Source: an uncultured bacterium (GTDB lineage: Bacteria > Patescibacteriota > Minisyncoccia > UBA6257 > 2-01-FULL-56-20). Taken from it: DNA of 64,000 nt. Positions 1 through 64,000 of the stretch are shown in pieces (positions within the stretch are counted from its first letter, which is position 1; every line of letters starts with the position of its first letter). A program made the translations under genes and the position numbers. The stretch spans positions 396,305 through 460,304 of the forward strand of contig OY970175.1 of NCBI GenBank assembly GCA_963707865.1, given 5' to 3'. The notes under the pieces were generated by a model that did not search any database, was not told the origin of the DNA, and saw only the letters and a program-made list of their open reading frames with translations.

Positions 1-680
1 GCGGCGGCGTAGATTACGCGAAGGGCGTCGGCGGCCGGGCGAACTACGGCGGCGACGTGAACGACACACGCACCGACGACGAGTACAAGGAATTCCTCCG
101 CAAGAGCATCGTGAACGCGCTTGCGGTCGCGAAGGACGACGTCCATGTCTTTTATTACTGCGACGCCTCGTACGTGTGGTTGCTGCAAACGCTCTACCGT
201 GAACTTGGCATTGACTACAAGCGCACGTGCCTCTGGATTAAAAACGGACTCGGGCTCACGCCGGGCATCGCGTTTAACAAGGGGTATGAGCCGTGCGTGT
301 ACGGGGTCAGGGGCCGGCCGCCGATCACGAAGGGCATTGAGAACCTCTCCGAGATCATGAACAAGGAGATCGGCACGGGCAACCGCACGCTGGACGACAT
401 CCTTGACAGTCTGGAAATATGGTTGGCAAAACGATTGCCGGGCAGCGAATATTTTCACGCCACTTCCAAGCCGCCGACGCTTCATGAACGCGCGATTCGC
501 CGTTGCACGAAGCCCGGCGACATCATTTTGGACAGTTTTTGCGGCAGCGGCAGCACGTTGATCGCCGCCCACCAACTGAAACGCCGGGTCTATACGGTCG
601 AACTTGAACCTGTCTTCTGCGACCTCACGATCGCGCGGTTTGAAAAACTCACGAACCTCCATGCCAAAAAACTCAATTAA
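1..680 (+). CDS. DNA methyltransferase (beta-class N4/N6), C-terminal part; 5' end lies outside the window
   Basis: The reading frame is open to position 1. It carries the AdoMet-binding motif SKPPTLHERAIRRCTKPGDIILDSFCGSGSTLIAA typical of the DNA methylase N-4/N-6 family. Confidence 0.7.
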   Translation, partial: GGVDYAKGVGGRANYGGDVNDTRTDDEYKEFLRKSIVNALAVAKDDVHVFYYCDASYVWLLQTLYRELGIDYKRTCLWIKNGLGLTPGIAFNKGYEPCVYGVRGRPPITKGIENLSEIMNKEIGTGNRTLDDILDSLEIWLAKRLPGSEYFHATSKPPTLHERAIRRCTKPGDIILDSFCGSGSTLIAAHQLKRRVYTVELEPVFCDLTIARFEKLTNLHAKKLN

Positions 681-1437
681 GAAAATTCAATACGGGGATA
701 TGTTCCGTATCGGGAACCACGTGCTCGCGTGCGCGGACGCGCGGGATGCCGCGTTCATCGATCGCTTCGTCGGTACGCGGAAAATCAAGCTCGTGTGCTG
801 CGATGTACCCTACTCCGTAAATTACGCGGAAGCGAAAGCGGGCTTCGCAAAAATCAGGGTGGCGAAAGATATCCTGAACGACGACCTCGGCTCAGAGAGC
901 GAATATTCCCATTTCACGCAGGAATGGCTCGCCGCGATCGTGCCGTATCTCGAGCGCAAGAACGCGATATATATCTTCAACAGCGACAAGATGCTCTTCG
1001 CGCTCCGCGACGGCATGGAGCGCGCGGGCATCCATTTCTCACAGCTTCTCATCTGGTTGAAAAGTAATAGCGTGATCGGCCGGAAGGATTATCTCCCCGC
1101 TCACGAGTTGATCGCTTACGGTTGGTTCGGAACGCATGACTTCAAGAAGGCGAAAGACAAGACGCTCTTGTACTGCCCGCGCCCCAGCCGCAGCCCCTTG
1201 CATCCGACGCAAAAACCGGTGCCGCTTATCCGCCGTTTGATTTTGAACAGCACCGACATCGACGATGTTGTGTACGACGGGTTCGCGGGATCGGGTACAT
1301 CGGGCATCGCCGCAGAGCAAACGAAACGGTCGAGCATCCTGATTGAGCGCGACGAGCAGTATGTCGCCACGATCATTGCGCGATTCCAAAAACTTTTTGG
1401 CCTTGCGGCCGAACGCATCAACCATGAAACGAGATAA
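661..1437 (+). CDS. DNA N4/N6-adenine/cytosine methyltransferase (beta-class)
   Basis: A DPPY-like catalytic motif (CCDVPYSVNY) is followed by HPTQKPVPLIRRLI...YDGFAGSGTSGIAA. The ORF-track start was trimmed to the MPKNSIKK methionine. Confidence 0.75.
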   Translation: MPKNSIKKIQYGDMFRIGNHVLACADARDAAFIDRFVGTRKIKLVCCDVPYSVNYAEAKAGFAKIRVAKDILNDDLGSESEYSHFTQEWLAAIVPYLERKNAIYIFNSDKMLFALRDGMERAGIHFSQLLIWLKSNSVIGRKDYLPAHELIAYGWFGTHDFKKAKDKTLLYCPRPSRSPLHPTQKPVPLIRRLILNSTDIDDVVYDGFAGSGTSGIAAEQTKRSSILIERDEQYVATIIARFQKLFGLAAERINHETR

Positions 1438-1891
1438 AGACCAACAGCTCATTCTGGCGCAGCTCCGCAAGATCCCAATCGTGGAGGTCGCTTGCGAGAA
1501 AGTAAAGATCGCGACGAGCACCTATTATCGATGGAGGGAAGATTTGGAATTCGCGGCGGCGGCCGATGCGGCGATGCGGGACGGCAGGCTTTTTATCAAC
1601 GATCTCAGCGAGGCACAAGTGGTGACCCTTATCAAAGAGAAAAGCTGGCCGGCTATATCCTTCTGGTTGCGTGCGAATCACCCGCGTTACGCGCACCGGC
1701 TGGAGCTGGAGGGCCGCATTGAGCATGTGGAGAAACGGGCAATGACGGCGGAGGACAAGGCGCTGATTGAAAAATCGTTGAGGCTCGCCATGCCGAGCGA
1801 AAAAAGCACCCAGGAAACCGCGAAAAGGCCGGAGGAAAAATCAACGCCGCCCGACGGCGATACCACCACACATGAACCCCAACAACCTTAA
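1424..1891 (+). CDS. terminase small subunit-like (HTH) protein
   Basis: A small protein with an N-terminal HTH-like region (IPIVEVACEKVKIATSTYYRW) lies immediately upstream of the large terminase and overlaps its start. Confidence 0.45.
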   Translation: MKRDKDQQLILAQLRKIPIVEVACEKVKIATSTYYRWREDLEFAAAADAAMRDGRLFINDLSEAQVVTLIKEKSWPAISFWLRANHPRYAHRLELEGRIEHVEKRAMTAEDKALIEKSLRLAMPSEKSTQETAKRPEEKSTPPDGDTTTHEPQQP

Positions 1892-3500
1892 CAAAGAGGA
1901 GCAGGAGGCATTCATCCAACGGATGATTGAGGACGAGACGTTCCGCCGCGCAGCGACCGCGGGAAGCCTCTTCTGGTTCATGCGCTGCTACCTTCCGCGC
2001 CACGCCACGATCGGCACGGCAGATTTTCAGAAAGAGATTCTCACCCTGCTTGAACAGAATATCCCGGGCATCACGGCGTTTGCGGCATTCAGGGAGGCAG
2101 GCAAAAGCACCATGCTGCGGGCGCACGCCATCCACCAGATCGTGACCGGCAAAAGGCATTTCGTCCTCATCGGCAGCAAGACCGAACGACAGTCGCAAGA
2201 CCACCTGAAGAGCATCAAGCGGGAATTTGAGGACCCCACGAACATCCTCCTCCAGAACGACCTCGGCCCGTTTCGCGAAGAAAGCGACGAATGGGGCAAG
2301 TGCATCGTGATCCCGCGCTACGACGCGAAGATTGCCGCGGTCTCCGTCGAGCAGACCGTGCGAGGTATCCATTACCGGCAGTACCGCCCGGATTTGATCC
2401 AGCTCGACGATATAGAAGACCTCAATTCCATCAGGTCCAAGGAGGCGACGGATAAGATCCATGAGTGGCTGGAGCGGGACGTGATCGCGGGGGGATCCAA
2501 GAATGCGCGCATCGTGATCACGAGCAACCTGCTCGCGGAGGACTCGGTTCTCACCCGCATCCGCAAGGACATTGAGGCGGGCAAGCGCGACGGCGTCTTT
2601 CACAGTTATCCTTTAATTGACGAGGAGGGAAAGGTGGCGTGGTCGGAGAAATTCCCCACGCCGGAGTCATTGGAGCAGGAGAAGCGGCGGCACACGGAAC
2701 TCGCATGGAAACAGGAATATCTCCTCCTGCCCGTGACGGACGATGAGCCCGTCGTGAGGAAGGAATGGCTGAAGTATTACCACGACCTGCCGAAGCCGGA
2801 TGACTATCCCCCGCACCGCCTCCGCCTTGTCGCGGTGGATCCGGCTTTTTCGGACAAGGAGCACGCCGATTGCACGGCAATCGTCACTGCGGATGTCTAT
2901 GGCTACGGCGACCAGCGGAAGATTTACATCCGCCGGGACCCCGTCAACAAGCGAGGGCTCTCCGTCAAGGAGATTGCCGAGTTCGCGAAGGCGTTATGCG
3001 ACGAGGCGATCAGCATGGGCCGTCAGGCGGAGGTCGTGGTGGAAACGGTCGGCGCACAGATGATCCTTCTTGAGACGATGCGGGACGCGGGCATCGTGCG
3101 CGTGCACGGGTTCAACCCCGGCAATCAGGACAAGCGGCTTCGGCTCTCCGTCGCGGGCTACACCGTGCAGCTGGGGCAGGTCCATTTCGCCGACGACGAG
3201 GCCGACGGCCCGCTCCTCCGCCAGATCCTCAACTTTGGATCAGGGCACGATGATTTGGCCGATGCCTTCAGCATGCTGATCCTCAAGCTGACCGAAATGG
3301 ATGCCAAAGCGCACGTCACCGTTCCGCGCCCTTATGCATTGATGCCAACACCTTCGCCCGACCTCACGAACCCCGACGTGCTCAAGGCCGAGATAAAGAA
3401 GCTGGATCAGCAAGCCATGGCGGACTCGGAATACGAGCGGAGCGGGTACAACCCCAAGTTCCGGAAAAAGGCCGACGGCGGGGGGAAATTAACGTTTTAA
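1872..3500 (+). CDS. phage terminase large subunit
   Basis: A 542-aa protein with an N-terminal ATPase-like region and a C-terminal RNaseH-like nuclease region (LVAVDPAFSDKEHADCTAIVTADVYGYG). It follows a small HTH protein. Confidence 0.65.
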   Translation: MNPNNLNKEEQEAFIQRMIEDETFRRAATAGSLFWFMRCYLPRHATIGTADFQKEILTLLEQNIPGITAFAAFREAGKSTMLRAHAIHQIVTGKRHFVLIGSKTERQSQDHLKSIKREFEDPTNILLQNDLGPFREESDEWGKCIVIPRYDAKIAAVSVEQTVRGIHYRQYRPDLIQLDDIEDLNSIRSKEATDKIHEWLERDVIAGGSKNARIVITSNLLAEDSVLTRIRKDIEAGKRDGVFHSYPLIDEEGKVAWSEKFPTPESLEQEKRRHTELAWKQEYLLLPVTDDEPVVRKEWLKYYHDLPKPDDYPPHRLRLVAVDPAFSDKEHADCTAIVTADVYGYGDQRKIYIRRDPVNKRGLSVKEIAEFAKALCDEAISMGRQAEVVVETVGAQMILLETMRDAGIVRVHGFNPGNQDKRLRLSVAGYTVQLGQVHFADDEADGPLLRQILNFGSGHDDLADAFSMLILKLTEMDAKAHVTVPRPYALMPTPSPDLTNPDVLKAEIKKLDQQAMADSEYERSGYNPKFRKKADGGGKLTF

Positions 3501-3504
3501 GGAG

Positions 3505-3816
3505 ATGATTTGCGCTCTTTGCGAAGAAAAGGGTTTGAAAAGCAAGGTGGTCTTGGATTGCTGCTCTTCGTACGACGAGAATGATTATTTTTCGGGAGGA
3601 AAGTATGGGCGGTGGGCAATCGGAGAACAATATTATGATACGGACGGAAAATTTCACAATCACCACCTTGCGAGATTCTGGGTGGGCGGCTGTTGCTCGA
3701 ACGGGCACAACATCATGATCCGAGAATCAACCAAGTGCCCGAGCTGCGATGACGGCGAAGGGGTAGTCATAAAGTTTTACGAACCAGCGCCTAGTGAAGA
3801 CATCGGAAGGTGGTGA
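3505..3816 (+). CDS. Cys-rich zinc-ribbon small protein
   Basis: It contains CxxC...CC...C...CPSC motifs and is preceded by an AAGGAG ribosome-binding site. Confidence 0.4.
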   Translation: MICALCEEKGLKSKVVLDCCSSYDENDYFSGGKYGRWAIGEQYYDTDGKFHNHHLARFWVGGCCSNGHNIMIRESTKCPSCDDGEGVVIKFYEPAPSEDIGRW

Positions 3817-4388
3817 ATAAAGGCGGACGTCCCCTCTGGGTGGGCAGAAATCACCAGCTTCTTAAAAACAAAAAAATGGCGAATGTAAATAATGCAATAA
3901 AAACCAAGCTTGATATACTGAAAGAGATGTATGCGGAACACCGCGTAACAAGATATTTCAAGGAATGTAGAAGTGTTGAGGATAAAAAGGGGTTTCCGTC
4001 GGAAGTCCGATGGAGTGCATTTCTTGATTTCTTATGCGATAAAACATCTTATAAAGTTTTATGGAAATACCGCCTATGGAAAAAGATGACGAAAGAATTA
4101 TCTGATGAAAGACGGAATGTTTTGGATCGCCTCATAAAAACTTGTATCCCGAAATATCTTGCCGTTGATATGAGCAAAGTTAGTCCACCGGCAACAGGGA
4201 AAGATGAAAGAGAGAGCCGAGTAATAGAAATTACTCCCGATGGAAACGATATGGCATCTATACCAGATTTCTATTTTTCTAGATTGCCCGAAAAATATCC
4301 GAGTTATGGTAAGGTATTGTCGGGTATAACTGGTATTATAATACTTATAATTGGTTTTCTTATTGGCATGTTGTCGAAATCGTTATGA
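3810..4388 (+). CDS. hypothetical protein with C-terminal transmembrane anchor (AT-rich gene)
   Basis: The ORF ends in a hydrophobic C-terminus (GITGIIILIIGFLIGML). Local GC content is clearly lower than in the flanking DNA. The true start may be MANVNN near 3876. Confidence 0.4.
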   Translation: MVNKGGRPLWVGRNHQLLKNKKMANVNNAIKTKLDILKEMYAEHRVTRYFKECRSVEDKKGFPSEVRWSAFLDFLCDKTSYKVLWKYRLWKKMTKELSDERRNVLDRLIKTCIPKYLAVDMSKVSPPATGKDERESRVIEITPDGNDMASIPDFYFSRLPEKYPSYGKVLSGITGIIILIIGFLIGMLSKSL

Positions 4389-4397
4389 GCAAGCAGA

Positions 4398-5984
4398 TTA
4401 AGGGCTCGTCACGGGAACGAAGGTTTCAGTGAAAGCACAGTTCACAACGGAGCTCGTGGGTACGCCATCGCTGCTGTGGCAAAAACCGTTATTGAGTGGA
4501 GTGTAGTTCGCGAGCGGAGAGATGTTTACGCCATAGACCATGTTTGGGACAATGAACACCTGCGTGCCTGACGCATTTCCGGGGAACGAGGAAATGCTCG
4601 GATTGCTCCCGATGATCGTCACTGTAAAATTGGAAGGTGATGCCGTCCCGCCCTGCGAGTTGTCAACCGCCACCGAAACGTTCAAGATGCTTGTATTGTT
4701 GGTTGGCATAACGAGAGCGGGAACCGATTGATTGCTTGATGCGGGCGAGTTCAAAAATGATTCAGCAACATCCGATGGCGTCGCAAAGGAAATTCCCGTT
4801 ACATTAATATCCAGTCCCAAGGTATCGGCCAATTCATTGATACCAACGACGTTTCCGTATTGATCCACGAGCGGCCCGCCGCTGTCTCCCGGGTTTATTA
4901 GCGCCGAGGTTTGCAACAATTCTCCAAGCTCTGAAAATCCCGCAACGGTCCTTCGGGCGGTTACAATCCCCGCCTCGACCTCAAGCGTCTGGTCGGTATC
5001 GCAGGTTCTGGGAAACCCGAAAGAAACGACGCTTGCGCCGAGCGGCAAACTTGCATCGCTTGAATTTCCGAAAGAAACTACCGGCAATCCGCCTCTCGCA
5101 ACTTGCAAAAGCGCCAAATCCCTGGTCGGATCTTCCTGCTGGATAGTGGCCGGGACCACCATGCCATCGTTGAAATAGACGTTGATGCTGCCCGCTCCGG
5201 TTATCACGTGGTCGTCCGTCAGAATGCCTCCGCCGCCTTGGACAACCATGCCGCTGCCGCACCCAAAATCAGTGCGAATCAAGACGACCGAGGGAGAAAG
5301 CTTCGCCACGATTTGCGCCGTTGTCAGGACTGTACCTGATTGGGAAGTCGTAGGAGAGCCGGGTCGTATCGTTATCGCCCCGGGGAACGTGAATTGACCG
5401 CCGTCAGGATTTTTCACGGTGACATCGTAAAGACCCGGGTTGAATCCTGACGGATATTGAGCCGAAATCAACGTTGGGGTAATGGAGCCCATTATTTGAA
5501 GGCCGGTATTTCCCAGCGTCACCTCCGCGTCACTTTCAAAGCCGGAACCGTTAATGGAGATGGTATTCTGATAACCTGCAATCATAATCGTCGGGTTTAC
5601 GAAAGTTATGACGGGAGCGTTGCTCGAGGCGTTTTGGAGCGCCGTCACTTGCTTTTGAAGCGTCGTTATTTGGGTGGCGGCGCCGGCAGAACTCTTTTTT
5701 GAGGATTGGACTGGCGCCGATTTTAACTGTTGTATTTCTGCTTCAAGCTCGTTGATACGCACATCAACCGTATCGCTTGCAGTTGTCGTGGCTGATTGAG
5801 CGGACGATGAGGATTGTATAATAAGAGATTGCTCAAATTGGTTTGCTTTTGCCTGAACCGCTGCGTTGATTTGGTTTTGTTCATAGCTCCGCAACGCGAT
5901 GACGCCACGATAACCACCATAACTAGTGGATAGGACTAGGAAAGTAATGATGACGACTTTATAGCTTTGCCAGAATGCGTTCAT
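4398..5984 (-). CDS. secreted trypsin-like (S1/HtrA-family) serine protease with N-terminal TM/coiled-coil and IPT/TIG-like domain
   Basis: It carries the GDSGGP active-site motif (LINPGDSGGPLVDQYGNVVGI). An Ig-like beta-rich segment and an N-terminal hydrophobic helix are also present. Confidence 0.65.
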   Translation of the reverse strand: MNAFWQSYKVVIITFLVLSTSYGGYRGVIALRSYEQNQINAAVQAKANQFEQSLIIQSSSSAQSATTTASDTVDVRINELEAEIQQLKSAPVQSSKKSSAGAATQITTLQKQVTALQNASSNAPVITFVNPTIMIAGYQNTISINGSGFESDAEVTLGNTGLQIMGSITPTLISAQYPSGFNPGLYDVTVKNPDGGQFTFPGAITIRPGSPTTSQSGTVLTTAQIVAKLSPSVVLIRTDFGCGSGMVVQGGGGILTDDHVITGAGSINVYFNDGMVVPATIQQEDPTRDLALLQVARGGLPVVSFGNSSDASLPLGASVVSFGFPRTCDTDQTLEVEAGIVTARRTVAGFSELGELLQTSALINPGDSGGPLVDQYGNVVGINELADTLGLDINVTGISFATPSDVAESFLNSPASSNQSVPALVMPTNNTSILNVSVAVDNSQGGTASPSNFTVTIIGSNPSISSFPGNASGTQVFIVPNMVYGVNISPLANYTPLNNGFCHSSDGVPTSSVVNCAFTETFVPVTSP

Positions 5985-6007
5985 GGCAGTTGCATAGTCG
6001 TTAGTCG

Positions 6008-7063
6008 TTAATAGTAATCCTCTACAGTCACTGTGTAATGAACGTTGTTTGCATCAAGATCTAGGTAATATTGACCTGGATCTTGCGAGTAAACGTAAGA
6101 AGTATTACTTGTCGGACAATTAACTATCTCCGCGAATACGTTGCCACCACCGCCGGTTGCGGAATCAACAATACCGTTAAAATTCGAATAGGAAACGCTG
6201 CTGTCCGACACGGTACAGCTATAATTTATCCGCCACTCGCTGCCCTGCATAGAAAAAGGAGGTGTTTGAATGCCGATATTATTGTTGTAAGTGTATGCCG
6301 TGTGCCAACTTTTCGGTGTTGGAGGAGGCGCTTGAGGAGTGGGAGTTTGAGTTGTCGCCGCTTGAGTCTGCGTCGAAGCAGGCTGCCTTGGCGAGGTGAT
6401 TTTAGCTGGAGCGTTTCCATCGCCGCTCGCGGGCAGATTTGCCTGAATCAACGAACAGTTTGAGAGCATCGGACTGCCCAAAATATAATTATTAATTTCG
6501 CCCTGTACCACGATCTGATCCCCATGTTGTAACGCGGATAACTGACTCTCCTGACCTTGGGCGAATGCACACTGGACGCTGTTGAAGCTATCTAGGCTCG
6601 CCTTTATAACAATGTAGGGGTTTCCAAGGATGTCTTTGTTGACCGAATCAAGTAGTCCGTTTACTTGGAGCACCGGGCCCTTATATTTGTTGTCTGCGGC
6701 CACTTGATTACTACCGTAGTCCGCGATAAGTTGCGCCGCCGAAACATCAATTGGTTGTGGGTTGGCTTGTTGACTGGACACCATCGCTGGCGTGTTGTTA
6801 TTTTGCGACCCGCCACTTACCGCGCCGATGATAATGAGAAAAGCGACGACTACGATCGCGATCGTCACAATGGGATGTCGGTTCGGCCAGCTTTTCGGCT
6901 TTACCACCGCCTCCGCGCTTTTATTTTGTTCTTCCATGAATGTTTTTGCTGATCTTCTATTTTTTTCGACTTGTTCCACTTTTTTCCTTTGCGCATACTT
7001 CTGCAATCCCTGCCCAAGAGCTATCAGAAAAATGCCGACCAAGATAATGTAAAAAAAAGTCAT
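6008..7063 (-). CDS. membrane protein, hypothetical (two TM helices, Thr/Pro/Gln-rich linker)
   Basis: Hydrophobic segments are present near the N-terminus and mid-protein. No recognisable catalytic motif was found. Confidence 0.45.
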   Translation of the reverse strand: MTFFYIILVGIFLIALGQGLQKYAQRKKVEQVEKNRRSAKTFMEEQNKSAEAVVKPKSWPNRHPIVTIAIVVVAFLIIIGAVSGGSQNNNTPAMVSSQQANPQPIDVSAAQLIADYGSNQVAADNKYKGPVLQVNGLLDSVNKDILGNPYIVIKASLDSFNSVQCAFAQGQESQLSALQHGDQIVVQGEINNYILGSPMLSNCSLIQANLPASGDGNAPAKITSPRQPASTQTQAATTQTPTPQAPPPTPKSWHTAYTYNNNIGIQTPPFSMQGSEWRINYSCTVSDSSVSYSNFNGIVDSATGGGGNVFAEIVNCPTSNTSYVYSQDPGQYYLDLDANNVHYTVTVEDYY

Positions 7064-7314
7064 TGAGTTTTGTCTCCCGCCTGTTTCTCCCGCTCCATAA
7101 TAAGCGTGATAACTTTTTCCTTTTTACCAAGGAGGGCAAGTGGCAGGAAGAGCCCGCCAAGGCAACACGTCTTACCCGCATCCCAACCTTGGTCCGTAAC
7201 CTCCTTACTCTTTATCTCCCAACCCTCATTCGCCAATTCATCAATTGCTTTTGCCATCCTCGCCCTGCCCTCAATGGTTTCTGGGAAAACGAGCGTCTTA
7301 TATTCCTTTGCCAT
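7060..7314 (-). CDS. small hypothetical protein
   Basis: An 84-aa ORF with good coding bias whose stop overlaps the start of the neighbouring gene. Confidence 0.35.
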   Translation of the reverse strand: MAKEYKTLVFPETIEGRARMAKAIDELANEGWEIKSKEVTDQGWDAGKTCCLGGLFLPLALLGKKEKVITLIMEREKQAGDKTQ

Positions 7315-7321
7315 GTTATTT

Positions 7322-7552
7322 TTATGTTTTTATTCCTATGCGCCGCGCATTGATCGGATTACAGCTTAAAAGCCGGTAGCCGATACGAAACGATGCCGTT
7401 ATAAAGTTGTGATTTTCAAGACAATGAATCGCGTAATGGGAACAGCTCTGCTCGAACAAGCATCTCACTCCCATCTTCTGAAGCTGGGGAGAAATATCCT
7501 TTTGATATTTTCGGATCAAACCGATAAAGAATGAATTTATAGTATTGGGCAT
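7322..7552 (-). CDS. yidD: membrane protein insertion efficiency factor YidD
   Basis: It contains the YidD/haemolytic-domain signature CLFEQSCSHYA...SCNP. Confidence 0.7.
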   Translation of the reverse strand: MPNTINSFFIGLIRKYQKDISPQLQKMGVRCLFEQSCSHYAIHCLENHNFITASFRIGYRLLSCNPINARRIGIKT

Positions 7553-7565
7553 TTGAGTAATGATG

Positions 7566-7889
7566 CTATTGAGGATAGAGGTGATAACAATCGTCCTTTG
7601 CGTTTTGCAGTCGGTTATCCAAAAGATTTGCCATGGCGACAGTGAGCTTACAATTCACGGATTTGTATTCATTCAGGCATTCATTATTCCAGTCGCTGAC
7701 GTAGTTACTCTGCGCCGTTGAGAGGCAGTCCGCCAGCTCGGTTTGTTTGTCGGTTGAACTACTTGATCCAGCGCCCACGATTGCTACAATCACCACCACG
7801 ACAATAACCAGTCCGACAATCACGAGTATTGAGATGCCACATCCTTTTGCAAATTGATTCCCCGTGGACGGATTAGTCTTTGCTTCCAT
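7566..7889 (-). CDS. small membrane-anchored hypothetical protein
   Basis: A single long hydrophobic stretch (ILVIVGLVIVVVVIVAIVGA) is followed by a Cys-containing extracellular tail. Confidence 0.4.
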   Translation of the reverse strand: MEAKTNPSTGNQFAKGCGISILVIVGLVIVVVVIVAIVGAGSSSSTDKQTELADCLSTAQSNYVSDWNNECLNEYKSVNCKLTVAMANLLDNRLQNAKDDCYHLYPQ

Positions 7890-7898
7890 GGGGTAAGG

Positions 7899-8891
7899 TT
7901 ATTTTGGATACTTAAAGCACCACATGGTAACCGTGCCGCATGGTTCGGGAGGAGTGCCAGTCAGCCATGTAACGCCGTTCGGCAAGTTTCCCGTGTAGCT
8001 GGACAGCATGGTTGATTGCGACGGATTTTCAAAGACGATGTCGATAGCTATTATGCTGCCGCTTGCGTTCGCCCCATAATAGTAGGGGTAGTCCGTACCA
8101 GCGAGCGGGTCGTTCTCAAGACTTACTGCGGGATCCGCAGCAATCAACGTCCTTTCCAAATCCGACCACGAAGCAACTCCTGTGGGAAAGTTACCGTTTT
8201 TCTGATTATAGAGTTCGAGGCCATCAACAATCTGCGTGTAATCCGCCCCCCGCTGTTCATCGCGCCAATTACTGCCCACGGGTAGCTCCAAGCCCTGCAT
8301 GTCCGTGACCATCCAATAATTCCCGCTCTGTTTAGTGAGAATCACGTTGACGTTATAATGGTAATCGCCGACTTGTAAGACCGCGGGGACGGCCGCAGTA
8401 GCGCCAGTCACTCTTATCTGATTCGCCGGAAGGGCGAATATACCATTCAGAATCTCTCCAACGTAGGTAGTGTTGCTGTCGCCGCTAATGTACTGATAGA
8501 AACTTTGCTCGATTGTCATTATTGTAGAACTCTGCTGGCTGTCCAACCCTACTCGTCCCAAAATAGATGAGAAATTCGGAAGTGCCAACGCGTTGCTGGC
8601 AACTCTCGGCCACATCGCATTTGCAATCGCATTTTGGTCGAGGTATTGAGATGCGGCGGCCGTGTTATGCGCGGCGATTGCGAGTTGCAATTGCTTCAAG
8701 GAATACTCGGGCGTTCCCTCCTGCTGATTCCGATAAACAATGTAGGCGCCAATGCCTACGCAGAGAAGAACCACGACTGAAACCGAAATGATAATTATTT
8801 TTTTCTTCATAAGAATTATTTTTATTTTTGCTGAACAAAAATCGGCCTTTGCTGGCCGAGGTTTTAAAATTACTGAACCCCGCTCCAGCAC
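7899..8891 (-). CDS. secreted hypothetical protein (signal peptide/TM anchor)
   Basis: The N-terminus (KKKIIIISVSVVVLLCVGIGAYIV) reads as a signal anchor. No catalytic motif was recognised. Confidence 0.45.
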   Translation of the reverse strand: MLERGSVILKPRPAKADFCSAKIKIILMKKKIIIISVSVVVLLCVGIGAYIVYRNQQEGTPEYSLKQLQLAIAAHNTAAASQYLDQNAIANAMWPRVASNALALPNFSSILGRVGLDSQQSSTIMTIEQSFYQYISGDSNTTYVGEILNGIFALPANQIRVTGATAAVPAVLQVGDYHYNVNVILTKQSGNYWMVTDMQGLELPVGSNWRDEQRGADYTQIVDGLELYNQKNGNFPTGVASWSDLERTLIAADPAVSLENDPLAGTDYPYYYGANASGSIIAIDIVFENPSQSTMLSSYTGNLPNGVTWLTGTPPEPCGTVTMWCFKYPK

Positions 8892-9323
8892 GAGCCTTGC
8901 GGCTCCATAACTCTTTCGAGCTATGACCCATAGGAGGTTGCTGAACGCGGGGTTCAGTATCTCCTATGGGGTTTTGAGCCATGCCAAGCGATGTTTGGTT
9001 TAGGCTATACAATCCGATATTGAATTGTTAAGAAAACTATACCGCTTGCGACCTTTCCCGTCCAACCCTAGCTTAGATCGTAGGCGTTGCGAAGGGGGAA
9101 GTTATCAACTTGCCTCATTCGGCATTTCGTCGCCCCGTAATGAAGCACGTTCCTAACGATTCTCAAAAAACTTGACAAATGTGGTGTTATTATGTTAAAC
9201 TTACAGCGTTCCTTAACAATGGAAAATTCAAGGTTTCCAGTGAAATGAGGCGAGCGTTGGGGAAGGCAATCAATGTGGCTTCTCGAACACTCGCCTCATA
9301 ACCTGAGCGGGTAGAAATGGAGG

Positions 9324-10247
9324 ATGATAACGATGAATACCACATCGATTACATCCATCACCGAAGGACAGAAAGAACTTTATGAACGCGTCGTCCGCGA
9401 TGCCGCGAAACACGGCACCGCGCTTGCGCTCCAGAAGACCGGCGCTGACCAGATCGGCTGGCAACGCGTCATTGAAAACGGTGACGACCTCCGCGAAGCA
9501 ATCGCGGCGACCATCGTGGCCAGAACAAGGGAACTCTCGCTTTCCAACCAGTTTGCAAACGAGGAAGTGAAATCCACCTACGGCTATCCCAGCGGCTACG
9601 CGCCGAAGCCGATCGAAGCGCAGGTTGCTATCCTGCGCGAGATCTGGCCGAAGCTCAACATCGGCGGCTGGGTCGCGCAGTTTGAACGCGCGGTCGCTCC
9701 CGGCGCCGAAGCACATTTCGTGATCGTCCGCTGGCAAGCGCTCGCGCCGTCCTACGGCGAGGGGTTGGAGAAGGAGCTGTTCCCCGCGCTTCGCGCGCAA
9801 CGGAACGGCACTTTCTACAACTACCGCAATGGCGAACTCGGCCCCGAGCAGCTGCGGCAGCACGAACGCACCATTCGCATGTTCGCGAAGTTCGATGCCG
9901 ACCAGCCTGGCGATGTACTCATTGTCTCGGCCCAGCTCGGCCTCCGTCACCGCGGACGTTCGACACGTCGGGCACATGAGGTGTTCGTCGTAAACGAGTT
10001 TGGTCTCGGCGCATTTCATGTCGGCTGCATCCTGCTGACTCACCCCGAGCGGGAAGTCCAATGGGAACAGCTCCATATGGATTGCCCCGGCGACGAATTC
10101 AGTCCGAGGGCGGATGGCCAGTTCTCGCACGCGCCGTACTTCGGCTTCGGCGACGTCAGGCTCAAGTTCAACGCCCACGGCGTGGGCTATGCTGGCGGGT
10201 ACTGTGGCTCCGCGTCCGCGCTGCTTCCGCAGTATCTGCAACCTTGA
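9324..10247 (+). CDS. DGR variable (target) protein; C-terminal ~45 aa encoded by the variable repeat (VR)
   Basis: A GGAGG motif lies 7 nt upstream of the ATG. The 3' 130 nt form a near copy of a downstream template repeat and differ from it only at positions that are adenine in the template. Confidence 0.7.
   Translation: MITMNTTSITSITEGQKELYERVVRDAAKHGTALALQKTGADQIGWQRVIENGDDLREAIAATIVARTRELSLSNQFANEEVKSTYGYPSGYAPKPIEAQVAILREIWPKLNIGGWVAQFERAVAPGAEAHFVIVRWQALAPSYGEGLEKELFPALRAQRNGTFYNYRNGELGPEQLRQHERTIRMFAKFDADQPGDVLIVSAQLGLRHRGRSTRRAHEVFVVNEFGLGAFHVGCILLTHPEREVQWEQLHMDCPGDEFSPRADGQFSHAPYFGFGDVRLKFNAHGVGYAGGYCGSASALLPQYLQP
10104..10233 (+). repeat. DGR variable repeat (VR)
   Basis: It aligns to 10717..10846 with no gaps. 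All 18 mismatches fall at TR adenines, mostly at codon positions 1-2 of TR AAC codons. The last 24 nt are identical and GC-rich, consistent with the IMH region. Confidence 0.8.
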
Positions 10248-10716
10248 ACGCTTGGATGCTTGGGACTTTTTATTCCCTTATCTTCTTGATCCCTTGCATT
10301 CGCGCAAGTTTTTTTCCAGGGGCTTCCGCACATTCATCATTCATCGCGGCGGCCCCTTTCTCTTTATATATTTAATGATGTTCACGATCCGTGATTTTTC
10401 TGCTATTCTTCTTTCGGGTCTAGGCCAATGCGCGGCCGTTCCGGTTCATGGCACTTGCCAACGGGATCGCCGTCGCCGAACCCTCTCTTCATAGAGAAGC
10501 AGCCAGAGTCCGGGCGATCATAATGGTTTCCCGGAGCGTGCCGCATTGGGGAGATACTGCTTGCTTTTGCCTAGTGCGGGTGTCCTGCGGAAGCGCGGGA
10601 CTGCCGCCGGATGAAATTCAGGGACCAGAGGATATACTTGGCTCCTTTTGAGCGGAAAACCTCAAGTCCCGGTGCTCAGAGATAGTTGCCCGTTGTGGAT
10701 GGGCGGAAGCAATATT

Positions 10717-10846
10717 CCGAAGGCGGATGGCCAGTTCTCGAACGCGCCGTACTTCAACTTCAACGACGACAAGCTCAAGTTCAACACCAACGACGTGGGC
10801 AATGCTAACGAGAACTATGGCTCCGCGTCCGCGCTGCTTCCGAAGT
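10717..10846 (+). repeat. DGR template repeat (TR), rich in AAC codons
   Basis: It is the adenine-rich partner of the VR. For example, TR ttc aac ttc aac gac gac aag corresponds to VR ttc ggc ttc ggc gac gtc agg. Confidence 0.8.
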
Positions 10847-10856
10847 CGCTTCCCAA

Positions 10857-10886
10857 GAGCAATGCCCCGACCTCGGTCGGGGCATT
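10857..10886. terminator. perfect 14-bp hairpin (gcaatgccccgacc tc ggtcggggcattgc) between TR 3' end and avd 3' end
   Basis: This inverted repeat was read directly from the sequence. It lies between convergent features and could act as a bidirectional terminator or as a structural element of the TR RNA. Confidence 0.5.
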
Positions 10887-10889
10887 GCG

Positions 10890-11237
10890 TTACTGCTTCA
10901 CTGAACGGATCCATCCGCCGAGCATCCGACCAACCTCGTCAATCGGCTCCTGAAACGCGAGGTATTTCTTCTGGTCGATGCCATCCGTCTCACGCATGAG
11001 CCGAATGAAGATACGGAGGAAATTCAGCTTCACGCTTGTTTTCTCCAACACGGAAAGCTTTGTTGCCTTCGGCATCTGGCTCGCTGCCATGATACCCTCG
11101 AGGATGTCTAGGATCATGCCGTCGCACCGCTGCCAAATCGTATAGCGATCCTGCTTCGAAATGAGATTGCGGTAGCTATAAAAGAGCTTGTAGAGATCGC
11201 ACGTCTTCTTGAAAATCGGGATGTCAAAATCGTCCAT
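10890..11237 (-). CDS. avd: Avd-like accessory variability determinant (four-helix-bundle protein family)
   Basis: A 115-aa basic helical protein (IWQRCDGMILDILEGIMAAS...KLNFLRIFIRLMRE) sits between the TR and the RT, on the opposite strand. Confidence 0.6.
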   Translation of the reverse strand: MDDFDIPIFKKTCDLYKLFYSYRNLISKQDRYTIWQRCDGMILDILEGIMAASQMPKATKLSVLEKTSVKLNFLRIFIRLMRETDGIDQKKYLAFQEPIDEVGRMLGGWIRSVKQ

Positions 11238-11249
11238 AGTATTTTATCC

Positions 11250-12324
<1,075 letters not shown>

Positions 12325-12461
12325 TAGCCATATGACTCTCCACAAAAAATTTGGATAGTATAGACTGGACTTTCATGAGCTTTTGTCGCCTCGTAGCGGT
12401 CTCTGAGTTATCAACTTGACCACTCTGGACGCCCAAGCGGGGTTGCGTCATCCCTTGTGGT

Positions 12462-13811
12462 ATGACTACCCAAACCATGGGGGCCAAGGGGACGGGAGCC
12501 CCCACAACAATCCCGTCCGAGGTAAAGGTCAAATACTGTCTGTATGCGAGAAAAAGCACGGAATCGGAAGAGCAGCAGGTGCTTTCCATTGATTCGCAGA
12601 TCAACGAGATGACGAAGATCGCGGAACGGGACGGGCTGGAGATTGTGGAGATTAGGAGGGAAAGCCACTCGGCGAAGGCGGTCGGCCAGCGGGAGATTTT
12701 CAACGGTCTCCTCGCGGACATCAAGGCCGGCAAGTTTAACGGGATCCTCACCTGGGCGCCGGACCGGTTGAGTAGGAACGCGGGTGACCTCGGCAATCTT
12801 GTGGATCTCATGGACCAGAAACACCTCATTGAAATCAGGACTTACAGCCAGAAGTTCACGAATTCGCCGAACGAGAAATTCATGCTGATGATCCTCTGCT
12901 CCCATGCAAAACTGGAGAACGACAACAAATCGGAGAACGTGAAGCGGGGCATGCGGGCGCGGTGCGAGATGGGCCTGCGGCCCACGGTCGCCCCCACGGG
13001 ATACCTGAATGAGAAGCGGACGGATCGGCCGTGCCAAGTAATCGTGGATCCCGTGCGGGCTCCGATCATAAGAAAGATATTTGAGAAAGTGGCGCACGAC
13101 CAATGGTCGGGACGGAAGCTCTACCATTGGCTCAAAGACGAGGTGAAATTCACGACGCCGTACGGGAAGCCGCTCGCGTTGAGCAACATCTATCTGATCC
13201 TCAAGAATACCTACTACTACGGCGTGTTTGAATACCCTTCCGGCAGCGGCAACTGGTATACGGGGACCCATACACCCATTATCACGAAGGAACTCTACGA
13301 TGCTGTGCAGGAGCAGCTCACGCGGAGCGAGATCACGAGAGAGAACAGAGAGTTCGCCTTCACAAAGCTCATCACCTGCGGCCTCTGCGGTTCGGGCGTC
13401 TCCGCTGGCGAGAAATGGAAGCACTTCAAGAACGGTACGAGCGCCCGATACGTCTACTACGGCTGCACAAAGTCGCGGGACAAGGAATGCCCCTGCGGGT
13501 ATATCACAGAGGAAGCCATCGTGCAGCAGATCATTGGCATTATTGATACCTTGGATATCAGCGAGCTGGGCATCAGGCACAAGTTCAAGGATGAGATCAT
13601 GCGGTACAACAAGTTCCGGAAGATTGCCTTGAAGGGCGCAGCGAAAGAAGCGGCCCAGGAGGATTTTGACCTCAAGGCCTATGCGATCTATCTCTTGACG
13701 GAGGGGTCCATCAGTGAGAAGCGGGAGCTTCTGGGCAACCTGAGGAGTCGGTTGATCCTCAAGAACAAGGTGCTGACCCTGCAAGAGGAACCGAAAGAAA
13801 AAACAGAATAG
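12462..13811 (+). CDS. large serine recombinase (resolvase/invertase N-domain + recombinase domain + zinc ribbon)
   Basis: It has the catalytic serine motif YARKSTESEEQQ, a recombinase-domain middle region, and the C-terminal CGLCGS...YYGC zinc ribbon. Confidence 0.8.
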   Translation: MTTQTMGAKGTGAPTTIPSEVKVKYCLYARKSTESEEQQVLSIDSQINEMTKIAERDGLEIVEIRRESHSAKAVGQREIFNGLLADIKAGKFNGILTWAPDRLSRNAGDLGNLVDLMDQKHLIEIRTYSQKFTNSPNEKFMLMILCSHAKLENDNKSENVKRGMRARCEMGLRPTVAPTGYLNEKRTDRPCQVIVDPVRAPIIRKIFEKVAHDQWSGRKLYHWLKDEVKFTTPYGKPLALSNIYLILKNTYYYGVFEYPSGSGNWYTGTHTPIITKELYDAVQEQLTRSEITRENREFAFTKLITCGLCGSGVSAGEKWKHFKNGTSARYVYYGCTKSRDKECPCGYITEEAIVQQIIGIIDTLDISELGIRHKFKDEIMRYNKFRKIALKGAAKEAAQEDFDLKAYAIYLLTEGSISEKRELLGNLRSRLILKNKVLTLQEEPKEKTE

Positions 13812-13825
13812 TTTACACGAAAGCA

Positions 13826-13869
13826 ATACCGCGGAAACATCCGCGGTATTGCTTTCGTGCGGGTACCGT
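13826..13869. terminator. perfect 19-bp stem hairpin (cacgaaagcaataccgcgg aaacat ccgcggtattgctttcgtg) after the recombinase
   Basis: This inverted repeat was read directly. It is not followed by a T-run, so it may be a terminator or a recombination/attachment site. Confidence 0.4.
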
Positions 13870-13927
13870 CGGCACCTCGGTCGCGCAAACAGGGCAGCCA
13901 GCTCTGTCCCTTGATAAAAAATATACT

Positions 13928-14005
13928 TGGTACCGCCATCGGGATTTGAACCCGAGTTTTCGCCGTGAGAGGGCGACGTCCTAGGCCGGGCTAGACGATG
14001 ACGGC
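13928..14005 (-). tRNA. tRNA-Glu (anticodon CUC), CCA encoded
   Basis: The sequence folds by hand into a cloverleaf with anticodon loop CU-CUC-AC. Its D-arm and anticodon arm closely resemble canonical tRNA-Glu. Confidence 0.75.
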
Positions 14006-14042
14006 ATTTACCCTGCAATCTTAGCGAAATCCGCTCCGAAAA

Positions 14043-15638
14043 TCAAAGCCGGTCCGGCGGAATATTCTCGTAATTGATGATGTACCGTGACAGTTCCTTG
14101 AATGCCGGCACGACGCTCTGTGCCGCAAGCGCGGTCGCCGGCAACGTGTTCAACCGTATGAGGGCGATGAAACGCGGGTTGGAGGTCGGCCCGAATCCCA
14201 CATATGAATCAATAAGATAGTTGGTATACCCTCCGTGCACGAGGTCGGGAATAAAGGCACTCCCCGTTTTCCCTGCCAGGGAATAACCGTTGATGTTTGC
14301 GACCTGCGCCAAGTCCACTGCGTCCACCATCATCCGGGTCACTTGCGCCGCGGTGCTCGTACTTACCACCCTTCCCTGCGACTCAGGCGAGAGCGCTGCG
14401 TTCAGGTAGGGCCGCATCATGAGGCCGCCGTTCGCGATCGCCGCAATCGCACTTACGAGCGCTATTGGCGTTACCGCCACGCCCTGACCGTATGCCGCCG
14501 TATCAAACGCGACCTGCCGCGATTTCGGATTAAGCTCGCTCAAATTCCCCGCCACTTCTCCCGGCAGGTCAATCCCCGTCTTTTGATCCAGGCGGAATTT
14601 TTTCATGTAGCTTGTAAAAATGTCGTTGCCCGTCTGGTTTTCAGCAAAGATCGCACCGGTGTTGATGGAATGCTCAATCACCTCGGTTATGGTGGTGCCC
14701 GGACCGTACGGCCCGTGCGTCAGAAGATCGTAGTTCGTGATGTGGGCGCTATTCACGTTCACGTATCCTTTGTCGTCGTACGTGGTGCTCGGCGTGATCT
14801 TCCCCGCATCAATCCCCGCTGCCATCGTAAGCACCTTGAAGATAGATCCCGGCTCATATACCGCCTGGATGTTCGGATTCAAGAAATTCGCAATGGGCGA
14901 AGCACTGTAGTCGTTCGGATCAAAATTCGGATCACCGGCCATCGCGAGAACTTTCCCCGTCCGGGGCTCTTCCACAATGATACTGCCGCCCGTGGCACTG
15001 TTCTGTGTTACAAGGTCATCCAACACTTTTTCAGCCTCAATCTGAATGTTCGGGTCAATCGTCAAATTGATGTCGGTAGCATCCGCGAGCGTGCTCTCGT
15101 AAAATCCCTCAATGCCGTAATGGCCGCTCTCGCCGTTGTTTGTCGCATTCGGACCCACGTACCCCAAGGCCTGCGACGCCACGGTCCCCAGAGGATAATA
15201 GCGATCAGGTTCAAAATCGGCGTATACTCCTTTGAGGTTCAGATCGGTAATCTTCTGCGCCACTAAGGAATCCGCCTTGTGTACCAAAAGCTCAAATTGG
15301 TCGTTCGGTTTTGAAAAAAGCTTTTGGAGCGTAGCTACGGACATGCCGAGAATTGGCGCCGCCATGTTCGCTGCCTCTTCGGCGTCCGCGATTGCCGCAG
15401 GAACCGCGTAGATCCTTGGGAATTCCCGCTCAATAGCCGCCGGCAACAGCGTGCCAGTGTCGTCCGTAAAATAAATGGATCCGCGGCTGCCACTTGTGCC
15501 CTGCGCTGTTGCTATCTCGGCCTGCGCCTTAGCGAAATAATAATCTCCTTTTGTAATTTGCAGCTCATAGAGATGGAATCCCAGCAAAAAATACGCCGCT
15601 ACGAGCACTACAATGATTATTGCGAAGCGATAGGCCAT
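14043..15638 (-). CDS. ftsI: penicillin-binding transpeptidase FtsI/PBP3-like
   Basis: It has an N-terminal TM helix, the SxxK (SIFK) and KTG (KTGSA) motifs, and sits in dcw-cluster context. Confidence 0.8.
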   Translation of the reverse strand: MAYRFAIIIVVLVAAYFLLGFHLYELQITKGDYYFAKAQAEIATAQGTSGSRGSIYFTDDTGTLLPAAIEREFPRIYAVPAAIADAEEAANMAAPILGMSVATLQKLFSKPNDQFELLVHKADSLVAQKITDLNLKGVYADFEPDRYYPLGTVASQALGYVGPNATNNGESGHYGIEGFYESTLADATDINLTIDPNIQIEAEKVLDDLVTQNSATGGSIIVEEPRTGKVLAMAGDPNFDPNDYSASPIANFLNPNIQAVYEPGSIFKVLTMAAGIDAGKITPSTTYDDKGYVNVNSAHITNYDLLTHGPYGPGTTITEVIEHSINTGAIFAENQTGNDIFTSYMKKFRLDQKTGIDLPGEVAGNLSELNPKSRQVAFDTAAYGQGVAVTPIALVSAIAAIANGGLMMRPYLNAALSPESQGRVVSTSTAAQVTRMMVDAVDLAQVANINGYSLAGKTGSAFIPDLVHGGYTNYLIDSYVGFGPTSNPRFIALIRLNTLPATALAAQSVVPAFKELSRYIINYENIPPDRL

Positions 15639-15931
15639 TGCTGATTGGCTCTCACATATTGCGGTTTTTGTTCTTGCACAAGTCCGTCCTTTGCCGCGAG
15701 CGCCGCCGCATCGTCGCTGCCCAATAGCCCTATAATCGTATTATTCAAATTGGTATTTGCCGCGCCCGTCGCGTCAAGCTGCGCCTTCGCCGTCGCGATG
15801 CCGTGGTCAAGGTTTACCGTGGCGTTATAGAGCACTACCATCCCGAACACTTCCATAGCAAGCACAACGCCGAACACCACAAGTATGGCATTCACAATGT
15901 GTCTTTTTTTGTTGGGTTGGATAAACGTCAT
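15617..15931 (-). CDS. ftsL: FtsL-like cell division membrane protein
   Basis: A small protein with a single TM helix, placed between rsmH and ftsI. Confidence 0.5.
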   Translation of the reverse strand: MTFIQPNKKRHIVNAILVVFGVVLAMEVFGMVVLYNATVNLDHGIATAKAQLDATGAANTNLNNTIIGLLGSDDAAALAAKDGLVQEQKPQYVRANQQWPIASQ

Positions 15932-15933
15932 GG

Positions 15934-16818
15934 TTATTGCACGCGGGCTGCCCGCAATTTCGCTGAACGACTCCGCGGATTTTGCATTACTTCCTCCCGC
16001 GACGCCGCGAGCGGCTTTTTAGTCAAAATTTCCATTTTTTGCTCTCTCGCCAAACCTTGGAACGATTGCTTCACAATGCGATCCTCAAGCGAATGGAACG
16101 TAACGATCACAACGCGCCCGCCCGGTTTTAAAATCTCCGTCAAATGGTGCAGCACGCTTTGCAGATTGCCGAGCTCATCGTTCGCCACGATCCGCATTGC
16201 CTGGAACGTTCTCGTCGCAGGATCAATCCGCCCACGCTCGTAATGCTTTGGCACTGCGCTCCGGACTATCCCTGCAAGCTCCCCGCTGGTTGCAATCGGA
16301 TTTTTCCGTCCATGTTCCTTGATCGCCCTTGCAATCCTCCGAGAAAATCGTTCACCGCCGAATTCAAAAATAATGTTCGCGAGTTCTTCTTCACGGAGCC
16401 CCCGGAGAATTTCCGAAACCGGCGGCCGCGTGTCGTCGTAGGTCATGATGAGCGGTTCGCCCTGGGCATCTTCGCCAAAACTGAATCCCCTTCCCGAGCG
16501 TGCAAGTTGCTCCGAAGAAAATCCGAGGTCCAAGAACAACCCGTCTGCCTTGCCCAACTTTTCTCTCTCAAGGATTGCGGGCAGATCTGCATAATTCCCC
16601 CGCACATATCGTTCACGCCTGCCATAGGTACGATGGGCTTCGCGCGCCTCAATCATTTCCCTGTCCCAGTCCACGCCGAGAAACATCCCGCCGGGCATGA
16701 TTTTCTTCACAATCGCCTCGGCATGCCCTCCGCCATCCACCGTGCCGTCGATCAGGAAATCGCCGGGCTTGGGATCAATATATTGAAGGACTTCTTTTAA
16801 AAGAACGGGGACGTGCAT
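15934..16818 (-). CDS. rsmH: 16S rRNA (cytosine1402-N4)-methyltransferase RsmH/MraW
   Basis: It begins MHVPVLLKEVLQYIDPKPGDFLIDGTVDGGGHAEAI and follows mraZ. Confidence 0.85.
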   Translation of the reverse strand: MHVPVLLKEVLQYIDPKPGDFLIDGTVDGGGHAEAIVKKIMPGGMFLGVDWDREMIEAREAHRTYGRRERYVRGNYADLPAILEREKLGKADGLFLDLGFSSEQLARSGRGFSFGEDAQGEPLIMTYDDTRPPVSEILRGLREEELANIIFEFGGERFSRRIARAIKEHGRKNPIATSGELAGIVRSAVPKHYERGRIDPATRTFQAMRIVANDELGNLQSVLHHLTEILKPGGRVVIVTFHSLEDRIVKQSFQGLAREQKMEILTKKPLAASREEVMQNPRSRSAKLRAARVQ

Positions 16819-16877
16819 GGAAATTTCTAATTGACCTAATGACTAATCTCTAAATCCCAATTGGACATTAGAAATTT

Positions 16878-17309
16878 CTAAATGCCCAGCTCGCCCAATT
16901 TTTCCGCGATCTCTTCCGAAGAACTTTCCGTTTTTGTTTTGTAGGACTGCCACGCGGCTTCATCCCAAATCTCAATGCGATTATAAAGCCCCGCAATGAC
17001 CACTTCTTTCTTGAGGGCGGCGTACTTGCGAAGATAGTCGGGGATCAGAATCCTCCCTTGGTTGTCTATCTCCACGTCCGAAGCACCTGCAAGCATGAGC
17101 CGCACGAATGCGCGTGAGTTCGCTTGAGCAAGCGGCAACGCAATGAGCTTTTTTGCGAGCACTTCCCACTCGGCGTTCGCGAACACAAAAAGACAATTGT
17201 CAATTCCGCGCGTGATGATAGCTCCGGCCGATAATTTGTCGCGGAATTTTGCCGGAATCGCCACCCGACCTTTGATGTCCAAATTGTGTTGGTATTCTCC
17301 GAGAAGCAT
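16878..17309 (-). CDS. mraZ: transcriptional regulator MraZ
   Basis: Both DXXXR halves (LDIKGRVAIP and a second copy) are present. The start was trimmed to MLLGEY. Confidence 0.8.
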   Translation of the reverse strand: MLLGEYQHNLDIKGRVAIPAKFRDKLSAGAIITRGIDNCLFVFANAEWEVLAKKLIALPLAQANSRAFVRLMLAGASDVEIDNQGRILIPDYLRKYAALKKEVVIAGLYNRIEIWDEAAWQSYKTKTESSSEEIAEKLGELGI

Positions 17310-17367
17310 GGTTTTATAAGGTGTCATTCCGAGTTCTGCACAGAAAGTGGCATTTATCCCCAGAATT

Positions 17368-17406
17368 ATCCACAACTCACCACTTTTGTTTAACTATAAA
17401 CCACCT
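17368..17406 (-). promoter_or_regulatory. putative MraZ operator (three GTGG repeats, two of them 10 bp apart) upstream of mraZ
   Basis: The minus strand reads GGTGG...GTGGTGAGTTGTGG, 60-95 nt upstream of the mraZ start. Confidence 0.3.
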
Positions 17407-17482
17407 TATCTTACTGTCAAAAAATGGACTTCGTTAAAGCAAAGCCCAAAAAGGTATTATATTTCCTATGTTTTGTCTCGCC

Positions 17483-18088
17483 CTATCCGGAAGATATACA
17501 CAATTTATCCGAAACTCGTTTCAAAAGTTTTTGATAGTATGCTTTGTTTTTTGAACCGGTGCGTACCTTGATCGCTTTCATACCAACTTTCTTTGCCTCT
17601 TTCAATGCTTCGTCTGAATCTTCAACAAGAAGCGCGCGATCCCCGTATTTCTCATAAAAAAACTTTATGTCTTCATGCTTTCCCCGACTCCTGGTGAAAA
17701 TGATGCGCTTGAAAAATGGCTTCAACTTGGATTGATCCAATTTTAAAAGCTGGTGCCCGCGGTGGCCGTGGGTAAAAAGAATAAGCTCGCAACTTTCCGA
17801 CAAGCGCCGAAGAAACATTTCAACGCCGGGAAAATTATATTTCCTCGGCACAAGATAAAAAGCATCTGCCTTCGTGATAGCCTCCATCCTCTGCTTCGGA
17901 TCGGTGATCAAATATTCAAAATATTTTTGGGGAGCGATCCCCTTTCGGCTCATAACCGCATATATTCGTTTCGCCATCGTCCGGGAAACACCGAACTCTT
18001 GGGCGAGTCCGAGACGCCCAGCCTTTATCTTGTCGGTGTCAATCAGAACGCGATCAAAGTCAAAAAGTATGATTTTCCGCTTTTTCAT
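17483..18088 (-). CDS. HAD-superfamily hydrolase
   Basis: It has the motif I sequence ILFDFDRVLIDTD. Confidence 0.55.
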   Translation of the reverse strand: MKKRKIILFDFDRVLIDTDKIKAGRLGLAQEFGVSRTMAKRIYAVMSRKGIAPQKYFEYLITDPKQRMEAITKADAFYLVPRKYNFPGVEMFLRRLSESCELILFTHGHRGHQLLKLDQSKLKPFFKRIIFTRSRGKHEDIKFFYEKYGDRALLVEDSDEALKEAKKVGMKAIKVRTGSKNKAYYQKLLKRVSDKLCISSG

Positions 18089-18091
18089 TAG

Positions 18092-18163
18092 TGCGTCTTG
18101 TAGGGATCGGACCTACGACCTTCCCGATGTGAACGGGACGCTCTGCCACTGAGCTAAAGACGC
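18092..18163 (-). tRNA. tRNA-Val (anticodon CAC)
   Basis: A hand-folded cloverleaf has acceptor stem GCGTCTT/AAGACGC, D-arm TAGCTCAGTGGCAGAGC and anticodon loop UU-CAC-AU. Confidence 0.75.
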
Positions 18164-18195
18164 AAGACGCCGTTCTCACGGCATCTTTTATTATA

Positions 18196-18561
18196 CTACT
18201 GGATTTCCACCGTTGCGCCTGCGGCTTCAAGCTTCTTCTTGATCTCCTCCGCCTCCTCTTTTTTCACGTTTTCCCTTACCGTCTTCGGCGCACCTTCCAC
18301 GAGATCCTTCGCCTCCTTAAGGCCCAACGTCGTCACTTCGCGGACCGCCTTAATAGCGTTCAACTTGTTCGCGCCGCCCGCCTTGAGGATCACATTGAAG
18401 CTGGTCTTCTCCTCCACGGCGGCCGCACCGGCCCCCGCGCCCGCCGCAACCGGCATCGCCGCCGAGATGCCGAACTTTTCCTCAAGCTTCTTCACGAGCT
18501 CCGCGAGCTCCACCACGGTGAGCGACTCTATTTTTGAAATCAACTCGTCAAAATTTGCCAT
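18196..18561 (-). CDS. rplL: 50S ribosomal protein L7/L12
   Basis: It has an Ala-rich hinge and the C-terminal motif [28 protein letters not shown]. Confidence 0.9.
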
Positions 18562-18579
18562 AAAATTATTTCGCTTGCG

Positions 18580-19101
18580 TTAGCTCGACCTTTTTGCTTT
18601 CTGATCCAGGAGATACATGAATGATCTGATTGGAGACGCGAGCATACCAAAAAGCTGTGCAAGGAGCACTTCGCGCGGAGGCAGCTTGCCGATCGAAACC
18701 ACCTGCGCCGCATCTACGGGAAGATTGCCTGTGACGTCATAGCCGCCGAGCACATGCTTAACCCATATTTGTTTATCCCCTCCTTCCGGAATTTCAAGCC
18801 CTGAAAAAAACCTAAACGCCGGTCCCGCAACCATATCAATTCCTTTTTCGGAAAAAATGGTCCCTACAGAGATTTTAAATTGCTTCAAATCAATATCCAT
18901 CCCCCGCTCTTTCAAAAGCAAGGCAAGGAGCCGCTTCTTGATCACGAGAAAACTCGCGTCAATTTTCTTGAGTTCAGCACGGAATTTGCGCACGTCTTCC
19001 GCGGTGATCTTTGTGAAATCAGCAAAGATGAGCGCCCTACTCTTCAGAAGCAGCGTTTTTGCTTTTTTTAATTCTTCGGTTTTTTGCACTTTTGTTTTCA
19101 T
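18580..19101 (-). CDS. rplJ: 50S ribosomal protein L10
   Basis: It lies immediately upstream of rplL and has an L10-like N-terminus. Confidence 0.85.
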   Translation of the reverse strand: MKTKVQKTEELKKAKTLLLKSRALIFADFTKITAEDVRKFRAELKKIDASFLVIKKRLLALLLKERGMDIDLKQFKISVGTIFSEKGIDMVAGPAFRFFSGLEIPEGGDKQIWVKHVLGGYDVTGNLPVDAAQVVSIGKLPPREVLLAQLFGMLASPIRSFMYLLDQKAKRSS

Positions 19102-19287
19102 GGCGTTGTAAAAACAAAAAAAGGCTTTCCAAAGCCGTACTCAGATTGCGTGAAAATGCCTATTTTAGAGCGCTTTCACACATTCCTCGGCAGGCCTTAT
19201 TCCCTTTTCTGCACTAACGTGCGCGGGATGCCTGTGGTCTTTGGAAGTACTTTCAGTATAATGCGCCCGCCAAGTTTGTCAACCCGC

Positions 19288-21015
19288 TCACTTACTCGCG
19301 CCCTGAAGAGTTTTCAATTGCGCCTGGAGTGCTTGTAATTGTGCCTCCAACTGCTGCAGCGTGGCTGCGGCCGCGCTTGTGCTCGCGGTGTTTGTGGATT
19401 GTCCTCCGCCATACAATGCGTTCAGTGCAATCCTTGTTTTCGCGCCCACCATGCCCCATCCAGTCACCGCAGGACTTCCCGAACACACGATATTCTGATC
19501 GCACTGGAACTGCTGGACCGCTCTCTGCGTCAATGTCCCAAAGAAACCGCTCGCGTAGCCGGAATCAAGATACCCTTTCTGGATCAAAAACGTCTGTAAA
19601 TTTTTAACGTCGCCGCTCCGAAGGCCGAGGGACAATGTTGTTGTAAACGTTGCCGATACCGATGCCGTGGGTACCGATATCACAGGTACTGGTGTTGCAG
19701 ATACCGACGTCACTGAAGAGGAAACGACGGGTGCGGAAGATGCGGCCTGGGCCGCCACCGTGGGCGCGGTCACACTTGTGGTTACGCTCGTGGTTGCTGC
19801 AACCAACTGCGGCTTCACAGGCGACGTCTGAATGCCATACTGCAATGCTTGCGCGGAGACATTACCCGCCGCGTCGTAAGCGTCAACGGCATAGTTATAG
19901 TTTGTGAGAGAAGCAAGACCCGTATCCGCATACGAGGGAGAATTCGCAATCGCAATCTGCGCCCCGTTCCGATAGACGTGGTATCCCACAACGCCCACGT
20001 TATCGTACGAAAGTGACCAAGCAAGATCTATCTCTGACATAGACACTGGTTTCGCAGAGAGATTAAAGGGTGCGCTGGGCGCCGACGTATCCGGCGGAAG
20101 CGTGGTCCCCTGCACCGGATAGCTCTCGCCGGAAAAATTCCCTGCAGCATCGTAGGCGACCACATTGTAAAGATAACTCGTAGCGGCGGCGAGGTTCGTG
20201 TTTTTATATGTCGTTGGCGTGGAAGAAACGTTTGCAACCTGCGTCCCGTTCCGATACACGTAATAGCCCGCTACTCCCACGTTGTCGGAAGAAGCCTGCC
20301 ATGTGACGTCAATCTCACTTGATGATTTAGCGGTCACGAAAAGCGAGGACGGCACGGAGGGCGGAGTGATATCTGAAATTGTTGTCGCGTTCACCTGGCT
20401 GGAATAGGAAACATTCCCTGCCGCATCATACGCTGCAACCTTATAGGTGTAGGTGAATCCCGGCGAGAGGCCGGTGTCGGTATACGTAGTTGCGGTAAAC
20501 GGGTTTGCGATGCCGGGAATTCGGTTACCGTTGCGGTAGATATAATACCCTATGAGGGCGACATTATCAGTGGAAGTATTCCAAGAAAGCACTACCGATG
20601 AGGTGGCCGGCACAACCGAAATCCACGTGGGAGAGGAAGGAGGGGTGATGTCTTTCATGACCGAAACGGGGGAAGACGGAACAGAAAGCGAAGAGACGTT
20701 TCCTGCGGCATCGTATGCAGCGACAGTATACGAATATACCGCCCCGGGATTAACTGTGTCCGTGTAACTTGTGCTTTGGATATTTGCGACCAAGGTTCCG
20801 TTGCGATAGAGATAATATCCGGCGACGCCGACGTCATCGGTAGAAGCACTCCACGAAACGCTTATCTGGTCATATTTTGATAAAGAGACCGAAACTCCGG
20901 TAGGCGCGGAAGGCGGGGCCGTGCCTGCAGACTGGGCACGAGCAACGCCGGTCATGATAAAAAGACCCAAGAGAAAAGGGATTATTAGATACTTCCCTCT
21001 TTCCATTTTCATCAT
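19288..21015 (-). CDS. secreted protein with ~5 fibronectin type III-like repeats and C-terminal peptidoglycan-binding (PG_binding_1-like) domain
   Basis: It has a signal peptide and repeated units of the form PSAPT...W...S.DNVGV.GY.VYRNG. The C-terminus contains LQTFLIQKGYLDSGYASGFFGTLTQRAVQQFQ. Confidence 0.6.
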   Translation of the reverse strand: MMKMERGKYLIIPFLLGLFIMTGVARAQSAGTAPPSAPTGVSVSLSKYDQISVSWSASTDDVGVAGYYLYRNGTLVANIQSTSYTDTVNPGAVYSYTVAAYDAAGNVSSLSVPSSPVSVMKDITPPSSPTWISVVPATSSVVLSWNTSTDNVALIGYYIYRNGNRIPGIANPFTATTYTDTGLSPGFTYTYKVAAYDAAGNVSYSSQVNATTISDITPPSVPSSLFVTAKSSSEIDVTWQASSDNVGVAGYYVYRNGTQVANVSSTPTTYKNTNLAAATSYLYNVVAYDAAGNFSGESYPVQGTTLPPDTSAPSAPFNLSAKPVSMSEIDLAWSLSYDNVGVVGYHVYRNGAQIAIANSPSYADTGLASLTNYNYAVDAYDAAGNVSAQALQYGIQTSPVKPQLVAATTSVTTSVTAPTVAAQAASSAPVVSSSVTSVSATPVPVISVPTASVSATFTTTLSLGLRSGDVKNLQTFLIQKGYLDSGYASGFFGTLTQRAVQQFQCDQNIVCSGSPAVTGWGMVGAKTRIALNALYGGGQSTNTASTSAAAATLQQLEAQLQALQAQLKTLQGASK

Positions 21016-21043
21016 TGCCTCTTATCATAACATACTAACGGGC

Positions 21044-21114
21044 GGGGGCAGTAGGAATCGAACCTACGTCGACGGTTTTGGAGACCGCCGTCCTACCACT
21101 GAACGATGCCCCCT
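21044..21114 (-). tRNA. tRNA-Trp (anticodon CCA)
   Basis: A hand-folded cloverleaf has acceptor stem GGGGGCA/TGCCCCC and anticodon loop CU-CCA-AA. Confidence 0.75.
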
Positions 21115-21128
21115 TACCGGTAATAATA

Positions 21129-21308
21129 CTATTTTCCGGTAATCCTCGCCTCCTTGTGCACCGTCTGTTTGCGGCACCACTTGCAAAATTTCTTAAACTC
21201 CAGCTTCCGCTCCACGGTCTTCTTGTTCTTGGTCGTGTAATAATTCCGCCGCTTACACACGGAACAACGGAGGGTGATCAATTTGTCGGCACGCTTCACT
21301 TTCGCCAT
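21129..21308 (-). CDS. rpmG: 50S ribosomal protein L33
   Basis: The protein reads [30 protein letters not shown]...[12 protein letters not shown]. The start was trimmed from the ORF-track call. Confidence 0.85.
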
Positions 21309-21383
21309 GGGAACTATTTTAGCCGATTCGCGGAAAATTGGCAAATCGCGCCGCACGCGCCGGCGCCGCTTTGAACCATTTTG

Positions 21384-21671
21384 AGCCGATGGTCGGATTT
21401 GAACCGACGACCTACTCCTTCATTGCTACCTCAACTTCGCAACGCTTATATGAGGATTAGACTGTATCTTGCGCATACCACTCTCGCGGCGCAGCGCCCC
21501 TTGCCAGTCGTTCGGGCGGGAAAAATAATTTTGCTCTCGCCACGGTCTTGGCCCTTGCTCCACGCATTGGCCTTTAACCGTAATTCGGGATTCGCAGGCA
21601 GGTTTCCCTACCCGTGGGCATGACCCCTTCGGTCCACCATGGAGTTGCTCTACCAGCTGAGCTACATCGGC
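21384..21671 (-). tRNA. tRNA-Thr (anticodon GGU) interrupted by a 215-nt group I intron in the anticodon loop
   Basis: The 5' half (GCCGATGTAGCTCAGCTGGTAGAGCAACTCCATGGT) and the 3' half (AAGGAGTAGGTCGTCGGTTCAAATCCGACCATCGGCT) together form a perfect cloverleaf once nucleotides 21421..21635 are removed. Confidence 0.6.
21421..21635 (-). ncRNA. group I intron (small, Azoarcus-like size) between tRNA positions 36 and 37
   Basis: The 5' exon ends in U and the intron ends in G. Intron nucleotides 12-17 (GUCAUG) can pair with the 5' exon end CAUGGU to form P1 with a U-G pair at the splice site. A GGGAAACC segment is also present. Confidence 0.5.
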
Positions 21672-22267
21672 ATTTTCTCTTTTGAAACCAAATCAACCAA
21701 GAGATCTCGCAGCTTTTTATTGTGATACATCACGGTCATAACGCCATATTGGCTCTTTTTCCTGTAAGTGCCTATGGAACCTGATTTTGTGATGATTGGT
21801 TTGTTGATTTGGTCTTTCTCTATATTAAGTTTTTTAACCCAAAAGTCCAGAGCTTCGCCTGGGTCGATATCATTAAATAGTTGCAAGCCGAATTTTAAAT
21901 CCTCCTTACGAATACCGAATATTTTCAGAAGGAATTTGATGAATATTTCAATGAGGGCTGGATCGGTATTGCCGAGTCGGACAGAAGAATGGCTTGCTTT
22001 TGTCCCCTCTCCCCAATAAAGACCAATACCCAGTCCGAACAACTTCGCCTCGTCCGGGGTCTTTGGTTCATTAAAATGGAACGGGTCGCCGTTAGGATTT
22101 TTCTTGACATAAGTTGCATCGCTGTGAGTCCGTCGAGGAATCTGATATTTTTCCATCCAATACGAGATTGTATGCAAAGAGCAACGCAAAATAGTAGCAA
22201 TATCTTGCATTGATTTTTTCTCTTCTTTATAAAGTTTGATCAAAATGAGCTTCTTAAGCACACCCAA
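21662..22267 (-). CDS. HTH + LAGLIDADG-like (GLYWGEG) putative homing endonuclease, abutting the intron-containing tRNA
   Basis: It has an N-terminal HTH (MQDIATILRCSLHTISYW) and a single LAGLIDADG-like box (FGLGIGLYWGEGTK). Its 3' end overlaps the tRNA 5' end by 10 nt. Confidence 0.35.
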   Translation of the reverse strand: MGVLKKLILIKLYKEEKKSMQDIATILRCSLHTISYWMEKYQIPRRTHSDATYVKKNPNGDPFHFNEPKTPDEAKLFGLGIGLYWGEGTKASHSSVRLGNTDPALIEIFIKFLLKIFGIRKEDLKFGLQLFNDIDPGEALDFWVKKLNIEKDQINKPIITKSGSIGTYRKKSQYGVMTVMYHNKKLRDLLVDLVSKEKMPM

Positions 22268-22305
22268 ACTTTACCAAAGAAACATTAAAAAATTATTAAA
22301 CGCTG

Positions 22306-22734
22306 ATGGGGTATAATAACGCTATGGAACTCCAGGTCGGCGTGAAAGCGCTTCTCAAAAATAAGGACGGCAAATATCTCCTTGTGCGGCGTTCGCCCAA
22401 GAAGTATCCCGAAGTCGGTGCAAAGTGGGACATCGTCGGCGGAAGGATCAATCCCGGTGCGTCGCTTCTTGATAACCTAAAAAGGGAAATTAAAGAAGAA
22501 ACGGATCTGGATCTCGCGGAAACCCCGCGACTCATAGCAGCCCAGGACATTCTACGACCTCCCGAGAAGCATATCGTGAGGTTGACTTACCTCGGGACCA
22601 TTAACGGGCAACCAAAACTTGACGATGAAAACCTGGAGTATCGCTGGTTCACGATGAACGAAATAAAGGCGCTGGACGATTTGGATTCCTACGTCAAAAA
22701 ACTGGTCAACGACGGCGAGCTTCCACTTACTTGA
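22306..22734 (+). CDS. NUDIX hydrolase
   Basis: It contains the Nudix box GGRINPGASLLDNLKREIKEETD. Confidence 0.7.
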   Translation: MGYNNAMELQVGVKALLKNKDGKYLLVRRSPKKYPEVGAKWDIVGGRINPGASLLDNLKREIKEETDLDLAETPRLIAAQDILRPPEKHIVRLTYLGTINGQPKLDDENLEYRWFTMNEIKALDDLDSYVKKLVNDGELPLT

Positions 22735-25579
22735 TTGTGATCGTTGCGAGCAGGAATGGAGTAGTGCCTAGCACTGGATCAATCGTAATCCATAACCCGT
22801 ACTTGTTTCCGATCTTTCCATTCTTGAAGGCGGACGTCAACTTGGTCGAGAGATTGTAGATGTATTGCTGACCCGTTGAATCAAAGCGGAACTGATTCAG
22901 AGTATTCGAGCCACCGCTAGATACTGCGGCGGCGGCGGTAATTCCACAGAATGTACCAGTGTCACCGGCACAAACATAAAGTTTTGCCGTCCAACCAGAA
23001 ATCGTTGAAGGGATTTTGACCGGAATAGTACTGCCGTTCTGGAAGTCCTTGTTTGAGATGGTGAGAGGAGGCTGTGCGGCAATAATCACGTCATTAACGG
23101 TCCCCGATTGGTTATTGTAGTTGCCAGTCGAACTTATAAACGTCCAAGGATCAACATACGCGCCACCCGCTGTGTGTGTAGTACCAGACAGGTTAAGGGT
23201 ATTCTGAGGGCTACCACCGACACCGATACACGAGCCGGTTGCGGTGTGAGACGTACCGTTATAAAGCACAGCGTAGCCGGTGACATGGCAGGTCGCATCG
23301 GCTTTCTTGATGTTGTCGTCAACCTTGCCGTTCGCGTCGTTATAGTTTCCTGTGACATCAGTGAATGTCCAGGCGTCGCCGGTATAGGTACCAGCATTGG
23401 TGTGAGTTGTACCGCTTAAATCAAGACCGGGTAATGCTTCACCCTTAACTCCATTTGCCGAACCATCTGCAGTGTGGGAATTGCCATCATAAGTCACATC
23501 GTAAGGAGTGACCACGATCGTCGCATCGGCTTTGCTGATATCAATGGCCACATTTCCACTGTCATCATTGTAGTTTCCGGTAACGTCTGTAAATGTCCAG
23601 TTGGCAGTCCCGCCGGGAACATCGGTGAAGGAGTCTCCGAGAACTAGGCCCGCGAGTGGTTCGCCTTTGGCGCCAGTGCAGGAGCCACTTGCTCCGTGAG
23701 CATCACCGTCATAAGTGCCGCTGTAGCCGGTGACGGTGCATGTTGCATCTGCTTTGGTGATTACAATAGATACATCGCCGCTAGCGTCGTTGTAGTTCGT
23801 TCCACCAGTAAAGGTCCAGTGAGCCGTGCCGCCAGGAACATCGGTGAAAGTAGATCCTAGATTAAGCGAACCGCTAAGGTCTTCGCCTTTTACCCCAGTT
23901 GCAGCATCAGAAGCACCGTGCGCATTGCCATCGTAGACGCCGGTGTAGCCAGTAATGTTGATCGTCGCATCGGCTTTGCTGATATCAATGGCTACACTTC
24001 CACTGTCATCATCGTAGTTTCCAGTAACGTCCGTGAATGTCCAATCCGCTGTCCCGCCGGGAACATTAGTGAAGGTTGCACCGAGGTCAAGGCCTTCGAG
24101 TGTTTCGTCTTTGGCGCCGATGCAGGAGCCTGTTGCACCATGCGGGTCACCATCATAGGTGCCGGTGTAGCCGGTGATTGTGCAGGTCGGGGCAGCCTTT
24201 GTTATGGTAATTGTTGTGCTATCACTGCTTCCATTTTGGTCGTTGTAGTTCGTCCCGCCAGAGAAAGTCCAGTGAGCAGTGCCACCGGGTACGTTCATAA
24301 AGCTGGAACCGAGGTCCACCGAAGCGCTGAGATCCGCGCCACCAACACCAAAACAGTTGCCGCTCGCGCCATGCGCATTGCCGTCATAAGCACCAGCGTA
24401 GCCAGTGATTGAAGAACAGTCTGCGGTAGCTTTGTTTATGGTGATAGAAACCGGGTCGCTCGTGGCTTGGTTGTAATTATCGTCAGCCGCTTTAGTTACG
24501 GTGATGGAACAAGTCCCCGTGCCGCTCGTGATGGTCACTGCGCCACTATTCGTGTCCACGCTGCATGCAGTGGACGCGCCCGCACTAAAGGTAACCGTAC
24601 CCGTCCCGCTGCCGCCCGACTTTCCCGCAGCGATACCTGCCTGCCCGTATGTAGCGCTTGCTGGTAGGTCGGTGGTCAATGTTGCTTGATCGGCTTTCTG
24701 TGCCGTTGTATTTTCTGTAACTTCAGGAGCGGGATTATAGCTTCCATTTCCCGCTTGGTTATAGTGAACCGTGCAAGTGCCCGTACCGCTCGTCATTGTG
24801 ATCGTGGCCGAACCGCTGCCGCTGCCGGAACAGACACCGCTCGTTGTAATAGCAACGGTCAAGCCAGAATCCGCAGTTGCCGCGACTGGAAATGTGGTGT
24901 TGTAAACCGCACTTGCCGGTGCGTGCGTAGTGACCGTGATTGTCTGATTCGCCTTCGCAATCAAATTAAACGTGGCTGTCTCAATGACAGTTTTGTTTCC
25001 CGTTAGGCCAGAAGGAGAGCAAGTTCCTGTCCCACTACAATCTCCGCCGCTCCAACCAACAAAACTTGAACCCCCATCCGCCGCAGCGGTTAAGGTTACA
25101 GAAGGGTTATTACTGTTGAATGTTTGAGTGCATGATCCAGACGTTGCCCCCGCTGCAACTATACAGTCGATGGTGGTGCCGGTGCCTGTTATGGCGCCAT
25201 TACCAGTGCCCGCTCCGTTCACTTGTAAGACAGGATGGTTTGCGTCGGTGAAGTTGCCACTCTGCGTCACGCCCGAGGTCTCGCCGGTCACAGTGTAGGG
25301 ATAGGAACCACCCGCTGTGTCATCGGTCGGGAGCGTGAACTGCCAGCTGAACGCTCCGCTCTCGTCAACAGTGGTTTCGCCCGTCACCGCGCCGTACGGC
25401 GCTTGGATGTTTATATCAACTGTTTCTCCCGCCACGTATCCGGCACCATCGCTATTGTTACCGGAAATAACGACCGTACTGCCGGGGCTGTAATCCGCCT
25501 GGTTTGTGGAAACGTATGCCAGAGCCGGCATCGTACCCGCGACCAACAAAACAAGGGAAACAATTAATGTTTTTTTCAT
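22727..25579 (-). CDS. large secreted adhesin-like protein with ~6 tandem MBG/Ig-like repeats
   Basis: It has a signal peptide and repeated ~90-aa units of the form TGYTGTYDG.aHGA.G...G.....L.LG.tFTnVPGGTA.WTFT....NYND.sG.V.I.I.KA. Confidence 0.6.
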   Translation of the reverse strand: MKKTLIVSLVLLVAGTMPALAYVSTNQADYSPGSTVVISGNNSDGAGYVAGETVDINIQAPYGAVTGETTVDESGAFSWQFTLPTDDTAGGSYPYTVTGETSGVTQSGNFTDANHPVLQVNGAGTGNGAITGTGTTIDCIVAAGATSGSCTQTFNSNNPSVTLTAAADGGSSFVGWSGGDCSGTGTCSPSGLTGNKTVIETATFNLIAKANQTITVTTHAPASAVYNTTFPVAATADSGLTVAITTSGVCSGSGSGSATITMTSGTGTCTVHYNQAGNGSYNPAPEVTENTTAQKADQATLTTDLPASATYGQAGIAAGKSGGSGTGTVTFSAGASTACSVDTNSGAVTITSGTGTCSITVTKAADDNYNQATSDPVSITINKATADCSSITGYAGAYDGNAHGASGNCFGVGGADLSASVDLGSSFMNVPGGTAHWTFSGGTNYNDQNGSSDSTTITITKAAPTCTITGYTGTYDGDPHGATGSCIGAKDETLEGLDLGATFTNVPGGTADWTFTDVTGNYDDDSGSVAIDISKADATINITGYTGVYDGNAHGASDAATGVKGEDLSGSLNLGSTFTDVPGGTAHWTFTGGTNYNDASGDVSIVITKADATCTVTGYSGTYDGDAHGASGSCTGAKGEPLAGLVLGDSFTDVPGGTANWTFTDVTGNYNDDSGNVAIDISKADATIVVTPYDVTYDGNSHTADGSANGVKGEALPGLDLSGTTHTNAGTYTGDAWTFTDVTGNYNDANGKVDDNIKKADATCHVTGYAVLYNGTSHTATGSCIGVGGSPQNTLNLSGTTHTAGGAYVDPWTFISSTGNYNNQSGTVNDVIIAAQPPLTISNKDFQNGSTIPVKIPSTISGWTAKLYVCAGDTGTFCGITAAAAVSSGGSNTLNQFRFDSTGQQYIYNLSTKLTSAFKNGKIGNKYGLWITIDPVLGTTPFLLATITIK

Positions 25580-25669
25580 ACCACATGTATAGCATGCCCC
25601 CAGAACGGCGGCAAGCCCCTAAAGGGATGGCCTGTGCAGAAGTCGCAAAAACCAATCAAAATGTGGTGT

Positions 25670-26236
25670 TTAACGATTATTCAAACCGATGAGCCCTTCC
25701 ACCGCTCGCGCAACATTCTCATTCCAATCGTGGCCGGCATCTACTTCAACAAGTTTGATGCCATTGTTCCTTATAATCTCCGCCGATCTTTCATCGCAAA
25801 AGTAGTGATCGTCTTTGCCCCTGATGACGACCAAATCCTTTTGGGGAATTTTTTGAATGATATCAAAAACATCAACCTTCAGTAGCGCTAAAATCTGCCG
25901 AAGCCCGTACGGCCAATTATTTATGGGAACCAATTTCCTTAATGGTATGCCCTCTCCAAAAAAGAATTTGATCCACTCCCAAAATAAAACCAAAAGGCTT
26001 CTTTTTTTGATAAGAGGATTCACAAAAATAAACTTGCCGTTTCGAATCGCGTCATAGTGGGAAAGGATAAAATTCACTCCCCCGCTGTGCCCGACATAAT
26101 ATCGCGCGGCCGGAATTTCTTTTATAGAACAGGATTTCAGCCAAATATCCAAGCCGTCGTAATTTCCATAGTTCTTTACCATCTGGAACGCTCCGGGAAA
26201 GATAAGGACTCTGGGCGTGATTGATGGTTTTCCCAT
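25670..26236 (-). CDS. alpha/beta-hydrolase fold protein
   Basis: It has a GHSGG nucleophile elbow. Confidence 0.5.
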   Translation of the reverse strand: MGKPSITPRVLIFPGAFQMVKNYGNYDGLDIWLKSCSIKEIPAARYYVGHSGGVNFILSHYDAIRNGKFIFVNPLIKKRSLLVLFWEWIKFFFGEGIPLRKLVPINNWPYGLRQILALLKVDVFDIIQKIPQKDLVVIRGKDDHYFCDERSAEIIRNNGIKLVEVDAGHDWNENVARAVEGLIGLNNR

Positions 26237-26238
26237 AT

Positions 26239-26312
26239 TGGAGCCGGAGAGAGGAATCGAACCCCCGTCCTTGCTTTACAAAAGCATTGCTCTGCCATTG
26301 AGCTACTCCGGC
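26239..26312 (-). tRNA. tRNA-Thr (anticodon UGU), CCA encoded
   Basis: A hand-folded cloverleaf has acceptor stem GCCGGAG/CTCCGGC and anticodon loop UU-UGU-AA. Confidence 0.75.
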
Positions 26313-26370
26313 GGCTTTTTGATGCTTCCCTATATTATAGGACGATAACAGTTCTGTAAACATGGCAGTT

Positions 26371-26476
26371 AGGTATCCCGTTGGACTTTGTTTTGGAGAG
26401 CATCCCGGAGCCACGGCGGCTTGAAGCAACCTTTAGGTTGCTTGCCGTGGCGAGGGCGAGCGGCGTTTTCCCGCCG
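26371..26476 (+). repeat. structured repeat family B, copy 1 (upstream of dnaE)
   Basis: It is about 85% identical to 61884..61988. The differences are concentrated in two stems and are compensatory. Confidence 0.6.
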
Positions 26477-26607
26477 GAGAAAACGACCGCGTCTCCATAA
26501 AGGGAAATCTGGCGAAGCGATCACTATCTTTTTAATGAATGGTTTAGTATCATGTAATAGAAATTTAATGTTCTGCATCCTCGCTTGCGGGGGCAACATC
26601 AAGAACA

Positions 26608-29600
26608 ATGAGCAATAAATTCGTCCACCTTCATACACACTCTCACTATTCCCTCCTCGACGGTCTCTCAAAGATTGACGACCTTGTAAAGCGCACAAAA
26701 GAGCTCGGCATGGATGCCGTTGCGCTCACCGACCATGGCGTGCTCTACGGTGCCGTGGAATTTTATAAATCGGCAAAAAAGAGCGGCATAAAGCCGATCC
26801 TCGGCGTGGAAACCTACGTAGCGCCCCGCGATCGATTCTCAAAAGAGGCCACCGAAAAGTATTACCACCTTGTCCTGCTCGCCGAAAACCAAACAGGGTG
26901 GAAAAATTTGATCAAGCTCGTTTCCAAGGCTCATTTGGAAGGTTTTTACTATCGCCCGCGCGTGGACAAAGATCTCCTGCACACGCACCACGAAGGAATC
27001 ATCGCGCTCTCGGCCTGTCTCGGCGGCGAGATCGGGCAAGCGCTTTTCGCCGGGCGACTCGACGAAGCAAAGCGGATCGCGCAGGACTATGAGGCGATCT
27101 TCGGCAAGGGAAATTATTTCTTGGAAATCCAAAAACACCCGCACATTCCCGAGTCGGAAAAGATAGAAGAAGGACTCATTGCACTTTCAAGAGAAACGGA
27201 CATCCCGCTCGTCGCCACCCAAGACAGCCACTATCTCCGCCCGGAGGACAACGAATACCACGACGTGCTCCTTGCCGTGCAAACCGGCAATAAATTGGCG
27301 GATGACGACCGCATGACCATGAAAATGGACGACTTCTCCCTGCCCTCGCCGGAAGCGATGGCGGAAAAATTCGCTGCGATGCCGGGCGGTACCGAAGCGC
27401 TTGAACGCACCGCAGAGATCGCGTCGCGATGCAACGTGGAGCTTGAATTGGGGAAAGTGCTCCTCCCCAGCTTCCCGAAGCCGGATGGGAAAACGGCCAG
27501 CGGCTACCTTCGCGAATTGATTGAGGAACGCTTGCAAAAAAAATTCCCGTCTGAGGCGGACACGAAGGAAGTGCGCGATCGCCTGGAATACGAATTGGGC
27601 GTCATTGAAAAAACGGGTTTTGCGAATTATTTTTTGATCGTCCAAGACCTCATCACGTGGGCCAAGGCGCACGGCATCGCCGTGGGACCTGGCAGAGGCT
27701 CGGCCGCTGGCAGCTTGGTCTCTTATGTCTTGGACATCACCGACCTTAATCCCCTCACCTACGGATTGCTCTTTGAACGGTTCCTGAATCCCGAACGTAT
27801 CCAAATGCCGGACATTGACATTGACTTTGCGGACGCGCGGCGGGACGAAGTGCTTGCCTACGCGCGCGAGAAGTACGGCGAGGACCGCGTAGCACGCATC
27901 ATCACATTCGGAACGATGGCGGCACGCGCGGCGATCCGCGATGCCGGCCGCGCCATGGGTTACTCCTATGCCTTCTGCGACCAGATCGCGAAACTGATCC
28001 CTTTCAATCCTACGCAGGGCATGAAGGAAGGATGGCTTGATGAATGCCTGGCACGGGTACAGGAATTGAAGGCGCTCTACGATACCAATCCCGAAGCAAA
28101 AAAACTGATCGACACCGCGCGCCATCTTGAGGGCGTCGCACGGCACGCGTCGGTCCACGCCTGCGGCACCGTGATCGCGAAAGAACCGCTTATGGAACGG
28201 GTGCCGTTACAGTTCGCCCCGCAGGAAAAAAACATCATTATTACCCAGTTTGAGATGCATGCAATCGAGGATCTCGGTCTTTTGAAAATCGATCTTCTTG
28301 GATTGAAAAACCTCACCATCATTGAAGATGCGATCCGCCTCGTAAAAGAACTGCGCGGTGAAACAGTAAATATTTCTCAAATACCGCTTGACGACAAGAA
28401 AACCTTTGCGCTGCTTCAGAAGGCCGATACGACCGGCGTGTTTCAATTTGAATCAAGTGGTATGCGACGTTACATGAAAGAAATCGGCCCTACGGTGTTG
28501 GAAGATCTCATTGCGTTGGTAGCGCTCTTCCGTCCAGGACCCATGGAGCTTATTCCTTCCTTCATCAAACGGAAGCACGGAGAAGAAAAAATCGCCTACC
28601 TGCATCCCAAGCTTGAACCCATCCTCAAGAACACCTACGGCATCGGCGTCTATCAAGAGCAAATGATGCAGATCGCCCGCGACCTTGCAGGCTACACACT
28701 CCCCGAAGCCGACACGTTGCGCAAGGCGATCGGCAAAAAAATAAAGTCGCTCTTGGACGAACAGGGCGCAAAACTCGTAAAAGGGATGCTGAAGAACGGT
28801 ATCCCCGAGAAGACGGCGAAAGCGATCTGGGAACTCTTCCCGCCATTCGCACGCTATGGCTTCAACCGGAGCCATGCAGCGTGCTATGCGCTCATCGGCT
28901 ACCAAACGGCATATCTAAAGGCGCACTATCCGGAAGAATTTACGGCAGCGCTTTTGAATGCCGAGGTGAGCGATATTGAGCGCATTTCGTTCTTCATCCA
29001 GGAAGCAAAGCAATCGGGCATTGATATTTTGCCGCCTGACATCAATAAGAGTTTCATGAGCTTCACGCCGGAAGGGGAAAAGATCCGTTTCGGGCTTGAA
29101 GCGGTAAAGAACGTCGGCTCTGAAATCACGAGGGCAATCATTGAGGAACGCACGCGCCGCGGGCCGTTCAAAAATTTTGAAGACGTCCTTATGCGCATCC
29201 AACATAAAGACCTGAATAAAAAATCTCTGGAAAGCCTTGTGAAAGCGGGCGCGTTTGACTCCCTTGGCATTGAGCGCAACCAGGCGCTCGCGAACATGGA
29301 CGATATTTTGCGTTTCGCGAATGCCGCAAGGAAGATGGGCAATCAAAACAGCGGCGGCTCGCTCTTTGGCGATACTATAGGAACGGCGGCGCTCAAATTG
29401 AAACCGGCCCCGCCCGCAACGAACGCCGAGAGGCTTGCGTGGGAAAAAGAGCTCATCGGCTTTTATCTTTCCGAGCATCCGCTCACGGCGCACGCGGAAA
29501 AACTGAAGGCCGCGGGGGTAAAACCGATCGCCGAACTGATAGCCATCAAAAACGAACGGCTCATCGTACGCACCGCGGGCGTCATCACGAAACTACGCAA

Positions 29601-29808
29601 GATTATCACGAAGAACGGCCAGCCGATGATCTTCGCGACGATTGAAGACGCCTCGCAAAAGCCGTTGGAGGTCGTGGTGTTCAATAGCGTTCTTGAAAAG
29701 ACCGCGCCCGCGTGGGTGATGAACGCCGCGATTATCGTCCAGGGGAGAATCTCGCCGCGCGACGGCGAGGCGAAGTTGATCTGCGACAACGCGAAGCGGC
29801 TTAGTTAG
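26608..29808 (+). CDS. dnaE: DNA polymerase III alpha subunit
   Basis: It has the PHP-domain N-terminus HLHTHSHYSLLDGLSKIDDLVKRTKELGMDAVALTDHG and is 1066 aa long. Confidence 0.9.
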   Translation: MSNKFVHLHTHSHYSLLDGLSKIDDLVKRTKELGMDAVALTDHGVLYGAVEFYKSAKKSGIKPILGVETYVAPRDRFSKEATEKYYHLVLLAENQTGWKNLIKLVSKAHLEGFYYRPRVDKDLLHTHHEGIIALSACLGGEIGQALFAGRLDEAKRIAQDYEAIFGKGNYFLEIQKHPHIPESEKIEEGLIALSRETDIPLVATQDSHYLRPEDNEYHDVLLAVQTGNKLADDDRMTMKMDDFSLPSPEAMAEKFAAMPGGTEALERTAEIASRCNVELELGKVLLPSFPKPDGKTASGYLRELIEERLQKKFPSEADTKEVRDRLEYELGVIEKTGFANYFLIVQDLITWAKAHGIAVGPGRGSAAGSLVSYVLDITDLNPLTYGLLFERFLNPERIQMPDIDIDFADARRDEVLAYAREKYGEDRVARIITFGTMAARAAIRDAGRAMGYSYAFCDQIAKLIPFNPTQGMKEGWLDECLARVQELKALYDTNPEAKKLIDTARHLEGVARHASVHACGTVIAKEPLMERVPLQFAPQEKNIIITQFEMHAIEDLGLLKIDLLGLKNLTIIEDAIRLVKELRGETVNISQIPLDDKKTFALLQKADTTGVFQFESSGMRRYMKEIGPTVLEDLIALVALFRPGPMELIPSFIKRKHGEEKIAYLHPKLEPILKNTYGIGVYQEQMMQIARDLAGYTLPEADTLRKAIGKKIKSLLDEQGAKLVKGMLKNGIPEKTAKAIWELFPPFARYGFNRSHAACYALIGYQTAYLKAHYPEEFTAALLNAEVSDIERISFFIQEAKQSGIDILPPDINKSFMSFTPEGEKIRFGLEAVKNVGSEITRAIIEERTRRGPFKNFEDVLMRIQHKDLNKKSLESLVKAGAFDSLGIERNQALANMDDILRFANAARKMGNQNSGGSLFGDTIGTAALKLKPAPPATNAERLAWEKELIGFYLSEHPLTAHAEKLKAAGVKPIAELIAIKNERLIVRTAGVITKLRKIITKNGQPMIFATIEDASQKPLEVVVFNSVLEKTAPAWVMNAAIIVQGRISPRDGEAKLICDNAKRLS

Positions 29809-30214
29809 ACCCCTTGTGCTGCAGGCCGCTGTGATATTTCGCGGGCCCGTGGGGCACGAGGACCGCAATCTCCACATACCAACCGAAGTCCAAGAGGTGT
29901 CGTTCCACGTCCCCTTTTAGCGCCGTTTGGTCATATCCCAAGGCGATCACGTCGGGACGGTAATTTCTTACCACTTCATAGGTGCCGAGCTGCGCATCGC
30001 CGGGGACGACGAGGTCGGCCAGTATTTCGGCTTTAAGCGCGTTAATTCTTGTCTCTAGGTTGCGGCGCGGCGGATGGTGTTTTAGCTGCCCCACAACCTC
30101 GTCCTGCGCAACGGCGACGATCAAACGGTCGCCGTATGCCCGCGCCTGCCTTAAAAACGCGCGATGGCCTTCGTGAATCCCATCAAATGTCCCAAACACC
30201 AAAACTTTCCGCAT
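29801..30214 (-). CDS. HxGH-motif nucleotidyltransferase (cytidylyl/adenylyltransferase-like)
   Basis: The N-terminus reads FGTFDGIHEGH. Confidence 0.55.
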   Translation of the reverse strand: MRKVLVFGTFDGIHEGHRAFLRQARAYGDRLIVAVAQDEVVGQLKHHPPRRNLETRINALKAEILADLVVPGDAQLGTYEVVRNYRPDVIALGYDQTALKGDVERHLLDFGWYVEIAVLVPHGPAKYHSGLQHKGSN

Positions 30215-30223
30215 GTGGGGACG

Positions 30224-31693
30224 TTATTTCTTCAGCCGCATGAGCGGGAAAAACACACATTCGCGCATCGGCCGATCCATAAGCACCGCAAAGAGCCGCT
30301 CAGAAACGCCGAGTCCGCCCGCGGGCGGCATGCCATACGAAAGCGCTTCCAAAAAATCCTCGTCCAAAAATTGTGCTTCTCTGTCCCCCGCCGCTCGAAG
30401 CTCCATCTGCTCTTCAAAACGCACGCGCTGGTCAATCGGGTCGTTCAGCTCCGAGAAACCCTTGCCGAGCTCCGTGCCCACAGCCATAATTTGGAACCGT
30501 TCCACCACGTTTGGATTCCCGGGTTTGCGCTTCGCAAGCGGTTCGATCGCGACCGGCGGATCTACGAGGAAACACGGCTCAACTAAGTGAGGACGCACAG
30601 TTTTTTTGTAGATAAGATCAATAAGGCGCCCCTTGCCCAGATTCTTTTCCGGCTCAAGTTTCAATTCCTTTGCCTTCTTGAACAACGCGTCGCGCGTCGC
30701 AGCGGCCGGATCAATGCCGTTCGCGGCTTTGAACGCTTCAACGTAATCCACTTTCTTCCATTTTTTTGACCAGTCAATCTTTTTGCCGAGGTACTCCGTC
30801 GCAAGCCCGCCGCATGTTTTTTTAATAACTTCCTTATAAACTTTTTCGGTAAGCTCCATTGTGTCGTTATAGTCGCGGTACGCCCAATAGAACTCCAGTT
30901 GGGTGTAATCTTGTAGGTGCTCGCGATCAATGCCTTCGTTCCTAAAAATGTGGCCGATCTCAAAAACCTTTTCAAAACCGCCCACAAGGAGCCGCTTCAG
31001 CGGCAATTCCAACGAAATTCTCAAATAAAAATCCGTATCCAGCGCGTTGTGATGTGTTTTGAACGGTTCCGCTTCCGCGCCGCCCGGCAGCTGCTCCAAA
31101 ACCGGCGTTTCCACCTCCAAAAATCCCTCTTGTTTCAATGCGTTCCGAAACGTTTCCCAAAACACCGTCTTCTTCCTAAACAGCTCCCGTAGCTCAGGTG
31201 TCGCGATAAGATCAAGATATCGCTTCCGCAAACGAACCTCTGGATCTTCAAGTCCCTCCCACTTATCCGGCAACGGCAATAAACTTTTCGCCGCCATCGC
31301 GAGCCCCTGCGCTTCCAAACTTTTCTCGCCGCGCTTCGTGGTAAAGAGAACACCCGTCACCGAAATAAAATCGCCGATGTCCAGAACCGATCGCCAGAAC
31401 TCCAAACCGCGCGCGTCCTTGAGCGCATCTTCCTTCAAAACAACCTGAATCTTCCCACTCTCGTCTTCTAAGTCAACGAATGCGATCTTCCCCTGATCGC
31501 GCAGACTCCGCAACCGTCCCGCGAGCGAAACGCTCTTCTTTGATTTCTCCAGCTCCTCAAAATCACGAAGGGCCTCCGCGATCACAAACGTCCGCACCAC
31601 CCGCGCCGGATAAGGATCTATCCCCGCCTTTCGTAAAAGTTCCAGTTTCTTCTGCCGCTCCTTGATAATATCTTCCAGCATCCTTTCCATCAT
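30224..31693 (-). CDS. lysS: lysyl-tRNA synthetase (class II)
   Basis: It contains the class II motifs FRNEGIDREHLQDYTQLEFYWAY and GGLGVSERLF. Confidence 0.9.
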   Translation of the reverse strand: MMERMLEDIIKERQKKLELLRKAGIDPYPARVVRTFVIAEALRDFEELEKSKKSVSLAGRLRSLRDQGKIAFVDLEDESGKIQVVLKEDALKDARGLEFWRSVLDIGDFISVTGVLFTTKRGEKSLEAQGLAMAAKSLLPLPDKWEGLEDPEVRLRKRYLDLIATPELRELFRKKTVFWETFRNALKQEGFLEVETPVLEQLPGGAEAEPFKTHHNALDTDFYLRISLELPLKRLLVGGFEKVFEIGHIFRNEGIDREHLQDYTQLEFYWAYRDYNDTMELTEKVYKEVIKKTCGGLATEYLGKKIDWSKKWKKVDYVEAFKAANGIDPAAATRDALFKKAKELKLEPEKNLGKGRLIDLIYKKTVRPHLVEPCFLVDPPVAIEPLAKRKPGNPNVVERFQIMAVGTELGKGFSELNDPIDQRVRFEEQMELRAAGDREAQFLDEDFLEALSYGMPPAGGLGVSERLFAVLMDRPMRECVFFPLMRLKK

Positions 31694-31771
31694 ACCACTG
31701 ATTTAAAAATTTTTTAATGACCCGCATGAAATGATATCTGGATAAGCTACGAAAAGGAAAAATGCGCGGCA

Positions 31772-32218
31772 ATGCAGCGCTACAGAAGGATTGAGCGAAT
31801 ATGGTGTCCCGCGCTTCGAGAATATGTTGTGTTCAACAGAATCGGATTTCAGCATCTCGTTCGCGGGGGAAGCGTCCAACGGCCAAAAAGCGAGCAAAAA
31901 CGAAGATTCAAATTAATTCCTTACATAACGGACATCCTTACCGATCCGAACGCCAGTATCACTGAAAAAGAAGGGACTATCAAACACCAAATGAAAATCC
32001 GAGGAGAGAAAATCCCCGTGGCATCGCCGGCACATTTCTGGGTATTCACCAATCGGCGTAATGGGCAAACAATCAAGCTCGTAGTCAGGCAATTCAACGG
32101 CAAAGAAAAACATTTTCTTAGCATTTATGCTAAAAAACCCTCCAAAAATGAAGGGTTCCTTAGCATGCCTGCTGTCGACAATGAAACATCGACAGGGACA
32201 ACCGCCCCGCAGGCATAG
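31772..32218 (+). CDS. hypothetical protein
   Basis: The ORF has moderate coding bias and no recognisable motif. Confidence 0.35.
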   Translation: MQRYRRIERIWCPALREYVVFNRIGFQHLVRGGSVQRPKSEQKRRFKLIPYITDILTDPNASITEKEGTIKHQMKIRGEKIPVASPAHFWVFTNRRNGQTIKLVVRQFNGKEKHFLSIYAKKPSKNEGFLSMPAVDNETSTGTTAPQA

Positions 32219-32282
32219 TTTTATATTAGGACACCGTATCCTAAAGTCAAATATCTTTTAAGAATTTTTTAATGAAAATCAA

Positions 32283-32520
32283 GCGCACAGGCCTGGATTC
32301 GAACGGAGGAATAAGCGTCCCTTTCCACTTTTGGGAAATCTAGCGGAGTGGCGAGGAAAATCAACGGGGCATAAGCTGCCTGCCCGCCTTTGCGAACCGT
32401 GCGGAGGCCGAGCTAAAAATCCGCGAGCGAAAAGAAAATCCGCCGGGTGCCCCCGCCGAAGGCGAGAGGGTGGCAGATTTTCGTTGCGAGCGGGTTCCGA
32501 AAAAGCGGAAGGGGTGCTTA
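32283..32520 (+). repeat. repeat family A, long copy A (head motif + core), 3' end overlaps greA stop
   Basis: It has the head motif GCGCACAGGCCTGGATTCGAAC, and its core shares the sequence cccccgccgaaggcgagagggtggca...gggttccgaaaaagcggaagggg.gcttattctatc with copies B and C. Confidence 0.65.
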
Positions 32521-32976
32521 TTCTATCTTCACGATCTCATACGTCGCCGCCCCTGCCGGCGTCGCAACCTCCACCGTCTCCCCCACTTTTTTCTTTAAAA
32601 ACGCCTTGCCGAGCGGCGATTCGTCGGAGATGCGACCCTCCTCCGGCTTCGCTTCATACGAACCGACAATGGTGTACGCCACAGTTTTCTCCCCCCGCCG
32701 CGCTGTTACAGTAGAACCAACGGTTACGGTGTCGCTCCCTTCCGTTTTTTTAATTGTCACCGCCTGTTTCAAAAGATCCTCAAGCTCGGCGATCCGCGTT
32801 TCCACGTTCGCCTGTTCCTCGCGCGCTTCGGCATACTCCGAGTTCTCGGAAAGGTCGCCGTATTCCTTCGCCTGCTTCAAACGTTCGGCCACTTCCACGC
32901 GCTTTTTACTTTTGAGTTTTTCCAGCTCCTCCGCAAATTCTTCAAAGCGCTCTTTCGTAAGATATTGTTTCGTCAT
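32518..32976 (-). CDS. greA: transcription elongation factor GreA
   Basis: It has a coiled-coil N-terminus and the C-terminal domain GSTVTARRGEKTVAYTIVGSYEA. Confidence 0.85.
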   Translation of the reverse strand: MTKQYLTKERFEEFAEELEKLKSKKRVEVAERLKQAKEYGDLSENSEYAEAREEQANVETRIAELEDLLKQAVTIKKTEGSDTVTVGSTVTARRGEKTVAYTIVGSYEAKPEEGRISDESPLGKAFLKKKVGETVEVATPAGAATYEIVKIE

Positions 32977-32999
32977 TGTTAATAGCTACTAAGGATACA

Positions 33000-33728
33000 C
33001 TACTTGTATTTTCCTGTCCACAACCACCAACGAACTCTTGCCATATCCCGCAAAAACTGCACACCGCCCGAGAATTTTACATGCGAACTGGCATCGTTCA
33101 CCCAATGGACAGGCACTTGCGCGATTTTATATCCCATCGTCTTTGCAAGCGCAAGCGCCTCAAAATCAAATCCCCAACCGGGGAGCTGCGATTTTTCGAA
33201 CACTTTCATCGCAGCGTCTGCCGTAAACGCCTTAAAACCGCACTGGGTATCCCAAATGCCCGGGAGGAGCAGGAGCTGGACGAGGAGATTCAACGCCTTC
33301 CCGATAAGCTGGCGCCACCATGGTTCCGGAGGGTCAAGTTTGGCACCTGCGACCGCCCGCGAGCCAATCACCACTTCATATCCTTCTTTAAAGAGCGGGA
33401 TCATCTGATCAAACTGGTCAATAGAAGTAGAGTTATCAGCATCGGTAAAAAGCCGGATAGTGCCGCTTGCAAGGAGCATCCCCTGCCGCACGACACCTCC
33501 TTTGCCCTTATTCTCTACGTTGTCTATAAGTTTCAAATTCCTCACAAGCTTTTTCATCTTCTCCACAACCTCCGCCGTGTTGTCTTTTGAACCATCGTTC
33601 ACCACCAAAATCTCATACGAATATGCGGGGTGTTCCAAACGTCTGCCGATATCAAGCAACGTTTTTGGGAGCCGCTCCGCCTCGTTGTAGGCCGGTACGA
33701 TGATGGAAAGATAAGGTTGTGCCATTGT
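33000..33728 (-). CDS. family 2 glycosyltransferase (Dpm1-like)
   Basis: It begins LSIIVPAYNEAERLPKTL and contains VNDGSKDNT. The start was trimmed to MAQPYL to remove overlap with map. Confidence 0.7.
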   Translation of the reverse strand, partial: TMAQPYLSIIVPAYNEAERLPKTLLDIGRRLEHPAYSYEILVVNDGSKDNTAEVVEKMKKLVRNLKLIDNVENKGKGGVVRQGMLLASGTIRLFTDADNSTSIDQFDQMIPLFKEGYEVVIGSRAVAGAKLDPPEPWWRQLIGKALNLLVQLLLLPGIWDTQCGFKAFTADAAMKVFEKSQLPGWGFDFEALALAKTMGYKIAQVPVHWVNDASSHVKFSGGVQFLRDMARVRWWLWTGKYK

Positions 33729-33747
33729 TGGAAAATTATAGCATGAA

Positions 33748-34503
33748 TCAGACAGTGAGAATCCACGGGCCGTTCTTGGTGACCGCCACGGTATGCTCAA
33801 AATGCGCCGCGAGCGATCCGTCGGCTGTGGCCCAGCTCTCGTCGCGCAATTGTTTGAGGGGGGAATTACCAAGCACGAGCATCGGCTCTATCGCAAGCAC
33901 TATGCCCTCCTGCAGTTCTTCGCCTTCTCCCTTACGGCCCACATTGAGCACGGTCGGATCTTCGTGGAGCGAGCGGCCGATACCGTGTCCCGTAAGTCCG
34001 TCCGCAACGCTGCACCTATTCTTTTTTGCCGTCTTTTCTACTGTGTAACCGATGTCGCCCAATGTCTTGCCAATCCTTACCTCCGAAATCGCAGCGCGGA
34101 GCGCTTCTTTTGTGGTCACAACGAGCCGCTCCGCCTCCTTGCCGACCTTCCCTACTGCCACGGTAAGCGCCGCGTCAAGATAAAATCCTTTGTACAAAAG
34201 ACCGAGATCCAGTTTCACGAGATCGCCATCTTTCACAACGTAATCGGCTGGCTGGCCATGCACAACGACATCGTTCAACGAAGTACAGAGCGAATACGGA
34301 TAGGCACGGCGCGCGCCGGCGGGCCGATAGTGCAAAAACGCCGGCTTCGCTCCGGATGTATGGATGAGTTGATACGCCAGCCGGTCAAGGTGCTTCGTCG
34401 TTACGCCCGCACGCGTTTCTTCCGCGAGACGTCGTAGCACCTCTCCAAGCCGCCGACCGCCTTCCGCCATCACCTCAATCTCTTCAGGCGTCTTGAGGAT
34501 CAT
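33748..34503 (-). CDS. map: methionine aminopeptidase type I
   Basis: Pita-bread fold metal-ligand motifs are present (DLVKLDLG, GHGIG, EPM). Confidence 0.85.
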   Translation of the reverse strand: MILKTPEEIEVMAEGGRRLGEVLRRLAEETRAGVTTKHLDRLAYQLIHTSGAKPAFLHYRPAGARRAYPYSLCTSLNDVVVHGQPADYVVKDGDLVKLDLGLLYKGFYLDAALTVAVGKVGKEAERLVVTTKEALRAAISEVRIGKTLGDIGYTVEKTAKKNRCSVADGLTGHGIGRSLHEDPTVLNVGRKGEGEELQEGIVLAIEPMLVLGNSPLKQLRDESWATADGSLAAHFEHTVAVTKNGPWILTV

Positions 34504-35098
34504 ATTTGTTTACGGCCGCAGCGATCCTTTTCCAAACCTCGGCCCGAGTTCCCAAGCCAGAGATCTTTTTAAAGACGTATTTCTTTTTAAAGAACGCCAC
34601 CACGCGCGTAACCTGCTCTGCATAATACCGTCTCCGGTTTTTGATCGCCCGTTCCCGATCATCGCTCCGCTTTATCAGTTTTCCTCCTGCGTATTCCCTC
34701 CGTTTTTCCGCCCGCTTTATAGTTTCAGACATCGGAACGCTCAAATAAATGACCTTCGGATCGCTTCGCTTATGCTGCCTGAGCAATCTTGCAACCAGCT
34801 TTGCTTCTCCGATCATTTTTGGAGTGCCATCGAAAAGAATGCCCTGCCCGCGAGGAACGGCGCGGATGACATGCCGGTGAATGTCCCGCACGAGCCATGT
34901 GGGAGTGAGCTTTCCCATGCCAGCGGTCCGCGCATAGTCAAACCTCCTCCGCACCGTGGGCTTCCTCAATTCCCGTCCCATATCAAAATCATAAAAGCTA
35001 TACTTCTTCACAAGGCGGGCTGCTTGCGTCGCTTTTCCGGACGCCGGATCCCCCAGCAAAATAAGATTAAAAGGTTTTTTGCTCGTACTTTTGTTCAT
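34484..35098 (-). CDS. adk: adenylate kinase paralog 2 (short, no lid zinc motif)
   Basis: It has the P-loop LLGDPASGKATQA. The start was trimmed to MNKSTSKK. Confidence 0.7.
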   Translation of the reverse strand: MNKSTSKKPFNLILLGDPASGKATQAARLVKKYSFYDFDMGRELRKPTVRRRFDYARTAGMGKLTPTWLVRDIHRHVIRAVPRGQGILFDGTPKMIGEAKLVARLLRQHKRSDPKVIYLSVPMSETIKRAEKRREYAGGKLIKRSDDRERAIKNRRRYYAEQVTRVVAFFKKKYVFKKISGLGTRAEVWKRIAAAVNKYDPQDA

Positions 35099-35681
35099 GC
35101 GCGTGCGCACCCGCGATCCCCAGCGCGGCATCAATGTTCTTCTCGATCTCTTCGATTGAAGGTCGCCCGTCAACTGCAATAAAAGTTGTCTCTTTCTTCA
35201 AATACTCTGTCATTGGCACCGTCGCCTCCTCATAGGCGCGGAGGCGCTCATTGATGCCTTCGGGCGTGTCGTCCGCCCTCCCCTCCTTTTGGGCACGGAG
35301 CAACAACCGTTTGAAGGTTTCCTCCCTCGGCAGGTCCAGAAAAACAGTCAAAGGTTTTTTCCTGTTCTGGCTTTTGAGAAAACCGATCAAAAACTCCGCC
35401 TGCCCAATCCGCCTCGGAATACCGTCAAAAACGATTCCCTGGTCGGCAGGAATGGTCGCGAGCTTAGCCTTCGCAACTTCAATAATGAGCTCGTCGGAAA
35501 GCAACACTCCCTGGTCAATGACGGAAATCTTTTTAGCGAGAGGAGTATCTCCCGCTCTTATCTCCCGGAGGATCCCACCCATCTCCCAAAACAAAAATCC
35601 CAGCTTCTCCGCCAGTAATTTTCCCTGCGTCCCCTTCCCCGATCCCTGCGGGCCGAGGACAAGTACGGTGTCAAAATCCAT
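35067..35681 (-). CDS. adk: adenylate kinase paralog 1
   Basis: It has the P-loop LVLGPQGSGKGTQG and the NMP-binding region GGILRE. Confidence 0.8.
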   Translation of the reverse strand: MDFDTVLVLGPQGSGKGTQGKLLAEKLGFLFWEMGGILREIRAGDTPLAKKISVIDQGVLLSDELIIEVAKAKLATIPADQGIVFDGIPRRIGQAEFLIGFLKSQNRKKPLTVFLDLPREETFKRLLLRAQKEGRADDTPEGINERLRAYEEATVPMTEYLKKETTFIAVDGRPSIEEIEKNIDAALGIAGAHAHEQKYEQKTF

Positions 35682-35696
35682 GTTACTATCATAAAG

Positions 35697-36413
35697 ATGA
35701 ATGTGGTTCCCGTCAAAACCCGCATCTTTAAGGAAGGAGATGACCTCCTCGCCTTCATACGAAAATACGTGAAGACGCTCCCCGAGCGGTCGCTTCTCGT
35801 CGTCACGTCAAAGATCGTCGCGCTCGCCGAAGGCCGAAGCGCAATCGCAAAAACGGAACGGGAAAAGGGGCGGCTCATCAAACAAGAAAGCGAGTGGGCC
35901 ATGCGCACCAAATATGTCTGGCTTACCATCCGCGACAGGATGGTGATGGCGTCGGCGGGTATTGACGAGTCCAACGGGAACGGAAAACTAATCCTTCTGC
36001 CAAAAGACAGCTTTGCCGCCGCCGCGCACATGCGAAAGCAATTGCAAAAGCACTATGGCGTGAAAAAACTCGGCGTGATCGTGAGCGACAGCCGCGCCTT
36101 TCCGCTCCGCAGCGGCATCGTGGGCGTCGCATTGGGCTACGCAGGATTTAAGGGCATAAAGAACTATTGCGGGAAACCCGACATCTTTGGCCGTAAGTTT
36201 CTATTTTCCAAGGTAGATATCGCCGACAGCCTCGCGACCGCCGCGGTCCTCACGATGGGTGAGGGCAACGAACGCCAGCCGCTCGCCGTCATCAAAGATC
36301 CTCCCGTGCAATTTGTGAATCGCATCTCCCGCCACGAACTGGAAATAAACCTCGCCGACGACCTCTACCAGCCATTCTTTGAGAACATCAAAACGTTGCA
36401 CTTGAAGAAGTGA
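35697..36413 (+). CDS. CofE-like (F420-0:gamma-glutamyl ligase family) protein
   Basis: It contains VVTSKIVALAEGR and a Gly-rich core typical of the CofE/FbiB N-domain family. Confidence 0.55.
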   Translation: MNVVPVKTRIFKEGDDLLAFIRKYVKTLPERSLLVVTSKIVALAEGRSAIAKTEREKGRLIKQESEWAMRTKYVWLTIRDRMVMASAGIDESNGNGKLILLPKDSFAAAAHMRKQLQKHYGVKKLGVIVSDSRAFPLRSGIVGVALGYAGFKGIKNYCGKPDIFGRKFLFSKVDIADSLATAAVLTMGEGNERQPLAVIKDPPVQFVNRISRHELEINLADDLYQPFFENIKTLHLKK

Positions 36414-36416
36414 GCA

Positions 36417-36869
36417 CTACCCTCGGTATTTTTCAAACTGATCTTTGTAAAGTTGAAGTGCGCGCACGACGCCCTGGTGAAGCGGCCGCGGCAAAGCATC
36501 CAGGCGGAACCATCCGATCTCGTCTATCTTTTCCCGCTCGTTGTTTTTCACCTCTCTCGGGTCAACTTTGATGAAAAAAGGGATGAGGACCCAGTGCGTC
36601 TTCTTCCCATTCCATTCCCTCACCATGGAGTACGGCGGAAGCTGTTCCTGAATGCTCCCCGCACAACCATATTCTTCAAGTAGCTCTTTTAAAACATTTT
36701 CTTCAGGCGAAAGACCGAATTCCAACTTTCCGCCTCCTACCTCCCACCGGCCATGCTCATCCCGCGTTTTATTGCTCCGTTTCTGAAACAAAAAATTTCC
36801 CTTCCCATCGTTGCAGTAAAAAAGGGTTGAAATGCCCGTATAATCAACGCCGATTTCCATGGCTTTCAA
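36417..36869 (-). CDS. NUDIX hydrolase
   Basis: It contains the Nudix box GGGKLEFGLSPEENVLKELLEEYG. Confidence 0.65.
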   Translation of the reverse strand: MKAMEIGVDYTGISTLFYCNDGKGNFLFQKRSNKTRDEHGRWEVGGGKLEFGLSPEENVLKELLEEYGCAGSIQEQLPPYSMVREWNGKKTHWVLIPFFIKVDPREVKNNEREKIDEIGWFRLDALPRPLHQGVVRALQLYKDQFEKYRG

Positions 36870-37011
36870 AAACTATACCACAACACCGGGAGAACGGGTC
36901 TTTCGTTCTATTTAGCGCACAGGCCCGGACGATCTTCGAACAGTCCTTTCCGTGGGTATCCCAAGCTGTGAAAAGATGCCGATTTTTCATTAGGATGGTA
37001 AGATACGAAAT

Positions 37012-37311
37012 ATGAAAGAATCTTTTCCGGATTCATCGGGAAGTGCTCTCACAGAACACGATTCTCAAAAAGAGCATCGAACACCAATGGAAATTACGAC
37101 CGCCAAAGGGTCTGTTTATAAATATTTGCCAGATGGGCGTACTCAGCGCTTTAAGCAGGCAACGGGAGAATTAAACGATCCTCAGGATTCCATCGTTTTT
37201 ATACCTCCTTGGGACATGATAAAAGCACCCGCCATGAAAGCGTATCCAGAAATATTTGGGCATATTGAAAACGAAGCTCAATACGAACAAGTCTTATTGG
37301 AATACGCATAA
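37012..37311 (+). CDS. hypothetical protein (AT-richer islet)
   Basis: An ORF with no recognisable motif. Confidence 0.3.
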   Translation: MKESFPDSSGSALTEHDSQKEHRTPMEITTAKGSVYKYLPDGRTQRFKQATGELNDPQDSIVFIPPWDMIKAPAMKAYPEIFGHIENEAQYEQVLLEYA

Positions 37312-37335
37312 CTGAGTGGTCGTACCATAAGGATA

Positions 37336-37572
37336 ATGGACGAAAATAGCAAAGAGTTTTTCAGTAATCAGGAAATAGCCGCAGCCACTAATATCTTTTT
37401 GGCTTTTATTGATAGAGCTAATTCCAAAAATACCTTCACCTTACCGGCGTCAAAAGAACCCAAAATCGGATACGAAACTTATGATACGCGGAAATTCATC
37501 GGCAAAGATGGGCAAACTTATCGTGAACGGCATATCGGCAATAAAGTTGTCGACATTAAATACTCATCATAA
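37336..37572 (+). CDS. hypothetical protein (AT-richer islet)
   Basis: An ORF with no recognisable motif. Confidence 0.3.
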   Translation: MDENSKEFFSNQEIAAATNIFLAFIDRANSKNTFTLPASKEPKIGYETYDTRKFIGKDGQTYRERHIGNKVVDIKYSS

Positions 37573-37580
37573 GAATTCTC

Positions 37581-37830
37581 GTGCACGGGACAGGATTCGA
37601 ACCATAGATAGTTCAGAGTGGAAGATCTGAGAGCAAACACAAAAGAAAAGAGCGCCCTCCTCCGCTTTTGAGGAACCTAGCGGAGGCGAGGAATAAGCGC
37701 GCTCCGAGTGAGCAGAAAATTTGACGGGACCCCCGCCGAAGGCGAGAGGGTGGCAAATTTTCGTAAGCGAGCGAGGAGAGCGCCCGAGCCGAAGCGGGTT
37801 CCGAAAAAGCGGAAGGGGGCGCTTATTCTA
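37581..37830 (+). repeat. repeat family A, long copy B, 3' end overlaps secY stop
   Basis: It has the head motif GTGCACGGGACAGGATTCGAAC and a conserved 165-nt core. It ends gcgcttattctatcc, which supplies secY's final codons (IE) and stop. Confidence 0.65.
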
Positions 37831-39094
37831 TCCCCTCGTATTCCCTCACCGTCAGCTGCGAGTCCACCTGCCGCATTGTCTCAAGTGCAACGGCCACCAC
37901 GATCAGGATCGCAGTCCCACTGATCGTCAAAACTGCCACGCCCGTGACCGCCTGGACGATGATCGGCAGAATCGCCACGAGTCCCAAGAATGTCGCACCC
38001 CAAAGTGTGATACGATTCACAACACTCCCAAAGAATTTTTCGGTGCTCTCGCCCGGACGGATGCCCGGCACGAATCCCCCGCTCCGCTGCAAGTTTTTCG
38101 CCACCTCTTCCGGATTGAACGTGATGGACGTATAGAAATACGTAAATGCAAAAACGAGCAGGAAATAGAATATGCCGTACCAGAGCTGATTCCCAACGAA
38201 CGCCGTCGCGAACGCGTTGATCTTCAACCCCCAGGAAGCGGAAAAAATGGAAACGATCCACGCGGCGAATTGCGGGAAAAGCAAGACCGAAATTGCAAAA
38301 ATGAGCGGAATCATGCCCGCCTGGTTCACTTTCAAAGGCAAATAGCTTTGTGCGCCACCGTACATCTTGTTCCCGCGCACGCGCCGTGCATAGGCCACCG
38401 GGATCTTCCGTTCTCCCTCGTTCAAATACACGATGCCGCCAATGAGGAGCACCGCGACCACCGCAAATCCAAGATAGGTAGTTAAAAGCGACGGCGTATA
38501 GGATACAACCGCCGTTCCTACGAACGAAGGAATGCGCGCGAGAATTCCCGCCAAAATGATGAGCGAGATCCCGTTGCCCACTTTCTGCTCAGTGATGAGC
38601 TCGCCGAGCCAGAGCGCGATCATGGAGCCGCACGCAACCACCGCGATGTTCGTCACGAAGGCGAACGGTGCCGGGCGGTCGATGACCCCCTGCGAGATGA
38701 GTAACGTCAAAAACCCGTACGCGTTCACGATGGCCAATGGCACGGTGAGAAGCCGCGAGTACTGGTTGAACTTCGCCTGCCCGCGCGCCCCTTCTTCGTA
38801 ATACATCTCTTTGAAACTTGGAAAGATGATCGTCAAAAGCTGCATGATGATCGTTGCCGTGATGTAGGGACCAACGCCCAACATCATGATGGAAAGGTTC
38901 GCAAGTCCGCCGCCGGAAAAGAAGTTCAGAAACCCGAAGAGCTGGTTGGAATTGAAATAGTTCGCGAGCCGCGCCGCGTCCACACCCGGGATCGGAATCG
39001 CTGCGAAGACGCGATACGCAACGAGCAAACCTGCGACAATCAAAACTTTGTTGCGAAGATCCGTAATCTTGAATATTTGCAAAAATCTGTTCAT
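37823..39094 (-). CDS. secY: preprotein translocase SecY
   Basis: It has ten predicted TM helices and conserved SecY segments. Confidence 0.9.
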   Translation of the reverse strand: MNRFLQIFKITDLRNKVLIVAGLLVAYRVFAAIPIPGVDAARLANYFNSNQLFGFLNFFSGGGLANLSIMMLGVGPYITATIIMQLLTIIFPSFKEMYYEEGARGQAKFNQYSRLLTVPLAIVNAYGFLTLLISQGVIDRPAPFAFVTNIAVVACGSMIALWLGELITEQKVGNGISLIILAGILARIPSFVGTAVVSYTPSLLTTYLGFAVVAVLLIGGIVYLNEGERKIPVAYARRVRGNKMYGGAQSYLPLKVNQAGMIPLIFAISVLLFPQFAAWIVSIFSASWGLKINAFATAFVGNQLWYGIFYFLLVFAFTYFYTSITFNPEEVAKNLQRSGGFVPGIRPGESTEKFFGSVVNRITLWGATFLGLVAILPIIVQAVTGVAVLTISGTAILIVVAVALETMRQVDSQLTVREYEGIE

Positions 39095-39558
39095 GATGCG
39101 TCGCTCTCAAGTTTATCAGGTTCGTGAATACTACCTCCTGCTTTCTCAATCTTCTTCTTGGCCCCCTCCGATACGCGCATGCCCGTGACGAGCAAAGGAA
39201 ACGTTACTTCCCCGCCGGCAAGCAACTTCACTTCGCCGGAAAAATTCTTTTTCAAAAGTCCGGCGGTAACGAGGAGGGCCCGATCAAGCGTGAGAGGCGC
39301 ACTTCCGCGCATAAATGATTTAAGTGCGCGCGAAAGGTCTCCCACATTGAAGATCGCATGATTTCTCGCCATTGGTATGTTCCTGAACCCGCGCCGCTTC
39401 GGGATGCGCAGAATGATGTCCCGCTCTGCGGGCCGCATCCGCCGCCCGGCGCGGGATTTTTGGCCTTTCACACCGCGCCCGGAATAACTGCCGCGCTTGC
39501 CGCTGCGACCGATCCGCTGCTTCCTCTTTTTAATTGATTTCAATTCGTGAAGCTGCAT
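39091..39558 (-). CDS. rplO: 50S ribosomal protein L15
   Basis: It has a Gly/Arg-rich N-terminus and lies in spc operon order. Confidence 0.85.
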   Translation of the reverse strand: MQLHELKSIKKRKQRIGRSGKRGSYSGRGVKGQKSRAGRRMRPAERDIILRIPKRRGFRNIPMARNHAIFNVGDLSRALKSFMRGSAPLTLDRALLVTAGLLKKNFSGEVKLLAGGEVTFPLLVTGMRVSEGAKKKIEKAGGSIHEPDKLESDAS

Positions 39559-39573
39559 GGAGATGTGTGAAAA

Positions 39574-40059
39574 TTACGCTTTCAACATTTTGAGCGCTTC
39601 AATGGTTGCCATCGCGTTCGTGAGTTTGTTCGGCGTGCGCCCGAGGCATTTCGCCGTCGCATCTTTGACGCCCGCGAATGCAAGCACAAAACGGACGGCG
39701 CCGCCCGCGCGAAGGCCATGCCCCATATTCCCCGGCTTCAAAAGCACTTTCGCCGCGCTGTACTTCGCCATCACCTCATGCGCGATTGTACGATTGTCTT
39801 TTAGATTCACTGCGATTATATTCTTTTTTGCTTCGGTCTTTGCCTTCGCGATCGCTTGTTGGACGTCCACTCCTTTCGCGATGCCGATGCCCACGCGCCC
39901 CTTCTCGTCGCCCAGGACGAGCGTGCAGCGGAAACGGAAGCGCTTGCCGCCCGCAACGACACGCGTCACGCGCCGCATGTCAAGCACGCGCTCTTTGAAT
40001 TCTTCTTTCCTGACCGGCATCATCCTCCGATCGTGCCTTGGTTTTTGGGGCAATGGCAT
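39574..40059 (-). CDS. rpsE: 30S ribosomal protein S5
   Basis: It contains VTRVVAGGKRFRFRCTLVLGDEKGRVGIG. Confidence 0.9.
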   Translation of the reverse strand: MPLPQKPRHDRRMMPVRKEEFKERVLDMRRVTRVVAGGKRFRFRCTLVLGDEKGRVGIGIAKGVDVQQAIAKAKTEAKKNIIAVNLKDNRTIAHEVMAKYSAAKVLLKPGNMGHGLRAGGAVRFVLAFAGVKDATAKCLGRTPNKLTNAMATIEALKMLKA

Positions 40060-40073
40060 GGAATTATTATAGC

Positions 40074-40436
40074 CTATAAGGTAAGGCCGCCTTTTTTTGC
40101 CCCTTCGGCAAACTGTTTCACCCGGCCGTGGAACTTCGCTTCGCGCCGGTCAAACACGGCGCGCGTGATTCCTATCTCCAACGCTTTCTTTGCAAGGGCT
40201 TCTCCTGCGGCGAACGCTTGTACGCTTTTGGTTTTCTTTCCTGCCGCGTTGCTTTTGCCAAAACTTGAAACGGCCGCAAGCGTCTTTCCCTTCACGTCGT
40301 CAATCAATTGGGCGTAAACGTAACGGTTGCTTCGGTTTACCACGAGTCGCGGCACGGAAGCGTTACCGAAAATCTTCGCACGTACGCGTGCCACCCGGCG
40401 TATCCTCTTCTGATTAAGTTTTTTCTTTGTTTTCAT
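40074..40436 (-). CDS. rplR: 50S ribosomal protein L18
   Basis: It contains RLVVNRSNRYVYAQLIDD. Confidence 0.85.
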   Translation of the reverse strand: MKTKKKLNQKRIRRVARVRAKIFGNASVPRLVVNRSNRYVYAQLIDDVKGKTLAAVSSFGKSNAAGKKTKSVQAFAAGEALAKKALEIGITRAVFDRREAKFHGRVKQFAEGAKKGGLTL

Positions 40437-40457
40437 ATTATCCAGGATTACCCCACG

Positions 40458-40976
40458 CTACGCGGCCGCTCCAGTTGTTGCGGCCTTTTTCCCCACTTTC
40501 CTGCGAATGACCTCTCCCTGATAGCGAATACCCTTACCTTTATAAGGCTCTGGTTTTTTCAATGCGCGAATCGCAGCCGCCGTACGTCCCACCCGATCTT
40601 TGCTGATGCCAGATATTTTGATCACGTTTTTCTCAATAGCAATGGAAATTCCCTCAGGAACCTTCATGCGCACCGGTTTCGCATAGCCGAGATAGAGCAC
40701 CAATTCATTTCCTTCCAAAACCGCGCGGTAGCCGACGCCTTCTATCTCCAGCAATCTTACGAACCCTTCGGTCACGCCCTGTATCGCATTCCGCGCAAGG
40801 GCCCATTCAGTCCCAGAGGATACCCAAAGATTCTCTTCCATAACCTTCGCTGTGCCCTGCGGCGGAAGCTTTATCTTCTCTTCCCCTTTTGGCCCCCTAA
40901 CCATAAGAAAACCGTCAGTTGTGGTGGCAGTCACCCCCTTCGGTATCGTTATTGGTTTTTTCACAAGCCGGCTCAT
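40458..40976 (-). CDS. rplF: 50S ribosomal protein L6
   Basis: It has both L6 repeats and lies in spc operon order. Confidence 0.85.
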   Translation of the reverse strand: MSRLVKKPITIPKGVTATTTDGFLMVRGPKGEEKIKLPPQGTAKVMEENLWVSSGTEWALARNAIQGVTEGFVRLLEIEGVGYRAVLEGNELVLYLGYAKPVRMKVPEGISIAIEKNVIKISGISKDRVGRTAAAIRALKKPEPYKGKGIRYQGEVIRRKVGKKAATTGAAA

Positions 40977-40980
40977 GATA

Positions 40981-41361
40981 TTACCAAATTTTGAACAAAT
41001 ATTCTCCCCCGATTTTTTGCTTCTTCGCTTCCCGGTCGGTCATAATTCCCTTTGAGGTCGAAAGGATGCCCAAGCCGTGTCCCTGCATGACCGTCCGCAG
41101 GCTGCGGTAGTCCACATACTGATGGCGGCTGGGCTTGCTCACAAACGCAAATCCGCTCGTCGCGCCCTGTTTCGCAGGGGGGGCGAGGCGGATCGCGATC
41201 ACGTTCTTTCCTCCAATCGCTTCCTTCTCCGCGCTTTTCACGTATCCCGCATCGGTAAGAACCTTCAAGATCGCAAAGTCCATCATTGAGAATGGCACGG
41301 ATATCTTCCCTTTCCGGGCCCGCATCGCATTTTTGATTTTCGGCAAAAGATCGTAATACAT
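40981..41361 (-). CDS. rpsH: 30S ribosomal protein S8
   Basis: It has the S8 signature and lies in operon order. Confidence 0.85.
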   Translation of the reverse strand: MYYDLLPKIKNAMRARKGKISVPFSMMDFAILKVLTDAGYVKSAEKEAIGGKNVIAIRLAPPAKQGATSGFAFVSKPSRHQYVDYRSLRTVMQGHGLGILSTSKGIMTDREAKKQKIGGEYLFKIW

Positions 41362-41369
41362 AATAGTAG

Positions 41370-41555
41370 TTACCAGCTTGCTTTCTTTATGCCCGGAATT
41401 TCTTGGTTCGTCGCCATCTCACGAAAACAGATCCGGCAGAGGCCGAAATCGCGCATGTATCCCCGCTTGCGGCCACAACGGAAGCAGCGCCGCACGATGC
41501 GGGTCGTATATTTCGGGCGCTTTTTGCTACGCGCAATGACGGATTCTTTTGCCAT
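41370..41555 (-). CDS. rpsZ: 30S ribosomal protein S14 type Z (zinc-binding)
   Basis: The protein reads [46 protein letters not shown]. The start was trimmed from the ORF-track call. Confidence 0.85.
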
Positions 41556-41556
41556 G

Positions 41557-42048
41557 TTATTTCTTCTTGAACGGAACGCCCTGCGCGCGGAACGCCGCGA
41601 TGGTCGCTGCGCGGTCTCTTTTGCGCGGCACGATGGCAATCCCAAGCGAAAACGAAACAGGCGACTGCTCGGGCACTACTTCGGGAAAGACAAAATGATC
41701 CCGTATGCCAAGATTCAAAACGCCGCCTTCGTCAACGTTTTTAAGATCCAAGCCATTAAAGTCCCTCACGCGAGGCAATACTATAGTAATCAATCGCTCA
41801 AAAAAATCAACCATTTTATCGCGGCGGAGCGTGACGCGCAACCCCACGATCTGTCCCTCGCGCAGCTTGAATCCCGCGATGGATTTCTTCGCGCGGCGCA
41901 CCTCGGGTTTCTGTCCCGTCACAAGCCCGAGGTCACGCATAACCTGAACAAGCGCTTTTTCTTCAAAGCCGGGCGTCTGGCCCAAGCGACCGACCCCCGC
42001 ATCAACTACGATTTTCTCCAAAAATTTTCTTGCCTCTTTTCTATCCAT
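41557..42048 (-). CDS. rplE: 50S ribosomal protein L5
   Basis: It contains [13 protein letters not shown]. Confidence 0.85.
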
Positions 42049-42056
42049 GATACGTA

Positions 42057-42359
42057 TTAGGTAATTGCTTTACATTTTTTGCAGTAGCGGGTCTTCCGCG
42101 GACCGTCCATGCGGAAACCCACGCGCGTCGGATTCTTGCAATTCACACACACGAGCATCACTTTGGACGCAGGCATCGGCCGCGGGACGTTCACAACCTC
42201 GCCTTTCTGCCCCTGCTTTTTCGGCCGCGCGCGCTTTTTAAACACGTTCAATCCGTCAATGATGACACGCGCTTCGCGAGGGTACGCATGCAAAACTGTC
42301 CCGGTCTTCCCGCAATCTTTTCCGGACAGAATTTTTACATTGTCTCCCTTTCTTATGTT
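42057..42359 (-). CDS. rplX: 50S ribosomal protein L24
   Basis: It has the KOW motif MNIRKGDNVKILSGKDCGKTGTV. Confidence 0.85.
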   Translation of the reverse strand, partial: NIRKGDNVKILSGKDCGKTGTVLHAYPREARVIIDGLNVFKKRARPKKQGQKGEVVNVPRPMPASKVMLVCVNCKNPTRVGFRMDGPRKTRYCKKCKAIT

Positions 42360-42415
42360 CATGTAAGTATTTTTTTGGTTGCTATGTTTCCCGGTTACCA
42401 AATCTACCGGATTTC

Positions 42416-42784
42416 CTAAACAATTTCTTCGGCCATCGTCATCAATTTCTCGTATCCGCGTTCCTTGAGCTCGCGCGGCAAGGGACCAAAGATGCGCGTC
42501 GCAATCGGTTCTTTCTTCGCATCAATGAGAACTACCGCGTTCTCGTCAAAACGCACATACGAACCGTCGGGGCGGCGCATCGCGTTCTTTGTGCGGACTA
42601 CGAGCACCTTCACTACGTCTTTTTTCTTTACGGCCTTCCGCGGCTCCGCCGCCTGAACTGATGCGACGATGAGGTCGCCCACGCCCGCGTAGCGGTGCCT
42701 GGTGCCGCCCAAGATGCGGAAACACCGCACGGTCTTCGCACCGCTGTTATCCGCCACTTTTAAAATGGAGCGTTCCTGGATCAT
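42416..42784 (-). CDS. rplN: 50S ribosomal protein L14
   Basis: It begins [17 protein letters not shown]. Confidence 0.9.
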
Positions 42785-43047
42785 GGTTCTTGCGAAATCC
42801 TTCCGACAATCTTCCATCGCTTTCCCCGCGACAGCGGGCGCGTTTCTTCTATCACCACGAGATCACCCTTCTTGTATTCGTTCTTTTCGTCATGTGCTTT
42901 GAACTTCGTTGTCACCCGATAATATTTCAAATACTTGGAGTGTTTCTTGAGACGGTGTACCGCAACCACGCGCGTTTTCTGCATCTTGTCAGAAACCACG
43001 ACCCCGGTTATTCTCCGCTTTTTATTTTCCTTGTTTTGCTCGTTCAT
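42781..43047 (-). CDS. rpsQ: 30S ribosomal protein S17
   Basis: It contains [20 protein letters not shown]. Confidence 0.85.
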
Positions 43048-43228
43048 GGATGAAGGTTTTTATCCTCGCCACTTTTTTCTTGAGCTCCTTGATCCCGCTT
43101 ATATCTTTCACCTTTCCCGCCGCAAGATCAAACCGAAGCTTCCGCAGGGTTTCCTTCGCTTCTTTCATCACATGCTCAAGTTCCGCGGTCGGACGGTGCT
43201 TTAATTCCTGGATATCTTTTTTCTTCAT
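43022..43228 (-). CDS. rpmC: 50S ribosomal protein L29
   Basis: It has a coiled-coil L29 signature and lies in operon order. Confidence 0.8.
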
Positions 43229-43244
43229 GGTTATAGCGTCGCGA

Positions 43245-43655
43245 TTATTTCGTGATAATCTTACTTTTCACCGGAAGTTTAAAAGAGGCCAAACGGAGCG
43301 CTTCCCTCGCGGTCGCTTCAGGAACGCCATCAATCTCAAAAAGGACGCGTCCGGGACGGACCGGGAACACGTAATGGTCCACGCTTCCCTTGCCGCCGCC
43401 CATCGTGGTCTCGGGAGGCCTGAGTGTGACCGGCTTATCGGGAAACACGCGGATCCAAAGGCGCCCGCTCCGCTTCAAAAAGTTCGTAATGGTCTTCCGC
43501 GCAGCTTCAACCTGGCGCGCGGTGAGCCACGCCGCCTCAAGCGCCTTGATGCCGTAGGCGCCGTACGCAAGCGCGAGGCCGCGCGTTTCAACCTGGCGTT
43601 TCCGCGAGCGTCCTTTCTGCCACTTCCTGTGTTTTACTTTCTTTGGAATAAGCAT
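43245..43655 (-). CDS. rplP: 50S ribosomal protein L16
   Basis: It begins MLIPKKVKHRKWQKGR. Confidence 0.9.
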   Translation of the reverse strand: MLIPKKVKHRKWQKGRSRKRQVETRGLALAYGAYGIKALEAAWLTARQVEAARKTITNFLKRSGRLWIRVFPDKPVTLRPPETTMGGGKGSVDHYVFPVRPGRVLFEIDGVPEATAREALRLASFKLPVKSKIITK

Positions 43656-43658
43656 GAT

Positions 43659-44330
43659 TTATTTCTCATTCTTCACCTTGTCAAAAATCTCTCCCTTATA
43701 AATCCACACTTTGATGCCGATCGTGCCGTAGGTCGTGAATGCGGTCGCCGTCCCGTAATCAATGTCTGCGCGGAGGGTCTGGAGCGGAAGCGATCCGCGC
43801 ACGAGCCGCTCACGGCGCGCGATCTCGTTCCCGTCCAATCGCCCGGAAAGAAAAATTTTCGCTCCTTTCACTTCTTTGTTCTGCATCACCTGTTCAAGAT
43901 ACTTCTTCATGGTGCGGCGGAAGGACATGCGCTTTTCCAAATCCCACGCGATCTGTTGCGCCACGTACTGCGCCGCGATCTCCGACCGCTTCAATTCCTC
44001 CACATTCACGGAGAGCGCGACCGGCGCCTTGTTCTTGCGCACCTTGCGCACCGCATCCGCGATCGCCTTGTTCAATTCTTCCACGCCTTTCCCGCCGCGG
44101 CCAATGACGAGCCCTGGCCTTGCAGCCTTGATGAAGATGCGCAGGTTGCCCTGTGTACGTTCAATTTCCACCGCGGAAACTCCCGCGAGGCCGATTCTTT
44201 TCTTGATCACTCTACGGATCGCCTCGTCCTCTTCAAGATACTTCGCGTATCCGCCCTTGATAAACCAGCGCACCGGCCAGTTCTTAGTAATTCCTAAGCG
44301 ATATGAAAGTGGGTTAATTTTCTGTCCCAT
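43659..44330 (-). CDS. rpsC: 30S ribosomal protein S3
   Basis: It has a KH domain, begins MGQKINPLSYRLGI and contains GRLDGNEIARRE. Confidence 0.9.
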   Translation of the reverse strand: MGQKINPLSYRLGITKNWPVRWFIKGGYAKYLEEDEAIRRVIKKRIGLAGVSAVEIERTQGNLRIFIKAARPGLVIGRGGKGVEELNKAIADAVRKVRKNKAPVALSVNVEELKRSEIAAQYVAQQIAWDLEKRMSFRRTMKKYLEQVMQNKEVKGAKIFLSGRLDGNEIARRERLVRGSLPLQTLRADIDYGTATAFTTYGTIGIKVWIYKGEIFDKVKNEK

Positions 44331-44332
44331 GA

Positions 44333-44845
44333 TTATTTGGATGCGCGTGATTTCGGATTGAACATCCGCTTGAAGAAGCCCGGTTTCTTTTTCTCCGTAA
44401 CCTCCTGCTCCGGCTTCTGCTTTTCGCGCTTGCTTTTCTTGGGCCTTTCCTCTCCGGGCGGCAGCTTCACCTTCTTCAACACGACAATCTTGTACTTCGG
44501 CTTTAGATTTTCATTGAGACCGAGGACAAGCGTCACGTTGCTCATTTTCTTTTGGATCGGCGATGCCGAACCGCGCGCACGCGGCAAACGCCGCTTGAGC
44601 ATCGGCCCTTGGTCCACGCGAAAATCGGCAATATAAAGATGGTCCGCGTTCCACCGTTTGTTGTTTTTAGCATCCGCGACCGCAGAACGCAAGAGTTTGA
44701 GAAGGGCCTTTGCCGGCCGGCGGCGTTGTGCCATAAGCTGCGCCTCCGCGTCGTTCACGGACATTCCCTTCACAAGGTCTGAAACGCTGCGCACCTTCCG
44801 TGGCGCAATCTTCAAGTAATTTAACTTTGCGGTTTGTTGTTCCAT
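44333..44845 (-). CDS. rplV: 50S ribosomal protein L22 with C-terminal Lys/Glu-rich extension
   Basis: The core reads MEQQTAKLNYLKIAPRKVR... and is followed by a ~60-aa K/E-rich tail. The start was trimmed from the ORF-track call. Confidence 0.8.
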   Translation of the reverse strand: MEQQTAKLNYLKIAPRKVRSVSDLVKGMSVNDAEAQLMAQRRRPAKALLKLLRSAVADAKNNKRWNADHLYIADFRVDQGPMLKRRLPRARGSASPIQKKMSNVTLVLGLNENLKPKYKIVVLKKVKLPPGEERPKKSKREKQKPEQEVTEKKKPGFFKRMFNPKSRASK

Positions 44846-44855
44846 GTTTAGTAAT

Positions 44856-45188
44856 TTATTTGGACGGCGCTTTTGCGGCGGTGGCCTGGGCCTTTTGAGT
44901 TTCCGCGGCCTTGATTTCCAATTCCTTCTGTATCTTACCGCCGTGTTTTGTGAACTTTCGCGTCGGCGCGAATTCGCCCAAGCGGTGTCCCACCATCTCT
45001 TCCGCAATCTTCACCTCCACAAAGATCTTGCCGTTATGCACGCCGAACGTATATCCCACCATCTCCGGCGCGATCTCCGAAGCGCGTGACCACGTTTTAA
45101 TGACCGGCGCGTTCTCCGGCTTCGCCTTGGAGATCTTCTGGAGAAGTCTTGGGTCAACGTAGGGACCCTTTTTGAGCGAGCGAGACAT
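44856..45188 (-). CDS. rpsS: 30S ribosomal protein S19
   Basis: It begins [12 protein letters not shown] and contains [13 protein letters not shown]. Confidence 0.9.
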
Positions 45189-45193
45189 GTAAC

Positions 45194-46015
45194 CTATTTC
45201 CTGCGTTTGACAATAAACTTACTCGACTTTTTCTTCCGATTGCGCGTTTTGTGCCCACCCGTCACCTTACCCCACATGGTTTTCGGCTTCCTTGTGCCGC
45301 GCGGCTGACTGCCTTCACCGCCGCCGTAGGGGTGATCCACTGGGTTCATCGCCTTGCCACGGACAGTCGGCCGGATGCCGAGCCACCGCGAACGGCCCGC
45401 TTTCCCAATCGTAATCAAATTCCATTCGGCATTGGAAACCTGCCCGAGCGAGGCGAATCCCTCCCATTGCACACGCCGCACCTCGCCTGAAGACAATTTC
45501 AAATCCGTGTATCCATCGGCATTCGCAAGCACTTCCGCATAGGAACCCGCCGAGCGCGCGAGCTGACCGCCGCGGCCGGGCGTGAGTTCTATATTGTGCA
45601 CCTGATAACCGACCGGAATGTTTTTTAGCTTCATCCGATTGCCGATCTTCAACGGCGCTGATTCAGCAGTAAGAATCTCCGTGCCCACCGTCATGCCTTC
45701 CGGCGCCAAAAGATACGCGCGACTGCCATCGGCGTATTTCACGCGCGCAATGAATGCCGTACGGTACGGATCGTACTCCACGGTTTCTACGGTCGCTTTC
45801 GCGTTCAAACGGTTCTGCTTAAAGTCAACCGTGCGGTACAATTTCTTGTTGCCGCCGCCCTGGTGGCGCACCGTAATGCGGCCCTGCGCGTTGCGACCCG
45901 CATGGGACGTGAGCCGCTTCAAAAGCGGTTTCCACGGCTGCACGTGAGAGAGCACCTTGTAATCAGAAGTGGTCATGCTGCGGCGCGATGGGGTTGTTGG
46001 TTTATAGCTTTTCAT
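45194..46015 (-). CDS. rplB: 50S ribosomal protein L2
   Basis: It has the L2 signature. Confidence 0.9.
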
Positions 46016-46016
46016 A

Positions 46017-46295
46017 TTATTGTACGTCTATTTTCTGGCCGGCTTTCAAAGTGACGATCGCCTTCCGATACCCTTCCTGCGAACCTTTTATGTTCGCGCC
46101 AAACCGTTTCCGTTTTGGCGGACGGTTTACCACATTCACTGCGATCGCATCCACCTTATAAATTTCTTTCACCGCTTTTTTGACCTCCTGCTTGGTCGTC
46201 TTTGGTTTCACGATAAAAACGTACTTGCCAAGCGTGGAGAGTCCGGTGGATTTTTCCGTCACCCAAGGCTTTTTGATAAGAAATATGTCGGTCAT
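46017..46295 (-). CDS. rplW: 50S ribosomal protein L23
   Basis: It lies in operon order and has L23-like length and sequence. Confidence 0.8.
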   Translation of the reverse strand: MTDIFLIKKPWVTEKSTGLSTLGKYVFIVKPKTTKQEVKKAVKEIYKVDAIAVNVVNRPPKRKRFGANIKGSQEGYRKAIVTLKAGQKIDVQ

Positions 46296-46303
46296 GGCAA
46301 TTT

Positions 46304-46954
46304 CTAATTTCCAATCTTGTAGTGCTTTGCAATAGTTGCGACCGCATCCTTCTCAAGAAAAAGATTCTTGTGGTCCAAAACGTCTATGACGTTCAGCGAT
46401 GCCGCGTCAATTGCCTTCGCTTTTTGCAAATTAGCCGAGGCGCGGAACAGATTTTTGTTCGCCGCGGCATCTACTAAGAGCACGTCATACCGCTTGGCCT
46501 TCTTTTTCATATTTAAAACTGTGGCGAGCGCAGAAGCCAGCATCTTTGTTTTAGACATCTCAAGCGCAAACGATTCAAAAATTTTCATTTCGCCGTCCTT
46601 CATTTTCCGCGAAAGAACAGAGAAGAGCGCAAGGCGTCTCATTTTTTTGTTTACTTTTTGCGAATAATCGCGCTCCTTGCGCGGTCCATGCGCCTTGCCG
46701 CCGCCTATCCATAAGGGCGACCGGATGGAGCCGTGCCGCGCGCGGCCGGTCCCCTTCTGGCGCCACGGCTTCCTGCCGCCGCCGCGCACTTCACCGCGTC
46801 CCTTCACGTGCGCCCACGGGTCGCGCGCGTTTGCGCGTTGCGCGTTCACTACCTGCTTCACCAAAACCGGACTCCATTTGGCACCGAAGACATTTTCCGG
46901 CAATTCCACCGTTCCCACTTTCTCGTTCTTCAAATTGTAGACGTCGGCGTTCAT
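46304..46954 (-). CDS. rplD: 50S ribosomal protein L4
   Basis: It has the L4 signature and lies in operon order. Confidence 0.85.
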   Translation of the reverse strand: MNADVYNLKNEKVGTVELPENVFGAKWSPVLVKQVVNAQRANARDPWAHVKGRGEVRGGGRKPWRQKGTGRARHGSIRSPLWIGGGKAHGPRKERDYSQKVNKKMRRLALFSVLSRKMKDGEMKIFESFALEMSKTKMLASALATVLNMKKKAKRYDVLLVDAAANKNLFRASANLQKAKAIDAASLNVIDVLDHKNLFLEKDAVATIAKHYKIGN

Positions 46955-46955
46955 G

Positions 46956-47513
46956 TTATTTTCTTATCTCAAGCAGCCCACCGCGCGCGCCCGGCACGGC
47001 GCCGCGGAGGAATATCAAATTTTTTTCTTTATCAACGTCCGCCACCACAAGATTCTTGATCGTCACCCGCTCCGTGCCCATATGCCCCGCCATACGGCGA
47101 CCGGGTACGACGCGCTGGAACGCCGTGGAACCGATGGAACCTGGCGCGCGGAAACGGTTCTTCTGCCCATGCGTCTTCGGCCCACCGTGGAAACCGTGCC
47201 GCTTCACGACACCCTGGAATCCGCGTCCTTTCGTGAGCCCGCTCACGCGGACTTTTTCGCCGGCCGCGAACGCTTCCACCGTCACCGCATCGCCCACCTT
47301 GAACTTTCCCATCTCGATCGGATGCCACTCGCGGTTTCTAAATTCACGCTTCGTCTTTCCAGCCGAAATCTGAATGGCTTCATAGCCATCTTTATCTTTA
47401 CTGCGTACCGTAGTCACCTTGTTTGGCTCCGCATGGATCACGGTCACGGGAACCACCTTCCCGTCTTTCCAAATCTGCGTCATTTTAAGTTTTTTGCCGA
47501 GAATAAATGACAT
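46956..47513 (-). CDS. rplC: 50S ribosomal protein L3
   Basis: It has the L3 signature. It is the first gene of this block and is not preceded by rpsJ. Confidence 0.85.
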   Translation of the reverse strand: MSFILGKKLKMTQIWKDGKVVPVTVIHAEPNKVTTVRSKDKDGYEAIQISAGKTKREFRNREWHPIEMGKFKVGDAVTVEAFAAGEKVRVSGLTKGRGFQGVVKRHGFHGGPKTHGQKNRFRAPGSIGSTAFQRVVPGRRMAGHMGTERVTIKNLVVADVDKEKNLIFLRGAVPGARGGLLEIRK

Positions 47514-47696
47514 GGAACAAAAAACCGGCTCTTCGCCGGAAGTTCATGCAAATATCCGACCAAACCCTGCCCTCAAGCGGGGTCGTCCTTCACAAAAACG
47601 AAAGACGTCTTCCGAGGCGCCAAAGCGCGATAGATATTGGCATAAAACTTCCGAGGAAACCTTAGGGAAAAGTATAACAAAACAGGGCCCGCCGTG

Positions 47697-48005
47697 TCAA
47701 TTGATCGGCAAAAGCCGGCGTTTAAAGGCGTCGAATTCCTCACAATCCACCTTTTTATCCAATATTTCTATGATGCGCGTGAACCATCCTTCCATCTCGT
47801 TTTTGGTAGGCAACATCGCGATTTTCTGTTCCAAAGCGTCCATACGCCCCTCAACTTTATCCAATATCTTGCCAACAGCAATATAGCCTTCCAGAGTTAT
47901 TTTGAATTTCGCCTCTGTTTCCTCAAATAAAATCATCGTCTTCGGATCTTTGACGGGAAACGTGAATGTTTTCGTAAGATGCCGGACCTCAATCGCCTTT
48001 TCCAT
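47697..48005 (-). CDS. small coiled-coil protein, paralog family member 1
   Basis: It is similar to 48122..48400 and 60699..60980, sharing an ...E.KF.....EG......K.D... pattern. Confidence 0.4.
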   Translation of the reverse strand: MEKAIEVRHLTKTFTFPVKDPKTMILFEETEAKFKITLEGYIAVGKILDKVEGRMDALEQKIAMLPTKNEMEGWFTRIIEILDKKVDCEEFDAFKRRLLPIN

Positions 48006-48121
48006 ATTTCGTCAGTATAAAGGGTAAAACGTTTCTCTCCAAGAAGGAGCGTGAACGCGATCAAACCGCCTTTCCTCGATGCTCTCCATTAATCCTTGCA
48101 ATAGTGCTCCGTAAATTACCT

Positions 48122-48400
48122 TCACCCACGATCCTGTCTTCCCAACTTTATCGCAATGACGTCCAATCGGGCATCCATCTTATCAAACCGCTCAATTAAA
48201 TAATCAAACTTATAATCTATCTCCTCAAACTTTTTATTCATCGAAACTTCCACATTGTCGAATTTCTTATGCAAGGCTCCGAAACCTTCCATCAACAGCC
48301 TGAACTTGGTATCAATTTCTTCGTAAAGCACTCCCAACTTTCGCTGGTTTTTATCCAATCGCCCTAGTTCCAGTTCAACAGAAACTCTTTCCATAACCAA
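48122..48400 (-). CDS. small coiled-coil protein, paralog family member 2
   Basis: It is a paralog of 47697..48005. The family A head motif lies 55 nt upstream of its start. Confidence 0.4.
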   Translation of the reverse strand: MVMERVSVELELGRLDKNQRKLGVLYEEIDTKFRLLMEGFGALHKKFDNVEVSMNKKFEEIDYKFDYLIERFDKMDARLDVIAIKLGRQDRG

Positions 48401-48491
48401 ATCTTAAAAGGTTGGGCAAAATAGTCAAAGGTTCTTTAATAATTTTTTAATCCTGTGCACAGGCCTGGACGATTTTCGAACGATTTTAGGC

Positions 48492-48830
48492 CTAATATGG
48501 CCGATAAAGAAATACGATTGCTAAGACAATGATTATCCCAATGACGGCGGTAATCCCGTGTATCCACCGCAGCAATGTTATACGCTTCTTAATGTTTATA
48601 TCTCGTGCAAGAGATTCGTGTGTTTCGGCAAATTGTATAAAGTATCCAAATCGGAGATTGATGATCCCCTTACTGAGCGGGAGAATTTTATAGAGCACCG
48701 GCTTTTTATATTCTTCCCAATCGGCAGGGTGAGATTTTTTGAAATAGGACTTCAGGCTTCCCCATAAAATGAAATGGGCTATTACGAGCAGCACGAATAT
48801 TCCACCTAAAATGGCCATTCCCAGATTCAT
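48492..48830 (-). CDS. small membrane protein (2 TM)
   Basis: It has hydrophobic N- and C-terminal helices. A head motif lies 39 nt upstream of its start. Confidence 0.4.
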   Translation of the reverse strand: MNLGMAILGGIFVLLVIAHFILWGSLKSYFKKSHPADWEEYKKPVLYKILPLSKGIINLRFGYFIQFAETHESLARDINIKKRITLLRWIHGITAVIGIIIVLAIVFLYRPY

Positions 48831-48915
48831 ATGACTATTCTATCACAAGCTCTAAAAACAAAATCATAGCGCACCGGCCTGGACGATTTTCGAACAGTTC
48901 TGATTGTGATGCAGG

Positions 48916-49182
48916 TTGGCAGATGATAAACTAGATAGCATGGATTGGCGGAATACCCCGGTGCGAGCTAGTTGGGGCATTAGTTACTTTCAGCGAGCCG
49001 TTATTGGATTGGCTTTAATTCTCATTGGGGTTATATCCAGCGCCTTCGTTCAATTCCTATCTGGACTCTTCCTTGGAATAGATTTAGACCCTTTCACGGC
49101 TGGTCTTATTGGGGTGTTGATTGTTGGGGTTGTGATTCTGATTTACGCCGTTTCTCTCAATTTTCACAAGAGAAAGAAATAG
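48916..49182 (+). CDS. small membrane protein (2 TM)
   Basis: It has two hydrophobic helices. Confidence 0.35.
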   Translation: MADDKLDSMDWRNTPVRASWGISYFQRAVIGLALILIGVISSAFVQFLSGLFLGIDLDPFTAGLIGVLIVGVVILIYAVSLNFHKRKK

Positions 49183-49265
49183 CAACATAACATGCACAGG
49201 CCTGGACGATTTTCGAACGATTCTTTCTCTTTCCCAATATCTAGGGAATTGTAGTCTTTTCTAAG

Positions 49266-50268
49266 ATGTTTCATGTCCGCACATTTGTCCCCTCGATAGC
49301 TTGAAGATATTCAACCGGCGTCTTTCCCGCAAGGGCAAGATGAGGACAGACCGTGTTGTACCAGGCGCAGTACGCGGCCTGTTTTTGTTTCGCTTCGGCC
49401 ACCGTGCGGAATGATATCTTGTTCCAGAACCGTTCGCGGTCATTGCGATGCGACCGCTCCACCTTGCCGTTCTGCGCAGGATGCCCCGGGGCGATGAGAT
49501 AGTGCGTCATTTTTTGTTTTTCACAAGTAACATCAAAAGGATGCAACCGCGGCTTCAGGGGATCTGCTGACTTCGGATATCCCACGTACCGGTTCGTGAA
49601 GATTGATCCGTTATCGGTCTTCACCGCACGGATGCGGAAGGGTGCCGTAGCAATGACTTTCTCGAGAAACAAGATCGCGGTCCGCGTGGATTGTTCTTGG
49701 GTCACCCAGAGATGCCGCCACCGCGTGCAGCAATCAATCGCGGTGAACTGGTAGAGCCATTGCCCCTTGAATCTCCGCACATAAACGACATCAATCTCGA
49801 TGATCTCTCCGGGAAACGTGGCGGTCGGTTTCCACTTTGCTTTGGGCACCAACCGTTTTTTGGTTCTTGAGAGCCCCTCACGTTTCAGGACTTTGGCAAT
49901 ACCCCGCACGGAGAGCTTCAGGCCCTCGCGGGCGAGGAGATACATGAGGACATCAGGACCCAGATCCGTTGCTGTTCGCAACGATCTGATCCGATTCACG
50001 ATGGTCTGTGAGAATTGTTTCGGATGCGTGTGCGGCCTGCGCGAGTGCGACACGAGCGCATCGATCCCGCCCCTGCGATATGCCGCCACCCACCGCTTGA
50101 GCGTGCGATATGAAAACGGCGCGTGGGCAGCAATGTCCTTGATACTCATCTCTTTCTCAAGATGCGGGGTGATCCACCGCATCCGTTCCTCTGCTGCGTC
50201 TTTTGCGAGTGTTTGTGGCATATTCCCCAGCTTACACTTCAAGGGGCCATATGTATGTGCAGAGTACC
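49266..50268 (-). mobile_element. IS481-family insertion sequence (~1.0 kb) with imperfect terminal inverted repeats
   Basis: A single DDE transposase is flanked by GGGGACAAATGTGCGGACAT (left end, reverse complement) and GGGGCCATATGTATGTGCAG (right end). Confidence 0.6.
49271..50221 (-). CDS. IS481-family DDE transposase (rve integrase core)
   Basis: It has an N-terminal HTH and a DDE core (IDVVYV...AVKTDNGSIF...HPAQNGKVERSHR). Confidence 0.75.
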   Translation of the reverse strand: MPQTLAKDAAEERMRWITPHLEKEMSIKDIAAHAPFSYRTLKRWVAAYRRGGIDALVSHSRRPHTHPKQFSQTIVNRIRSLRTATDLGPDVLMYLLAREGLKLSVRGIAKVLKREGLSRTKKRLVPKAKWKPTATFPGEIIEIDVVYVRRFKGQWLYQFTAIDCCTRWRHLWVTQEQSTRTAILFLEKVIATAPFRIRAVKTDNGSIFTNRYVGYPKSADPLKPRLHPFDVTCEKQKMTHYLIAPGHPAQNGKVERSHRNDRERFWNKISFRTVAEAKQKQAAYCAWYNTVCPHLALAGKTPVEYLQAIEGTNVRT

Positions 50269-50358
50269 AAGAAGAATTGACTACGAGCAATATTTATGCT
50301 ATAAATCCTCGCAGAAAGACGCACTATCGGAATCAAAACTTAAAAGGAAAGGTGCCTT

Positions 50359-51249
50359 ATGAGTCAAATTAATGTGGTCGTTCCGGATGGTTCCATGCAG
50401 GCCGTCATTACCGACCTTTTTGCAAAGGCAGGGTTGCCTGTGGCGATAGAGAAAAGACGGACGAAAGAAGGTAGGGTCGGGGTTGACTGGATCAAGCGAG
50501 TTGCCTTCCAGAGGCCGCAGGAAATCCCGCAATATCTCGACGCCGGTCATTTTGACGTTGCCGTCGTGGGCGAGGATTGGATCGCTAACTGGGGCTTAAC
50601 ATTCCCCGTTCTGCTCAAACTGCCCATCGGCCGCAGCGGCAACAAGCCCGTCAAAATCGTTCTGGCGGTGAATCAAGCCAGTGGTTTTCGACGGGTGGAA
50701 GAGCTGCCTCAAGGCTGTGAAGTGGCAACTGAATACGTCCAACTAGTCGAGAGGTTCTTCGCTAGGCAGGGAAGGGCTGACATCGAGGTTGTCCCATCCT
50801 TTGGCAACACCGAACACAAGATTGGATTCGGTGCGACGGCAATCGTTGACGTGACAGAGAGCGGCGATTCTCTGAAAGAAAATGGACTCGAAGTGATTCA
50901 CGAAATAATGGAGTCCAATACCGTTGTCGTGGCGAACCATGATTCGCTGGCCGATGAATCTAAGCGTCCATACATCGATTGTCTCGTCCAACTCATCAAG
51001 GGTGCATTTCAGGCATCGCAACACGTAATGCTTGTAGCCAATGTACCCAAGAAGGTTCTGGGCGATGCGAGTCGCATCATCGGAGGACTCAAGGGGCCTT
51101 CCTGTTCGCCGCTCATGGGTATCATAGGATGGTTCGCCCTCCAATCTGTTGTGGCTCGAAAAGACGAACAAAAGATAATTTTCGAGTTGCTGCAGATAGG
51201 AGTCACCGACATCCTCGTTAATCGAGACATTCCCTTGATGATGTCTTAG
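50359..51249 (+). CDS. hisG: ATP phosphoribosyltransferase (long form HisG)-like
   Basis: It contains EIPQYLDAGHFDVAVVGEDWI and AIVDVTESGDSLKENGLEVI, which resemble the HisG catalytic core, and has a C-terminal regulatory-like domain. Confidence 0.55.
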   Translation: MSQINVVVPDGSMQAVITDLFAKAGLPVAIEKRRTKEGRVGVDWIKRVAFQRPQEIPQYLDAGHFDVAVVGEDWIANWGLTFPVLLKLPIGRSGNKPVKIVLAVNQASGFRRVEELPQGCEVATEYVQLVERFFARQGRADIEVVPSFGNTEHKIGFGATAIVDVTESGDSLKENGLEVIHEIMESNTVVVANHDSLADESKRPYIDCLVQLIKGAFQASQHVMLVANVPKKVLGDASRIIGGLKGPSCSPLMGIIGWFALQSVVARKDEQKIIFELLQIGVTDILVNRDIPLMMS

Positions 51250-51348
51250 ACGCCGCAAAGGCAACATGGCTTTCGGGCGGTCGCCAAATCATAAAGTACC
51301 GCCCACAACACACCACCTCAGACGTGGTGTTGCGCATTTTTATATTTT

Positions 51349-51590
51349 GTGCGCAGGCCAGGATTCGAACAACTAATCTCATTAATATAAACCGTGCCGG
51401 CAGGGGTGTTGGGGTCTCCTGTGTTTTTGTTTTCGAAGAACCTAGCGGAGGCGAGGAATCAGCGCTCTCCGAGCGAGCAGAAAATTTGACAGGACCCCCG
51501 CCGAAGGCGAGAGGGTGGCAAATTTTTGTAAGCGAGCGAGGAGAGCGCCCGAGCCGAAGCGGGTTCGAGAAAACAAAAACACAGGAGACC
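51349..51590 (+). repeat. repeat family A, long copy C (between hisG and rpsJ terminator)
   Basis: It has the head motif GTGCGCAGGCCAGGATTCGAAC and a core almost identical to copy B (cctagcggaggcgaggaat.agcgc...gggttc). Confidence 0.65.
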
Positions 51591-51618
51591 AAAAACTCCC
51601 GCCGAAGCGGGAGTTTTT
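51591..51618 (-). terminator. rho-independent terminator immediately after rpsJ
   Basis: The minus-strand RNA reads AAAAACUCCCGC UUCG GCGGGAGUUUUU, starting 1 nt after the rpsJ stop. Confidence 0.7.
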
Positions 51619-51619
51619 G

Positions 51620-51949
51620 TTAGACCATTTTCACTTCCACGTCCACCCCGGCGGGAAGATTGAGGTTCGTGAGCGATTCAATGATCTTCTGGCTCGGATT
51701 CAGGATCTCCACAAGGCGCTTGTGCACGCGGAGCTCAAATTGTTCGCGCGAGTCCTTATGGACGAAGGTTGATCGGTTCACGGTATAGTGCCTGATCTCC
51801 GTGGGCAGCGGAATCGGACCGTTAACCTTCGCGTCGTTCCGTTCAGCGGTCTCAATGATCTGGCGCGCCGAATTGTCAATCAGCTTGTGGTCGTAGGATT
51901 TGATCCGCAACCGGATCTTTTGTGGCGTTTCCGATTCCTTCTTTGCCAT
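51620..51949 (-). CDS. rpsJ: 30S ribosomal protein S10
   Basis: It contains [27 protein letters not shown] and lies immediately downstream of tuf. Confidence 0.9.
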
Positions 51950-51950
51950 A

Positions 51951-53150
51951 TTATTTGATGATCTTTGTAACCGCGCCGGCGCCTACGGTGTGGCCGCCTT
52001 CGCGAATGGCGAAGCGCTGTTTGTCCTCAAGCGCGACCGGAGAGATAAGCTTCACAGTGATTTTCACGGTGTCGCCTGGCATTACCATCTCCATGCCCTG
52101 CGGCAAGGTTACTTCACCAGTCACGTCGGTCGTCCGGATATAGAACTGCGGCTTATAGCCCGAGAAGAACGGCGAGTGCCTGCCTCCTTCCTCTTTGGAA
52201 AGCACGTACACCTCCGCCTCAAATTCAGAGTGTGGCGTGACGGAACCCGGCTTTGCAATCACCTGACCGCGCTCAACATCCTCTTTCTTCAATCCGCGGA
52301 GCAGGGCACCGATGTTGTCGCCCGCCATGCCTTCATCCAAAAGCTTGTTGAACATTTCAATACCCGTGATGACGGTCTTCGCCGTTGGCCGAAGGCCCAC
52401 GATCTCAACCTCTTCGTTCACTTTCACTTTCCCGCGCTCTACGCGGCCGGTTACGACCGTGCCGCGGCCCTCAATAGAAAAGATGTCTTCAATCGGCATG
52501 AGGAACGGCTTATCAATGTCGCGGACCGGCGTCGGAATGTAGTCGTCCAGGGCCTTTACGAGATCCAAGATCGGCTTCGCGTCCGGGTCGTCCGGCGATT
52601 TCACATTCAATGCCTTCAATGCAGAACCACGGATAACGGGGGCGCTGTCGCCGTCAAAGTGATATTTCTTCAAGAGCTCGCGTACCTCGGATTCCACGAG
52701 ATCAATCAATTCCGGATCGTCCACCTGGTCGCACTTGTTCAAGAACACCACGATCTTCGGCACGCCCACCTGATACGCAAGCAGGATGTGCTCGCGTGTC
52801 TGCGGCATCGGACCGTCGGTCGCAGCGACCACAAGGATCGCACCGTCCATCTGGGCGGCACCCGTGATCATGTTCTTGATGTAGTCCGCGTGTCCCGGTG
52901 CGTCAATGTGCGCGTAGTGCCGCTTCTCCGAAGAATATTCAGAGTGGTGTAGCGCAATGGTAATACCGCGCGCTTTCTCTTCGGGAGCATTGTCAATCTG
53001 GTCAACGCCCTCTTCTTTCTTGGCCAGACCCTTCATGAACAAAATGTGTGTGATCGCGGCGGTCAAGGTCGTCTTTCCGTGATCCACGTGCCCGATCGTG
53101 CCCACGTTCACGTGCGGCTTGGATCGGTCAAATTTTTCTTTTTCTGCCAT
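51951..53150 (-). CDS. tuf: elongation factor Tu
   Basis: It contains the G-domain motifs [15 protein letters not shown] and NKCD. The start was trimmed to MAEKEKF. Confidence 0.95.
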
Positions 53151-53283
53151 ATTGTTGTTTGTTAATTTTTTTATTTTGACCCGCGTCACTTCGCAAAAAA
53201 GCAATAGCCAATCGACCTAAAACACTCCCTTGCGAAGGATAACAAAAGCTATTGTACTCCCTACGCCCCCGCGCGTCAAATCC

Positions 53284-53449
53284 GCAGAGCCCATTCCAGA
53301 ACGCAGCAGCATGAGGATTATAAATCATTTTCGAGCGAGCAACGTGAATCCCGACGAAGGAATACCCTTGTGGTATTGCGAGGAGGGATTCGCGTTGCGC
53401 AGCCGAAAATGGACATAAGAGTCATACGGCTACGTTCTGGAATGGGCTC
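53284..53449 (+). ncRNA. candidate structured RNA: 18-bp outer stem enclosing nested hairpins, followed by T7 run (between rplU and tuf)
   Basis: The arm agagcccattccagaacg (53286-53303) pairs perfectly with cgttctggaatgggctct (53421-53438), and a ttttttt run follows. An inner stem pairs cgtgaatccc with gggattcgcg. Confidence 0.35.
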
Positions 53450-53760
53450 TAGACTTTTTTAACCCGAACCTCCGCATATTCCTGCCGATGTCCCTTCTTT
53501 TTGCGAAACCGCGTTTTGGAATGATACTTAAAAACGATCTTTTTTTTCTCGCGCCCCACGCCGAGCAATTCCGCTTCCACCGAAATATTCGTAAGGTAGG
53601 GAGTACCGATTTCCACACGGCCGTCCTCGGACCGCAAAAGCACCTTATCAAAAACCACGGCGCCGCCTTCGGCGCTTGTCTTTTCTATTTTTAGCTTCTC
53701 CCCGGCGGAAACTTTGTATTGCTTCCCGCCAGTTTGAATCACCGCGAAGTCCTGTGCCAT
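53449..53760 (-). CDS. rplU: 50S ribosomal protein L21
   Basis: It begins MAQDFAVIQTGGKQYKVSAGEKLKIEK. The start was trimmed from the ORF-track call. Confidence 0.85.
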   Translation of the reverse strand: MAQDFAVIQTGGKQYKVSAGEKLKIEKTSAEGGAVVFDKVLLRSEDGRVEIGTPYLTNISVEAELLGVGREKKKIVFKYHSKTRFRKKKGHRQEYAEVRVKKV

Positions 53761-53764
53761 GCCA

Positions 53765-54115
53765 TCAATTAACGCTAATGATAGCCGCAAAGCCGATAAA
53801 AAGCAAGATGGCGAGGACGAGGGTAACCGCAGCGGCGCACTTCCCCAAAAAGCGGCTCCTCTCCTCAAGCTCAAGCGCGATAACGAAATTCATGATGACG
53901 GCCGCGATCCCAAACGCTGCGATAAAGACGAAATTCGCCGGCGTGCCGACGGCAGTGATTCCCTCAAGATCGTTGTAATGAAGAATCATCGGAGAACTCA
54001 TGGAAGTAGTATGCAGCGCGAGGCGCGACCACAAGGCGCCGCCCGCCACGAAAAGAAGCGCCGCAAGCGACATTACGCTGACTTCCCTGTGCTTAAGCAT
54101 TTTCTTCCACATCAT
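53765..54115 (-). CDS. small membrane protein (3 TM), hypothetical
   Basis: It has three hydrophobic helices. Confidence 0.4.
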   Translation of the reverse strand: MMWKKMLKHREVSVMSLAALLFVAGGALWSRLALHTTSMSSPMILHYNDLEGITAVGTPANFVFIAAFGIAAVIMNFVIALELEERSRFLGKCAAAVTLVLAILLFIGFAAIISVN

Positions 54116-55125
54116 AACCCCAATGATGATCCGACCCTCTCCCCTCGCAGCACCGCAGCGGCGGCGTCCGGCGGAACGACGTTGATATTCACGATGGTGG
54201 AGATCTCAAATCCTCCCGGAGGAGAAATCACGTCCACCGGCACGACTTCAATATGCCAGTGATGATATGGATATTTGCGACCGTCCACGGGGGCGTCGTG
54301 GATAAAGAAATTGATGTCCGGATCATGGAGATACTTCTTTATCCGGCGCATCACGGACCGCAGCAAGCGTGCGGTATCTCCAAGAACCGCATCCGGGGTC
54401 TTCACGAAATATGACGCGTGGCGTCGCGGAAGAATGCTCACTTCAAAGGGGCGCTTAGCCGCATAGGGAACGAATGCGATTGCATGGCGGTTCTCCGCCA
54501 CTATCCGCGTTTTCTCCTTCCGCTCCTCCGCGACGATGTCGCAGCGCACACAACGGCGGTGCTGCTTGAAATACTGCAGGGCACCATGAAGAGATTTCAT
54601 AGCGTGCGGAGGAATGATCGGCAACGCAAGGATCTGGTAGTGGGGGTGCGAAAGTGAAGCGCCCGCCCCCCGTCCCCAATTAAAGAATGCGGAAGTGTAT
54701 GCGCTGCACGCATCCTTCGCGATTGCCCGGTATCGTTCCCGGATTGCCGTAAAGACATTGCACGCTTCCCCTGTGGCGAGTTCAGAAAAATTTTTCCGGT
54801 GGTCGCGGGTGATGACAATCTCGTGGTCCCCCACGCCGGTCTTTACATGATACAAGCCGCGCGAAATACCCGTAGCGCAACGCGCGCCATGCGCGAGCGC
54901 AGGGTACTTATTGTGGATGATGGCAATCTTCCAGTGCGCTTCGTCGGGATACATTGCGATCGGCGGCCAGTTTCCGGATTTTTTCAGATCTTCAAATGGA
55001 CATCCGCGTTTGGGCGATGTCTCGCGCGGTCCTCTGCGCGCGAAAAGTTCTTCGGGACGCTTGGCGCGCCCGGGCGCAATAATGGTCCAATCGCCGGAAA
55101 CGGGGTCTTCGCGAAATTCACTCAT
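54112..55125 (-). CDS. galT: galactose-1-phosphate uridylyltransferase-like (HIT superfamily)
   Basis: It contains a CPFE...HPHYQ...HWH histidine-triad arrangement. Confidence 0.6.
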   Translation of the reverse strand: MSEFREDPVSGDWTIIAPGRAKRPEELFARRGPRETSPKRGCPFEDLKKSGNWPPIAMYPDEAHWKIAIIHNKYPALAHGARCATGISRGLYHVKTGVGDHEIVITRDHRKNFSELATGEACNVFTAIRERYRAIAKDACSAYTSAFFNWGRGAGASLSHPHYQILALPIIPPHAMKSLHGALQYFKQHRRCVRCDIVAEERKEKTRIVAENRHAIAFVPYAAKRPFEVSILPRRHASYFVKTPDAVLGDTARLLRSVMRRIKKYLHDPDINFFIHDAPVDGRKYPYHHWHIEVVPVDVISPPGGFEISTIVNINVVPPDAAAAVLRGERVGSSLGL

Positions 55126-55132
55126 AGAAAAT

Positions 55133-57085
55133 TTATTGGTGGACGCCGGGGGTGCTGCTCGGTGAATTCGCAGCCGGCTGCGCGACGATCCTATTCCAAT
55201 AATACCAACTCATCACATCCTTTGCTATCGGCACCGCATTCAAGCTTCCTTCCTTTGAGTTCTCAATAAGGACAAGGATGGACACCTGCGGATTCTCGCA
55301 CGGCATATAGCCCACAAAGAGCGCGTTCTCCTGCTGGTTGTTCGCTACTTGCGCGCTGCCGGTCTTCGCACACACATCTATCGGCAAATCATGCAATGAA
55401 TACGCCGTTCCCTGCGGCGACGCTACCCCTTCCCGCATCCCCTGCTGCACTTCTTGTATCTGCGGAAGAAGGCCCACGAGATCCTCCGTGATCTGTAGAG
55501 TGGAAGCGGCATTCAGGAACGGCCGGTAAATTTTTCCGCCGTTGCCAATGGCGCCGATGTAGTCCAAAAGCTGGAGCGGACCCATAAGCAGGTCGCCTTG
55601 GCCAATGGAAACATTGTAGGTGTCGCCGAGGAGCCAGGGCGTTCCCATGCGTTTCTGTTTCCAATCCGGCGTGGGCAGGAATCCATCCGCTTCGTCCGGC
55701 ATGTCAATGCCGGTCGGCTTCCCGAGGCCGAATGTTTCCCACCATTTGTGCAATCGATCAATACCGAGACCCGAAATGCCGTAGTCGCTCGGATCATTCA
55801 AAGACGGCGTGCTTGCCGGCGGCGAACCGCCACCGACAACGTAGAAATACACGTCCGACGATTGCGCGAGCGCGGATGCCAAGTCCACGCTTCCCTGATA
55901 ACGCCAGTCCAGATACCGGCTCGGCGTTGAAGAATTGTACGGATTTGGCACAAAGAGATAGCCGGGTGAAAAGATGGTGCGTTGCGGGTCGATCACGCCT
56001 TCTTTGAGCGCCGCCACGGCATCCAGGGGCTTCACGGTGGAACCGGGATTGTAGAACCCACTCACGGCACGGTTGAAAAGCGGCTTGTCGGAGGAAGAAA
56101 GCAAACGCGCTATCTCCGCCGTCCCGTCGGCACTGGATTGCGAGAACACATTGTTGTCAAAACCAGGAAGATTGATGAGCGAAAGCACTTCGCCCGTCTG
56201 CGGATCTATCGCGAGGCCCACGCCCACGGTCCTCCCGAGCGACCGCAAACCGCTTGCGAGGCGCGAATAGAAATACGACTGCAGCTCTCCGTCAATCGTA
56301 AGATGAAGCGAGTCACCGACCTGCGGCGCGGATCGTTGTTCTTCGCGGAGCAACGCACCCTGCGCATTCTTGTATTGCACCGTCACTCCGGGCTTTCCGC
56401 GCACCGCATCGTCGTAGTATGCCTCAACACCCATTTTGCCTATGAAATCGGTGCCATTTAAGGATGGATTTGTCTTTAGGTCGCTTCCGCTCACGCGGCC
56501 CGTATAACCGATAACCGAGGAGAACACGGGCCCTTTGGGATAGTCGCGGATGAATTCGCTCTCCACTTTGATCGTCGCGAGGTTCGTTGCTTGGAGATTC
56601 ACAAGCTCGTTCTGCGTAAGGTTTTCCGCAAGGACGACCGGCGTCGCGAAATCCTGCGCGGCGGCCTGATTCACAAGGTTCGTGAAATCGTAGGAAGTGA
56701 TACCGAGCACGCTTTGCGCGATGCGCGCGGTATCTGCGCGAAGCGACTCGTCGTTCACATATGCGCGCGTGTCAAGCACCGCCGCGAACGCCGCCTTGCT
56801 TTCCGCGAGCACGTCGCCTTCGCGGTCGTAGATCGTGCCGCGCGGCGCCGGCGCCATTTTGTATTCTGCCACATTGTCTTCCGCCCGCGCCGCGTAATAC
56901 GCGCCGCTTGCCCAATTAAGATAGATAATCCGCGCCGCGACCGCGAGCGTAACGCAAAAAACAGCTGCCCCAAGCCAAAGGAATGGCCGGTGTCCAATGG
57001 GAACCTCCGCCATGTCCAAATCGCGGCTCCAATCGTCGTGCAACGAATCTTCAAAAGCGACTTCGCGGAAACGATCCTGCTTCAT
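55133..57085 (-). CDS. mrdA: penicillin-binding protein 2 (elongasome transpeptidase)
   Basis: It has an N-terminal TM helix, the STVK (SxxK) and KTGSA (KTG) motifs, and lies downstream of mreBCD. Confidence 0.8.
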   Translation of the reverse strand: MKQDRFREVAFEDSLHDDWSRDLDMAEVPIGHRPFLWLGAAVFCVTLAVAARIIYLNWASGAYYAARAEDNVAEYKMAPAPRGTIYDREGDVLAESKAAFAAVLDTRAYVNDESLRADTARIAQSVLGITSYDFTNLVNQAAAQDFATPVVLAENLTQNELVNLQATNLATIKVESEFIRDYPKGPVFSSVIGYTGRVSGSDLKTNPSLNGTDFIGKMGVEAYYDDAVRGKPGVTVQYKNAQGALLREEQRSAPQVGDSLHLTIDGELQSYFYSRLASGLRSLGRTVGVGLAIDPQTGEVLSLINLPGFDNNVFSQSSADGTAEIARLLSSSDKPLFNRAVSGFYNPGSTVKPLDAVAALKEGVIDPQRTIFSPGYLFVPNPYNSSTPSRYLDWRYQGSVDLASALAQSSDVYFYVVGGGSPPASTPSLNDPSDYGISGLGIDRLHKWWETFGLGKPTGIDMPDEADGFLPTPDWKQKRMGTPWLLGDTYNVSIGQGDLLMGPLQLLDYIGAIGNGGKIYRPFLNAASTLQITEDLVGLLPQIQEVQQGMREGVASPQGTAYSLHDLPIDVCAKTGSAQVANNQQENALFVGYMPCENPQVSILVLIENSKEGSLNAVPIAKDVMSWYYWNRIVAQPAANSPSSTPGVHQ

Positions 57086-57184
57086 CGGTTCTTAGCATAG
57101 AACCCATCTCACAAATAGGCAATCACATATCGCGAGGGATTTTCGAGCGAGAGCAGCCGAAACTGGCCGGAAGAGACGAATATC

Positions 57185-57622
57185 CTACTTTTGAAATGAG
57201 TTCTGGAGCAGGAAGAAAACGCACGTGCCGAAAAGCAAACCTGCCGCGAGATCCGGCAAAAACAGCCGCCACGATGCGAGGAATGCCGCGGGCGCAGCCG
57301 CGATGGCAAGCGTAAGAAATCCGAGGAAGATCGCGACGAGGTTTTCAAACCACGGCTGCGAGCGGAACGCATCGCGCAAAAAGTAGACTGCAAAAGGAAA
57401 CAATGCGAACACGAGTATCTCCGCGCTCACGGCCGGCTGCCAGTTGATGATAAAAACCGCGACGAGGACAAGAAATGCCAATTCCCAAAATCCGAATACC
57501 AACGCGAACGCAATGAGCGCGGCGAAAGAAAAATCAAAATACACGTTCGCCGCGGCAAGCGAGAACTGGAGCGCAAGCGCGATGAGCAGGAGCACGAGGC
57601 CGGCAAGCAGTTTTAGGGTCAT
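57185..57622 (-). CDS. mreD: rod shape-determining protein MreD-like
   Basis: A polytopic small membrane protein placed after mreC. Confidence 0.5.
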   Translation of the reverse strand: MTLKLLAGLVLLLIALALQFSLAAANVYFDFSFAALIAFALVFGFWELAFLVLVAVFIINWQPAVSAEILVFALFPFAVYFLRDAFRSQPWFENLVAIFLGFLTLAIAAAPAAFLASWRLFLPDLAAGLLFGTCVFFLLQNSFQK

Positions 57623-58287
57623 CGGGCGATGGCAACGACTTGCATGCCGTTGCTGTCGTAGGCGAACGTGAGGGCCGCTTCTTCAAAAAGATTGTCTGCG
57701 GATGTGGTCGTGCTTTGGACAGTGGCAACTGGAAGTCCGTATGGCAATCCCTCCGCCGCGGCATAGACGATATCGCCCGCATGCACCGTGGCACTTTTCG
57801 CCATAGAAGCAACTAAGGGAGATGCGCCGCCTACAAGCAGGCCGTCATTCCCCGCCGCGCCGACGCGCACTGGTAGTTTAAAGTTGCCGTCAAACACCGT
57901 CCGAATGAGCGAGGAATCAGGAAACGTTTTTTCTACGACGCCGACGAGGATTCCTTGAAACACCACTGCCTTGCCCCCCGCGACGCCCTCGTTCGCGCCT
58001 GCATCAACAAGAAATTCATTTTTGAAATTAAAAGGGTAGCGCGAATACACCATGGCAGAAAGGTACGCGGGCGAGGAACTGGGCAATTGCGCGGCGACGC
58101 GCGCGAGTTGCGCAAGCTCGGCTTTCAACTCCTCGTTTTCCGCGACGAGAACGCTACTGCTCGCTTGGGGTGCCGCAAGAGGATCGAGCCACGCCCGTAC
58201 CCGCGCGCCGTACTGCGGCGCAAGAAACACAAGCACGATCAAGATGACAATGCATGCTACGAGAGACCATCCGTCACGCTTCTTCAC
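57619..58287 (-). CDS. mreC: rod shape-determining protein MreC
   Basis: It has an N-terminal TM helix, a coiled-coil region and a beta domain, and lies after mreB. Confidence 0.7.
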   Translation of the reverse strand: MKKRDGWSLVACIVILIVLVFLAPQYGARVRAWLDPLAAPQASSSVLVAENEELKAELAQLARVAAQLPSSSPAYLSAMVYSRYPFNFKNEFLVDAGANEGVAGGKAVVFQGILVGVVEKTFPDSSLIRTVFDGNFKLPVRVGAAGNDGLLVGGASPLVASMAKSATVHAGDIVYAAAEGLPYGLPVATVQSTTTSADNLFEEAALTFAYDSNGMQVVAIAR

Positions 58288-58299
58288 ATTAGAAGAAAA

Positions 58300-59343
58300 T
58301 TAAAGGTTGATTGACAACGGTTTCAAGGGATTATCCAAAAGTTCGCGGTGGGCCTCAAAATCGTCCACCATCTGCCCCAGGCCGCGCGCAACGCAGGTCA
58401 ACGGATCTTCCGCGATGCGGACCGGAACGCCGGTTTCCTTTTCCAAAAGCTCTCCCAGCCCCCGGAGAAGTGCGCCTCCGCCACAAAGCGCGATACCCTG
58501 TTGAAGGATATCCCCCGCAAGCTCCGGCGGCGTTTCCTCAATCACCTCCCGCACTGCCTCCACCACGGCGTGGAGGGATTTCGCAAGCGCCACGCGCACA
58601 TGATTGTTTTTCAGACTGATCTCACGCGGCAAGCCGCTCGTGACGTCGCGGCCGCGGATCGGCACCTCTAACCGCTCGTCCATCGGAACGGCTGACCCCA
58701 CCGCGATCTTCGCGAACTCCGCCGTCGGTTCGCCGATCGCCAAATGGAACTCGTCGCGCACGAAATGTATGATATCTTCGTTAAACCGATCACCCGCTAA
58801 CTTGAGTGTCCGCGCAACCACAGTACCTCCCATGGAAATGACCGCGACATCAGTCGTACCGCCGCCGACGTCCACAATCAGGCTCGCAACGGGAGCCATG
58901 ATGGACAAGCCCGCGCCGAGTGCCGCCGCCGTGGGCGATTCCACGAGATACACTTTTGAGCATCCCGCGTTCAGCGCCGCGTCCTCCACCGATTTCCGTT
59001 CCACTTCCGTCAAATTGTTCGGGATCGAGAGGATCGCCCGCCGGTACGACGTGATCGGGCTCGCCTGCGGCCGGCGCAGGAAATGTCGCAGCATCTCTTC
59101 CGTCATTTCAAAATCGGAGATCACACCGTTCACGAGCGGCCGCACCACATTGATGTGCGCGGGCGTCCGGCCGAGCATCTTCTTTGCTTCGTCGCCCACC
59201 GCGAGAATATGGTTCGTCTTCGTGTTCACTGCCGCGACCGACGGCTCGTTCACCACGATACCCTTTCCCTTAAGATAGATAAGGGAATTGGCCGTCCCGA
59301 GGTCAATGCCGATGTCTTTGAAAATGTTACTGAAAAAAGCCAT
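58300..59343 (-). CDS. mreB: rod shape-determining protein MreB
   Basis: It has an actin-like ATPase fold, with DLGTANSLIY and VDVGGGTTDVAV. Confidence 0.9.
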   Translation of the reverse strand: MAFFSNIFKDIGIDLGTANSLIYLKGKGIVVNEPSVAAVNTKTNHILAVGDEAKKMLGRTPAHINVVRPLVNGVISDFEMTEEMLRHFLRRPQASPITSYRRAILSIPNNLTEVERKSVEDAALNAGCSKVYLVESPTAAALGAGLSIMAPVASLIVDVGGGTTDVAVISMGGTVVARTLKLAGDRFNEDIIHFVRDEFHLAIGEPTAEFAKIAVGSAVPMDERLEVPIRGRDVTSGLPREISLKNNHVRVALAKSLHAVVEAVREVIEETPPELAGDILQQGIALCGGGALLRGLGELLEKETGVPVRIAEDPLTCVARGLGQMVDDFEAHRELLDNPLKPLSINL

Positions 59344-59353
59344 ATTCCACTAA

Positions 59354-60628
59354 TTAGTTTGATAATTTCTTCACCGCTGCTTTAATATCCATGATTTCTG
59401 TGTCGGGTTTGCTGCGTCGCTTCATCTCCACCTGACCCTCGCCTAATTTCGGGCTTACGACAAGGCGCCACGGGATGCCGATCAGGTCCGCTTCCGCGAA
59501 CTTTTCGCCCGCGGAGAGGCTCCTGTCGTCATAAAGTACTTCAATTTTTTCATCCTGTAAAGCGCGATATACCGCATCGCCGCGCGCGCCGTTCAAGGCA
59601 AGGAGATGCGCGTGGAACGGAGCCACATTCGCGGGCCAAACGATGCCATTTTTGTCGCTCATGACCTCCACAATCGTAGCCATCACGCGACCAAGCCCGA
59701 TGCCGTATGACCCCATCACCACATATTTTTTTCTGCCTTTCTCGTCGGCGAATTGAAGATTGAACGCCTCGGAATATTTCGTGCCGAGCGGGAAAATATT
59801 GCCGACCTCAATCGCCTTTTCTTCGCTTATGCCGGCGCCACACTTCGGACATTTACCGTGAGCGTTGAGTTTTGAAATCTCCTTGTTCTCTGCGTATTCG
59901 CATTTCTTGCAGAGATAAATCGTATCTTCACCGACATCCGCGACCACCTGGAATTCGTGCGTGTTGCTTGCGGTGAAATCGCCGCCCGCGGCAAGCGTGT
60001 AATACGCCTTCAAACCGCATCGCGCAAAGATCTTTTGATACGCCGCGGCCACGCGATCGTAATATTTGAAGAGGTCCTCCTCGGATGCATGGAAACTATA
60101 GAGGTCCTTCATCAAAAATTCGCGGCCCCGTAAAAGCCCCGACTTCGCGCGCGGCTCGTTCCTGAACTTCGTTTGTATCTGGTACGCCGCGAACGGAAGA
60201 TCTTTATAGGAACTGATGTACTTCGTGCCGATCTCCGCCATGATCTCCTCGTGCGTCCAACTGATGTTGAATCCGGGTTCTTTTTCGCCGGCATCCTTTC
60301 CGCCCGAGATCACTTTGAACACCACATCCACATCCCAGCGTTTCGTCGCCTTCAAATAACGCTTGTCGTGCAGTGCCGCCATAAAGAGCTCCTGGCCGCC
60401 GATCGCATTCATCTCCTCGCGGATGATCCCCGCGATCTTCTGGATCACGCGCCACCCGAGCGGCAGGAACGAGTACACTCCCGCGGAATTTTTATAAATA
60501 AACCCGCCGCGCGTAAGGAGCTCGGCGTTCAATGCCACTTCGTCCTTCGGCGCGGCCCGTGATACCTTCGTAAAAAGCTCCGACTGGCGCATTACCCATA
60601 GGTTATCACCGAAACTTCCGATTGGCAA
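59354..60628 (-). CDS. proS: prolyl-tRNA synthetase (archaeal/eukaryotic-type, no editing insertion)
   Basis: It has class II motifs, a C-terminal zinc ribbon (CKKCEYAEN...CPKCG), and a length of 424 aa. Confidence 0.8.
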   Translation of the reverse strand: MPIGSFGDNLWVMRQSELFTKVSRAAPKDEVALNAELLTRGGFIYKNSAGVYSFLPLGWRVIQKIAGIIREEMNAIGGQELFMAALHDKRYLKATKRWDVDVVFKVISGGKDAGEKEPGFNISWTHEEIMAEIGTKYISSYKDLPFAAYQIQTKFRNEPRAKSGLLRGREFLMKDLYSFHASEEDLFKYYDRVAAAYQKIFARCGLKAYYTLAAGGDFTASNTHEFQVVADVGEDTIYLCKKCEYAENKEISKLNAHGKCPKCGAGISEEKAIEVGNIFPLGTKYSEAFNLQFADEKGRKKYVVMGSYGIGLGRVMATIVEVMSDKNGIVWPANVAPFHAHLLALNGARGDAVYRALQDEKIEVLYDDRSLSAGEKFAEADLIGIPWRLVVSPKLGEGQVEMKRRSKPDTEIMDIKAAVKKLSN

Positions 60629-60698
60629 AATAACTGAGATGGATTCTAGTGCTTTGTTTCAAGAGCGCAAACGCGTCGGTCAAGTATAACCATATCCT

Positions 60699-60980
60699 TC
60701 ACACGGCTTTTCCCCTAAGATCGGTTTTAATGGATGCAGTGTCGCCTTTTACCACTTTAATGTCACGTCTCAAAAGTCCCATCTCAATAGATAAAAGATC
60801 AACCTTGCCGCCATATGAATCTATTTTCGCATCCATCCCGTCCATGCGGCTAACAAGGTCGCCATATTGCTCGGCAATTAAAGCAGCTTGGCCCTTGAAA
60901 CATTCCATGGCCACCCCGACAATCTGCCGGAGTTCGGTTTTCAATTCTTCTTTTTCCGATTGTTCCATTACGATCAACAT
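60699..60980 (-). CDS. small coiled-coil protein, paralog family member 3
   Basis: Its pattern resembles 47697..48005 and 48122..48400. Confidence 0.35.
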   Translation of the reverse strand: MLIVMEQSEKEELKTELRQIVGVAMECFKGQAALIAEQYGDLVSRMDGMDAKIDSYGGKVDLLSIEMGLLRRDIKVVKGDTASIKTDLRGKAV

Positions 60981-61338
60981 AGCATACGGATGATTAAAAT
61001 TATATAAAAAAATTGTTAAATTTTTATTAAAAACTATTTGACTTTTGAAACACTTTCTTTATCCTGAAAGTAGGTTCCTGCCTCAGGAATAAGGAGTAAT
61101 TCTTACTCTTAGATTTCGACCCTACCGGGGCAATACGTTCATTTCTTATTTGTCGACGAATAAGAAATGAATCAGGAACGTGTCGCCTATCCAACGGTTG
61201 AGGCCACCACCCTACCCCGCCCGATCGTCTTTTTTCCGCGGGGAGGGTAAACCGCAAAAGGATAAAAAGCTCCAAGCGTCTGCCCCTGAAGGTCAGAAAG
61301 CCGCCGTGCACTGCGGGCGCCAATCGAAAGATTGGTGG

Positions 61339-61791
61339 TCAATGGGAGGATCGCTCATCCGAGCGTGGCGTCTCCCCAGAGGCAGATTCTTGGAGCTTTT
61401 TCTTTTTGAGCGATTTGATACCTCTTGGGCTGCGCGAAAACGCCGTTATTATTTCCCTCGCCGGACCTATCTTTTTATTCACAACTACAACAACATCCGC
61501 GCGCACTCTCATCACGCTGCCCGAATAATCTTTTTGATTTTTATTTGGTATCTCAAAGTCAAAATTAACTACTGCATTCGGTATTTGATCAAAAAGCTGT
61601 TTCACTTCTTCAACAGTCCTGCCATCTTCTTTGCGACGCTTGATGACATGAAGTATCCGTTCCTGCGGGAACCACGCATCGCCAAAACACAGTTCGGGAA
61701 ATGAATACGCTATATCAATATATGCGTGGAAAATTTTCCTTATATTTTCTACGGTGCTTACAGCATCCATAATGCCACCGTAGCAAATCAC
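61339..61791 (-). CDS. hypothetical protein
   Basis: A 150-aa ORF. The family A head motif lies 20 nt upstream of its start. Confidence 0.4.
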   Translation of the reverse strand: MICYGGIMDAVSTVENIRKIFHAYIDIAYSFPELCFGDAWFPQERILHVIKRRKEDGRTVEEVKQLFDQIPNAVVNFDFEIPNKNQKDYSGSVMRVRADVVVVVNKKIGPAREIITAFSRSPRGIKSLKKKKLQESASGETPRSDERSSH

Positions 61792-61867
61792 CGATTAAAT
61801 TTTTCTAAACCACGCGGGTCTGGACGATTTTCGAACAGTTCTCGGACTTGGCTTTGACAAAGTAGCT

Positions 61868-62008
61868 GCGCATGAGCGTTGGTTTTTCGGAGCATCCCGG
61901 AGCCGCAACGGCTTGAGGCGACCCTCAGGTCGCCTGTTGCGGCGAGGGCGAGCGGCGTTTCCCCGCTGGAGGAAACGACCGCGTCTCCGAAAAACCAACG
62001 CTCATGCG
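61868..62008 (+). repeat. structured repeat family B, copy 2, enclosed by a 25-bp perfect outer stem, abutting fusA stop
   Basis: The core 61884..61988 matches copy 1. The outer arms are gcgcatgagcgttggtttttcggag and ctccgaaaaaccaacgctcatgcgc. Confidence 0.6.
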
Positions 62009-64000
62009 CTAGCGCTTCTTCCCCTCTATAATAAGCTGCGCCACGTTCTGCGGCGTCGGCTCATAGTGATCAAATTCCATAGTAAACGAACCACGGCCCT
62101 GTGACATTGAACGGAGCTCGGTCGCATAGCCGAACATTTCGGAAAGCGGGACTTTCGCGTCAATCACCTTCAGCCCCGGCCGGTCACCAAGCGATTCGAT
62201 GCGGCCACGCTTCGCATTCAATTGTCCGGTCACTTCGCCCAAAAAGTCCGGCGGCACAAGCACCTGCAATTTCATAATCGGTTCCAAAATCACTGGCCTC
62301 GCGCGCTTCGCGGCCTCCTGGAACGCAATGGAACCCGCGATTTTGAATGCCGCCTCCGAGGAGTCCACTTCGTGGAACGAACCGTCGTACAAAGTCACCT
62401 CAACGTCCGTCACGGGATAGTGCGCGAGAATTCCTTTGTCCAGCGCTTCCTTCACGCCCTTCTCTGTCGCCGGAATGAATTCATGAGGGATAACGCCTCC
62501 TTTGATCTCATCCAGAAACACAAAACCCGTTCCGCGCGGAAGGGGCGTCACGCGGAGCCATACATGTCCGTACTGACCGCGGCCACCGGACTGACGGATA
62601 TACTTTCCTTCCGCTTCCGCCTCGCCCATAATTGTTTCTTTGTATGCCACTTGAGGCCGGCCCACGTTCGCTTCCACGCCAAACTCCCGCTTCATGCGAT
62701 CCACAATAATCTCCAAGTGTAGCTCGCCCATGCCAGAAATGATCGTCTCGCCGGTGTCCGGATCCCCCGCCACCCGGAAAGTCGGGTCCTCCTCGGCCAA
62801 ACGGTGCAGGGCTGTGCCCATTTTTTCCTGGTCTGCCTTTGTTTTCGGTTCAATGCGGATACCGATCACGGGTTCGGGGAAAGTGATGCGCTCCAAGACG
62901 ATGGGCGTTTCTGGATCGCAAAGCGTGTCCCCTGTCGTCGTATTTTTCAAACCAACGATCGCCGCAATCTCGCCCGCATAAACCTCTTCCACCTCCTCGC
63001 GATCGTTCGCATGCATGCGGACCACGCGACCGATGCGCTCCTGGTTGTTCTTGGTGGAATTCAAAATGTACGAACCGCGCTTCAGGACGCCGGAATAGTT
63101 TCTGAAATATGCGAGCGTGCCTACGTAAGGGTCGGTCGCGATTTTGAACGCGAGTGCCGAGAACGGCTCTTCGTCTTTTGGATAGCGCTCCACCTCTGCA
63201 CCCGTCTTTAGGTCGTGGCCCTTCACAGGTGGCAGGTCTGTCGGCGCCGGCAAGTATTCAACCACCGCATCCAGCACGAACTGCACCCCCTTGTTCTTCA
63301 ATGCCGAGCCGCAGAAGACCGGTACGATCTTGTTCGCGATCACCGCTTTGCGCAGCACGCGGCGAAGCTCTTCAATACCGATCTCCTTTCCGTCCAGATA
63401 TGCTGCCATCGCTTCGTCGTCGTTTTCAGCAATTTTTTCAATCAGCTCGTGGCGGCGCTTTGCAATGTCTGCCTTCATATCGTCCGGGATCGTGATTTCA
63501 ACTATCTTCTCACCATGCTCGCCCTCAGAGGTATATGCCTTGTTTGAAAGGAGGTCTACGATCCCCTTAAAATTTTCTTCCAAACCGATTGGCAGCTGCA
63601 CCGGGATGGCATGCGGCGTGAGCCGGTCAAGAATTGATTGAAAACTCCCCATAAAGTTCGCGCCCATCCGATCGAGTTTATTGATAAAGCAGATGCGCGG
63701 CACGTTGTATTCGTCCGCATAGCGCCAATTCGTCTCCGACTGCGGCTCAACGCCCGCGACACCGTCAAACACGACGACTGCGCCGTCGAGAACCCTAAGC
63801 GACCGCTTCACCTCTACCGTAAAGTCAATGTGTCCCGGCGTATCAATAAGGTTGATGCGGTGCTCATACTTTTTGTCGTGGTTGCGGTAGGTCGGCGTCC
63901 AGAACGCGGTCGTCGCGGCGGACGTGATCGTAATGCCGCGCTCGCGCTCCTGTTCCATCCAGTCCATCACGGTATCCCCCGTGTGCACCTCGCCGATCTT
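62009..64000 (-). CDS. fusA: elongation factor G (N-terminus beyond window end)
   Basis: It contains [17 protein letters not shown] and conserved domain IV-V motifs. The frame is open at position 64000. Confidence 0.9.

Follow-up and report, generated by a model that had tools for sequence, protein, structure and literature searches.

A tRNA-Glu-associated element of a Patescibacteria bacterium with a terminase, no recognisable virion genes and a diversity-generating retroelement

The first 14 kb of the window, by which we mean the whole 64-kb stretch of DNA analysed, set a packaging module beside a retroelement and a recombinase, directly next to tRNA-Glu and the dcw cluster. Is this region an inserted element, and if so, how would it have arrived and how would it spread? 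The initial annotation had listed tandem methyltransferases, terminase, Cys-rich and membrane proteins, a diversity-generating retroelement (DGR), a large serine recombinase (LSR), tRNA-Glu and mraZ-rsmH-ftsL-ftsI, all of which are present (Table 1), and had proposed an integrated mobile element abutting the tRNA. In our judgement the region is probably a 16.3-kb element inserted by its LSR at tRNA-Glu, a member of a terminase-carrying, capsid-less Patescibacteria family that would spread like a satellite, and its DGR has a reverse transcriptase (RT) with an (AG)n tract as a candidate switch.

Integration agrees with the comparison to island-free relatives that had been suggested as a check. 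Three related genomes, L002 and L003 (FtsI 92-93% identical) and L004 (FtsI 70%), hold no homologues of island genes at their tRNA-Glu locus, and nucleotide synteny with L002 and L003 runs from ~21.4 kb and ends at 13930, exactly the tRNA 3' end. On the other side, the Logan contig L001, which is 100% identical to window positions 1-10770 and adds 3,913 nt leftwards, holds the left junction 2.4 kb past the window edge; its positions 1180-1530 are collinear with the tRNA-downstream DNA of the island-free relatives. The element comprises 16,327 bp, namely window positions 1-13929 and 2,398 nt beyond the left edge. Its tetranucleotide composition, also proposed as a check, does deviate from that of the host, but weakly.

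The junctions are built as B-O-P' / P-O-B', the pattern left by site-specific recombination: in the junction alignment attB, attR and attL all share the 5-bp core GGTAC and degenerate flanking similarity. attR reads GATGGCGGTAC followed by CAAGTAT, the empty site in L003 GATGGCGGTAC followed by GAGCAAT, and attL (L001 1511-1515) GATGTGGGGTAC followed by GAGCAAC; attP is reconstructed as GATGTGGGGTAC followed by CAAGTATATT, and attB as GATGGCGGTAC followed by GAGCAAC. Such a short core with degenerate arms is expected of a serine, not a tyrosine, integrase, and the serine recombinase indeed lies at the tRNA-proximal end, as initially described, 118 nt from the junction. By the same alignment, the terminal CCA of tRNA-Glu comes from element DNA. 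The anticipated repeat of the tRNA 3' end beyond the left edge exists, exact over 19 nt (window 13933-13951 and L001 1247-1265), but it was rejected as the att pair of the island: the island-free relatives hold an equivalent second copy, which makes it an older relic, and the real junctions share only GGTAC. At the level of sequence comparison, these data show that the LSR inserted the element at the very 3' terminus of tRNA-Glu(CUC) in the chromosome of a tiny-genome bacterium of the Minisyncoccia/Paceibacterota (Patescibacteria), between the tRNA gene and the DNA that directly follows it in related genomes, and we infer that the element is mobile.

It is very improbable that there was no insertion, the island being either ancestral chromosome lost by the relatives or the outcome of a hotspot that swaps unrelated DNA by homologous recombination. 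The relic copy of the tRNA 3' end does mark a site with a history, the 1.3-kb stretch from tRNA-Glu to tpiA varies between L002, L003 and L004, and in the synteny comparison a second variable segment adjoins tRNA-Thr. The empty arrangement is nevertheless common to all three relatives, including L004 with its lower FtsI identity, the junctions carry the recombination structure and 5-bp core with an intact LSR close by, and orthologous LSRs are equally distant from other tRNA genes: in the window, L112, L114 and L132 a stretch of 117-146 nt separates the LSR from a tRNA gene whose 3' end is turned towards it, and the tRNA genes abutted by this LSR clade are Glu, Gln and Asp.

The dcw cluster ends after ftsI directly beside the island, which had been read as truncation. 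That the insertion broke the cluster and displaced murE, murF and mraY is, however, hardly conceivable: L002, L003 and L004, all without the island, have mraZ-rsmH-ftsL-ftsI, tRNA-Glu and then tpiA-SIMPL-gtrA-murB-hpf-secA, starting within ~1.3 kb of the tRNA, and beyond the island's left junction L001 carries HD-domain and aspartyl-protease genes instead of murE. Since the same ftsI-ended cluster occurs in these island-free genomes, the short cluster is, judged by gene order, ancestral in the lineage.

Table 1. Features of the element and its flank in window coordinates
Feature	Position	Strand	Evidence or remark
ParB_N + N6/N4 DNA methyltransferase, 3' part	1..680	+	PF01555 5e-23
Second N6/N4 DNA methyltransferase, 245 aa	700..1437	+	PF01555 1.6e-28
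TerS-like protein, 155 aa	1424..1891	+	weak phrog_4102 match, 7e-4; conserved position
TerL, 542 aa, apparently intact	1872..3500	+	phrog_38 2.2e-63
Cys-rich protein, 103 aa, 8 Cys	3505..3816	+	
192-aa protein, hydrophobic segment at C-terminus	3810..4388	+	
Cargo: trypsin-like serine protease, hydrophobic N-terminus	4398..5984	-	PF13365 6e-26
Cargo: OB-fold (tRNA_anti-like) protein, membrane-anchored, TM segments	6008..7063	-	PF12869 7e-20
Cargo: DUF4177 protein, YidD-like protein, 107-aa membrane protein	7060..7889	-	PF13783, PF01809; PspC-like TM region
Cargo: 303-aa protein, TM anchor at N-terminus	7899..8810	-	gene call in L001
LOOT RNA motif (Rfam RF03000), upstream of 303-aa gene	8892..9006	-	85.6 bits vs gathering score 46.4
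DGR target protein, 307 aa, without signal peptide	9324..10247	+	VR at C-terminus, codons ~260-303
Variable region (VR), 131-nt repeat of TR	10103..10233	+	
Template region (TR)	10716..10846	+	
12-bp GC-rich hairpin, between TR and avd stop codon	10861..10887		read from sequence
Avd accessory protein, divergent from RT	10890..11237	-	PF22296 7e-15
DGR RT, one frameshift within/beside (AG)14 tract	11250..12324	+	
(AG)14 microsatellite in RT gene, between motifs 3 and 4	11803..11830	+	
LSR, element's integrase	12462..13811	+	Resolvase PF00239, Recombinase PF07508, Zn_ribbon PF13408; phrog_95 4e-67
Perfect 20-bp hairpin, directly 3' of LSR stop	13816-13835 / 13840-13859		
Right junction, element-side arm and GGTAC crossover core	13860..13934; core 13930-13934, tRNA-strand reading		junction alignment
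tRNA-Glu(CTC), integration target	13928..14005	-	ARAGORN; Rfam tRNA 54.5 bits
mraZ-rsmH-ftsL-ftsI, cluster ending at ftsI	17375..14043	-	

All core open reading frames are intact and keep their catalytic motifs. The window opens within the first methyltransferase gene, whose start lies 609 nt beyond the left edge (L001 3304). ORF 57..680 covers no more than the C-terminal 207 of the 429 aa of this ParB_N-methyltransferase, and the full-length protein matches phrog_498 (6e-80) and ParB-like phrogs. A restriction endonuclease partner of the second methyltransferase is absent, and PADLOC returns methyltransferase models only. In 37 IMG/VR loci, and likewise in L007, L009 and L010, the gene immediately preceding TerL encodes an orthologue of the TerS-like protein (35-68% identical). 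TerL, with an AGKST P-loop, an LDDIED Walker B and an HDDLADAF nuclease motif, has 468 homologues at E<=1e-20 and is distantly related to the terminases of Mu-like phages. The three-domain LSR has a YARKST catalytic motif, and the PDB entries that match its sequence best are those of SPbeta YokA and the TP901-1 integrase. The hairpin behind it had rightly been called perfect, but its stem measures 20 bp, not 19 bp at 13826..13869; it is probably the LSR terminator, and L114 and L132 have comparable hairpins after their LSR stop codons.

In accordance with the initial annotation, portal, capsid and other virion genes were not recognised in the island with Pfam or PHROGs. Since four ORFs have no detectable homology (a 263-aa protein left of the window and the 103-aa, 192-aa and 303-aa proteins, the last without a match in Pfam, PHROG or PDB), a very divergent structural protein may be among them. 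Neither a replication module nor an obvious repressor was found in this copy of the element; some relatives hold LexA/S24 or HTH and M78 genes. A gene of ~104 aa occupies the position of the Cys-rich gene in L007 and L009, and several small proteins, like the trypsin-like protease, have an N-terminal membrane anchor.

The element falls into a family that is widespread in Patescibacteria. Its invariant core of ParB-methyltransferase, TerS, TerL and an orthologous LSR, in many cases joined by a second methyltransferase, was found in ~40 Patescibacteria or IMG/VR loci, and portal or capsid genes were recognised in none of the family loci examined. TerL homologues of 41-79% identity retain the ParB-methyltransferase, TerS and TerL; the LSR is present in 33 of the 37 IMG/VR loci having TerS and TerL, mostly directly 3' of TerL, as it is in L014 (Pfam domains), and the LSRs of L009 and L010 are orthologous (52-58% identical, tblastn). 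The cargo is variable, consisting of anti-phage defence systems or, here, of envelope proteins and a DGR; neighbour genes in family loci encode OLD nucleases, type I, ISP and III R-M, CBASS and LexA-like repressors, not virion proteins. L114 and L115 likewise have the DGR between TerL and LSR; in L031, L039, L048, L069, L070, L076 and L082 it adjoins the LSR.

This conservation bears on the earlier suggestion of a degraded prophage, a once-complete temperate phage at tRNA-Glu whose portal, capsid, tail and lysis genes were later lost, leaving a dead remnant, which we consider unlikely. TerS and TerL are phage genes, the RT is frameshifted, and L007 keeps the packaging block with no LSR within 10 kb, which indicates that decayed copies exist. 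However, the capsid-less order ParB-methyltransferase, TerS, TerL, LSR recurs in those 33 of 37 loci and in L009, L010 and L014, at TerL identities from 34% to 79% and in many cases with the LSR directly after TerL; repeated convergence on one layout is not expected from independent decay, the core here is intact, and its sole lesion falls in a recurrent microsatellite. The reading as a degraded prophage is disfavoured because dozens of loci conserve this layout without capsid genes.

Equipped with a complete terminase but with no portal, capsid or tail genes that could be recognised, the element would most likely spread as a phage satellite: the LSR would excise it, and its own terminase would package its DNA into capsids from a putative helper phage. 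Such a lifestyle is in line with the phage satellites (PICIs, capsid-forming cf-PICIs, minimalist PICMIs, P4-like), which are likewise integrative, ~10-18 kb in size, equipped with their own integrase and with packaging gene(s) without a full virion set, and which, like the family, carry variable cargo, often anti-phage defence. Unlike them, the element uses a large serine, not a tyrosine, integrase, holds both TerS and TerL together with a ParB-methyltransferase, has no recognised primase-replicase or Stl/AlpA-type regulator in this copy, and resides in a Patescibacteria bacterium, its helper phage being hypothetical. According to PMC9638900, the Vibrio cholerae PLE is a satellite that integrates and excises by a large serine recombinase. 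The element may be likened to PLE by this type of recombinase and by a similar size class. PLE depends on ICP1 and is not known to encode its own terminase, to target a tRNA gene or to carry a DGR. With the serine integrases of temperate phages (SPbeta YokA/SprA, TP901-1, phiC31, Bxb1) the LSR shares the three-domain architecture, the catalytic serine motif and a short crossover core with dissimilar arms; those enzymes as a rule integrate into protein-coding genes or between genes, whereas the LSR clade of the element is found repeatedly against tRNA 3' ends.

The DGR had been recognised initially, without the split of its RT by the (AG)14 tract. That the DGR has been active follows from the VR/TR comparison, in which all 18 mismatches fall at TR adenines (18 of 33 changed) and the 3' 24 nt are identical and IMH-like. 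This pattern directly shows adenine-specific mutagenic retrohoming, by which the DGR diversifies the C-terminus of a cytoplasmic 307-aa target. The target has 533 homologues, every one annotated as hypothetical, and a search for its fold identified none. An IGNLTSQ RT, Avd, adenine-only TR/VR substitutions, and a C-terminal VR with an identical GC-rich 3' end are shared with known DGRs (Bordetella phage BPP-1 as prototype; DGR clade 2). Clade 2 was described as Patescibacteria-restricted and almost entirely cell-encoded (Roux et al. 2021, PMC8144416); unlike clade 2 as described there, the present DGR is part of a mobile element, in which it is located between TerL and LSR. It further departs from known DGRs in the orientation of Avd, opposite in strand to the RT in 75/75 homologous loci in which both were found, and in the intragenic (GA)n tract of the RT.

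The (AG)14 tract, the sole dinucleotide run of at least 5 units in the 64 kb, appears to be a candidate phase-variable, slipped-strand on/off switch of the RT. The RVT_1 match changes from frame 1 (positions 8-107) to frame 2 (positions 117-203), the tract being out of frame (OFF) in this assembly; addition of one AG or removal of two makes the RT intact (357-359 aa, with IGNLTSQ and YTDD motifs), and no further lesion was found in it. At the site of the tract, 7 of 80 DNA homologues also have one, variable in length and frame and in one case no longer than (AG)4, as do 13 of 120 protein homologues in the same loop; in all, ~20 homologous RTs have (GA)n or (RE)n repeats there, differing in length and frame. 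Slippage of the tract would stochastically switch RT expression, the present assembly representing the OFF state.

It is quite possible, if not the reading we would favour, that the frameshift is meaningless, being either an assembly miscount of the repeat or set in an (RE)n loop that is a tolerated low-complexity insertion without regulatory role. Dinucleotide runs are prone to sequencing and assembly error, the only independent assembly, Logan contig L012, ends inside the tract, and tract-bearing RT homologues are mostly in frame. Against this, the repeat is pure (GA)n without synonymous variation in the same loop on several separate branches of the RT tree, its lengths span 9 to 25 units, and 2 of 7 long-tract DNA copies (window included), namely the window and L083, are out of frame; in RT homologues lacking the tract the motifs are mostly 138 nt apart (range 111-138 nt), and the RT is otherwise undamaged, its past activity being recorded in the VR. 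A slippage switch of the RT would resemble the SSR contingency loci of Neisseria, Haemophilus, Helicobacter and Campylobacter phase-variable genes in its long, pure intragenic repeat, with a unit that is not a multiple of three and a copy number and frame that differ between RT homologues. It would differ from them in that the candidate switched gene encodes a mutagenic reverse transcriptase, not a surface protein or methyltransferase, and in that its bearer, a bacterium of the Patescibacteria, is free-living or episymbiotic.

The left part of the stretch is a mobile island that abuts tRNA-Glu(CTC), as the initial annotation had proposed, and this is borne out by empty sites in relatives, a break in synteny and a triplet of junction sequences. 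A search of species-representative genomes for FtsI recovered four relatives, namely L002 (a complete 888-kb chromosome MAG, FtsI 92% identical), the Minisyncoccia MAGs L003 and L004 (93% and 70%, respectively) and the Paceibacterota contig L005; the host accordingly belongs to the Patescibacteria (CPR). At the nucleotide level, L002 and L003 were collinear with the window from about position 21.4 kb down to position 13930, where collinearity ends at the tRNA-Glu 3' end. In L002, L003 and L004 the tRNA is followed by about 1.3 kb of variable DNA and then by tpiA-SIMPL-gtrA-murB-hpf-secA. No homologues of island proteins were found in the tRNA-to-secA region of these three genomes, and tblastx of the relatives against the window gave noise only. 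The Logan contig L001, which matches window positions 1-10770 identically, provides 3,913 nt more on the left, and its positions 1180-1530 align collinearly with the DNA directly 3' of the tRNA in the relatives.

The integration site is empty in L002, L003 and L004 and occupied in the window, where the element spans 16,327 bp from L001 position 1516 to window position 13929. GGTAC is a 5-bp core common to attB, attR and attL (see the table), and similarity farther out is degenerate only; so short a core is expected of a serine integrase. The tRNA-Glu has remained intact because the element DNA supplies its last bases, including CCA. Excision would give the circular junction ...CTGATGTGGGGTAC/CAAGTATATTTTTTATC... 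and would restore the empty site ...CCCGATGGCGGTAC/GAGCAACACAAG... (slash, junction). The suggestion that the island truncates the dcw cluster did not hold, as the island-free L002-L004 show the same order mraZ-rsmH-ftsL-ftsI-tRNA-Glu. Composition was compared as well, and neither GC content nor the tetranucleotide profile sets the island clearly apart from its host.

A repeat of the tRNA 3' end, expected to the left of the window, was indeed found as an exact 19-mer (window 13933-13951 and L001 1247-1265), but it is not the att site of the island. The L001 copy falls outside the island, the island-free L002 and L003 have equivalent second copies, each matching its own tRNA allele, and collinearity reaches L001 position ~1515; moreover, a 52-nt stretch in L002 is 88% identical to the DNA beside the L001 copy. 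A tRNA island of the tyrosine-integrase type was likewise rejected, with no tyrosine integrase between the junctions and the 19-nt repeat external to them. All compared genomes, island-bearing or island-free, have a long hairpin element just 3' of tRNA-Glu, together with a structured segment of ~140 nt and a second tRNA-end copy; this copy comprises the last 15-19 nt of the genome's own tRNA-Glu allele and co-varies with it. The scar-like segment folds strongly (z = -7.9), and the second copy was probably left as a scar by an earlier integration at this hotspot.

The gene inventory of the initial annotation was confirmed by the ORF listing and by Pfam and PHROG scans, and its features are collected in the table. 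In TerL, the large terminase, the P-loop, the Walker B motif and the nuclease motif are all preserved, and the large serine recombinase (LSR) combines a resolvase domain containing the catalytic serine with a recombinase domain and a zinc ribbon. The perfect hairpin reported after the LSR is present, though as a 20-bp hairpin at 13816-13859 and not at 13826-13869.

Features of the window and of the compared contigs (window coordinates unless a contig is named; slash, junction)
Feature	Position	Strand	Remarks
ParB_N + N6/N4 methyltransferase	window start falls inside gene		429 aa
Second methyltransferase	700-1437
TerS-like gene (small terminase)	1424-1891
TerL	1872-3500		phrog_38, 2e-63
Two small proteins of unknown function	3' of TerL		one of 103 residues with 8 cysteines
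Envelope-type block		minus	trypsin-like protease, OB-fold protein, DUF4177, YidD-like protein, two membrane-anchored proteins; followed by the DGR, then the LSR
LOOT RNA motif	8892-9006	minus	Rfam RF03000, 85.6 bits (strong); in the divergent intergenic gap between the DGR target gene and a 303-aa membrane-protein gene
Variable region (VR)	10103-10233
Template region (TR)	10716-10846
(AG)14 tract	11803-11830		at the frame change of the reverse transcriptase
LSR	12462-13811		three domains, PF00239, PF07508, PF13408; YARKST motif; phrog_95
tRNA-Glu(CTC)	13928-14005	minus
mraZ-rsmH-ftsL-ftsI, L10 and L7/L12 genes	right of tRNA-Glu		densely packed housekeeping genes, as is typical of small genomes
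Empty site (L003)			GATGGCGGTAC/GAGCAAT
Right junction, attR			GATGGCGGTAC/CAAGTAT
Left junction, attL			GATGTGGGGTAC/GAGCAAC
Scar-like segment	L001 1247-1515 (window -2666 to -2398); L002 11735-12040; L003 11728-12018
GC-rich hairpin repeat	26397-26493; 61892-61985; L002 11763-11859; L003 3418-3511
Second strain-specific segment	~22699-26240		950-aa and 188-aa ORFs, no Pfam match
L2 gene	45194-46015
IS481-type DDE transposase	49271-50290	minus	rve, HTH_28, LZ_Tnp_IS481

The genes for the ParB-MTase, TerS, TerL and LSR form a core that recurs elsewhere. TerL has 468 homologues at E of at most 1e-20, and around homologues of 79, 74, 69, 68 and 41% identity the ParB-MTase (with or without a second methyltransferase), TerS and TerL are kept in all contexts examined. 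Among the genomes with TerL homologues, L009 and L010 encode LSRs 52-58% identical to that of the window (tblastn), and in L014 the LSR lies directly 3' of TerL (Pfam domains). In IMG/VR, a scan with the single TerL protein returned nothing and an alignment-based scan returned 80 loci. TerS and TerL were both present in 37 of these, and 33 of the 37 also encode an LSR (44-67% identical), immediately 3' of TerL in most cases; three of the four loci that have TerS and TerL and lack the LSR are cut by contig ends. Six IMG/VR loci (L097, L099, L100, L102, L104 and L145) have a tandem TerL pair between TerS and the LSR.

The tRNA 3' end faces the LSR stop at a distance of 117-146 nt in the window (Glu) and in the homologous loci L112 (Gln), L114 (Glu) and L132 (Asp), and in three of these, the window, L114 and L132, the LSR stop is followed by a terminator-like hairpin. 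The 20-bp hairpin of the window is accounted for because such hairpins follow the LSR stop in family members. The LSR-to-tRNA spacers of the four members have no alignable sequence in common; what they share is the architecture of hairpin and arm.

Where sequence was available, the neighbours in family loci include OLD-family nucleases, type I, ISP and III restriction systems, CBASS and LexA-like repressors, and no virion genes were seen among the neighbouring genes examined. Such defence and repressor genes (CBASS as SMODS + SAVED, repressors as LexA/S24) flank the core in L010, L014 and three further homologous loci (L109, L131, L101). Members of the family move together with defence islands or insert into them. 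PADLOC matched the core proteins to methyltransferase models only, and the core is therefore not a known defence system.

As for the nature of the element, a large terminase is present and portal, major capsid, tail and lysis genes were not recognised; no ORF between the junctions has a portal, capsid, tail or lysis match in Pfam or PHROG, in agreement with the earlier description of a capsid-less island. The matches of TerL to known phages are only ~23-27% identical. A degraded prophage, one of the two origins considered in the initial annotation, is disfavoured by the recurrence of the same capsid-less four-gene core across the family. It is implausible that many prophages would have decayed convergently to one and the same set of four core genes, and a conserved capsid-less element explains the family better. 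The conserved element resembles phage satellites (PICI/PLE-like) in its size of 16.3 kb, its LSR, its own TerS and TerL and the lack of recognisable structural genes, but differs from them in that no primase/replicase with an origin and no helper-responsive regulator was recognised in the window copy. LexA/S24 genes, or HTH_3 plus M78 genes, occur in some relatives. PLE sets a precedent, being a satellite that uses a serine integrase (PMC9638900). By analogy, phage satellites are the closest functional analogues of the family, and the island joins features of a serine-integrase integrative element and of a phage satellite. The element might depend on a helper phage. In our incomplete coverage of the literature we found no description of this element family.

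The diversity-generating retroelement (DGR) lies between the terminase genes and the LSR. All 18 mismatches between VR and TR over 131 nt fall at TR adenines, and the final 24 nt of the two are identical; with the differences confined to TR adenines, the DGR has therefore been active. The reverse transcriptase (RT) is of the DGR type (RVT_1 in two frames, IGNLTSQ and YTDD motifs), and the accessory protein Avd, which matches bAvd at 7e-15, is divergent from the RT in the window and in each of the 75 homologous loci in which the pair was detected; RT and Avd adjoin the TR. The whole cassette (target, TR, avd, RT) is located between TerL and the LSR in L114 and L115, and it adjoins the LSR in seven further homologous loci (L031, L039, L048, L069, L070, L076 and L082). 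The 533 homologues of the DGR target are all annotated as hypothetical, and no signal peptide and no identifiable fold was found in the target itself. Patescibacteria DGRs have been described as essentially chromosomal (PMC8144416). In the locus L175 (VFSW01018988.1), a target protein 85% identical to that of the window is encoded at 7873-8772, directly 3' of host dnaG, rpoD and an alaS-like gene and with no terminase upstream; the cassette is therefore also found outside a terminase-bearing context.

The RT has no intact frame in the assembly. A frameshift within or next to (AG)14, between motif 3 and the IGNLTSQ motif, splits the ORF, and the gain of one AG unit or the loss of two restores an intact RT of 357-359 aa. 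No other dinucleotide run of at least five units exists in the 64 kb. At exactly the same site, six of 80 DNA homologues have a long (GA)n tract (9, 10, 11, 13, 14 and 25 units) and one further homologue has (AG)4. Two of the long-tract copies, those of the window and of the homologous locus L083, are out of frame, and the other five are in frame. The spacing of the two motifs in tract-free homologues is mostly 138 nt (range 111-138 nt). In a neighbour-joining tree the tract-bearing RTs are spread over several separate branches, and (RE)3-5.5 occupies the same loop in 13 of the 120 closest full-length proteins. In all, about 20 homologous RTs have a same-loop tract, with differing lengths and frames (e.g., L037, L067, L083, L091, L092, L094 and the proteins P0243-P0349). 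A search of IMG/VR at the DNA level for (GA)8 lying 5' of the PIGNLT motif gave no hits.

A less exciting explanation is that the repeat was miscounted in this copy or that the tract is a tolerated insertion, to which we assign a substantial minority share of probability. The only independent assembly of the region, the Logan contig L012, ends inside the tract, which is compatible with length heterogeneity and is no proof of it. The tract also shows what defines contingency loci based on simple-sequence repeats (SSR), i.e., it is a long pure repeat within an ORF, its unit is not divisible by three, and its number and frame vary among homologues. Judged by sequence, the (GA)n tract bears the signature of a contingency locus and is a candidate phase-variable switch of DGR activity. 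No description of an SSR-switched DGR RT was found in the literature as far as it was covered, which was incompletely.

Little is known of the mobile elements and phages of Patescibacteria, and the present locus constitutes a base-pair-resolved serine-integrase element in a Patescibacteria genome. The element type is common (~40 loci), and a lineage-specific DGR is its recurrent passenger. Taken together, the data are compatible with a tentative joint reading, whose chances we put just short of even, of an undescribed satellite-like class of Patescibacteria elements combined with DGRs of this lineage that are gated by a slipped-strand (GA)n switch. Such a class would possess a full terminase without a capsid, a serine integrase homing to tRNA 3' ends, and defence systems or a DGR as cargo. 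If the elements are satellites, Patescibacteria must have helper phages, and these could be sought by means of the element's terminase. The (GA)n tract within the RT gene provides a concrete hypothesis on the regulation of DGR activity; if the switch is real, one hypermutation device would stochastically toggle another, and this would be a first sequence-encoded regulatory mechanism for mutagenic retrohoming.

Further repeats and variable segments were observed in these genomes. A GC-rich hairpin repeat of ~100 nt, which is MITE-like or terminator-like and has no Rfam match, is scattered through them in copies 83-88% identical, and it adjoins a tRNA gene in several cases (the first window copy, L002 and L003). 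Neither L002 nor L003 has the second strain-specific segment, which directly adjoins the 3' end of tRNA-Thr(TGT), at 26239. Its tetranucleotide composition deviates more than that of any other part of the window. The IS481-type transposase gene is flanked by the ribosomal-protein region containing L2 and by hisG.

Follow-up and report, generated by a model that had tools for sequence, protein, structure and literature searches.

In the 64-kb stretch of DNA analysed here (the window), a tRNA-Thr(GGU) gene on the minus strand is split into two halves. The locus raises the question of what separates these halves, whether the separating DNA would be removed from the precursor RNA, and to which other elements it is related. 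The first half, 21671..21636, reads GCCGATGTAGCTCAGCTGGTAGAGCAACTCCATGGT (36 nt) and the second, 21420..21384, reads AAGGAGTAGGTCGTCGGTTCAAATCCGACCATCGGCT (37 nt). Exactly 215 nt (21635..21421) lie between them, starting with GGACC and ending with CAATG. When the halves are joined, a canonical 73-nt cloverleaf with fully paired stems is obtained, identified by ARAGORN as tRNA-Thr(ggt); with introns allowed, the same program reads the entire 288-nt stretch as tRNA-Thr(ggt) i(37,215). The initial annotation had described the two halves, the U at position -1 and the omega-G at the end of the insert (21421), as well as the gene order tRNA-Thr(GGU)-rpmG-tRNA-Trp, and had suggested an intron-aware tRNA search. 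Each of these points is borne out, the gene order by the Pfam match of the L33 protein and by the position of tRNA-Trp(CCA) (Table 1). The rpmG gene is found in the same position at no fewer than 25 related loci.

Run by default, ARAGORN does not call the interrupted gene in the window, and neither does the Rfam tRNA model. The sole other tRNA-Thr within the 64-kb window is tRNA-Thr(UGU), at 26239..26312. Uninterrupted homologues run directly from ...TGGT into AA... at the junction, which matches the 36/37 insertion site; one such tRNA-Thr(GGU) gene reads ...GAGCAACTCCATGGTAAGGAGTAGGTC... across it. No intron-less allele with an identical mature tRNA was found, the best uninterrupted homologue being 84% identical. 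The arrangement of the interrupted tRNA-Thr(GGU) gene is far beyond chance, and the same split recurs in at least 80 other species-level genomes.

Table 1. Features of the interrupted tRNA-Thr(GGU) locus, in window coordinates; nt numbers of helices count from the first nucleotide of the intron.
Feature	Coordinates	Strand	Evidence or remark
Whole interrupted tRNA-Thr(GGU) gene, 288 nt (36 + 215 + 37), CCA not encoded	21384..21671	-	ARAGORN -i
5' exon, tRNA nt 1-36, with anticodon GGU at its end; U36 is position -1 of the 5' splice site	21636..21671	-	
3' exon, tRNA nt 37-73	21384..21420	-	
Predicted group I intron, 215 nt, no ORF inside, omega-G at 21421	21421..21635	-	HMM envelope, covariation
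P1: G34, G35, U36 + intron G1(, G2) (21638..21634) / A15?, U16, G17, C18, C19 (21621..21617)	21617..21638	-	A1 columns 8-12/31-35
P2 hairpin, nt 20-43, GAAA tetraloop nt 30-33, holds GGGAAACC	21593..21616	-	9/9 pairs compensated; loop GNRA family-wide
P3 5' strand CCC, nt 47-49, then J3/4 GAAUU	21587..21589	-	Pairs with GGG nt 136-138
P4-P5 domain: P4 nt 55-60/89-94, J4/5 AAA, P5 nt 64-67/83-86, J5/4 AA	21542..21581	-	
P6 hairpin, nt 95-99/117-121, then J6/7 CGA	21515..21541	-	4/5 pairs compensated
P7 5' strand A-[C bulge]-G-A-C-U-G, nt 125-131	21505..21511	-	Invariant; 98.7% paired with nt 172-177
P3 3' strand GGG, nt 136-138, preceded by J7/3 GCAA; closes P3/P7 pseudoknot	21498..21500	-	
P8 hairpin, nt 139-142/162-165 + inner stem with GAGA loop	21471..21497	-	4/4 outer pairs covary
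J8/7 AAGAUA + P7 3' strand CAGUCU (nt 172-177); matches classical S element AAGAUAUAGUC	21459..21470	-	Invariant or near-invariant columns
P9 hairpin, nt 181-185/203-207, then UAGCAAUG ending in omega-G	21429..21455	-	5/5 pairs covary
Flanking gene, outside the intron: 182-aa HTH + single LAGLIDADG-fold protein, coding 22210..21665	21662..22210	-	
rpmG (ribosomal protein L33), downstream	21129..21308	-	Pfam PF00471 Ribosomal_L33, E 9.4e-20
tRNA-Trp(CCA), next gene after rpmG downstream	21041..21113	-	ARAGORN, Rfam

Relatives of the interrupted gene and the published class

Species-representative genomes were scanned with a pattern made from exon features only (the D-arm and seven free bases, followed by TGGT and a base other than A), and at least 120 loci matched. 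A tRNA-Thr(GGT) gene split at 36/37 by 176-266 nt was found in at least 80 species-level genomes. The boundaries of the inserts were taken from the exons alone, and all 80 exon-delimited inserts of the Thr type that are listed end in G. Eleven loci with inserts seemingly ending in A turned out to be tRNA-Phe(GAA) 33/34 introns with a shifted boundary and were taken out of the Thr set; one other match (L029) is a tandem-tRNA artefact. Among the matches listed, the hosts are mostly Patescibacteria, including Moran-, Kaiser-, Wolfe- and Saccharibacteria as well as Paceibacteria. When introns are allowed, ARAGORN often misassigns these related genes to Arg(gcg) i34/35 or His(gtg).

Among the matches listed, 76 inserts form one family with the window intron, to which they are 60-81% identical; the closest to it are L038 (81%) and L056 (80%). 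The intron of CP011209.1 (L054) is 68% identical to the window intron; this accession is presumably GCA_001029635.1, one of the three genomes with a published tRNA-Thr intron. For L009, L102 and L120 the identity to the window intron is 55-61%. L009, from a Bacillaceae MAG, and L102 are tRNA-Thr(GGU) 36/37 introns with a clearly different core (...AAGGGAUGGUCC...) that is not alignable to the window family. An HMM built from 75 inserts, a set from which the window intron and the two inserts nearest to it had been removed, gives a single match in the window (E 1.3e-36), the envelope of which is exactly 21635..21421.

The initial annotation had considered that an intron in tRNA-Thr(GGU) at this site would be notable, and bacterial tRNA group I introns rare. 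The implied novelty is out of date, and the scan shows that the tRNA-Thr(GGU) 36/37 introns of Patescibacteria are common. Nakagawa et al. 2026 (mSystems, PMC13011429) described tRNA-Thr(GGU) 36/37 introns in three Patescibacteria genomes, out of 95 complete genomes. In their account, these 'divergent group I introns' (a term of Castelle et al. 2018) escape the Rfam model RF00028 and were found by tFind, and ARAGORN often miscalls the tRNA-Thr introns as Arg(GCG) 34/35; both behaviours, the RF00028 miss and the ARAGORN miscall, are reproduced here. [quoted passage not shown]

Given its alignment with the CP011209.1 intron, the window intron is best regarded as a further example of this published class and not as a discovery. 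It shares with the divergent Patescibacteria tRNA-Thr introns of PMC13011429 the gene, the site, the phylum and the lack of an internal endonuclease, and nothing essential differs. The inserts found here measure 176-266 nt, compared to 184-894 nt for all bacterial tRNA introns in that study. The number of genomes recovered by the scan suggests that the tRNA-Thr(GGU) 36/37 class occurs far more widely than the three cases published so far would indicate.

Conserved fold of the intron family

A search with the Rfam group I model (Intron_gpI, RF00028), which had been proposed as a check in the initial annotation, gave no match at the gathering score over the whole window, and none on the window intron even at E<=10 (21300..21760). 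The tRNA-Thr introns of seven related loci, including that of CP011209.1, also remained without a match to RF00028. Since this false negative is documented for the tRNA-Thr class, the null result was not treated as disqualifying, and the fold was tested instead by comparison with relatives. The resulting alignment, A1, contains 80 sequences, and the pairing statistics were computed over 79 distinct sequences from 79 species-level genomes.

Applied to A1, RNAalifold recovers unaided the anticodon stem, P1, P2, P4, P5, P6, P7, P8 and P9. P3 was added to this fold as a pseudoknot, bringing the pairs counted to 51. Over these pairs, 95.3% of the cells are paired; with the 3' partners shifted by 1-3 columns, the value is 34-45%. 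Compensatory changes on both sides are present in 36 of the 51 pairs, and none of 500 shuffles reaches any of the five measures. Covariation is seen in P2, P3, P5, P6, P8 and P9, and the helices follow the canonical group I order, including the P3/P7 pseudoknot. A group I core with P3-P7 and a candidate guanosine-binding site can thus be modelled for the family. Together with the exon geometry and the literature, the family-wide covariation from P1 to P9 bears out the earlier description of the insert as a group I intron of 215 nt between positions 36 and 37.

With 3 bp, P3 is short; all three pairs have compensated variants, such as CUC/GAG, CCU/AGG and UCC/GGA, and pairing is 98%. A longer P3 drawn by eye, GCG[AA]UCCC/GGGGCGC, was rejected: nt 139-142 belong to P8, where they covary with nt 162-165, which leaves the 3-bp CCC/GGG as P3. 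All four pairs of P5 covary. P4 is near-invariant and 98% paired, and carries no covariation information; as neither P4 nor P7 ever varies, the pairing of these two helices is not independently supported. Four stretches are invariant or close to it, and they are those expected of a group I core: J3/4-P4 (GAAUAACGGUUAA), P4'-P6 (AAGACCGUGGCG), J6/7-P7-J7/3-P3' (CGAACGACUGACAAGGG) and J8/7-P7' (AAGAUACAGUCU). The last pair of stretches is similar to the R and S elements known from classical group I introns. The G127-C176 pair next to the bulged C of P7 is the predicted guanosine-binding site, a function assigned from its pattern. An invariant core combined with compensated helices across 79 distinct sequences of divergent lineages indicates selection on the RNA fold.

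The register of P1 differs from that first proposed. The initial annotation paired the exon end CAUGGU with GUCAUG at intron nt 12-17. This 6-bp pairing is present in the window and in the two relatives nearest to it, but a different helix is conserved as P1: family-wide, pairing in the GUCAUG helix amounts to 62%, the middle pair is not formed in 73 of 78 sequences, and the splice-site pair is formed in 18 of 54 cells. The conserved guide is instead an invariant GCC at intron nt 17-19 (window 21619..21617), opposite U36-G35-G34. In A1, GGU/GCC is invariant (79/79), the next two pairs covary (GU/GC/UA and GC/AU), and P1 as a whole is 98% paired. Since this helix is conserved with GCC at nt 17-19, the splice-site wobble is U36·G17 (columns 10/33 of A1, UG in 79/79) and not a pair of U36 with G12; the adjoining pairs G35-C18 and G34-C19 do not vary. 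The window has a G·A mismatch at the fifth pair of P1, and intron nt 2-5 and 11-14 make a small hairpin in the P1 loop.

Proposed splicing and affiliation of the intron

Based on the observed exon geometry, the homology to a published case and the evolutionary conservation of every helix, the insert is very probably a compact, endonuclease-free group I intron of the described divergent Patescibacteria tRNA-Thr(GGU) 36/37 lineage. Its splicing is predicted as follows, with catalysis and self-splicing deduced from its folding and the general chemistry of group I introns. The 288-nt precursor would be transcribed, probably jointly with the upstream ORF and rpmG, and the intron RNA would fold into P1-P9. 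The anticodon G34-G35-U36 would pair with the guide G17-C18-C19, so that the 5' splice site is marked by the U36·G17 wobble. In the first step, a free guanosine sitting at the G127-C176 pair of P7 would attack after U36. G215, the omega-G, would then occupy the guanosine site, and the freed 3'-OH of U36 would attack after G215. The joining of U36 to A37 would yield a normal 73-nt tRNA-Thr(GGU).

The locus could in principle be a dead or split pseudogene, from which the insertion is not removed. Another gene would then supply tRNA-Thr(GGU), or tRNA-Thr(UGU) would read the codons. A tRNA-Thr(UGU) gene does lie nearby, the tRNA survey covering the 64-kb window; standard tools recognise neither the tRNA nor the intron, and splicing of the tRNA-Thr class remains predicted. 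However, neither exon shows any damage, all stems being paired throughout, and every insert listed follows a U and ends in G. The catalytic-core sequence is invariant, and the helices are compensated across 79 distinct sequences from very divergent lineages. A pseudogene is therefore considered extremely improbable. A less remote, though still quite improbable, alternative concerns the subgroup: the intron might be of the Azoarcus type (IC3), kin of the classical bacterial tRNA-Ile, tRNA-Arg, tRNA-Leu and tRNA-fMet introns, and not part of the IA-affiliated lineage of Patescibacteria. Its minimal architecture bears a superficial likeness to IC3, with a GNRA-looped P2, no P7.1/P7.2 between P7 and P3', and simple P5 and P9, and insertion at 36/37 is shared with the tRNA-Ile and tRNA-Arg introns. 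The initial annotation had pointed to GGGAAACC as a cue for the Azoarcus type. This string proved to be the tip of P2, in which the GNRA loop alone is conserved while the flanking stem letters vary and covary. The two inserts with a clearly different core at the same site (L009 and L102), which do not align with the window family, also speak against the IC3 assignment, as does the published phylogeny: the three tRNA-Thr introns form a long branch with good support in the IA tree, beside other Patescibacteria tRNA introns, and no Patescibacteria tRNA intron was placed in IC (PMC13011429).

With an affiliation to the divergent Patescibacteria lineage preferred, the likeness to better-known introns can be stated more exactly. 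As in the Azoarcus tRNA-Ile(CAU) and Agrobacterium tRNA-Arg(CCU) introns, which reportedly belong to subgroup IC3 (Reinhold-Hurek & Shub 1992), the site is 36/37 and the anticodon forms the 5' strand of a very short P1; a length of ~200 nt, a GNRA loop on P2 and the lack of an ORF are shared as well. In contrast, the tRNA is another one, the core cannot be aligned to theirs by Rfam or by eye, and the Thr lineage has been placed in IA, not in IC. Splicing has been shown experimentally for the Azoarcus intron, whereas it is predicted for the tRNA-Thr class. [quoted passage not shown] These introns self-splice in vitro and, phylogenetically, are reported to stand closest to the Thr introns (PMC13011429).

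A LAGLIDADG-fold gene at the 5' end of the tRNA gene

Directly upstream of the tRNA, and outside the intron, lies an ORF whose stop codon TAG (21664..21662) coincides with tRNA nt 8-10. Its structure was predicted with database homologues, and the model shows the alpha-beta-beta-alpha-beta-beta-alpha order of a LAGLIDADG fold. In the motif GLGLYWGEG, E68 and G69 are invariant in 25 and in 40 homologues; in an alignment made by eye, E68 may be equated with the catalytic Asp/Glu metal ligand. Pfam gives weak HTH and LAGLIDADG_3 matches, PF14528 remaining below the gathering cut-off (12.9-13.1 bits vs 22.5; best E 0.005 among 25 homologues). A sequence-profile search of the PDB with the ORF found no endonuclease, the one match (Cactin) being due to chance, and a Foldseek search against the PDB returned nothing significant. 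The 876 database homologues at E<=1e-5 are all unnamed or called 'HTH domain'.

The linkage of this ORF to the intron was examined from both sides. Among the intron-bearing loci selected by their exons, a full-length ORF lies directly upstream in 20 of 71 evaluable cases, remnants or frameshifted copies in 5, and none in 46. A second sample, of 80 listed metagenome loci, was selected on the ORF alone. Wherever the DNA suffices, tRNA-Thr(GGU) comes next downstream of the ORF; the tRNA gene contains the intron in 42 of these 80 loci and is uninterrupted in ~35. The idea that the ORF accompanies intron-bearing alleles only was rejected on this last count. Divergent anticodon stems occur among the loci that have the ORF and lack the intron. 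The stop codon of the ORF falls on tRNA nt 8-10 in 47 loci. On a tree of the ORF, intron status is patchy, the nearest neighbour sharing it in 81 of 103 cases. As the ORF and the intron each occur without the other, the linkage is between the ORF and the tRNA-Thr(GGU) gene as such, and is not specific to the intron. No published description of this linkage was found in the literature.

Of 10 evaluable loci with an intron-containing tRNA-Phe(GAA), 5 have a diverged paralogue of the ORF directly 3' of the tRNA gene; this paralogue also occurs 3' of a few tRNA-Thr genes.

Free-standing LAGLIDADG proteins next to interrupted genes call to mind known mobile systems. In phage T4, the seg and mob genes encode free-standing homing endonucleases beside intron-containing genes; 'collaborative homing' was reportedly proposed for cyanophage psbA (F-CphI); and WhiA is a domesticated LAGLIDADG + HTH regulator. 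The flanking ORF differs from these in being equally linked to uninterrupted tRNA-Thr(GGU) genes; its LAGLIDADG_3 match is below the Pfam threshold, and any activity is putative. The ORF may encode a free-standing homing endonuclease that is active, a regulator domesticated in the manner of WhiA, or a protein of another kind.

Under the first of these options, ORF and intron could form a two-part mobile unit, in which the encoded enzyme would cut intron-less tRNA-Thr(GGU) and the intron would spread along with it or protect the gene. The ORF abuts the tRNA gene in every evaluable locus, with the recurrent overlap at nt 8-10; frameshifted copies and remnants exist; a paralogue accompanies the interrupted tRNA-Phe(GAA); and the presence of the intron is patchy on the ORF tree. 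These observations are consistent with such a unit, and a homodimeric enzyme would be well matched to the palindrome of the anticodon arm. However, the uninterrupted genes beside the ORF and the 46 of 71 intron-containing loci without it indicate that neither element needs the other. Moreover, the samples were selected by exon or by ORF, and shared ancestry could explain the co-occurrence. On balance, we regard the two-part unit as unlikely. We hold with similarly low confidence that the whole HTH + LAGLIDADG-fold family of more than 800 members could be homing endonucleases targeting tRNA genes, with the ORF-less introns spreading alongside or giving immunity.

The assignment of the window intron to the described tRNA-Thr(GGU) lineage has yielded, as by-products, a covariation-backed structure of the class, evidence of its wide spread, and a previously undescribed gene for a LAGLIDADG-fold protein that is fused with a tRNA gene at the latter's 5' end. 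The family alignment provides a secondary structure supported by covariation, together with the guide sequence, both of which are usable for a detection model and for splicing assays. This matters for annotation as well: the tRNA-Thr(GGU) gene is missed by default ARAGORN and by the Rfam tRNA model, and its intron by the Rfam group I model. With standard tools blind to the interrupted gene, comparable genomes will seem to be without tRNA-Thr(GGU), and their completeness scores will be lowered.

With respect to mobility, endonuclease genes were previously sought inside the introns only, and limited mobility was concluded (PMC13011429). If ORF and intron did move as a two-part unit, the published inference of essentially immobile Patescibacteria tRNA introns would be overturned. 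The linkage between a LAGLIDADG-fold gene and tRNA-Thr(GGU) is a lead on how introns without an endonuclease of their own may persist or move in reduced genomes.

Intron boundaries and tRNA-Phe(GAA)

Several matches to the tRNA-Thr exon pattern among the species-representative genomes appeared to carry an insert ending in A (L001, L010, L013, L014, L031, L034, L035, L039, L066, L068 and L080). This reading was rejected, as a boundary shift of three bases converts the host into tRNA-Phe(GAA), with a group I intron of 219-250 nt at position 33/34, U33 at -1 and omega-G. The tRNA-Phe(GAA) 33/34 class is among those listed by Nakagawa et al. 2026 (PMC13011429). In the metagenome loci selected by the LAGLIDADG-like ORF (L121-L200), intron-permitting ARAGORN mislabels many split tRNA-Thr(GGU) genes as tRNA-Arg(gcg) with an intron at 34/35 or tRNA-His(gtg) with an intron at 35, and Table 1 of the same paper reports this miscall of interrupted tRNA-Thr(GGU). 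The tRNA-Phe(GAA)/tRNA-Thr case shows that intron boundaries are easily miscalled.

A diverged paralogue from the same family as the window's LAGLIDADG-like ORF (profile E 1e-20 to 1e-30; 6e-8 for the truncated L013 copy) lies immediately 3' of the intron-containing tRNA-Phe(GAA) in half of the evaluable loci (5 of 10). It is also found 3' of some intron-containing tRNA-Thr genes. At L120, a Saccharibacteria-type locus, a weak Rfam Intron_gpI match (4391..4828, minus strand; 21.6 bits, E 0.27) is located away from the tRNA-Thr gene and may mark a further gene that hosts a group I intron.

Intron cores and anticodon stems at tRNA-Thr(GGU)

The inserts of L009 and L102, both at 36/37, have a clearly different core (...AAGGGAUGGUCC...) and gave no alignment with the Patescibacteria tRNA-Thr intron family. 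This lack of alignment suggests that the 36/37 site was colonised independently.

Among the matches listed for loci selected by the ORF, the anticodon stem of every intron-bearing allele (35 of 35) ends in ..TCC/GGA.., with 23 of these reading ACTCC/GGAGT; of the 24 uninterrupted alleles, only 2 share the ..TCC/GGA.. ending. Intron-bearing alleles with CGTCA/TGACG also occur in the wider genome sample, based on the exon columns of the 80-sequence intron alignment. The association may come from common descent, from a constraint imposed by splicing, or from homing events that co-converted the exon flanks.

The LAGLIDADG-fold ORF and its surroundings

Features at the tRNA loci and in the window
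Feature	Locus	Coordinates	Strand	Remarks
HTH + LAGLIDADG-fold ORF	window	21662..22210	-	182 aa; stop TAG = tRNA-Thr nt 8-10
tRNA-Thr(GGU) split at 36/37, distinct core	L009	4045..4334	+	Bacillaceae MAG
tRNA-Thr(GGU) split at 36/37, distinct core	L102	1523..1823	+	
Paralogue 3' of tRNA-Phe	L013, L031, L035, L066, L068			
LAGLIDADG-like paralogue	L027	1186-1953		
LAGLIDADG-like paralogue	L033	1990-2739		
LAGLIDADG-like paralogue	L138	1899-2585		
IS200/IS605-type transposase insertion	L141	from ~1480		
IS200/IS605-type transposase insertion	L142	from ~1072		
Large ORF	window	19288..21015	-	575 aa; signal-peptide-like N-terminus, many internal repeats
Large ORF	window	22727..25579	-	950 aa; signal-peptide-like N-terminus, many internal repeats

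The two large repeat-rich ORFs, which look like typical repetitive surface proteins, bracket the tRNA/rpmG cluster of the window. Elsewhere in the window, the Rfam LOOT RNA motif (RF03000) is matched strongly at 8892..9006 on the minus strand, scoring 85.6 bits where the gathering cut-off is 46.4.

In L141 and L142, the transposase gene sits exactly at the expected tRNA start, 3' of the LAGLIDADG-like ORF; the near-identical L143 (ORF identity 97-99%) has an intron-bearing tRNA at this site.

The HTH + LAGLIDADG-fold ORF has 876 homologues, none named beyond 'HTH domain'. tRNA-Thr(GGU) lies directly downstream of it in all evaluable ORF-selected loci among the matches listed, with 42 of these tRNA genes intron-bearing and ~35 intron-less. 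An identical 10-nt overlap of ORF and tRNA is found in 47 loci. If RNase P cleaves at tRNA nt 1, the mRNA of the LAGLIDADG-fold ORF would thereby lose its stop codon.

Follow-up and report, generated by a model that had tools for sequence, protein, structure and literature searches.

Free-standing endonuclease genes wedged among tRNA genes are familiar from phages T4 and T5, where they encode SegB, a GIY-YIG enzyme, and the F-Tfl enzymes, which belong to the HNH type. In bacteria, the transcription factor WhiA combines a degenerate LAGLIDADG scaffold, consisting of two LAGLIDADG domains without catalytic residues, with a C-terminal helix-turn-helix (HTH). The two-domain LAGLIDADG protein I-DmoI is encoded inside an rRNA intron. 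Small, ORF-less group I introns interrupt the anticodon loop of several bacterial tRNA genes, including Azoarcus tRNA-Ile, Agrobacterium tRNA-Arg, cyanobacterial tRNA-Leu and tRNA-fMet. The phage endonucleases F-CphI (at the psbA intron), MobE and I-TevIII are encoded by free-standing genes and act with ORF-less introns in collaborative or trans homing (PMC3984707, PMC2790892, PMC6083498). Free-standing endonuclease genes, intronless homing and collaborative homing are established concepts (PMC3984707).

The window analyzed here, a stretch of 64,000 nucleotides in full, contains on its minus strand an ORF (21662-22267) of 201 codons when read from a TTG. The true start is uncertain, with most homologues being approximately 194 residues long and the public call (P0001) comprising 182 residues from M20. 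The earlier note had described this ORF as reaching 10 nucleotides into the 5′ exon of an intron-bearing tRNA gene, an arrangement confirmed on the sequence. The 3′ end of the ORF reads ATG CCG ATG TAG with the last base at 21662, and the first base of the tRNA is G21671; the overlap (21662-21671, minus strand) is therefore exactly 10 nucleotides, so that the final Pro, Met and stop of the ORF fall within tRNA nucleotides 1-10 and the TAG itself is nucleotides 8-10 of tRNA-Thr(GGU). The ORF is a genuine gene under purifying selection, with a dN/dS of 0.07 relative to locus L001 at saturated synonymous sites. A scan for promoters and terminators, both between ORF and tRNA and ahead of the ORF, yielded no convincing candidate. 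Two other ORFs of the window that abut tRNA genes were considered as paralogues and rejected; by eye one (17483-18088) resembles a HAD-type hydrolase and the other (25670-26236) an alpha/beta hydrolase.

The tRNA-Thr(GGU) gene was missed by default ARAGORN and by Rfam, and was located at 21383-21671 on the minus strand, with a 215-nucleotide intron between positions 36 and 37, when ARAGORN was run with introns allowed. The 5′ exon (21636-21671) comprises nucleotides 1-36 and the 3′ exon (21384-21420) nucleotides 37-73, with the CCA not encoded. The intron (21421-21635, minus strand) contains no ORF. The group I model of Rfam, RF00028, failed to match the window even with E values up to 10 admitted, and at its gathering score it matched none of 13 related loci; the intron was classed by de novo covariation analysis instead. 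In an alignment of 68 homologues, 96.8% of cells were paired, compared with at most 46.8% when the partners were slid; compensatory changes were found in 33 of 51 pairs, and covariation extends to the P3 pseudoknot. All 68 sequences have the U.G pair at the 5′ splice site, and 70 of 72 extracted introns have a terminal G. The intron is a compact group I intron, with P1, the U.G pair, the terminal G and a P3-P9 core containing P7 and the P3 pseudoknot. It shares with the bacterial tRNA introns the anticodon-loop site, the small ORF-less form, the P1-P9 core, the 5′ U.G pair, the terminal G and the retained anticodon stem of the exons, and differs from them in giving no RF00028 match, in a P1 formed only by GGU/GCC and in its host, tRNA-Thr(GGU) of Patescibacteria. 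Patescibacterial tRNA introns are the subject of a 2025 preprint cited in PMC12641178.

The earlier note had also proposed an N-terminal HTH and a single LAGLIDADG-like box, for which sequence comparison provided support. Pfam HTH_23 matched residues 4-42 (22142-22258, minus strand; E 2.9e-5) and also 47 of 57 homologues; AlphaFold2 predicts helices at 6-15, 20-27, 31-40 and 48-56, extending the helical bundle to approximately residue 56. PHROG matches to the HTH region belong to families annotated as HNH endonuclease. A linker motif, NPxGDPF (residues 57-63; 22079-22099, minus strand), follows, in which G60, P62 and F63 are invariant and N57, P58 and D61 at least 90% conserved among 57 sequences. 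The C-terminal alpha/beta domain (residues 66-197; 21677-22072, minus strand) is predicted to run in the order helix, short hairpin, helix, strand, inserted helix with basic loop (GTYRKKS), strand and helix. The mean pLDDT was 88.6 for the whole protein and 87.5 for the isolated C-terminal domain. In this domain lies the putative LAGLIDADG-type motif FGLGIGLYWGEGTK (residues 77-90; 21998-22039, minus strand) with Glu87 as the candidate catalytic residue; G78, G80, G82, W85, G86, E87 and G88 of the box are invariant in the 57 homologues and belong to 27 invariant columns in all. The motif FGLGIGLYWGEG has the features of the LAGLIDADG dodecapeptide, a helix rich in small residues with an acidic residue followed by Gly at its end, in register with GLYVAEG of I-DmoI.

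A profile of the broad family, which includes relatives from viral contigs, was compared with 177,635 PDB sequences and gave I-DmoI as the sole significant match (E 1.3e-4), over the second LAGLIDADG motif; phmmer with the single protein and hmmsearch with a close-family profile returned no LAGLIDADG entry from the PDB. The alignment was supported by hhalign (E 2.9e-5, probability 74%) and spans residues 109-149 of I-DmoI, approximately 45 residues, and covers no more than the first half of the C-terminal domain of the ORF protein. It takes in the motif helix, the hairpin and the next helix, with the acidic residue in register, and sets the motif box against the I-DmoI stretch GLYVAEGDK, where the catalytic Glu117 lies. 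In I-DmoI and LAGLIDADG_3 (PF14528), as in the ORF protein, the motif helix ends in Glu-Gly (GLYVAEG in I-DmoI, GLYWGEG here), and the short hairpin that ends in Asn and the amphipathic helix ending in ...L..GI/V are likewise shared with I-DmoI. Unlike I-DmoI, the ORF protein has a single domain, an added N-terminal HTH, a very short first hairpin and an insertion of approximately 40 residues, the helix and basic loop, between its last two strands, and its gene stands free beside a tRNA.

Homologues fall into over 1,200 clusters when grouped at 90% identity, all of them from Patescibacteria wherever the source is named, and a narrow pattern finds the family in 308 GTDB species. Public annotation describes its members only as "hypothetical" or "HTH domain-containing", and literature searches returned no description of the family, of a LAGLIDADG domain architecture of this kind or of a stop codon inside a tRNA. 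The ORF stop was at most 116 nucleotides from tRNA-Thr(GGU) in all 71 evaluable species-level loci, with the exact 10-nucleotide overlap in 48 of the 71. Docking was alike in the 42 loci with and the 24 without the intron, out of 66 species-level loci bearing the ORF. A paralogous subfamily is docked identically on tRNA-Trp, which has no intron. Distant relatives (23-33% identity) were found within tRNA arrays of IMG/VR viral contigs of 100-500 kb, on either strand relative to the neighboring tRNAs, a placement between tRNA genes like that of the SegB and F-Tfl genes. In Patescibacteria the lineage is inserted in a tRNA cluster, with tRNA-Thr(UGU) or tRNA-Tyr on one side and tRNA-Thr(GGU) on the other. 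Genes of the family are sited at the borders of tRNA genes, and the gene studied here is tied to its tRNA gene and not to the self-splicing intron 26 bases away. The ORF also differs in this respect from F-CphI, MobE and I-TevIII, which are HNH or Endo VII-like phage proteins: it encodes a LAGLIDADG-like protein in a cellular genome, overlaps an exon and is equally regular beside intron-less tRNAs.

The ORF is polymorphic in presence at this one fixed position between conserved genes. In loci bearing it, the nearest upstream tRNA on the same strand (Thr-UGU or Tyr) lies at least 638 nucleotides from tRNA-Thr(GGU), mostly 640-750; in loci without it the gap is mostly 1-150 nucleotides. Of 100 metagenomic loci sampled, the ORF was present in only about 10. 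Degenerate and truncated copies of the kind expected of an invasion-decay cycle were found, though intact copies dominate: in one locus (L122) only the last 29 codons remain, fused to the tRNA, and the motif Glu is absent from approximately 10 of 65 cluster representatives (50% identity), with the rest of the protein kept in some lineages. A recognizable, apparently intact ORF was found in 78 of 80 species-level loci.

The explanation favored here, held with moderate confidence, is that the ORF is one of a large and hitherto unnamed family of free-standing genes for LAGLIDADG-derived proteins that resemble homing endonucleases, target tRNA genes and spread by intronless homing. The protein would probably act as a homodimer whose subunits pack against each other via the Gly-rich motif helix, Glu87 being the residue that binds metal, and would recognize DNA in or beside tRNA-Thr(GGU) alleles that lack the ORF. 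The ORF would then be co-converted when the break is repaired on a template that carries it. The ORF is fused to the 5′ end of the tRNA gene and takes its stop codon from tRNA nucleotides 8-10. The ORF-less intron 26 bp away would be a passenger or partner that travels with it by tight linkage, which may account for their co-occurrence in the absence of mutual dependence. Intronless homing leaves unexplained why the enzyme would spare the ORF-bearing allele, in which the tRNA is unchanged.

Inheritance of the ORF bears on whether the protein is a mobile nuclease at all. Clusters of the ORF (UPGMA) agree with CPR taxonomy at the class level. Conservation of the ORF protein exceeds that of ribosomal protein L33 (mean identity 0.55 versus 0.48), and the two identities correlate weakly (rho 0.36), a weak test of horizontal transfer since the 56-residue L33 is the only flanking gene shared widely enough. 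A search for close relatives of opposite ORF state yielded only moderately related pairs. The class-level pattern is long-lived and mostly vertical, which is compatible with domestication and less usual for an endonuclease gene that is purely selfish. The protein might accordingly be a sequence-specific DNA- or RNA-binding factor retained by the host. It might regulate the operon of tRNA and ribosomal-protein genes that begins with tRNA-Thr(GGU), or assist in splicing or processing. WhiA is a precedent for a regulator built from LAGLIDADG and HTH parts, and shows that such a scaffold in a bacterial protein does not necessarily imply a nuclease role. Strong purifying selection (dS being saturated), conservation above that of L33, near-universal intactness at the species level, the fixed orientation on the tRNA strand with neither spacer nor recognizable promoter between, and the lineages that lack the motif Glu and keep the remaining protein all agree with such a role. 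Domestication is nevertheless considered rather unlikely as a whole. The gene is not a core function, because it is present in only the minority of related loci given above; members of the close family show no variation in the Glu or the Gly-rich helix; a truncated remnant exists; and co-transcription is not a property of the family, because relatives on viral contigs can oppose the strand of neighboring tRNAs. The protein departs from the WhiA type in its single domain, N-terminal position of the HTH and conserved Glu87. A role as maturase was discarded, as the ORF is just as constant beside tRNAs without an intron, where that form of domestication fails.

The intron could instead be a partner in homing. 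The putative endonuclease would cut intron-less tRNA-Thr(GGU) at the anticodon stem-loop, and the intron at 36/37 would split the site and protect genomes bearing the ORF, so that ORF and intron spread jointly, a concept documented in phages (PMC3984707). The stem-loop, ACTCC ATGGTAA GGAGT, is a natural pseudo-palindrome suited to a homodimer, and the ORF ends 26 bp from the intron. Among ORF-bearing species-level loci the intron was found in 42 of 46 whose anticodon stem ends in TCC and in none of 20 with other stems, a restriction that pairing of the intron does not account for, because P1 needs only the anticodon GGU. The association suggested by the earlier note was borne out by co-occurrence above expectation: among metagenomic tRNA-Thr(GGU) genes sharing the ACTCC anticodon stem, the ORF was present at 6 of 16 with the intron versus 1 of 75 without it (Fisher p = 8e-5, uncorrected for phylogeny). 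These associations are, however, confounded by phylogeny, because clusters of the ORF track taxonomy. At two loci (L011 and L174) an ORF with its motif Glu intact adjoins an intron-less tRNA with the same stem-loop, ACTCC AT GGT AA GGAGT, and the intron is therefore unlikely to be a required immunity; three more (L014, L069 and L070) pair such an ORF with intron-less tRNAs having other TCC stems. The ORF is missing from at least 10 loci that do have the intron, no intron interrupts the tRNA-Trp on which the paralogue is docked, and relatives in the viral arrays show no link to introns. Homing in collaboration with the intron is thus judged unlikely, and the link between ORF and intron is best read as statistical and not obligatory. 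The proposal of the earlier note that the ORF is the mobility factor for this intron did not hold in that specific form, given the 24 of 66 intron-less loci, the tRNA-Trp paralogue, the viral tRNA arrays and the intron loci without the ORF.

A further reading, regarded as quite improbable, joins elements of those above: an ancient, tRNA-docked LAGLIDADG lineage maintained by selection, in which the ORF and the ORF-less intron would form a two-part mobile unit. RNase P, cutting at the 5′ end of the tRNA, would remove the stop codon, so that production of full-length protein would depend on tRNA processing and messages cut short in this way would be treated as non-stop mRNAs. Were a two-part unit of this kind real, it would be the first case of collaborative homing in a cellular, non-phage setting, and would represent a living intermediate stage in how introns came to carry endonucleases.

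Structural searches bear on whether the protein is related to LAGLIDADG proteins at all. Foldseek against the PDB, run on the isolated domain as well as the complete protein, retrieved no LAGLIDADG structure; the matches were to OmpA-like and IspF folds (TM 0.3-0.43, the best, 0.43, to OmpA-like domains) and were too weak to be accepted as homology. In BFVD the best-superposing matches were intein or DOD endonuclease proteins, at non-significant E-values. Searches against family HMMs, a check put forward with the earlier note, bore out the HTH through HTH_23, with LAGLIDADG_3 remaining below threshold on the ORF protein (12.9 bits, E 0.14, gathering cut-off 22.5). LAGLIDADG_3 was the only recurrent family other than HTH, matching 15 of 57 members (best close member, E 0.012), and its best score with a distant relative, from a viral contig, was 20.1 bits (E 7.7e-4), also under the cut-off. 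The WhiA models of Pfam and NCBIfam did not match the ORF protein. An NCBIfam match to Sta1 and matches to IS630 transposases were weak, and the latter were dismissed because they are confined to the HTH. That the protein is an HTH protein with a novel alpha/beta domain, a convergent GLYWGEG box and a tRNA neighbor acquired through genome compaction is very unlikely: the absence of a significant structural neighbor, the sub-threshold Pfam scores and the restriction of sequence similarity to approximately 45 residues would suit it, but I-DmoI is the sole significant PDB match with its acidic residue in register, LAGLIDADG_3 matches turn up independently among close and among distant members, DOD and intein endonucleases give the geometrically best superpositions in BFVD, and adjacency to tRNA genes in three independent contexts exceeds what compaction explains.

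For annotation, intron-split tRNA-Thr(GGU) genes are missed by standard tRNA and Rfam scans, and genomes carrying them can therefore appear deficient in that tRNA. For proteins now annotated as hypothetical or by the HTH, the results provide a probable fold-family assignment from sequence, a candidate catalytic residue in Glu87 and a strict positional rule, the 5′ edge of tRNA-Thr(GGU) or tRNA-Trp. If the protein is an active endonuclease, the family would add LAGLIDADG scaffolds with an accessory HTH. It would also offer a cellular system for learning how a target comes to be shared between free-standing endonuclease genes and group I introns without an ORF, a question that to our knowledge has so far been studied only in phages.

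The ORF at window positions 21662-22267 (minus strand) comprises 201 codons counted from TTG in the ORF listing. Its start is uncertain: most homologues measure ∼194 aa, and a gene call in public data begins at Met20 and gives 182 aa. The 3' end reads ATG CCG ATG TAG, and with G21671 as nucleotide 1 of tRNA-Thr(GGU) the two genes overlap by exactly 10 nt, the stop codon supplying tRNA nucleotides 8-10. The ORF coordinates, the 10-nt overlap, the helix-turn-helix (HTH) and the motif box proposed in the earlier note were all correct on re-examination. ARAGORN with introns allowed located the tRNA gene (21383-21671, minus strand), whose positions 36 and 37 are separated by an intron of 215 nt. 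The tRNA-Thr/rpmG/tRNA-Trp segment is bordered by two large repeat-rich, Thr/Ser/Gly-rich ORFs of 575 aa (19288-21015, minus strand) and 950 aa (22727-25579, minus strand), whose products resemble secreted or surface proteins. Between tRNA-Trp and rplJ (read by eye), where secE, nusG, rplK and rplA would be expected, stands the 575-aa ORF.

The 215-nt element (21421-21635, minus strand) is a compact, ORF-less group I intron. Homologous introns from 68 loci were aligned (alignment A5) and folded with RNAalifold, the P3 pseudoknot being added manually, which gave the exon anticodon stem and helices P1, P2, P3, P4, P5, P6, P7, P8 and P9. P1 consists only of exon GGU and intron GCC, and all 68 sequences have U.G at the splice site; P2 carries a GNRA-type loop and P7 is GACUG/CAGUC. 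In this model 96.8% of cells were paired, compared with at most 46.8% with the partners slid, compensatory changes were present in 33 of 51 pairs, and none of 500 shuffles attained the observed values. A terminal G was present in 70 of 72 extracted introns. Introns of this class in tRNA-Thr(GGU) of Patescibacteria are ∼170-230 nt and ORF-less. Default ARAGORN and Rfam did not detect the tRNA in the window and Rfam RF00028 did not recognise its intron; since both tools miss the class, tRNA-Thr(GGU) seems absent in standard annotation. Group I introns carried by patescibacterial tRNA genes are, going by an entry in a reference list (PMC12641178), the subject of a 2025 preprint. At locus L194 (minus strand, ∼886-1290) two copies of the tRNA-Thr(GGU) 5' exon lie 169 nt apart, the first followed by unrelated sequence and the second by a normal intron, which suggests a partial exon duplication.

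The ORF family falls into more than 1,200 clusters when grouped at 90% identity, all existing source names being Patescibacteria, and members were recovered from 308 GTDB species by a narrow pattern scan. The next gene was tRNA-Thr(GGU) in 71 of 71 evaluable species-level loci; the stop codon fell exactly 10 nt into the tRNA in 48 and at −90 to +18 in 66, the maximum distance being 116 nt. The site lies between tRNA-Thr(UGU) or tRNA-Tyr and tRNA-Thr(GGU), and the gap to the same-strand upstream tRNA is at least 638 nt with the ORF (commonest 640-750 nt) and 1-150 nt in most loci without it. Nearly every species-level copy is intact, conservation of the protein exceeds that of ribosomal protein L33 (mean identity 0.55 versus 0.48), and the gene tree agrees with taxonomy at class level, results that each count against a purely selfish element. 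A domesticated role in DNA or RNA binding would accord with this retention and is nevertheless considered unlikely. Signs of an element life cycle are also present. At L122 (7770-7880) only the last 29 ORF codons (YRKKSEFGVLTLYYGNVKLKKVLMSLLPM) persist, fused to an intron-containing tRNA-Thr(GGU), with a tyrosyl-tRNA synthetase-like gene immediately upstream. In five loci (L005:3290-3360; L023:4570-4720; L051, L062 and L068, ∼4575-4650) the first ∼9-14 tRNA nucleotides are duplicated; one copy terminates the ORF, the intact tRNA coming 39-116 nt after it, with small inserts between, that of L023 being a repeated palindromic unit. Insertion or repair events at tRNA position ∼10 could have left these duplications.

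Among ORF-bearing species-level loci, tRNA-Thr(GGU) contains the intron in 42 and lacks it in 24; by anticodon stem, the intron is present in 42 of 46 GTDB loci with a TCC-ending stem and in none of the 20 whose stem ends otherwise. Metagenomes were also scanned by D-arm and anticodon-arm sequence, a sampling unbiased as to the ORF, and counts were restricted to loci having 700 nt or more of sequence upstream. Intron-containing loci had the ORF in 6 (plus 1 remnant) and lacked it in 10; intron-less loci had it in 1 and lacked it in 74. Co-occurrence is thus far above chance (Fisher's exact test, p = 8e-5), a test confounded by phylogeny because ORF clusters track CPR class labels. In collaborative homing, a free-standing endonuclease cutting the intron-less anticodon stem-loop would spread together with the ORF-less intron. 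This specific model, with which the co-occurrence is consistent, is considered unlikely: the 26-bp linkage would alone cause co-inheritance and co-conversion, ORF without intron and intron without ORF both exist, and in L011 and L174 an intact ORF adjoins a tRNA that lacks the intron and has the same ACTCC AT GGT AA GGAGT stem-loop.

For the HTH and the LAGLIDADG-like box of the earlier note, profile search gave a Pfam HTH_23 match (residues 4-42, E 2.9e-5) and a sub-threshold LAGLIDADG_3 match (residues 81-119, E 0.14). LAGLIDADG_3 was the only recurring non-HTH Pfam family in homologues, in 15 of 57 members scanned singly (best E 0.012). AlphaFold2 models were confident (pLDDT 88.6 overall, 87.5 for the C-terminal domain) and predicted an N-terminal helical HTH bundle. 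The C-terminal domain was predicted as the motif helix (residues 71-86), strand (95-100), helix (103-117), strand (125-130), helix (136-147), a low-confidence basic loop GTYRKKS, strand (176-182) and helix (184-196). The LAGLIDADG relationship is supported more strongly by sequence than by the structure models. A profile of 45 diverse members, including relatives on viral contigs, searched against 177,635 distinct PDB sequences, matched solely I-DmoI (E 1.3e-4; hhalign E 2.9e-5, probability 74%), the I-DmoI sequence used being confirmed as that of the PDB. The profile segment GLYWGEGsK...vrlaNsDP..l..fl.fL..icgv aligned to I-DmoI residues 109-149, the second LAGLIDADG motif, which holds the catalytic Glu117. 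On these alignments we therefore accept that the C-terminal domain, at least in its first half, is probably of LAGLIDADG-type origin, and a complete lack of such ancestry, which the sub-threshold Pfam scores would allow, is very improbable. The tail YGVMTVMYHNKKLRDLL looks similar by eye to I-DmoI HGVYVLNISLRDRIKF, in which case the ∼40 residues separating the last two strands would be an insertion. The glycines of the motif helix (G78, G80, G82, G86, G88) and the candidate catalytic Glu87 are invariant within the close family; among 65 representatives of 50%-identity clusters, ∼10 have lost the Glu. The dN/dS against the nearest relative was 0.07, with synonymous sites saturated.

Other members adjoin other tRNAs. 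A paralogous HTH subfamily with ..YWCEG[AN]K..FTNSDP.. is found directly 5' of an intron-less tRNA-Trp(CCA) in four loci (L001:5196-5834, L024:5536-6201, L057:2800-3468, L067:6210-6986), again with a 10-nt overlap in L001 and L024; both paralogues occur in L001, the closest relative of the window genome, and the window has only that of tRNA-Thr. Seven distant relatives on IMG/VR contigs of 100-497 kb (L081-L087; 23-33% identity, same architecture) lie inside dense tRNA arrays in 6 of 6 examined, and two of them (L081 and L086) share ∼36-38 nt at the ORF 3' end with the 3' end of an opposite-strand tRNA. Divergent members with ∼29% identity to the window ORF (L146:540-1127, minus strand; L199:331-927, plus strand) are near intron-containing tRNA-Thr(GGU) without abutting it and may be docked on other tRNAs. 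Several proteins of 350-820 aa (P0134, P0135, P0143, P0154, P0160 and others) consist of 5-14 tandem HTH modules, the module being the same ∼50-residue HTH as the ORF N-terminus. Activity, target site and dimerisation of the ORF protein are inferred. The tRNA-Thr(GGU), tRNA-Trp and viral-contig contexts indicate that the family-level rule is adjacency to tRNA genes, not to introns. The explanation judged most likely, at about even odds, is that the family represents free-standing, LAGLIDADG-derived homing-endonuclease-like genes targeting tRNA genes, this ORF having become fixed where tRNA-Thr(GGU) has its 5' edge and the adjacent ORF-less group I intron being a passenger or partner linked to it.

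Follow-up and report, generated by a model that had tools for sequence, protein, structure and literature searches.

REPs are transcribed with the upstream mRNA, often from positions just behind stop codons; they guard this mRNA against 3' exonucleases and can serve as punctuation within operons. The REP/BIME elements of Enterobacteria and Pseudomonas, which are associated with RAYT, are dispersed extragenic palindromes that vary in presence and absence among relatives, and in these respects they resemble the repeat described here. The Correia elements (CREE/NEMIS) of Neisseria and the ERIC elements are about 100 to 150 bp within long inverted repeats, and they are co-transcribed and form long RNA hairpins (PMC2649163; PMC2229807). 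RNase III binds or cuts the hairpins of CREE, and these hairpins alter how neighboring genes are expressed (PMC2649163; PMC2229807). For the CPR/Patescibacteria, next to nothing has been established about the ending, processing, and stabilization of transcripts, and our literature search linking Patescibacteria with dispersed structured repeats of such a type found nothing.

The DNA analyzed here was a 64-kb stretch (the window) of an 898,885-bp contig, which searches with FusA and DnaE placed in the Minisyncoccia (Parcubacteria, CPR); the nearest genome was the MAG SPRUCE 501, with 95% protein identity. The original prediction for the window described two look-alike copies of a structured repeat, which we call family B, with about 85% identity and mostly compensatory differences. 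Both copies were confirmed, and the identity of their cores was 84% over 100 aligned columns. The helices and the conserved 3' half that had been quoted for the two copies were correct, and 12 of the 16 differences between the copies formed six double changes (13 of the 16 were in paired columns). Three of the double changes were in gccacggc/gccgtggc of copy 1 versus gccgcaac/gttgcggc of copy 2, two were in agcaacc/ggttgct versus ggcgacc/ggtcgcc, and the sixth was a U-A to C-G change in the 3' hairpin. In the case of copy 1, the element was present but its placement was not accurate: the core occupied positions 26395-26496 rather than 26371-26476, and the predicted end at 26476 was 20 nt short of the sequence that had itself been quoted.

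The core folded into a three-way junction, with P1 as the closing helix, P2 (CCC/GGG) around a long bipartite hairpin (P2a/P2b), and P3 with two single-base bulges. In the copy 1 core (26395..26496, minus strand when the sense is taken from the other sites), P1 was GGAG(AG)/CTCC, P2 paired CCC at 26404-26406 with GGG at 26454-26456 and enclosed the P2a/P2b hairpin, P2a was formed by 26410-26418 and 26443-26451, P2b was formed by 26425-26431 and 26436-26442 around a loop at 26432-26435, and the P3 hairpin spanned 26460-26490. No upstream gene reads into this copy, and a search for a small minus-strand ORF ending at a TAG just before it found none. In the copy 2 core (61889..61988, minus strand), the corresponding helices were P1 (61889-61892/61985-61988), P2 (61896-61898/61946-61948), P2a (61902-61910/61935-61943), P2b (61917-61923/61928-61934, with its loop at 61924-61927), and P3 (61952-61982).

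Models built from the family scored the copy 1 core at 118 to 126 bits and the copy 2 core at 120 to 129 bits (E of about 1e-23 to 1e-25). The full copy 2 hairpin had folding energies of -101.0 and -101.8 kcal/mol on the two strands, with a z score of about -10 to -11 relative to dinucleotide shuffles. These scores indicated that the copies were not chance occurrences. A covariance-model search with the filters off found no third copy in the 64-kb window. Protein-coding readings of the ORFs at 61795-61998, 26388-26618, and 26369-26698 were ruled out by the compensatory, non-codon-wise changes, and a 19-nt deletion in a copy 2 orthologue and a P2 that was about 30 nt shorter in another copy also argued against coding. 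Because spurious ORFs of 39 to 109 aa overlap family B copies, annotations of such regions should be treated with caution.

Scanning with sequence patterns and searching the fetched loci with covariance models yielded a set of ten copies at eight sites. Window copy 1 had an orthologue at L084:933-1075 (L084:950-1056 when compared with the core), and window copy 2 had an orthologue at L133:12104-12227. The remaining copies were at L133:8594-8737 (tRNA-Ala), L130:about 4918-5068 (rpoD), L134:1921-2085 (a 379-aa ORF), L137:12109-12222 (fusA), L147:15198-15347 (greA), and L149:20804-20947 (secY). A loose two-anchor pattern scan of genome contigs returned at least 119 stretches; among the matches listed, only L084 was true, and the other 118 listed were high-GC noise or came from a motif of a radical-SAM gene (NPEP...GEGE). 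The scan of metagenome contigs gave 11 matches, three of which were true (L120, L127, and L130); L120 and L127 were from the same species as L084, and L130 was new. A degenerate-pattern scan of viral contigs found no family B member. The searched loci of five relatives (L138, L144, L145, L148, and L150) contained no copy, and L146 contained only a weak look-alike, which suggested that family B was confined to a narrow clade and was patchy within it.

A search of both copies against Rfam had been named beforehand as a check, and family B matched no Rfam family. When the whole window was searched at gathering thresholds, the only matches were LOOT and four tRNAs, and permissive scans of the two copies gave at most 15.4 bits versus cut-offs of 31 to 80 bits. 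The ALIL, cobalamin, and xrRNA matches at 11 to 15 bits were rejected as noise. The LOOT RNA (RF03000) at window positions 8892-9006 on the minus strand was a full-length match, with 85.6 bits versus a gathering threshold of 46.4 bits.

Copy 2 had been described as enclosed by an additional perfect 25-bp outer stem at 61868..62008. The stem was real, with arms at 61868-61892 and 61985-62009, but it was not an extra of copy 2, as every family B copy had one. Thus, the element had been under-measured: the full element was about 120 to 175 nt, and the core was about 100 nt. The fusA-side arm of copy 2 (61985..62009, minus strand; the 5' arm in the fusA transcript) was 25 nt and 100% complementary to the distal arm (61868..61892, minus strand; the 3' arm in the fusA transcript), which was not followed by a U-tract. 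The stem took in the P1 helix GGAG/CTCC, and its last base, position 62009, was the G of the fusA TAG stop codon (62009-62011). In copy 1, the arm on the dnaE side (26497..26519, minus strand; ATAAAGGGAAATCTGGCGAAGCG) was retained, and 21 of its 23 positions matched the L084 arm ATAAAGGTAAATCTGGCGAAACG. The L084 arm itself pairs with CGTTTCGCTAGATTCACCTTTAT, also over 21 of 23 positions. Alignment with L084 placed the decayed partner arm of copy 1 at 26371..26394 (minus strand), where pairing extended over only about 5 nt, and the folding energy of copy 1 was -61 kcal/mol versus -94.5 kcal/mol for L084.

Across the family, the outer duplex was a copy-specific, perfect or near-perfect extension of P1 of 16 to 32 bp, and a duplex of that length is long enough for RNase III. 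Arm pairing was 25/25 in window copy 2, 26/26 in the L133 tRNA-Ala copy, 23/23 in L147, 16/16 in L137, 18/18 plus an 8-bp extension in L149, 21/23 in L084, and about 30/32 in L134. The arms at the eight sites were unrelated to each other (GCGCATGAGCGTTGG.., CGTTTCGCTAGATTCAC.., AGGAATAACGAATACTC.., GAATACGCACCGTC.., GGCAAGCGCCAGGCCGC.., CCATCCGAATGT.., GGCTTCTCCGCTGC.., and GGCGCTGC-CATTTTGCTCTTAGC), and the sole feature that recurred among them was a stretch of about 6 nt beside P1 that was T-rich on the 5' side and A-rich on the 3' side. The element may have acquired such copy-specific, perfect arms by inserting into the loops of long terminator stems that were already present, or the arms may be products of templated palindrome extension.

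The positions of the outer stems were closely tied to gene ends. At six distinct sites (fusA, rpoD, greA, secY, tRNA-Ala, and one ORF), the stem started about 0 to 3 nt past the stop codon or tRNA end. Specifically, it started at the G of the TAG stop of fusA in the window and in L133, 2 to 3 nt past the TAA stop of fusA in L137, 1 to 4 nt past the TAA stop of rpoD in L130, at the terminal A of the CCA end of tRNA-Ala in L133, directly past the TAA stop of the 379-aa ORF in L134, directly past the TAG stop of greA in L147, and at the G of the TAG stop of secY in L149. None of the stems entered a coding sequence or tRNA body, as expected of a constraint acting on the transcript. The transcript strand at the gene-end sites was the complement of the strand on which the repeat was originally described, and the orientation relative to the upstream gene was the same at all six distinct sites (two-sided P of about 0.03). 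The sequence beyond the element was promoter-like, for the next gene; in L149, the copy was followed by A-TTTTTT and then by a consensus TTGACA-17-TATAAT promoter. At L130:5066-5100, past the rpoD copy, GTGTTCGAATCCCACCTAGTGCA resembled the T-arm and acceptor 3' half of a tRNA. ARAGORN identified no tRNA there, and GTGTTCGAATCCCACCTAGTGCA may be a TTCGAA-type -35 region that is followed by TATAAT.

The gene-linked orientation, the stems that stopped at gene ends, the terminator position, and the U-rich tails in L149 and L137 argued for action at the RNA level, which we infer for family B. The reading that we favor, at a probability of roughly 55%, is that family B is a dispersed, REP/Correia-like RNA structure at gene ends that serves in 3'-end formation, stability, or processing. 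According to this proposal, the element would act in RNA as a highly stable hairpin at the 3' end, where it would terminate or punctuate the upstream transcript and block 3' exonucleases, and the long perfect outer duplex is predicted to be a natural substrate of RNase III. The element would have spread by duplication or insertion between gene-end sites, and single copies would then have been kept by host selection. A U-rich tail was found after the L137 copy, and a T6 run was found 8 nt from the L133 copy; U-tracts were absent from most copies, including window copy 2, L130, L134, and L084. In addition, the A/T segment beside P1, which was T-rich on the 5' side and A-rich on the 3' side, had the wrong polarity for an intrinsic terminator. 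Given the reversed polarity and the general lack of U-tracts, classical termination is at most a putative function of the element. A consensus terminator scan of the 55- to 64-kb region did not report the full copy 2 hairpin; the lone entry there (62016-61997) was a 6-bp sub-hairpin formed by the end of fusA and the start of the 5' arm.

The sole exception to the gene-end rule was the site shared by copy 1 and L084, which was located between the divergently transcribed tRNA-Thr and dnaE genes. This site had divergent promoters and nothing that needed termination, yet the core was conserved. Because copy 1 was on the same strand as dnaE, 112 nt before the start of this gene, and had a conserved structure, it could be a cis-regulatory leader or riboswitch of the downstream gene, and a cis-regulatory RNA had been among the candidates originally offered. 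However, all of the other sites were behind genes, where the opposite strand was transcribed, and their downstream genes were unrelated. Furthermore, the tRNA-Thr/dnaE spacers of two relatives, L146 and L147, whose DnaE proteins were 88% and 84% identical, were empty sites that retained both promoters and the dnaE leader hairpin. Together with the missing Rfam match, the opposite strand at six gene-end sites and the empty sites in relatives contradicted a regulatory role at dnaE, and we consider a leader or riboswitch function highly improbable. The dnaE leader hairpin itself (CCTCGC-TTGC-GrGGG, window positions ~26587-26601) was about 10 nt before the start codon and was conserved in four species (window, L084, L146, and L147), including those that had no element in this spacer.

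Empty sites were not limited to dnaE. The 3' side of tRNA-Ala was empty of family B in L134, L137, and L138. Behind fusA, the spacer in L134 was a bare 71 nt with no family B copy, and L138 (which was syntenic with the window), L144, and L145 had canonical terminators with perfect 13- to 20-bp stems and T-runs located 13 to 22 nt behind the gene. At the 3' ends of greA and secY, the window carried copies of a different repeat, family A, at positions where L147 (greA) and L149 (secY) carried family B. The block inserted in the tRNA-Thr/dnaE spacer in the window and L084 consisted of both arms plus the core. The empty sites and the other hairpins at the same places indicated that family B was insertional and interchangeable with gene-end hairpins, and that it was no dnaE regulator. 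Dispersed copies with insertion polymorphism, a hallmark of MITEs, were therefore a property of family B, with ten copies at eight sites.

Next to this pattern of insertion, the evidence for selection on the structure was strong. In the ten-copy alignment, which was fitted to the covariance model, 96.8% of the cells were standard pairs, changes on both sides were found in 27 of 36 pairs, and 50 further pair types were present. In the shuffle control, none of 500 shuffles reached any of these measures, and slid controls were 38 to 55% paired. A four-sequence MAFFT alignment agreed, with 7 double changes and 0 single-sided changes. The P2 variants across copies, for example, were CCC/GGG, CUC/GAG, and CGC/GCG. 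The search for further copies that had been suggested as a check thus supplied eight more copies in related Minisyncoccia, whose stem changes were compensatory and strengthened the case for selection on structure. As judged from these sequence comparisons, the family B structure is under selection.

The covariation was almost purely from one Watson-Crick pair to another, which fit a constraint at the DNA level equally well. Predicted G.U counts were 24 per strand and both strands folded equally well, so no strand could be called; the single changes that gave G.U on the gene-sense strand only were few (the L133 fusA copy twice, L134, and L149). Accordingly, family B could instead be a non-autonomous mobile element that acts as DNA and folds as single strands, like REP/RAYT or IS200/IS605-derived palindromes, with any effect on RNA being incidental. 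In such a case, a trans-acting enzyme would recognize the hairpin, and the orientation would depend on which way replication runs, not on the upstream gene. In agreement with this idea, both window copies had the same orientation on a stretch of constant (monotonic) GC-skew sign, so a replication-linked rule also fit, and it did so at 8/8 sites, copy 1 included. Presence/absence polymorphism at three orthologous sites, the existence of a Y1_Tnp gene in one relative (L144), the symmetry of the two strands noted above, and one-strand bulges and conserved unpaired nucleotides that resembled those of protein-recognized single-stranded DNA hairpins pointed in the same direction. However, an orientation set by replication leaves the stem starts at 0 to 3 nt and the avoidance of genes unaccounted for. 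The carrier loci also lacked the expected enzyme: one relative without family B, L144, had a gene for a 226-aa Y1_Tnp protein (PF01797, IS200/RAYT-type) next to rpsL (L144:7646-8326, minus strand), but tblastn with this protein found no Y1 transposase or RAYT in the 64-kb window or the element-bearing loci. Finally, shared terminal repeats were lacking, and the flanks of complete copies showed no consistent target-site duplication or common target motif; a 4-nt TAGC at copy 2 was compatible with chance.

The histories of individual copies provided a further argument against a purely selfish element. Identity at fourfold-degenerate sites between the window genome and SPRUCE 501 was 77% in dnaE and 66% in fusA. 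In contrast, the cores of copy 1 and its orthologue were identical at 95 of 100 positions (P of 9e-7 to 4e-12 versus fourfold sites), and the five differences comprised one compensatory pair, two loop changes, and one change at a P1 register shift. An identity of 95% versus 66 to 77% indicated that the host maintains the copies; this level of conservation, like that of first and second codon positions, is unexpected for a selfish relic. The copy 2 orthologue was behind fusA of a species whose FusA was 95% identical. It carried a 19-nt slippage deletion, and the changes outside the deletion were two C-to-T changes in P2a, one loop change, and a 1-nt deletion; in the flank, identity collapsed right at the stem boundary. 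Decay was therefore seen both in this deletion and in the left arm of copy 1. The two copies within the window genome were 16% different, with compensatory changes, which suggested that they were old and individually maintained, unlike the products of a recent selfish burst. Taking both sides together, we regard a mobile DNA hairpin with incidental RNA effects as rather unlikely.

The conserved nucleotides raised yet another possibility. In L134, L137, L147, and L149, nearly all of the helix sequences were different and the junction and bulge nucleotides were kept. On the strand used in the original prediction, the conserved positions were C-N-C-GGA-G, CUUG, CGAG-N-GCG, CCGC-N-GGA, and bulged A residues. 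This conservation of the core and junction is beyond what the need for a stable hairpin accounts for. It is what one might see if the core were a functional small RNA, either protein-binding or trans-acting, that is cut by RNase III from the 3' ends of housekeeping transcripts, with the copies being paralogous. Such an RNA would fit the length of the outer duplex, the purifying selection on sequence at the copy 1 site, where there was no upstream gene to terminate, and the long retention of paralogues with 84% identity and compensatory changes. On the other hand, family B had no promoter of its own, no conserved flanks, and no known partner gene. Copies were also lost or truncated without replacement, as in the L133 deletion, the short P2 in L137, and the empty sites, and the places where family B is found can be taken by another hairpin family. 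For these reasons, a small-RNA function seemed quite unlikely.

Family A, the repeat noted above behind greA and secY, was a second structured repeat that had an architecture and placement like those of family B. Its copies in the window were at 32373-32514, 37666-37808, and 51413-51590, behind the stops of greA (32518-32520), secY (37823), and rpsJ (51620), and another copy was at L084:~7060-7232. The rpsJ copy had a perfect 22-bp outer stem and a 196-nt fold of -90 kcal/mol (z of -9), and the greA copy had an orthologous copy in SPRUCE 501. Families A and B had the short GC-rich words CCCCGCCGRAGG and GGCGAGRG in common. A third giant imperfect hairpin (window 53286-53450, 165 nt) was unrelated in sequence to either family; its 177-nt fold was -93 kcal/mol (z of -12.7), and its arm started at the stop of rplU (L21, 53449-53874, minus strand), upstream of tuf. 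The presence of family A and the rplU hairpin in the window suggested that family B was one case of a wider habit of this genome.

A broader and more speculative idea, which we think is probably wrong, is that families A and B and the other giant hairpins are host-kept RNA punctuation modules, in which RNase III cleavage is coupled to the ribosome, the excised core is functional, and the arms are templated. The idea draws on the outer duplex that begins exactly at the stop codon, because a terminating ribosome would then melt the base of the duplex. If it were true, the modules would couple translation to RNase III cleavage and mRNA fate, the core with its three-way junction, once excised, would serve as a discrete RNA that binds protein or acts in trans, and the perfect arms would arise by templated palindrome extension (intrastrand template switching) with no transposase. 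Copy-specific, perfect arms that end at the stop codon could be a sign of translation-coupled processing or of some mechanism by which palindromes form. Family B could also be curated in the manner of Rfam as a candidate new RNA motif, and its presence at the ends of core genes in place of ordinary terminators offers a handle on the gene-end biology of streamlined, uncultivated bacteria.

Several other repeats and hairpins were observed in the window and the fetched loci. A 30-nt motif, TGCACAGGCCTGGACGATTTTCGAACGATT (minus-strand ..TGTTCGAAAATCGTCCAGnCC..), occurred five times in the window, at 36916-36945, 48456-48485, 48870-48899, 49193-49222, and 61811-61840, and was also found at L133:~12690. 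The copy at 61811-61840 was located past family B copy 2 and before the next gene. Four of the five (those at 36916, 48456, 48870, and 61811) were about 20 to 85 nt upstream of the starts of small minus-strand genes, and the motif resembles a shared promoter or operator. About 70 nt downstream of tRNA-Glu (minus strand), window positions 13816-13859 formed a 20-bp hairpin with perfect pairing and a loop of 4 nt. An array of short hairpins with a repeated GCAGTGAGAyTCCCCT unit (L133:8370-8590) was directly downstream of the tRNA-Ala family B copy. Direct repeats of about 246 nt and 102 nt, which were 73 to 81% identical and spaced by about 450 nt (window 23516-24340), were inside a 950-aa ORF (22727-25579) and probably reflect a repeated protein domain.

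How does family B compare with the described systems? The REP/MITE-like label was biologically the closest of the three candidates in the original prediction, but formal membership failed because there were no shared terminal repeats, target duplications, or GTAG-type REP unit. In MITEs, the terminal inverted repeats have the same sequence in all copies, whereas the arms of family B differed from site to site. REPs are imperfect palindromes of about 20 to 40 nt with a GTAG-type head, and they occur as hundreds of near-identical copies tied to a RAYT gene. In contrast, family B elements measured 120 to 175 nt, lacked such a head, and had a core built on a three-way junction; the copies were few and old, with copy-specific arms. 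Family B did resemble REP/BIME elements in being extragenic and close behind stop codons, although its co-transcription is inferred from position. Every copy of CREE ends in the same 26-nt repeats, and CREE also have a TA target duplication, an IHF site, and ends that form promoters; family B had arms that differed per copy and no TA duplication, and its interior rather than its ends was conserved.

Like intrinsic terminators, family B elements were located between a stop codon and the next promoter, in two cases (L149 and L137) with U-rich tails. However, intrinsic terminators at different sites are not homologous, their loops are small, and a U-tract must follow the stem directly, whereas family B had a homologous, structured interior of 100 nt and in most copies no U-tract. 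The attC sites of integrons also conserve structure more than sequence, contain bulged bases, have a fixed orientation directly behind an ORF, and depend for their function on a folded single strand. They differ in their R''/R' core sites (RYYYAAC...GTTRRRY), which the family B arms did not contain in the required order; the neighbors of family B were housekeeping genes (fusA, rpoD, greA, and secY) and tRNA genes rather than cassettes, and there was no integrase and no array. Hammerhead or other ribozymes, retron msr/msd, 6S, Y RNA, SRP, and group II domain 5 were rejected because the junction sequences did not fit, and no reverse transcriptase, partner gene, or Rfam match was found for these candidates. 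Family B is thus an undescribed element that belongs to none of the known families compared (MITE, REP, and Correia) and is not in Rfam. If the gene-end RNA reading is correct, its working mode would be akin to that of REP/BIME or Correia-type elements, with a core that is more elaborate and better conserved.
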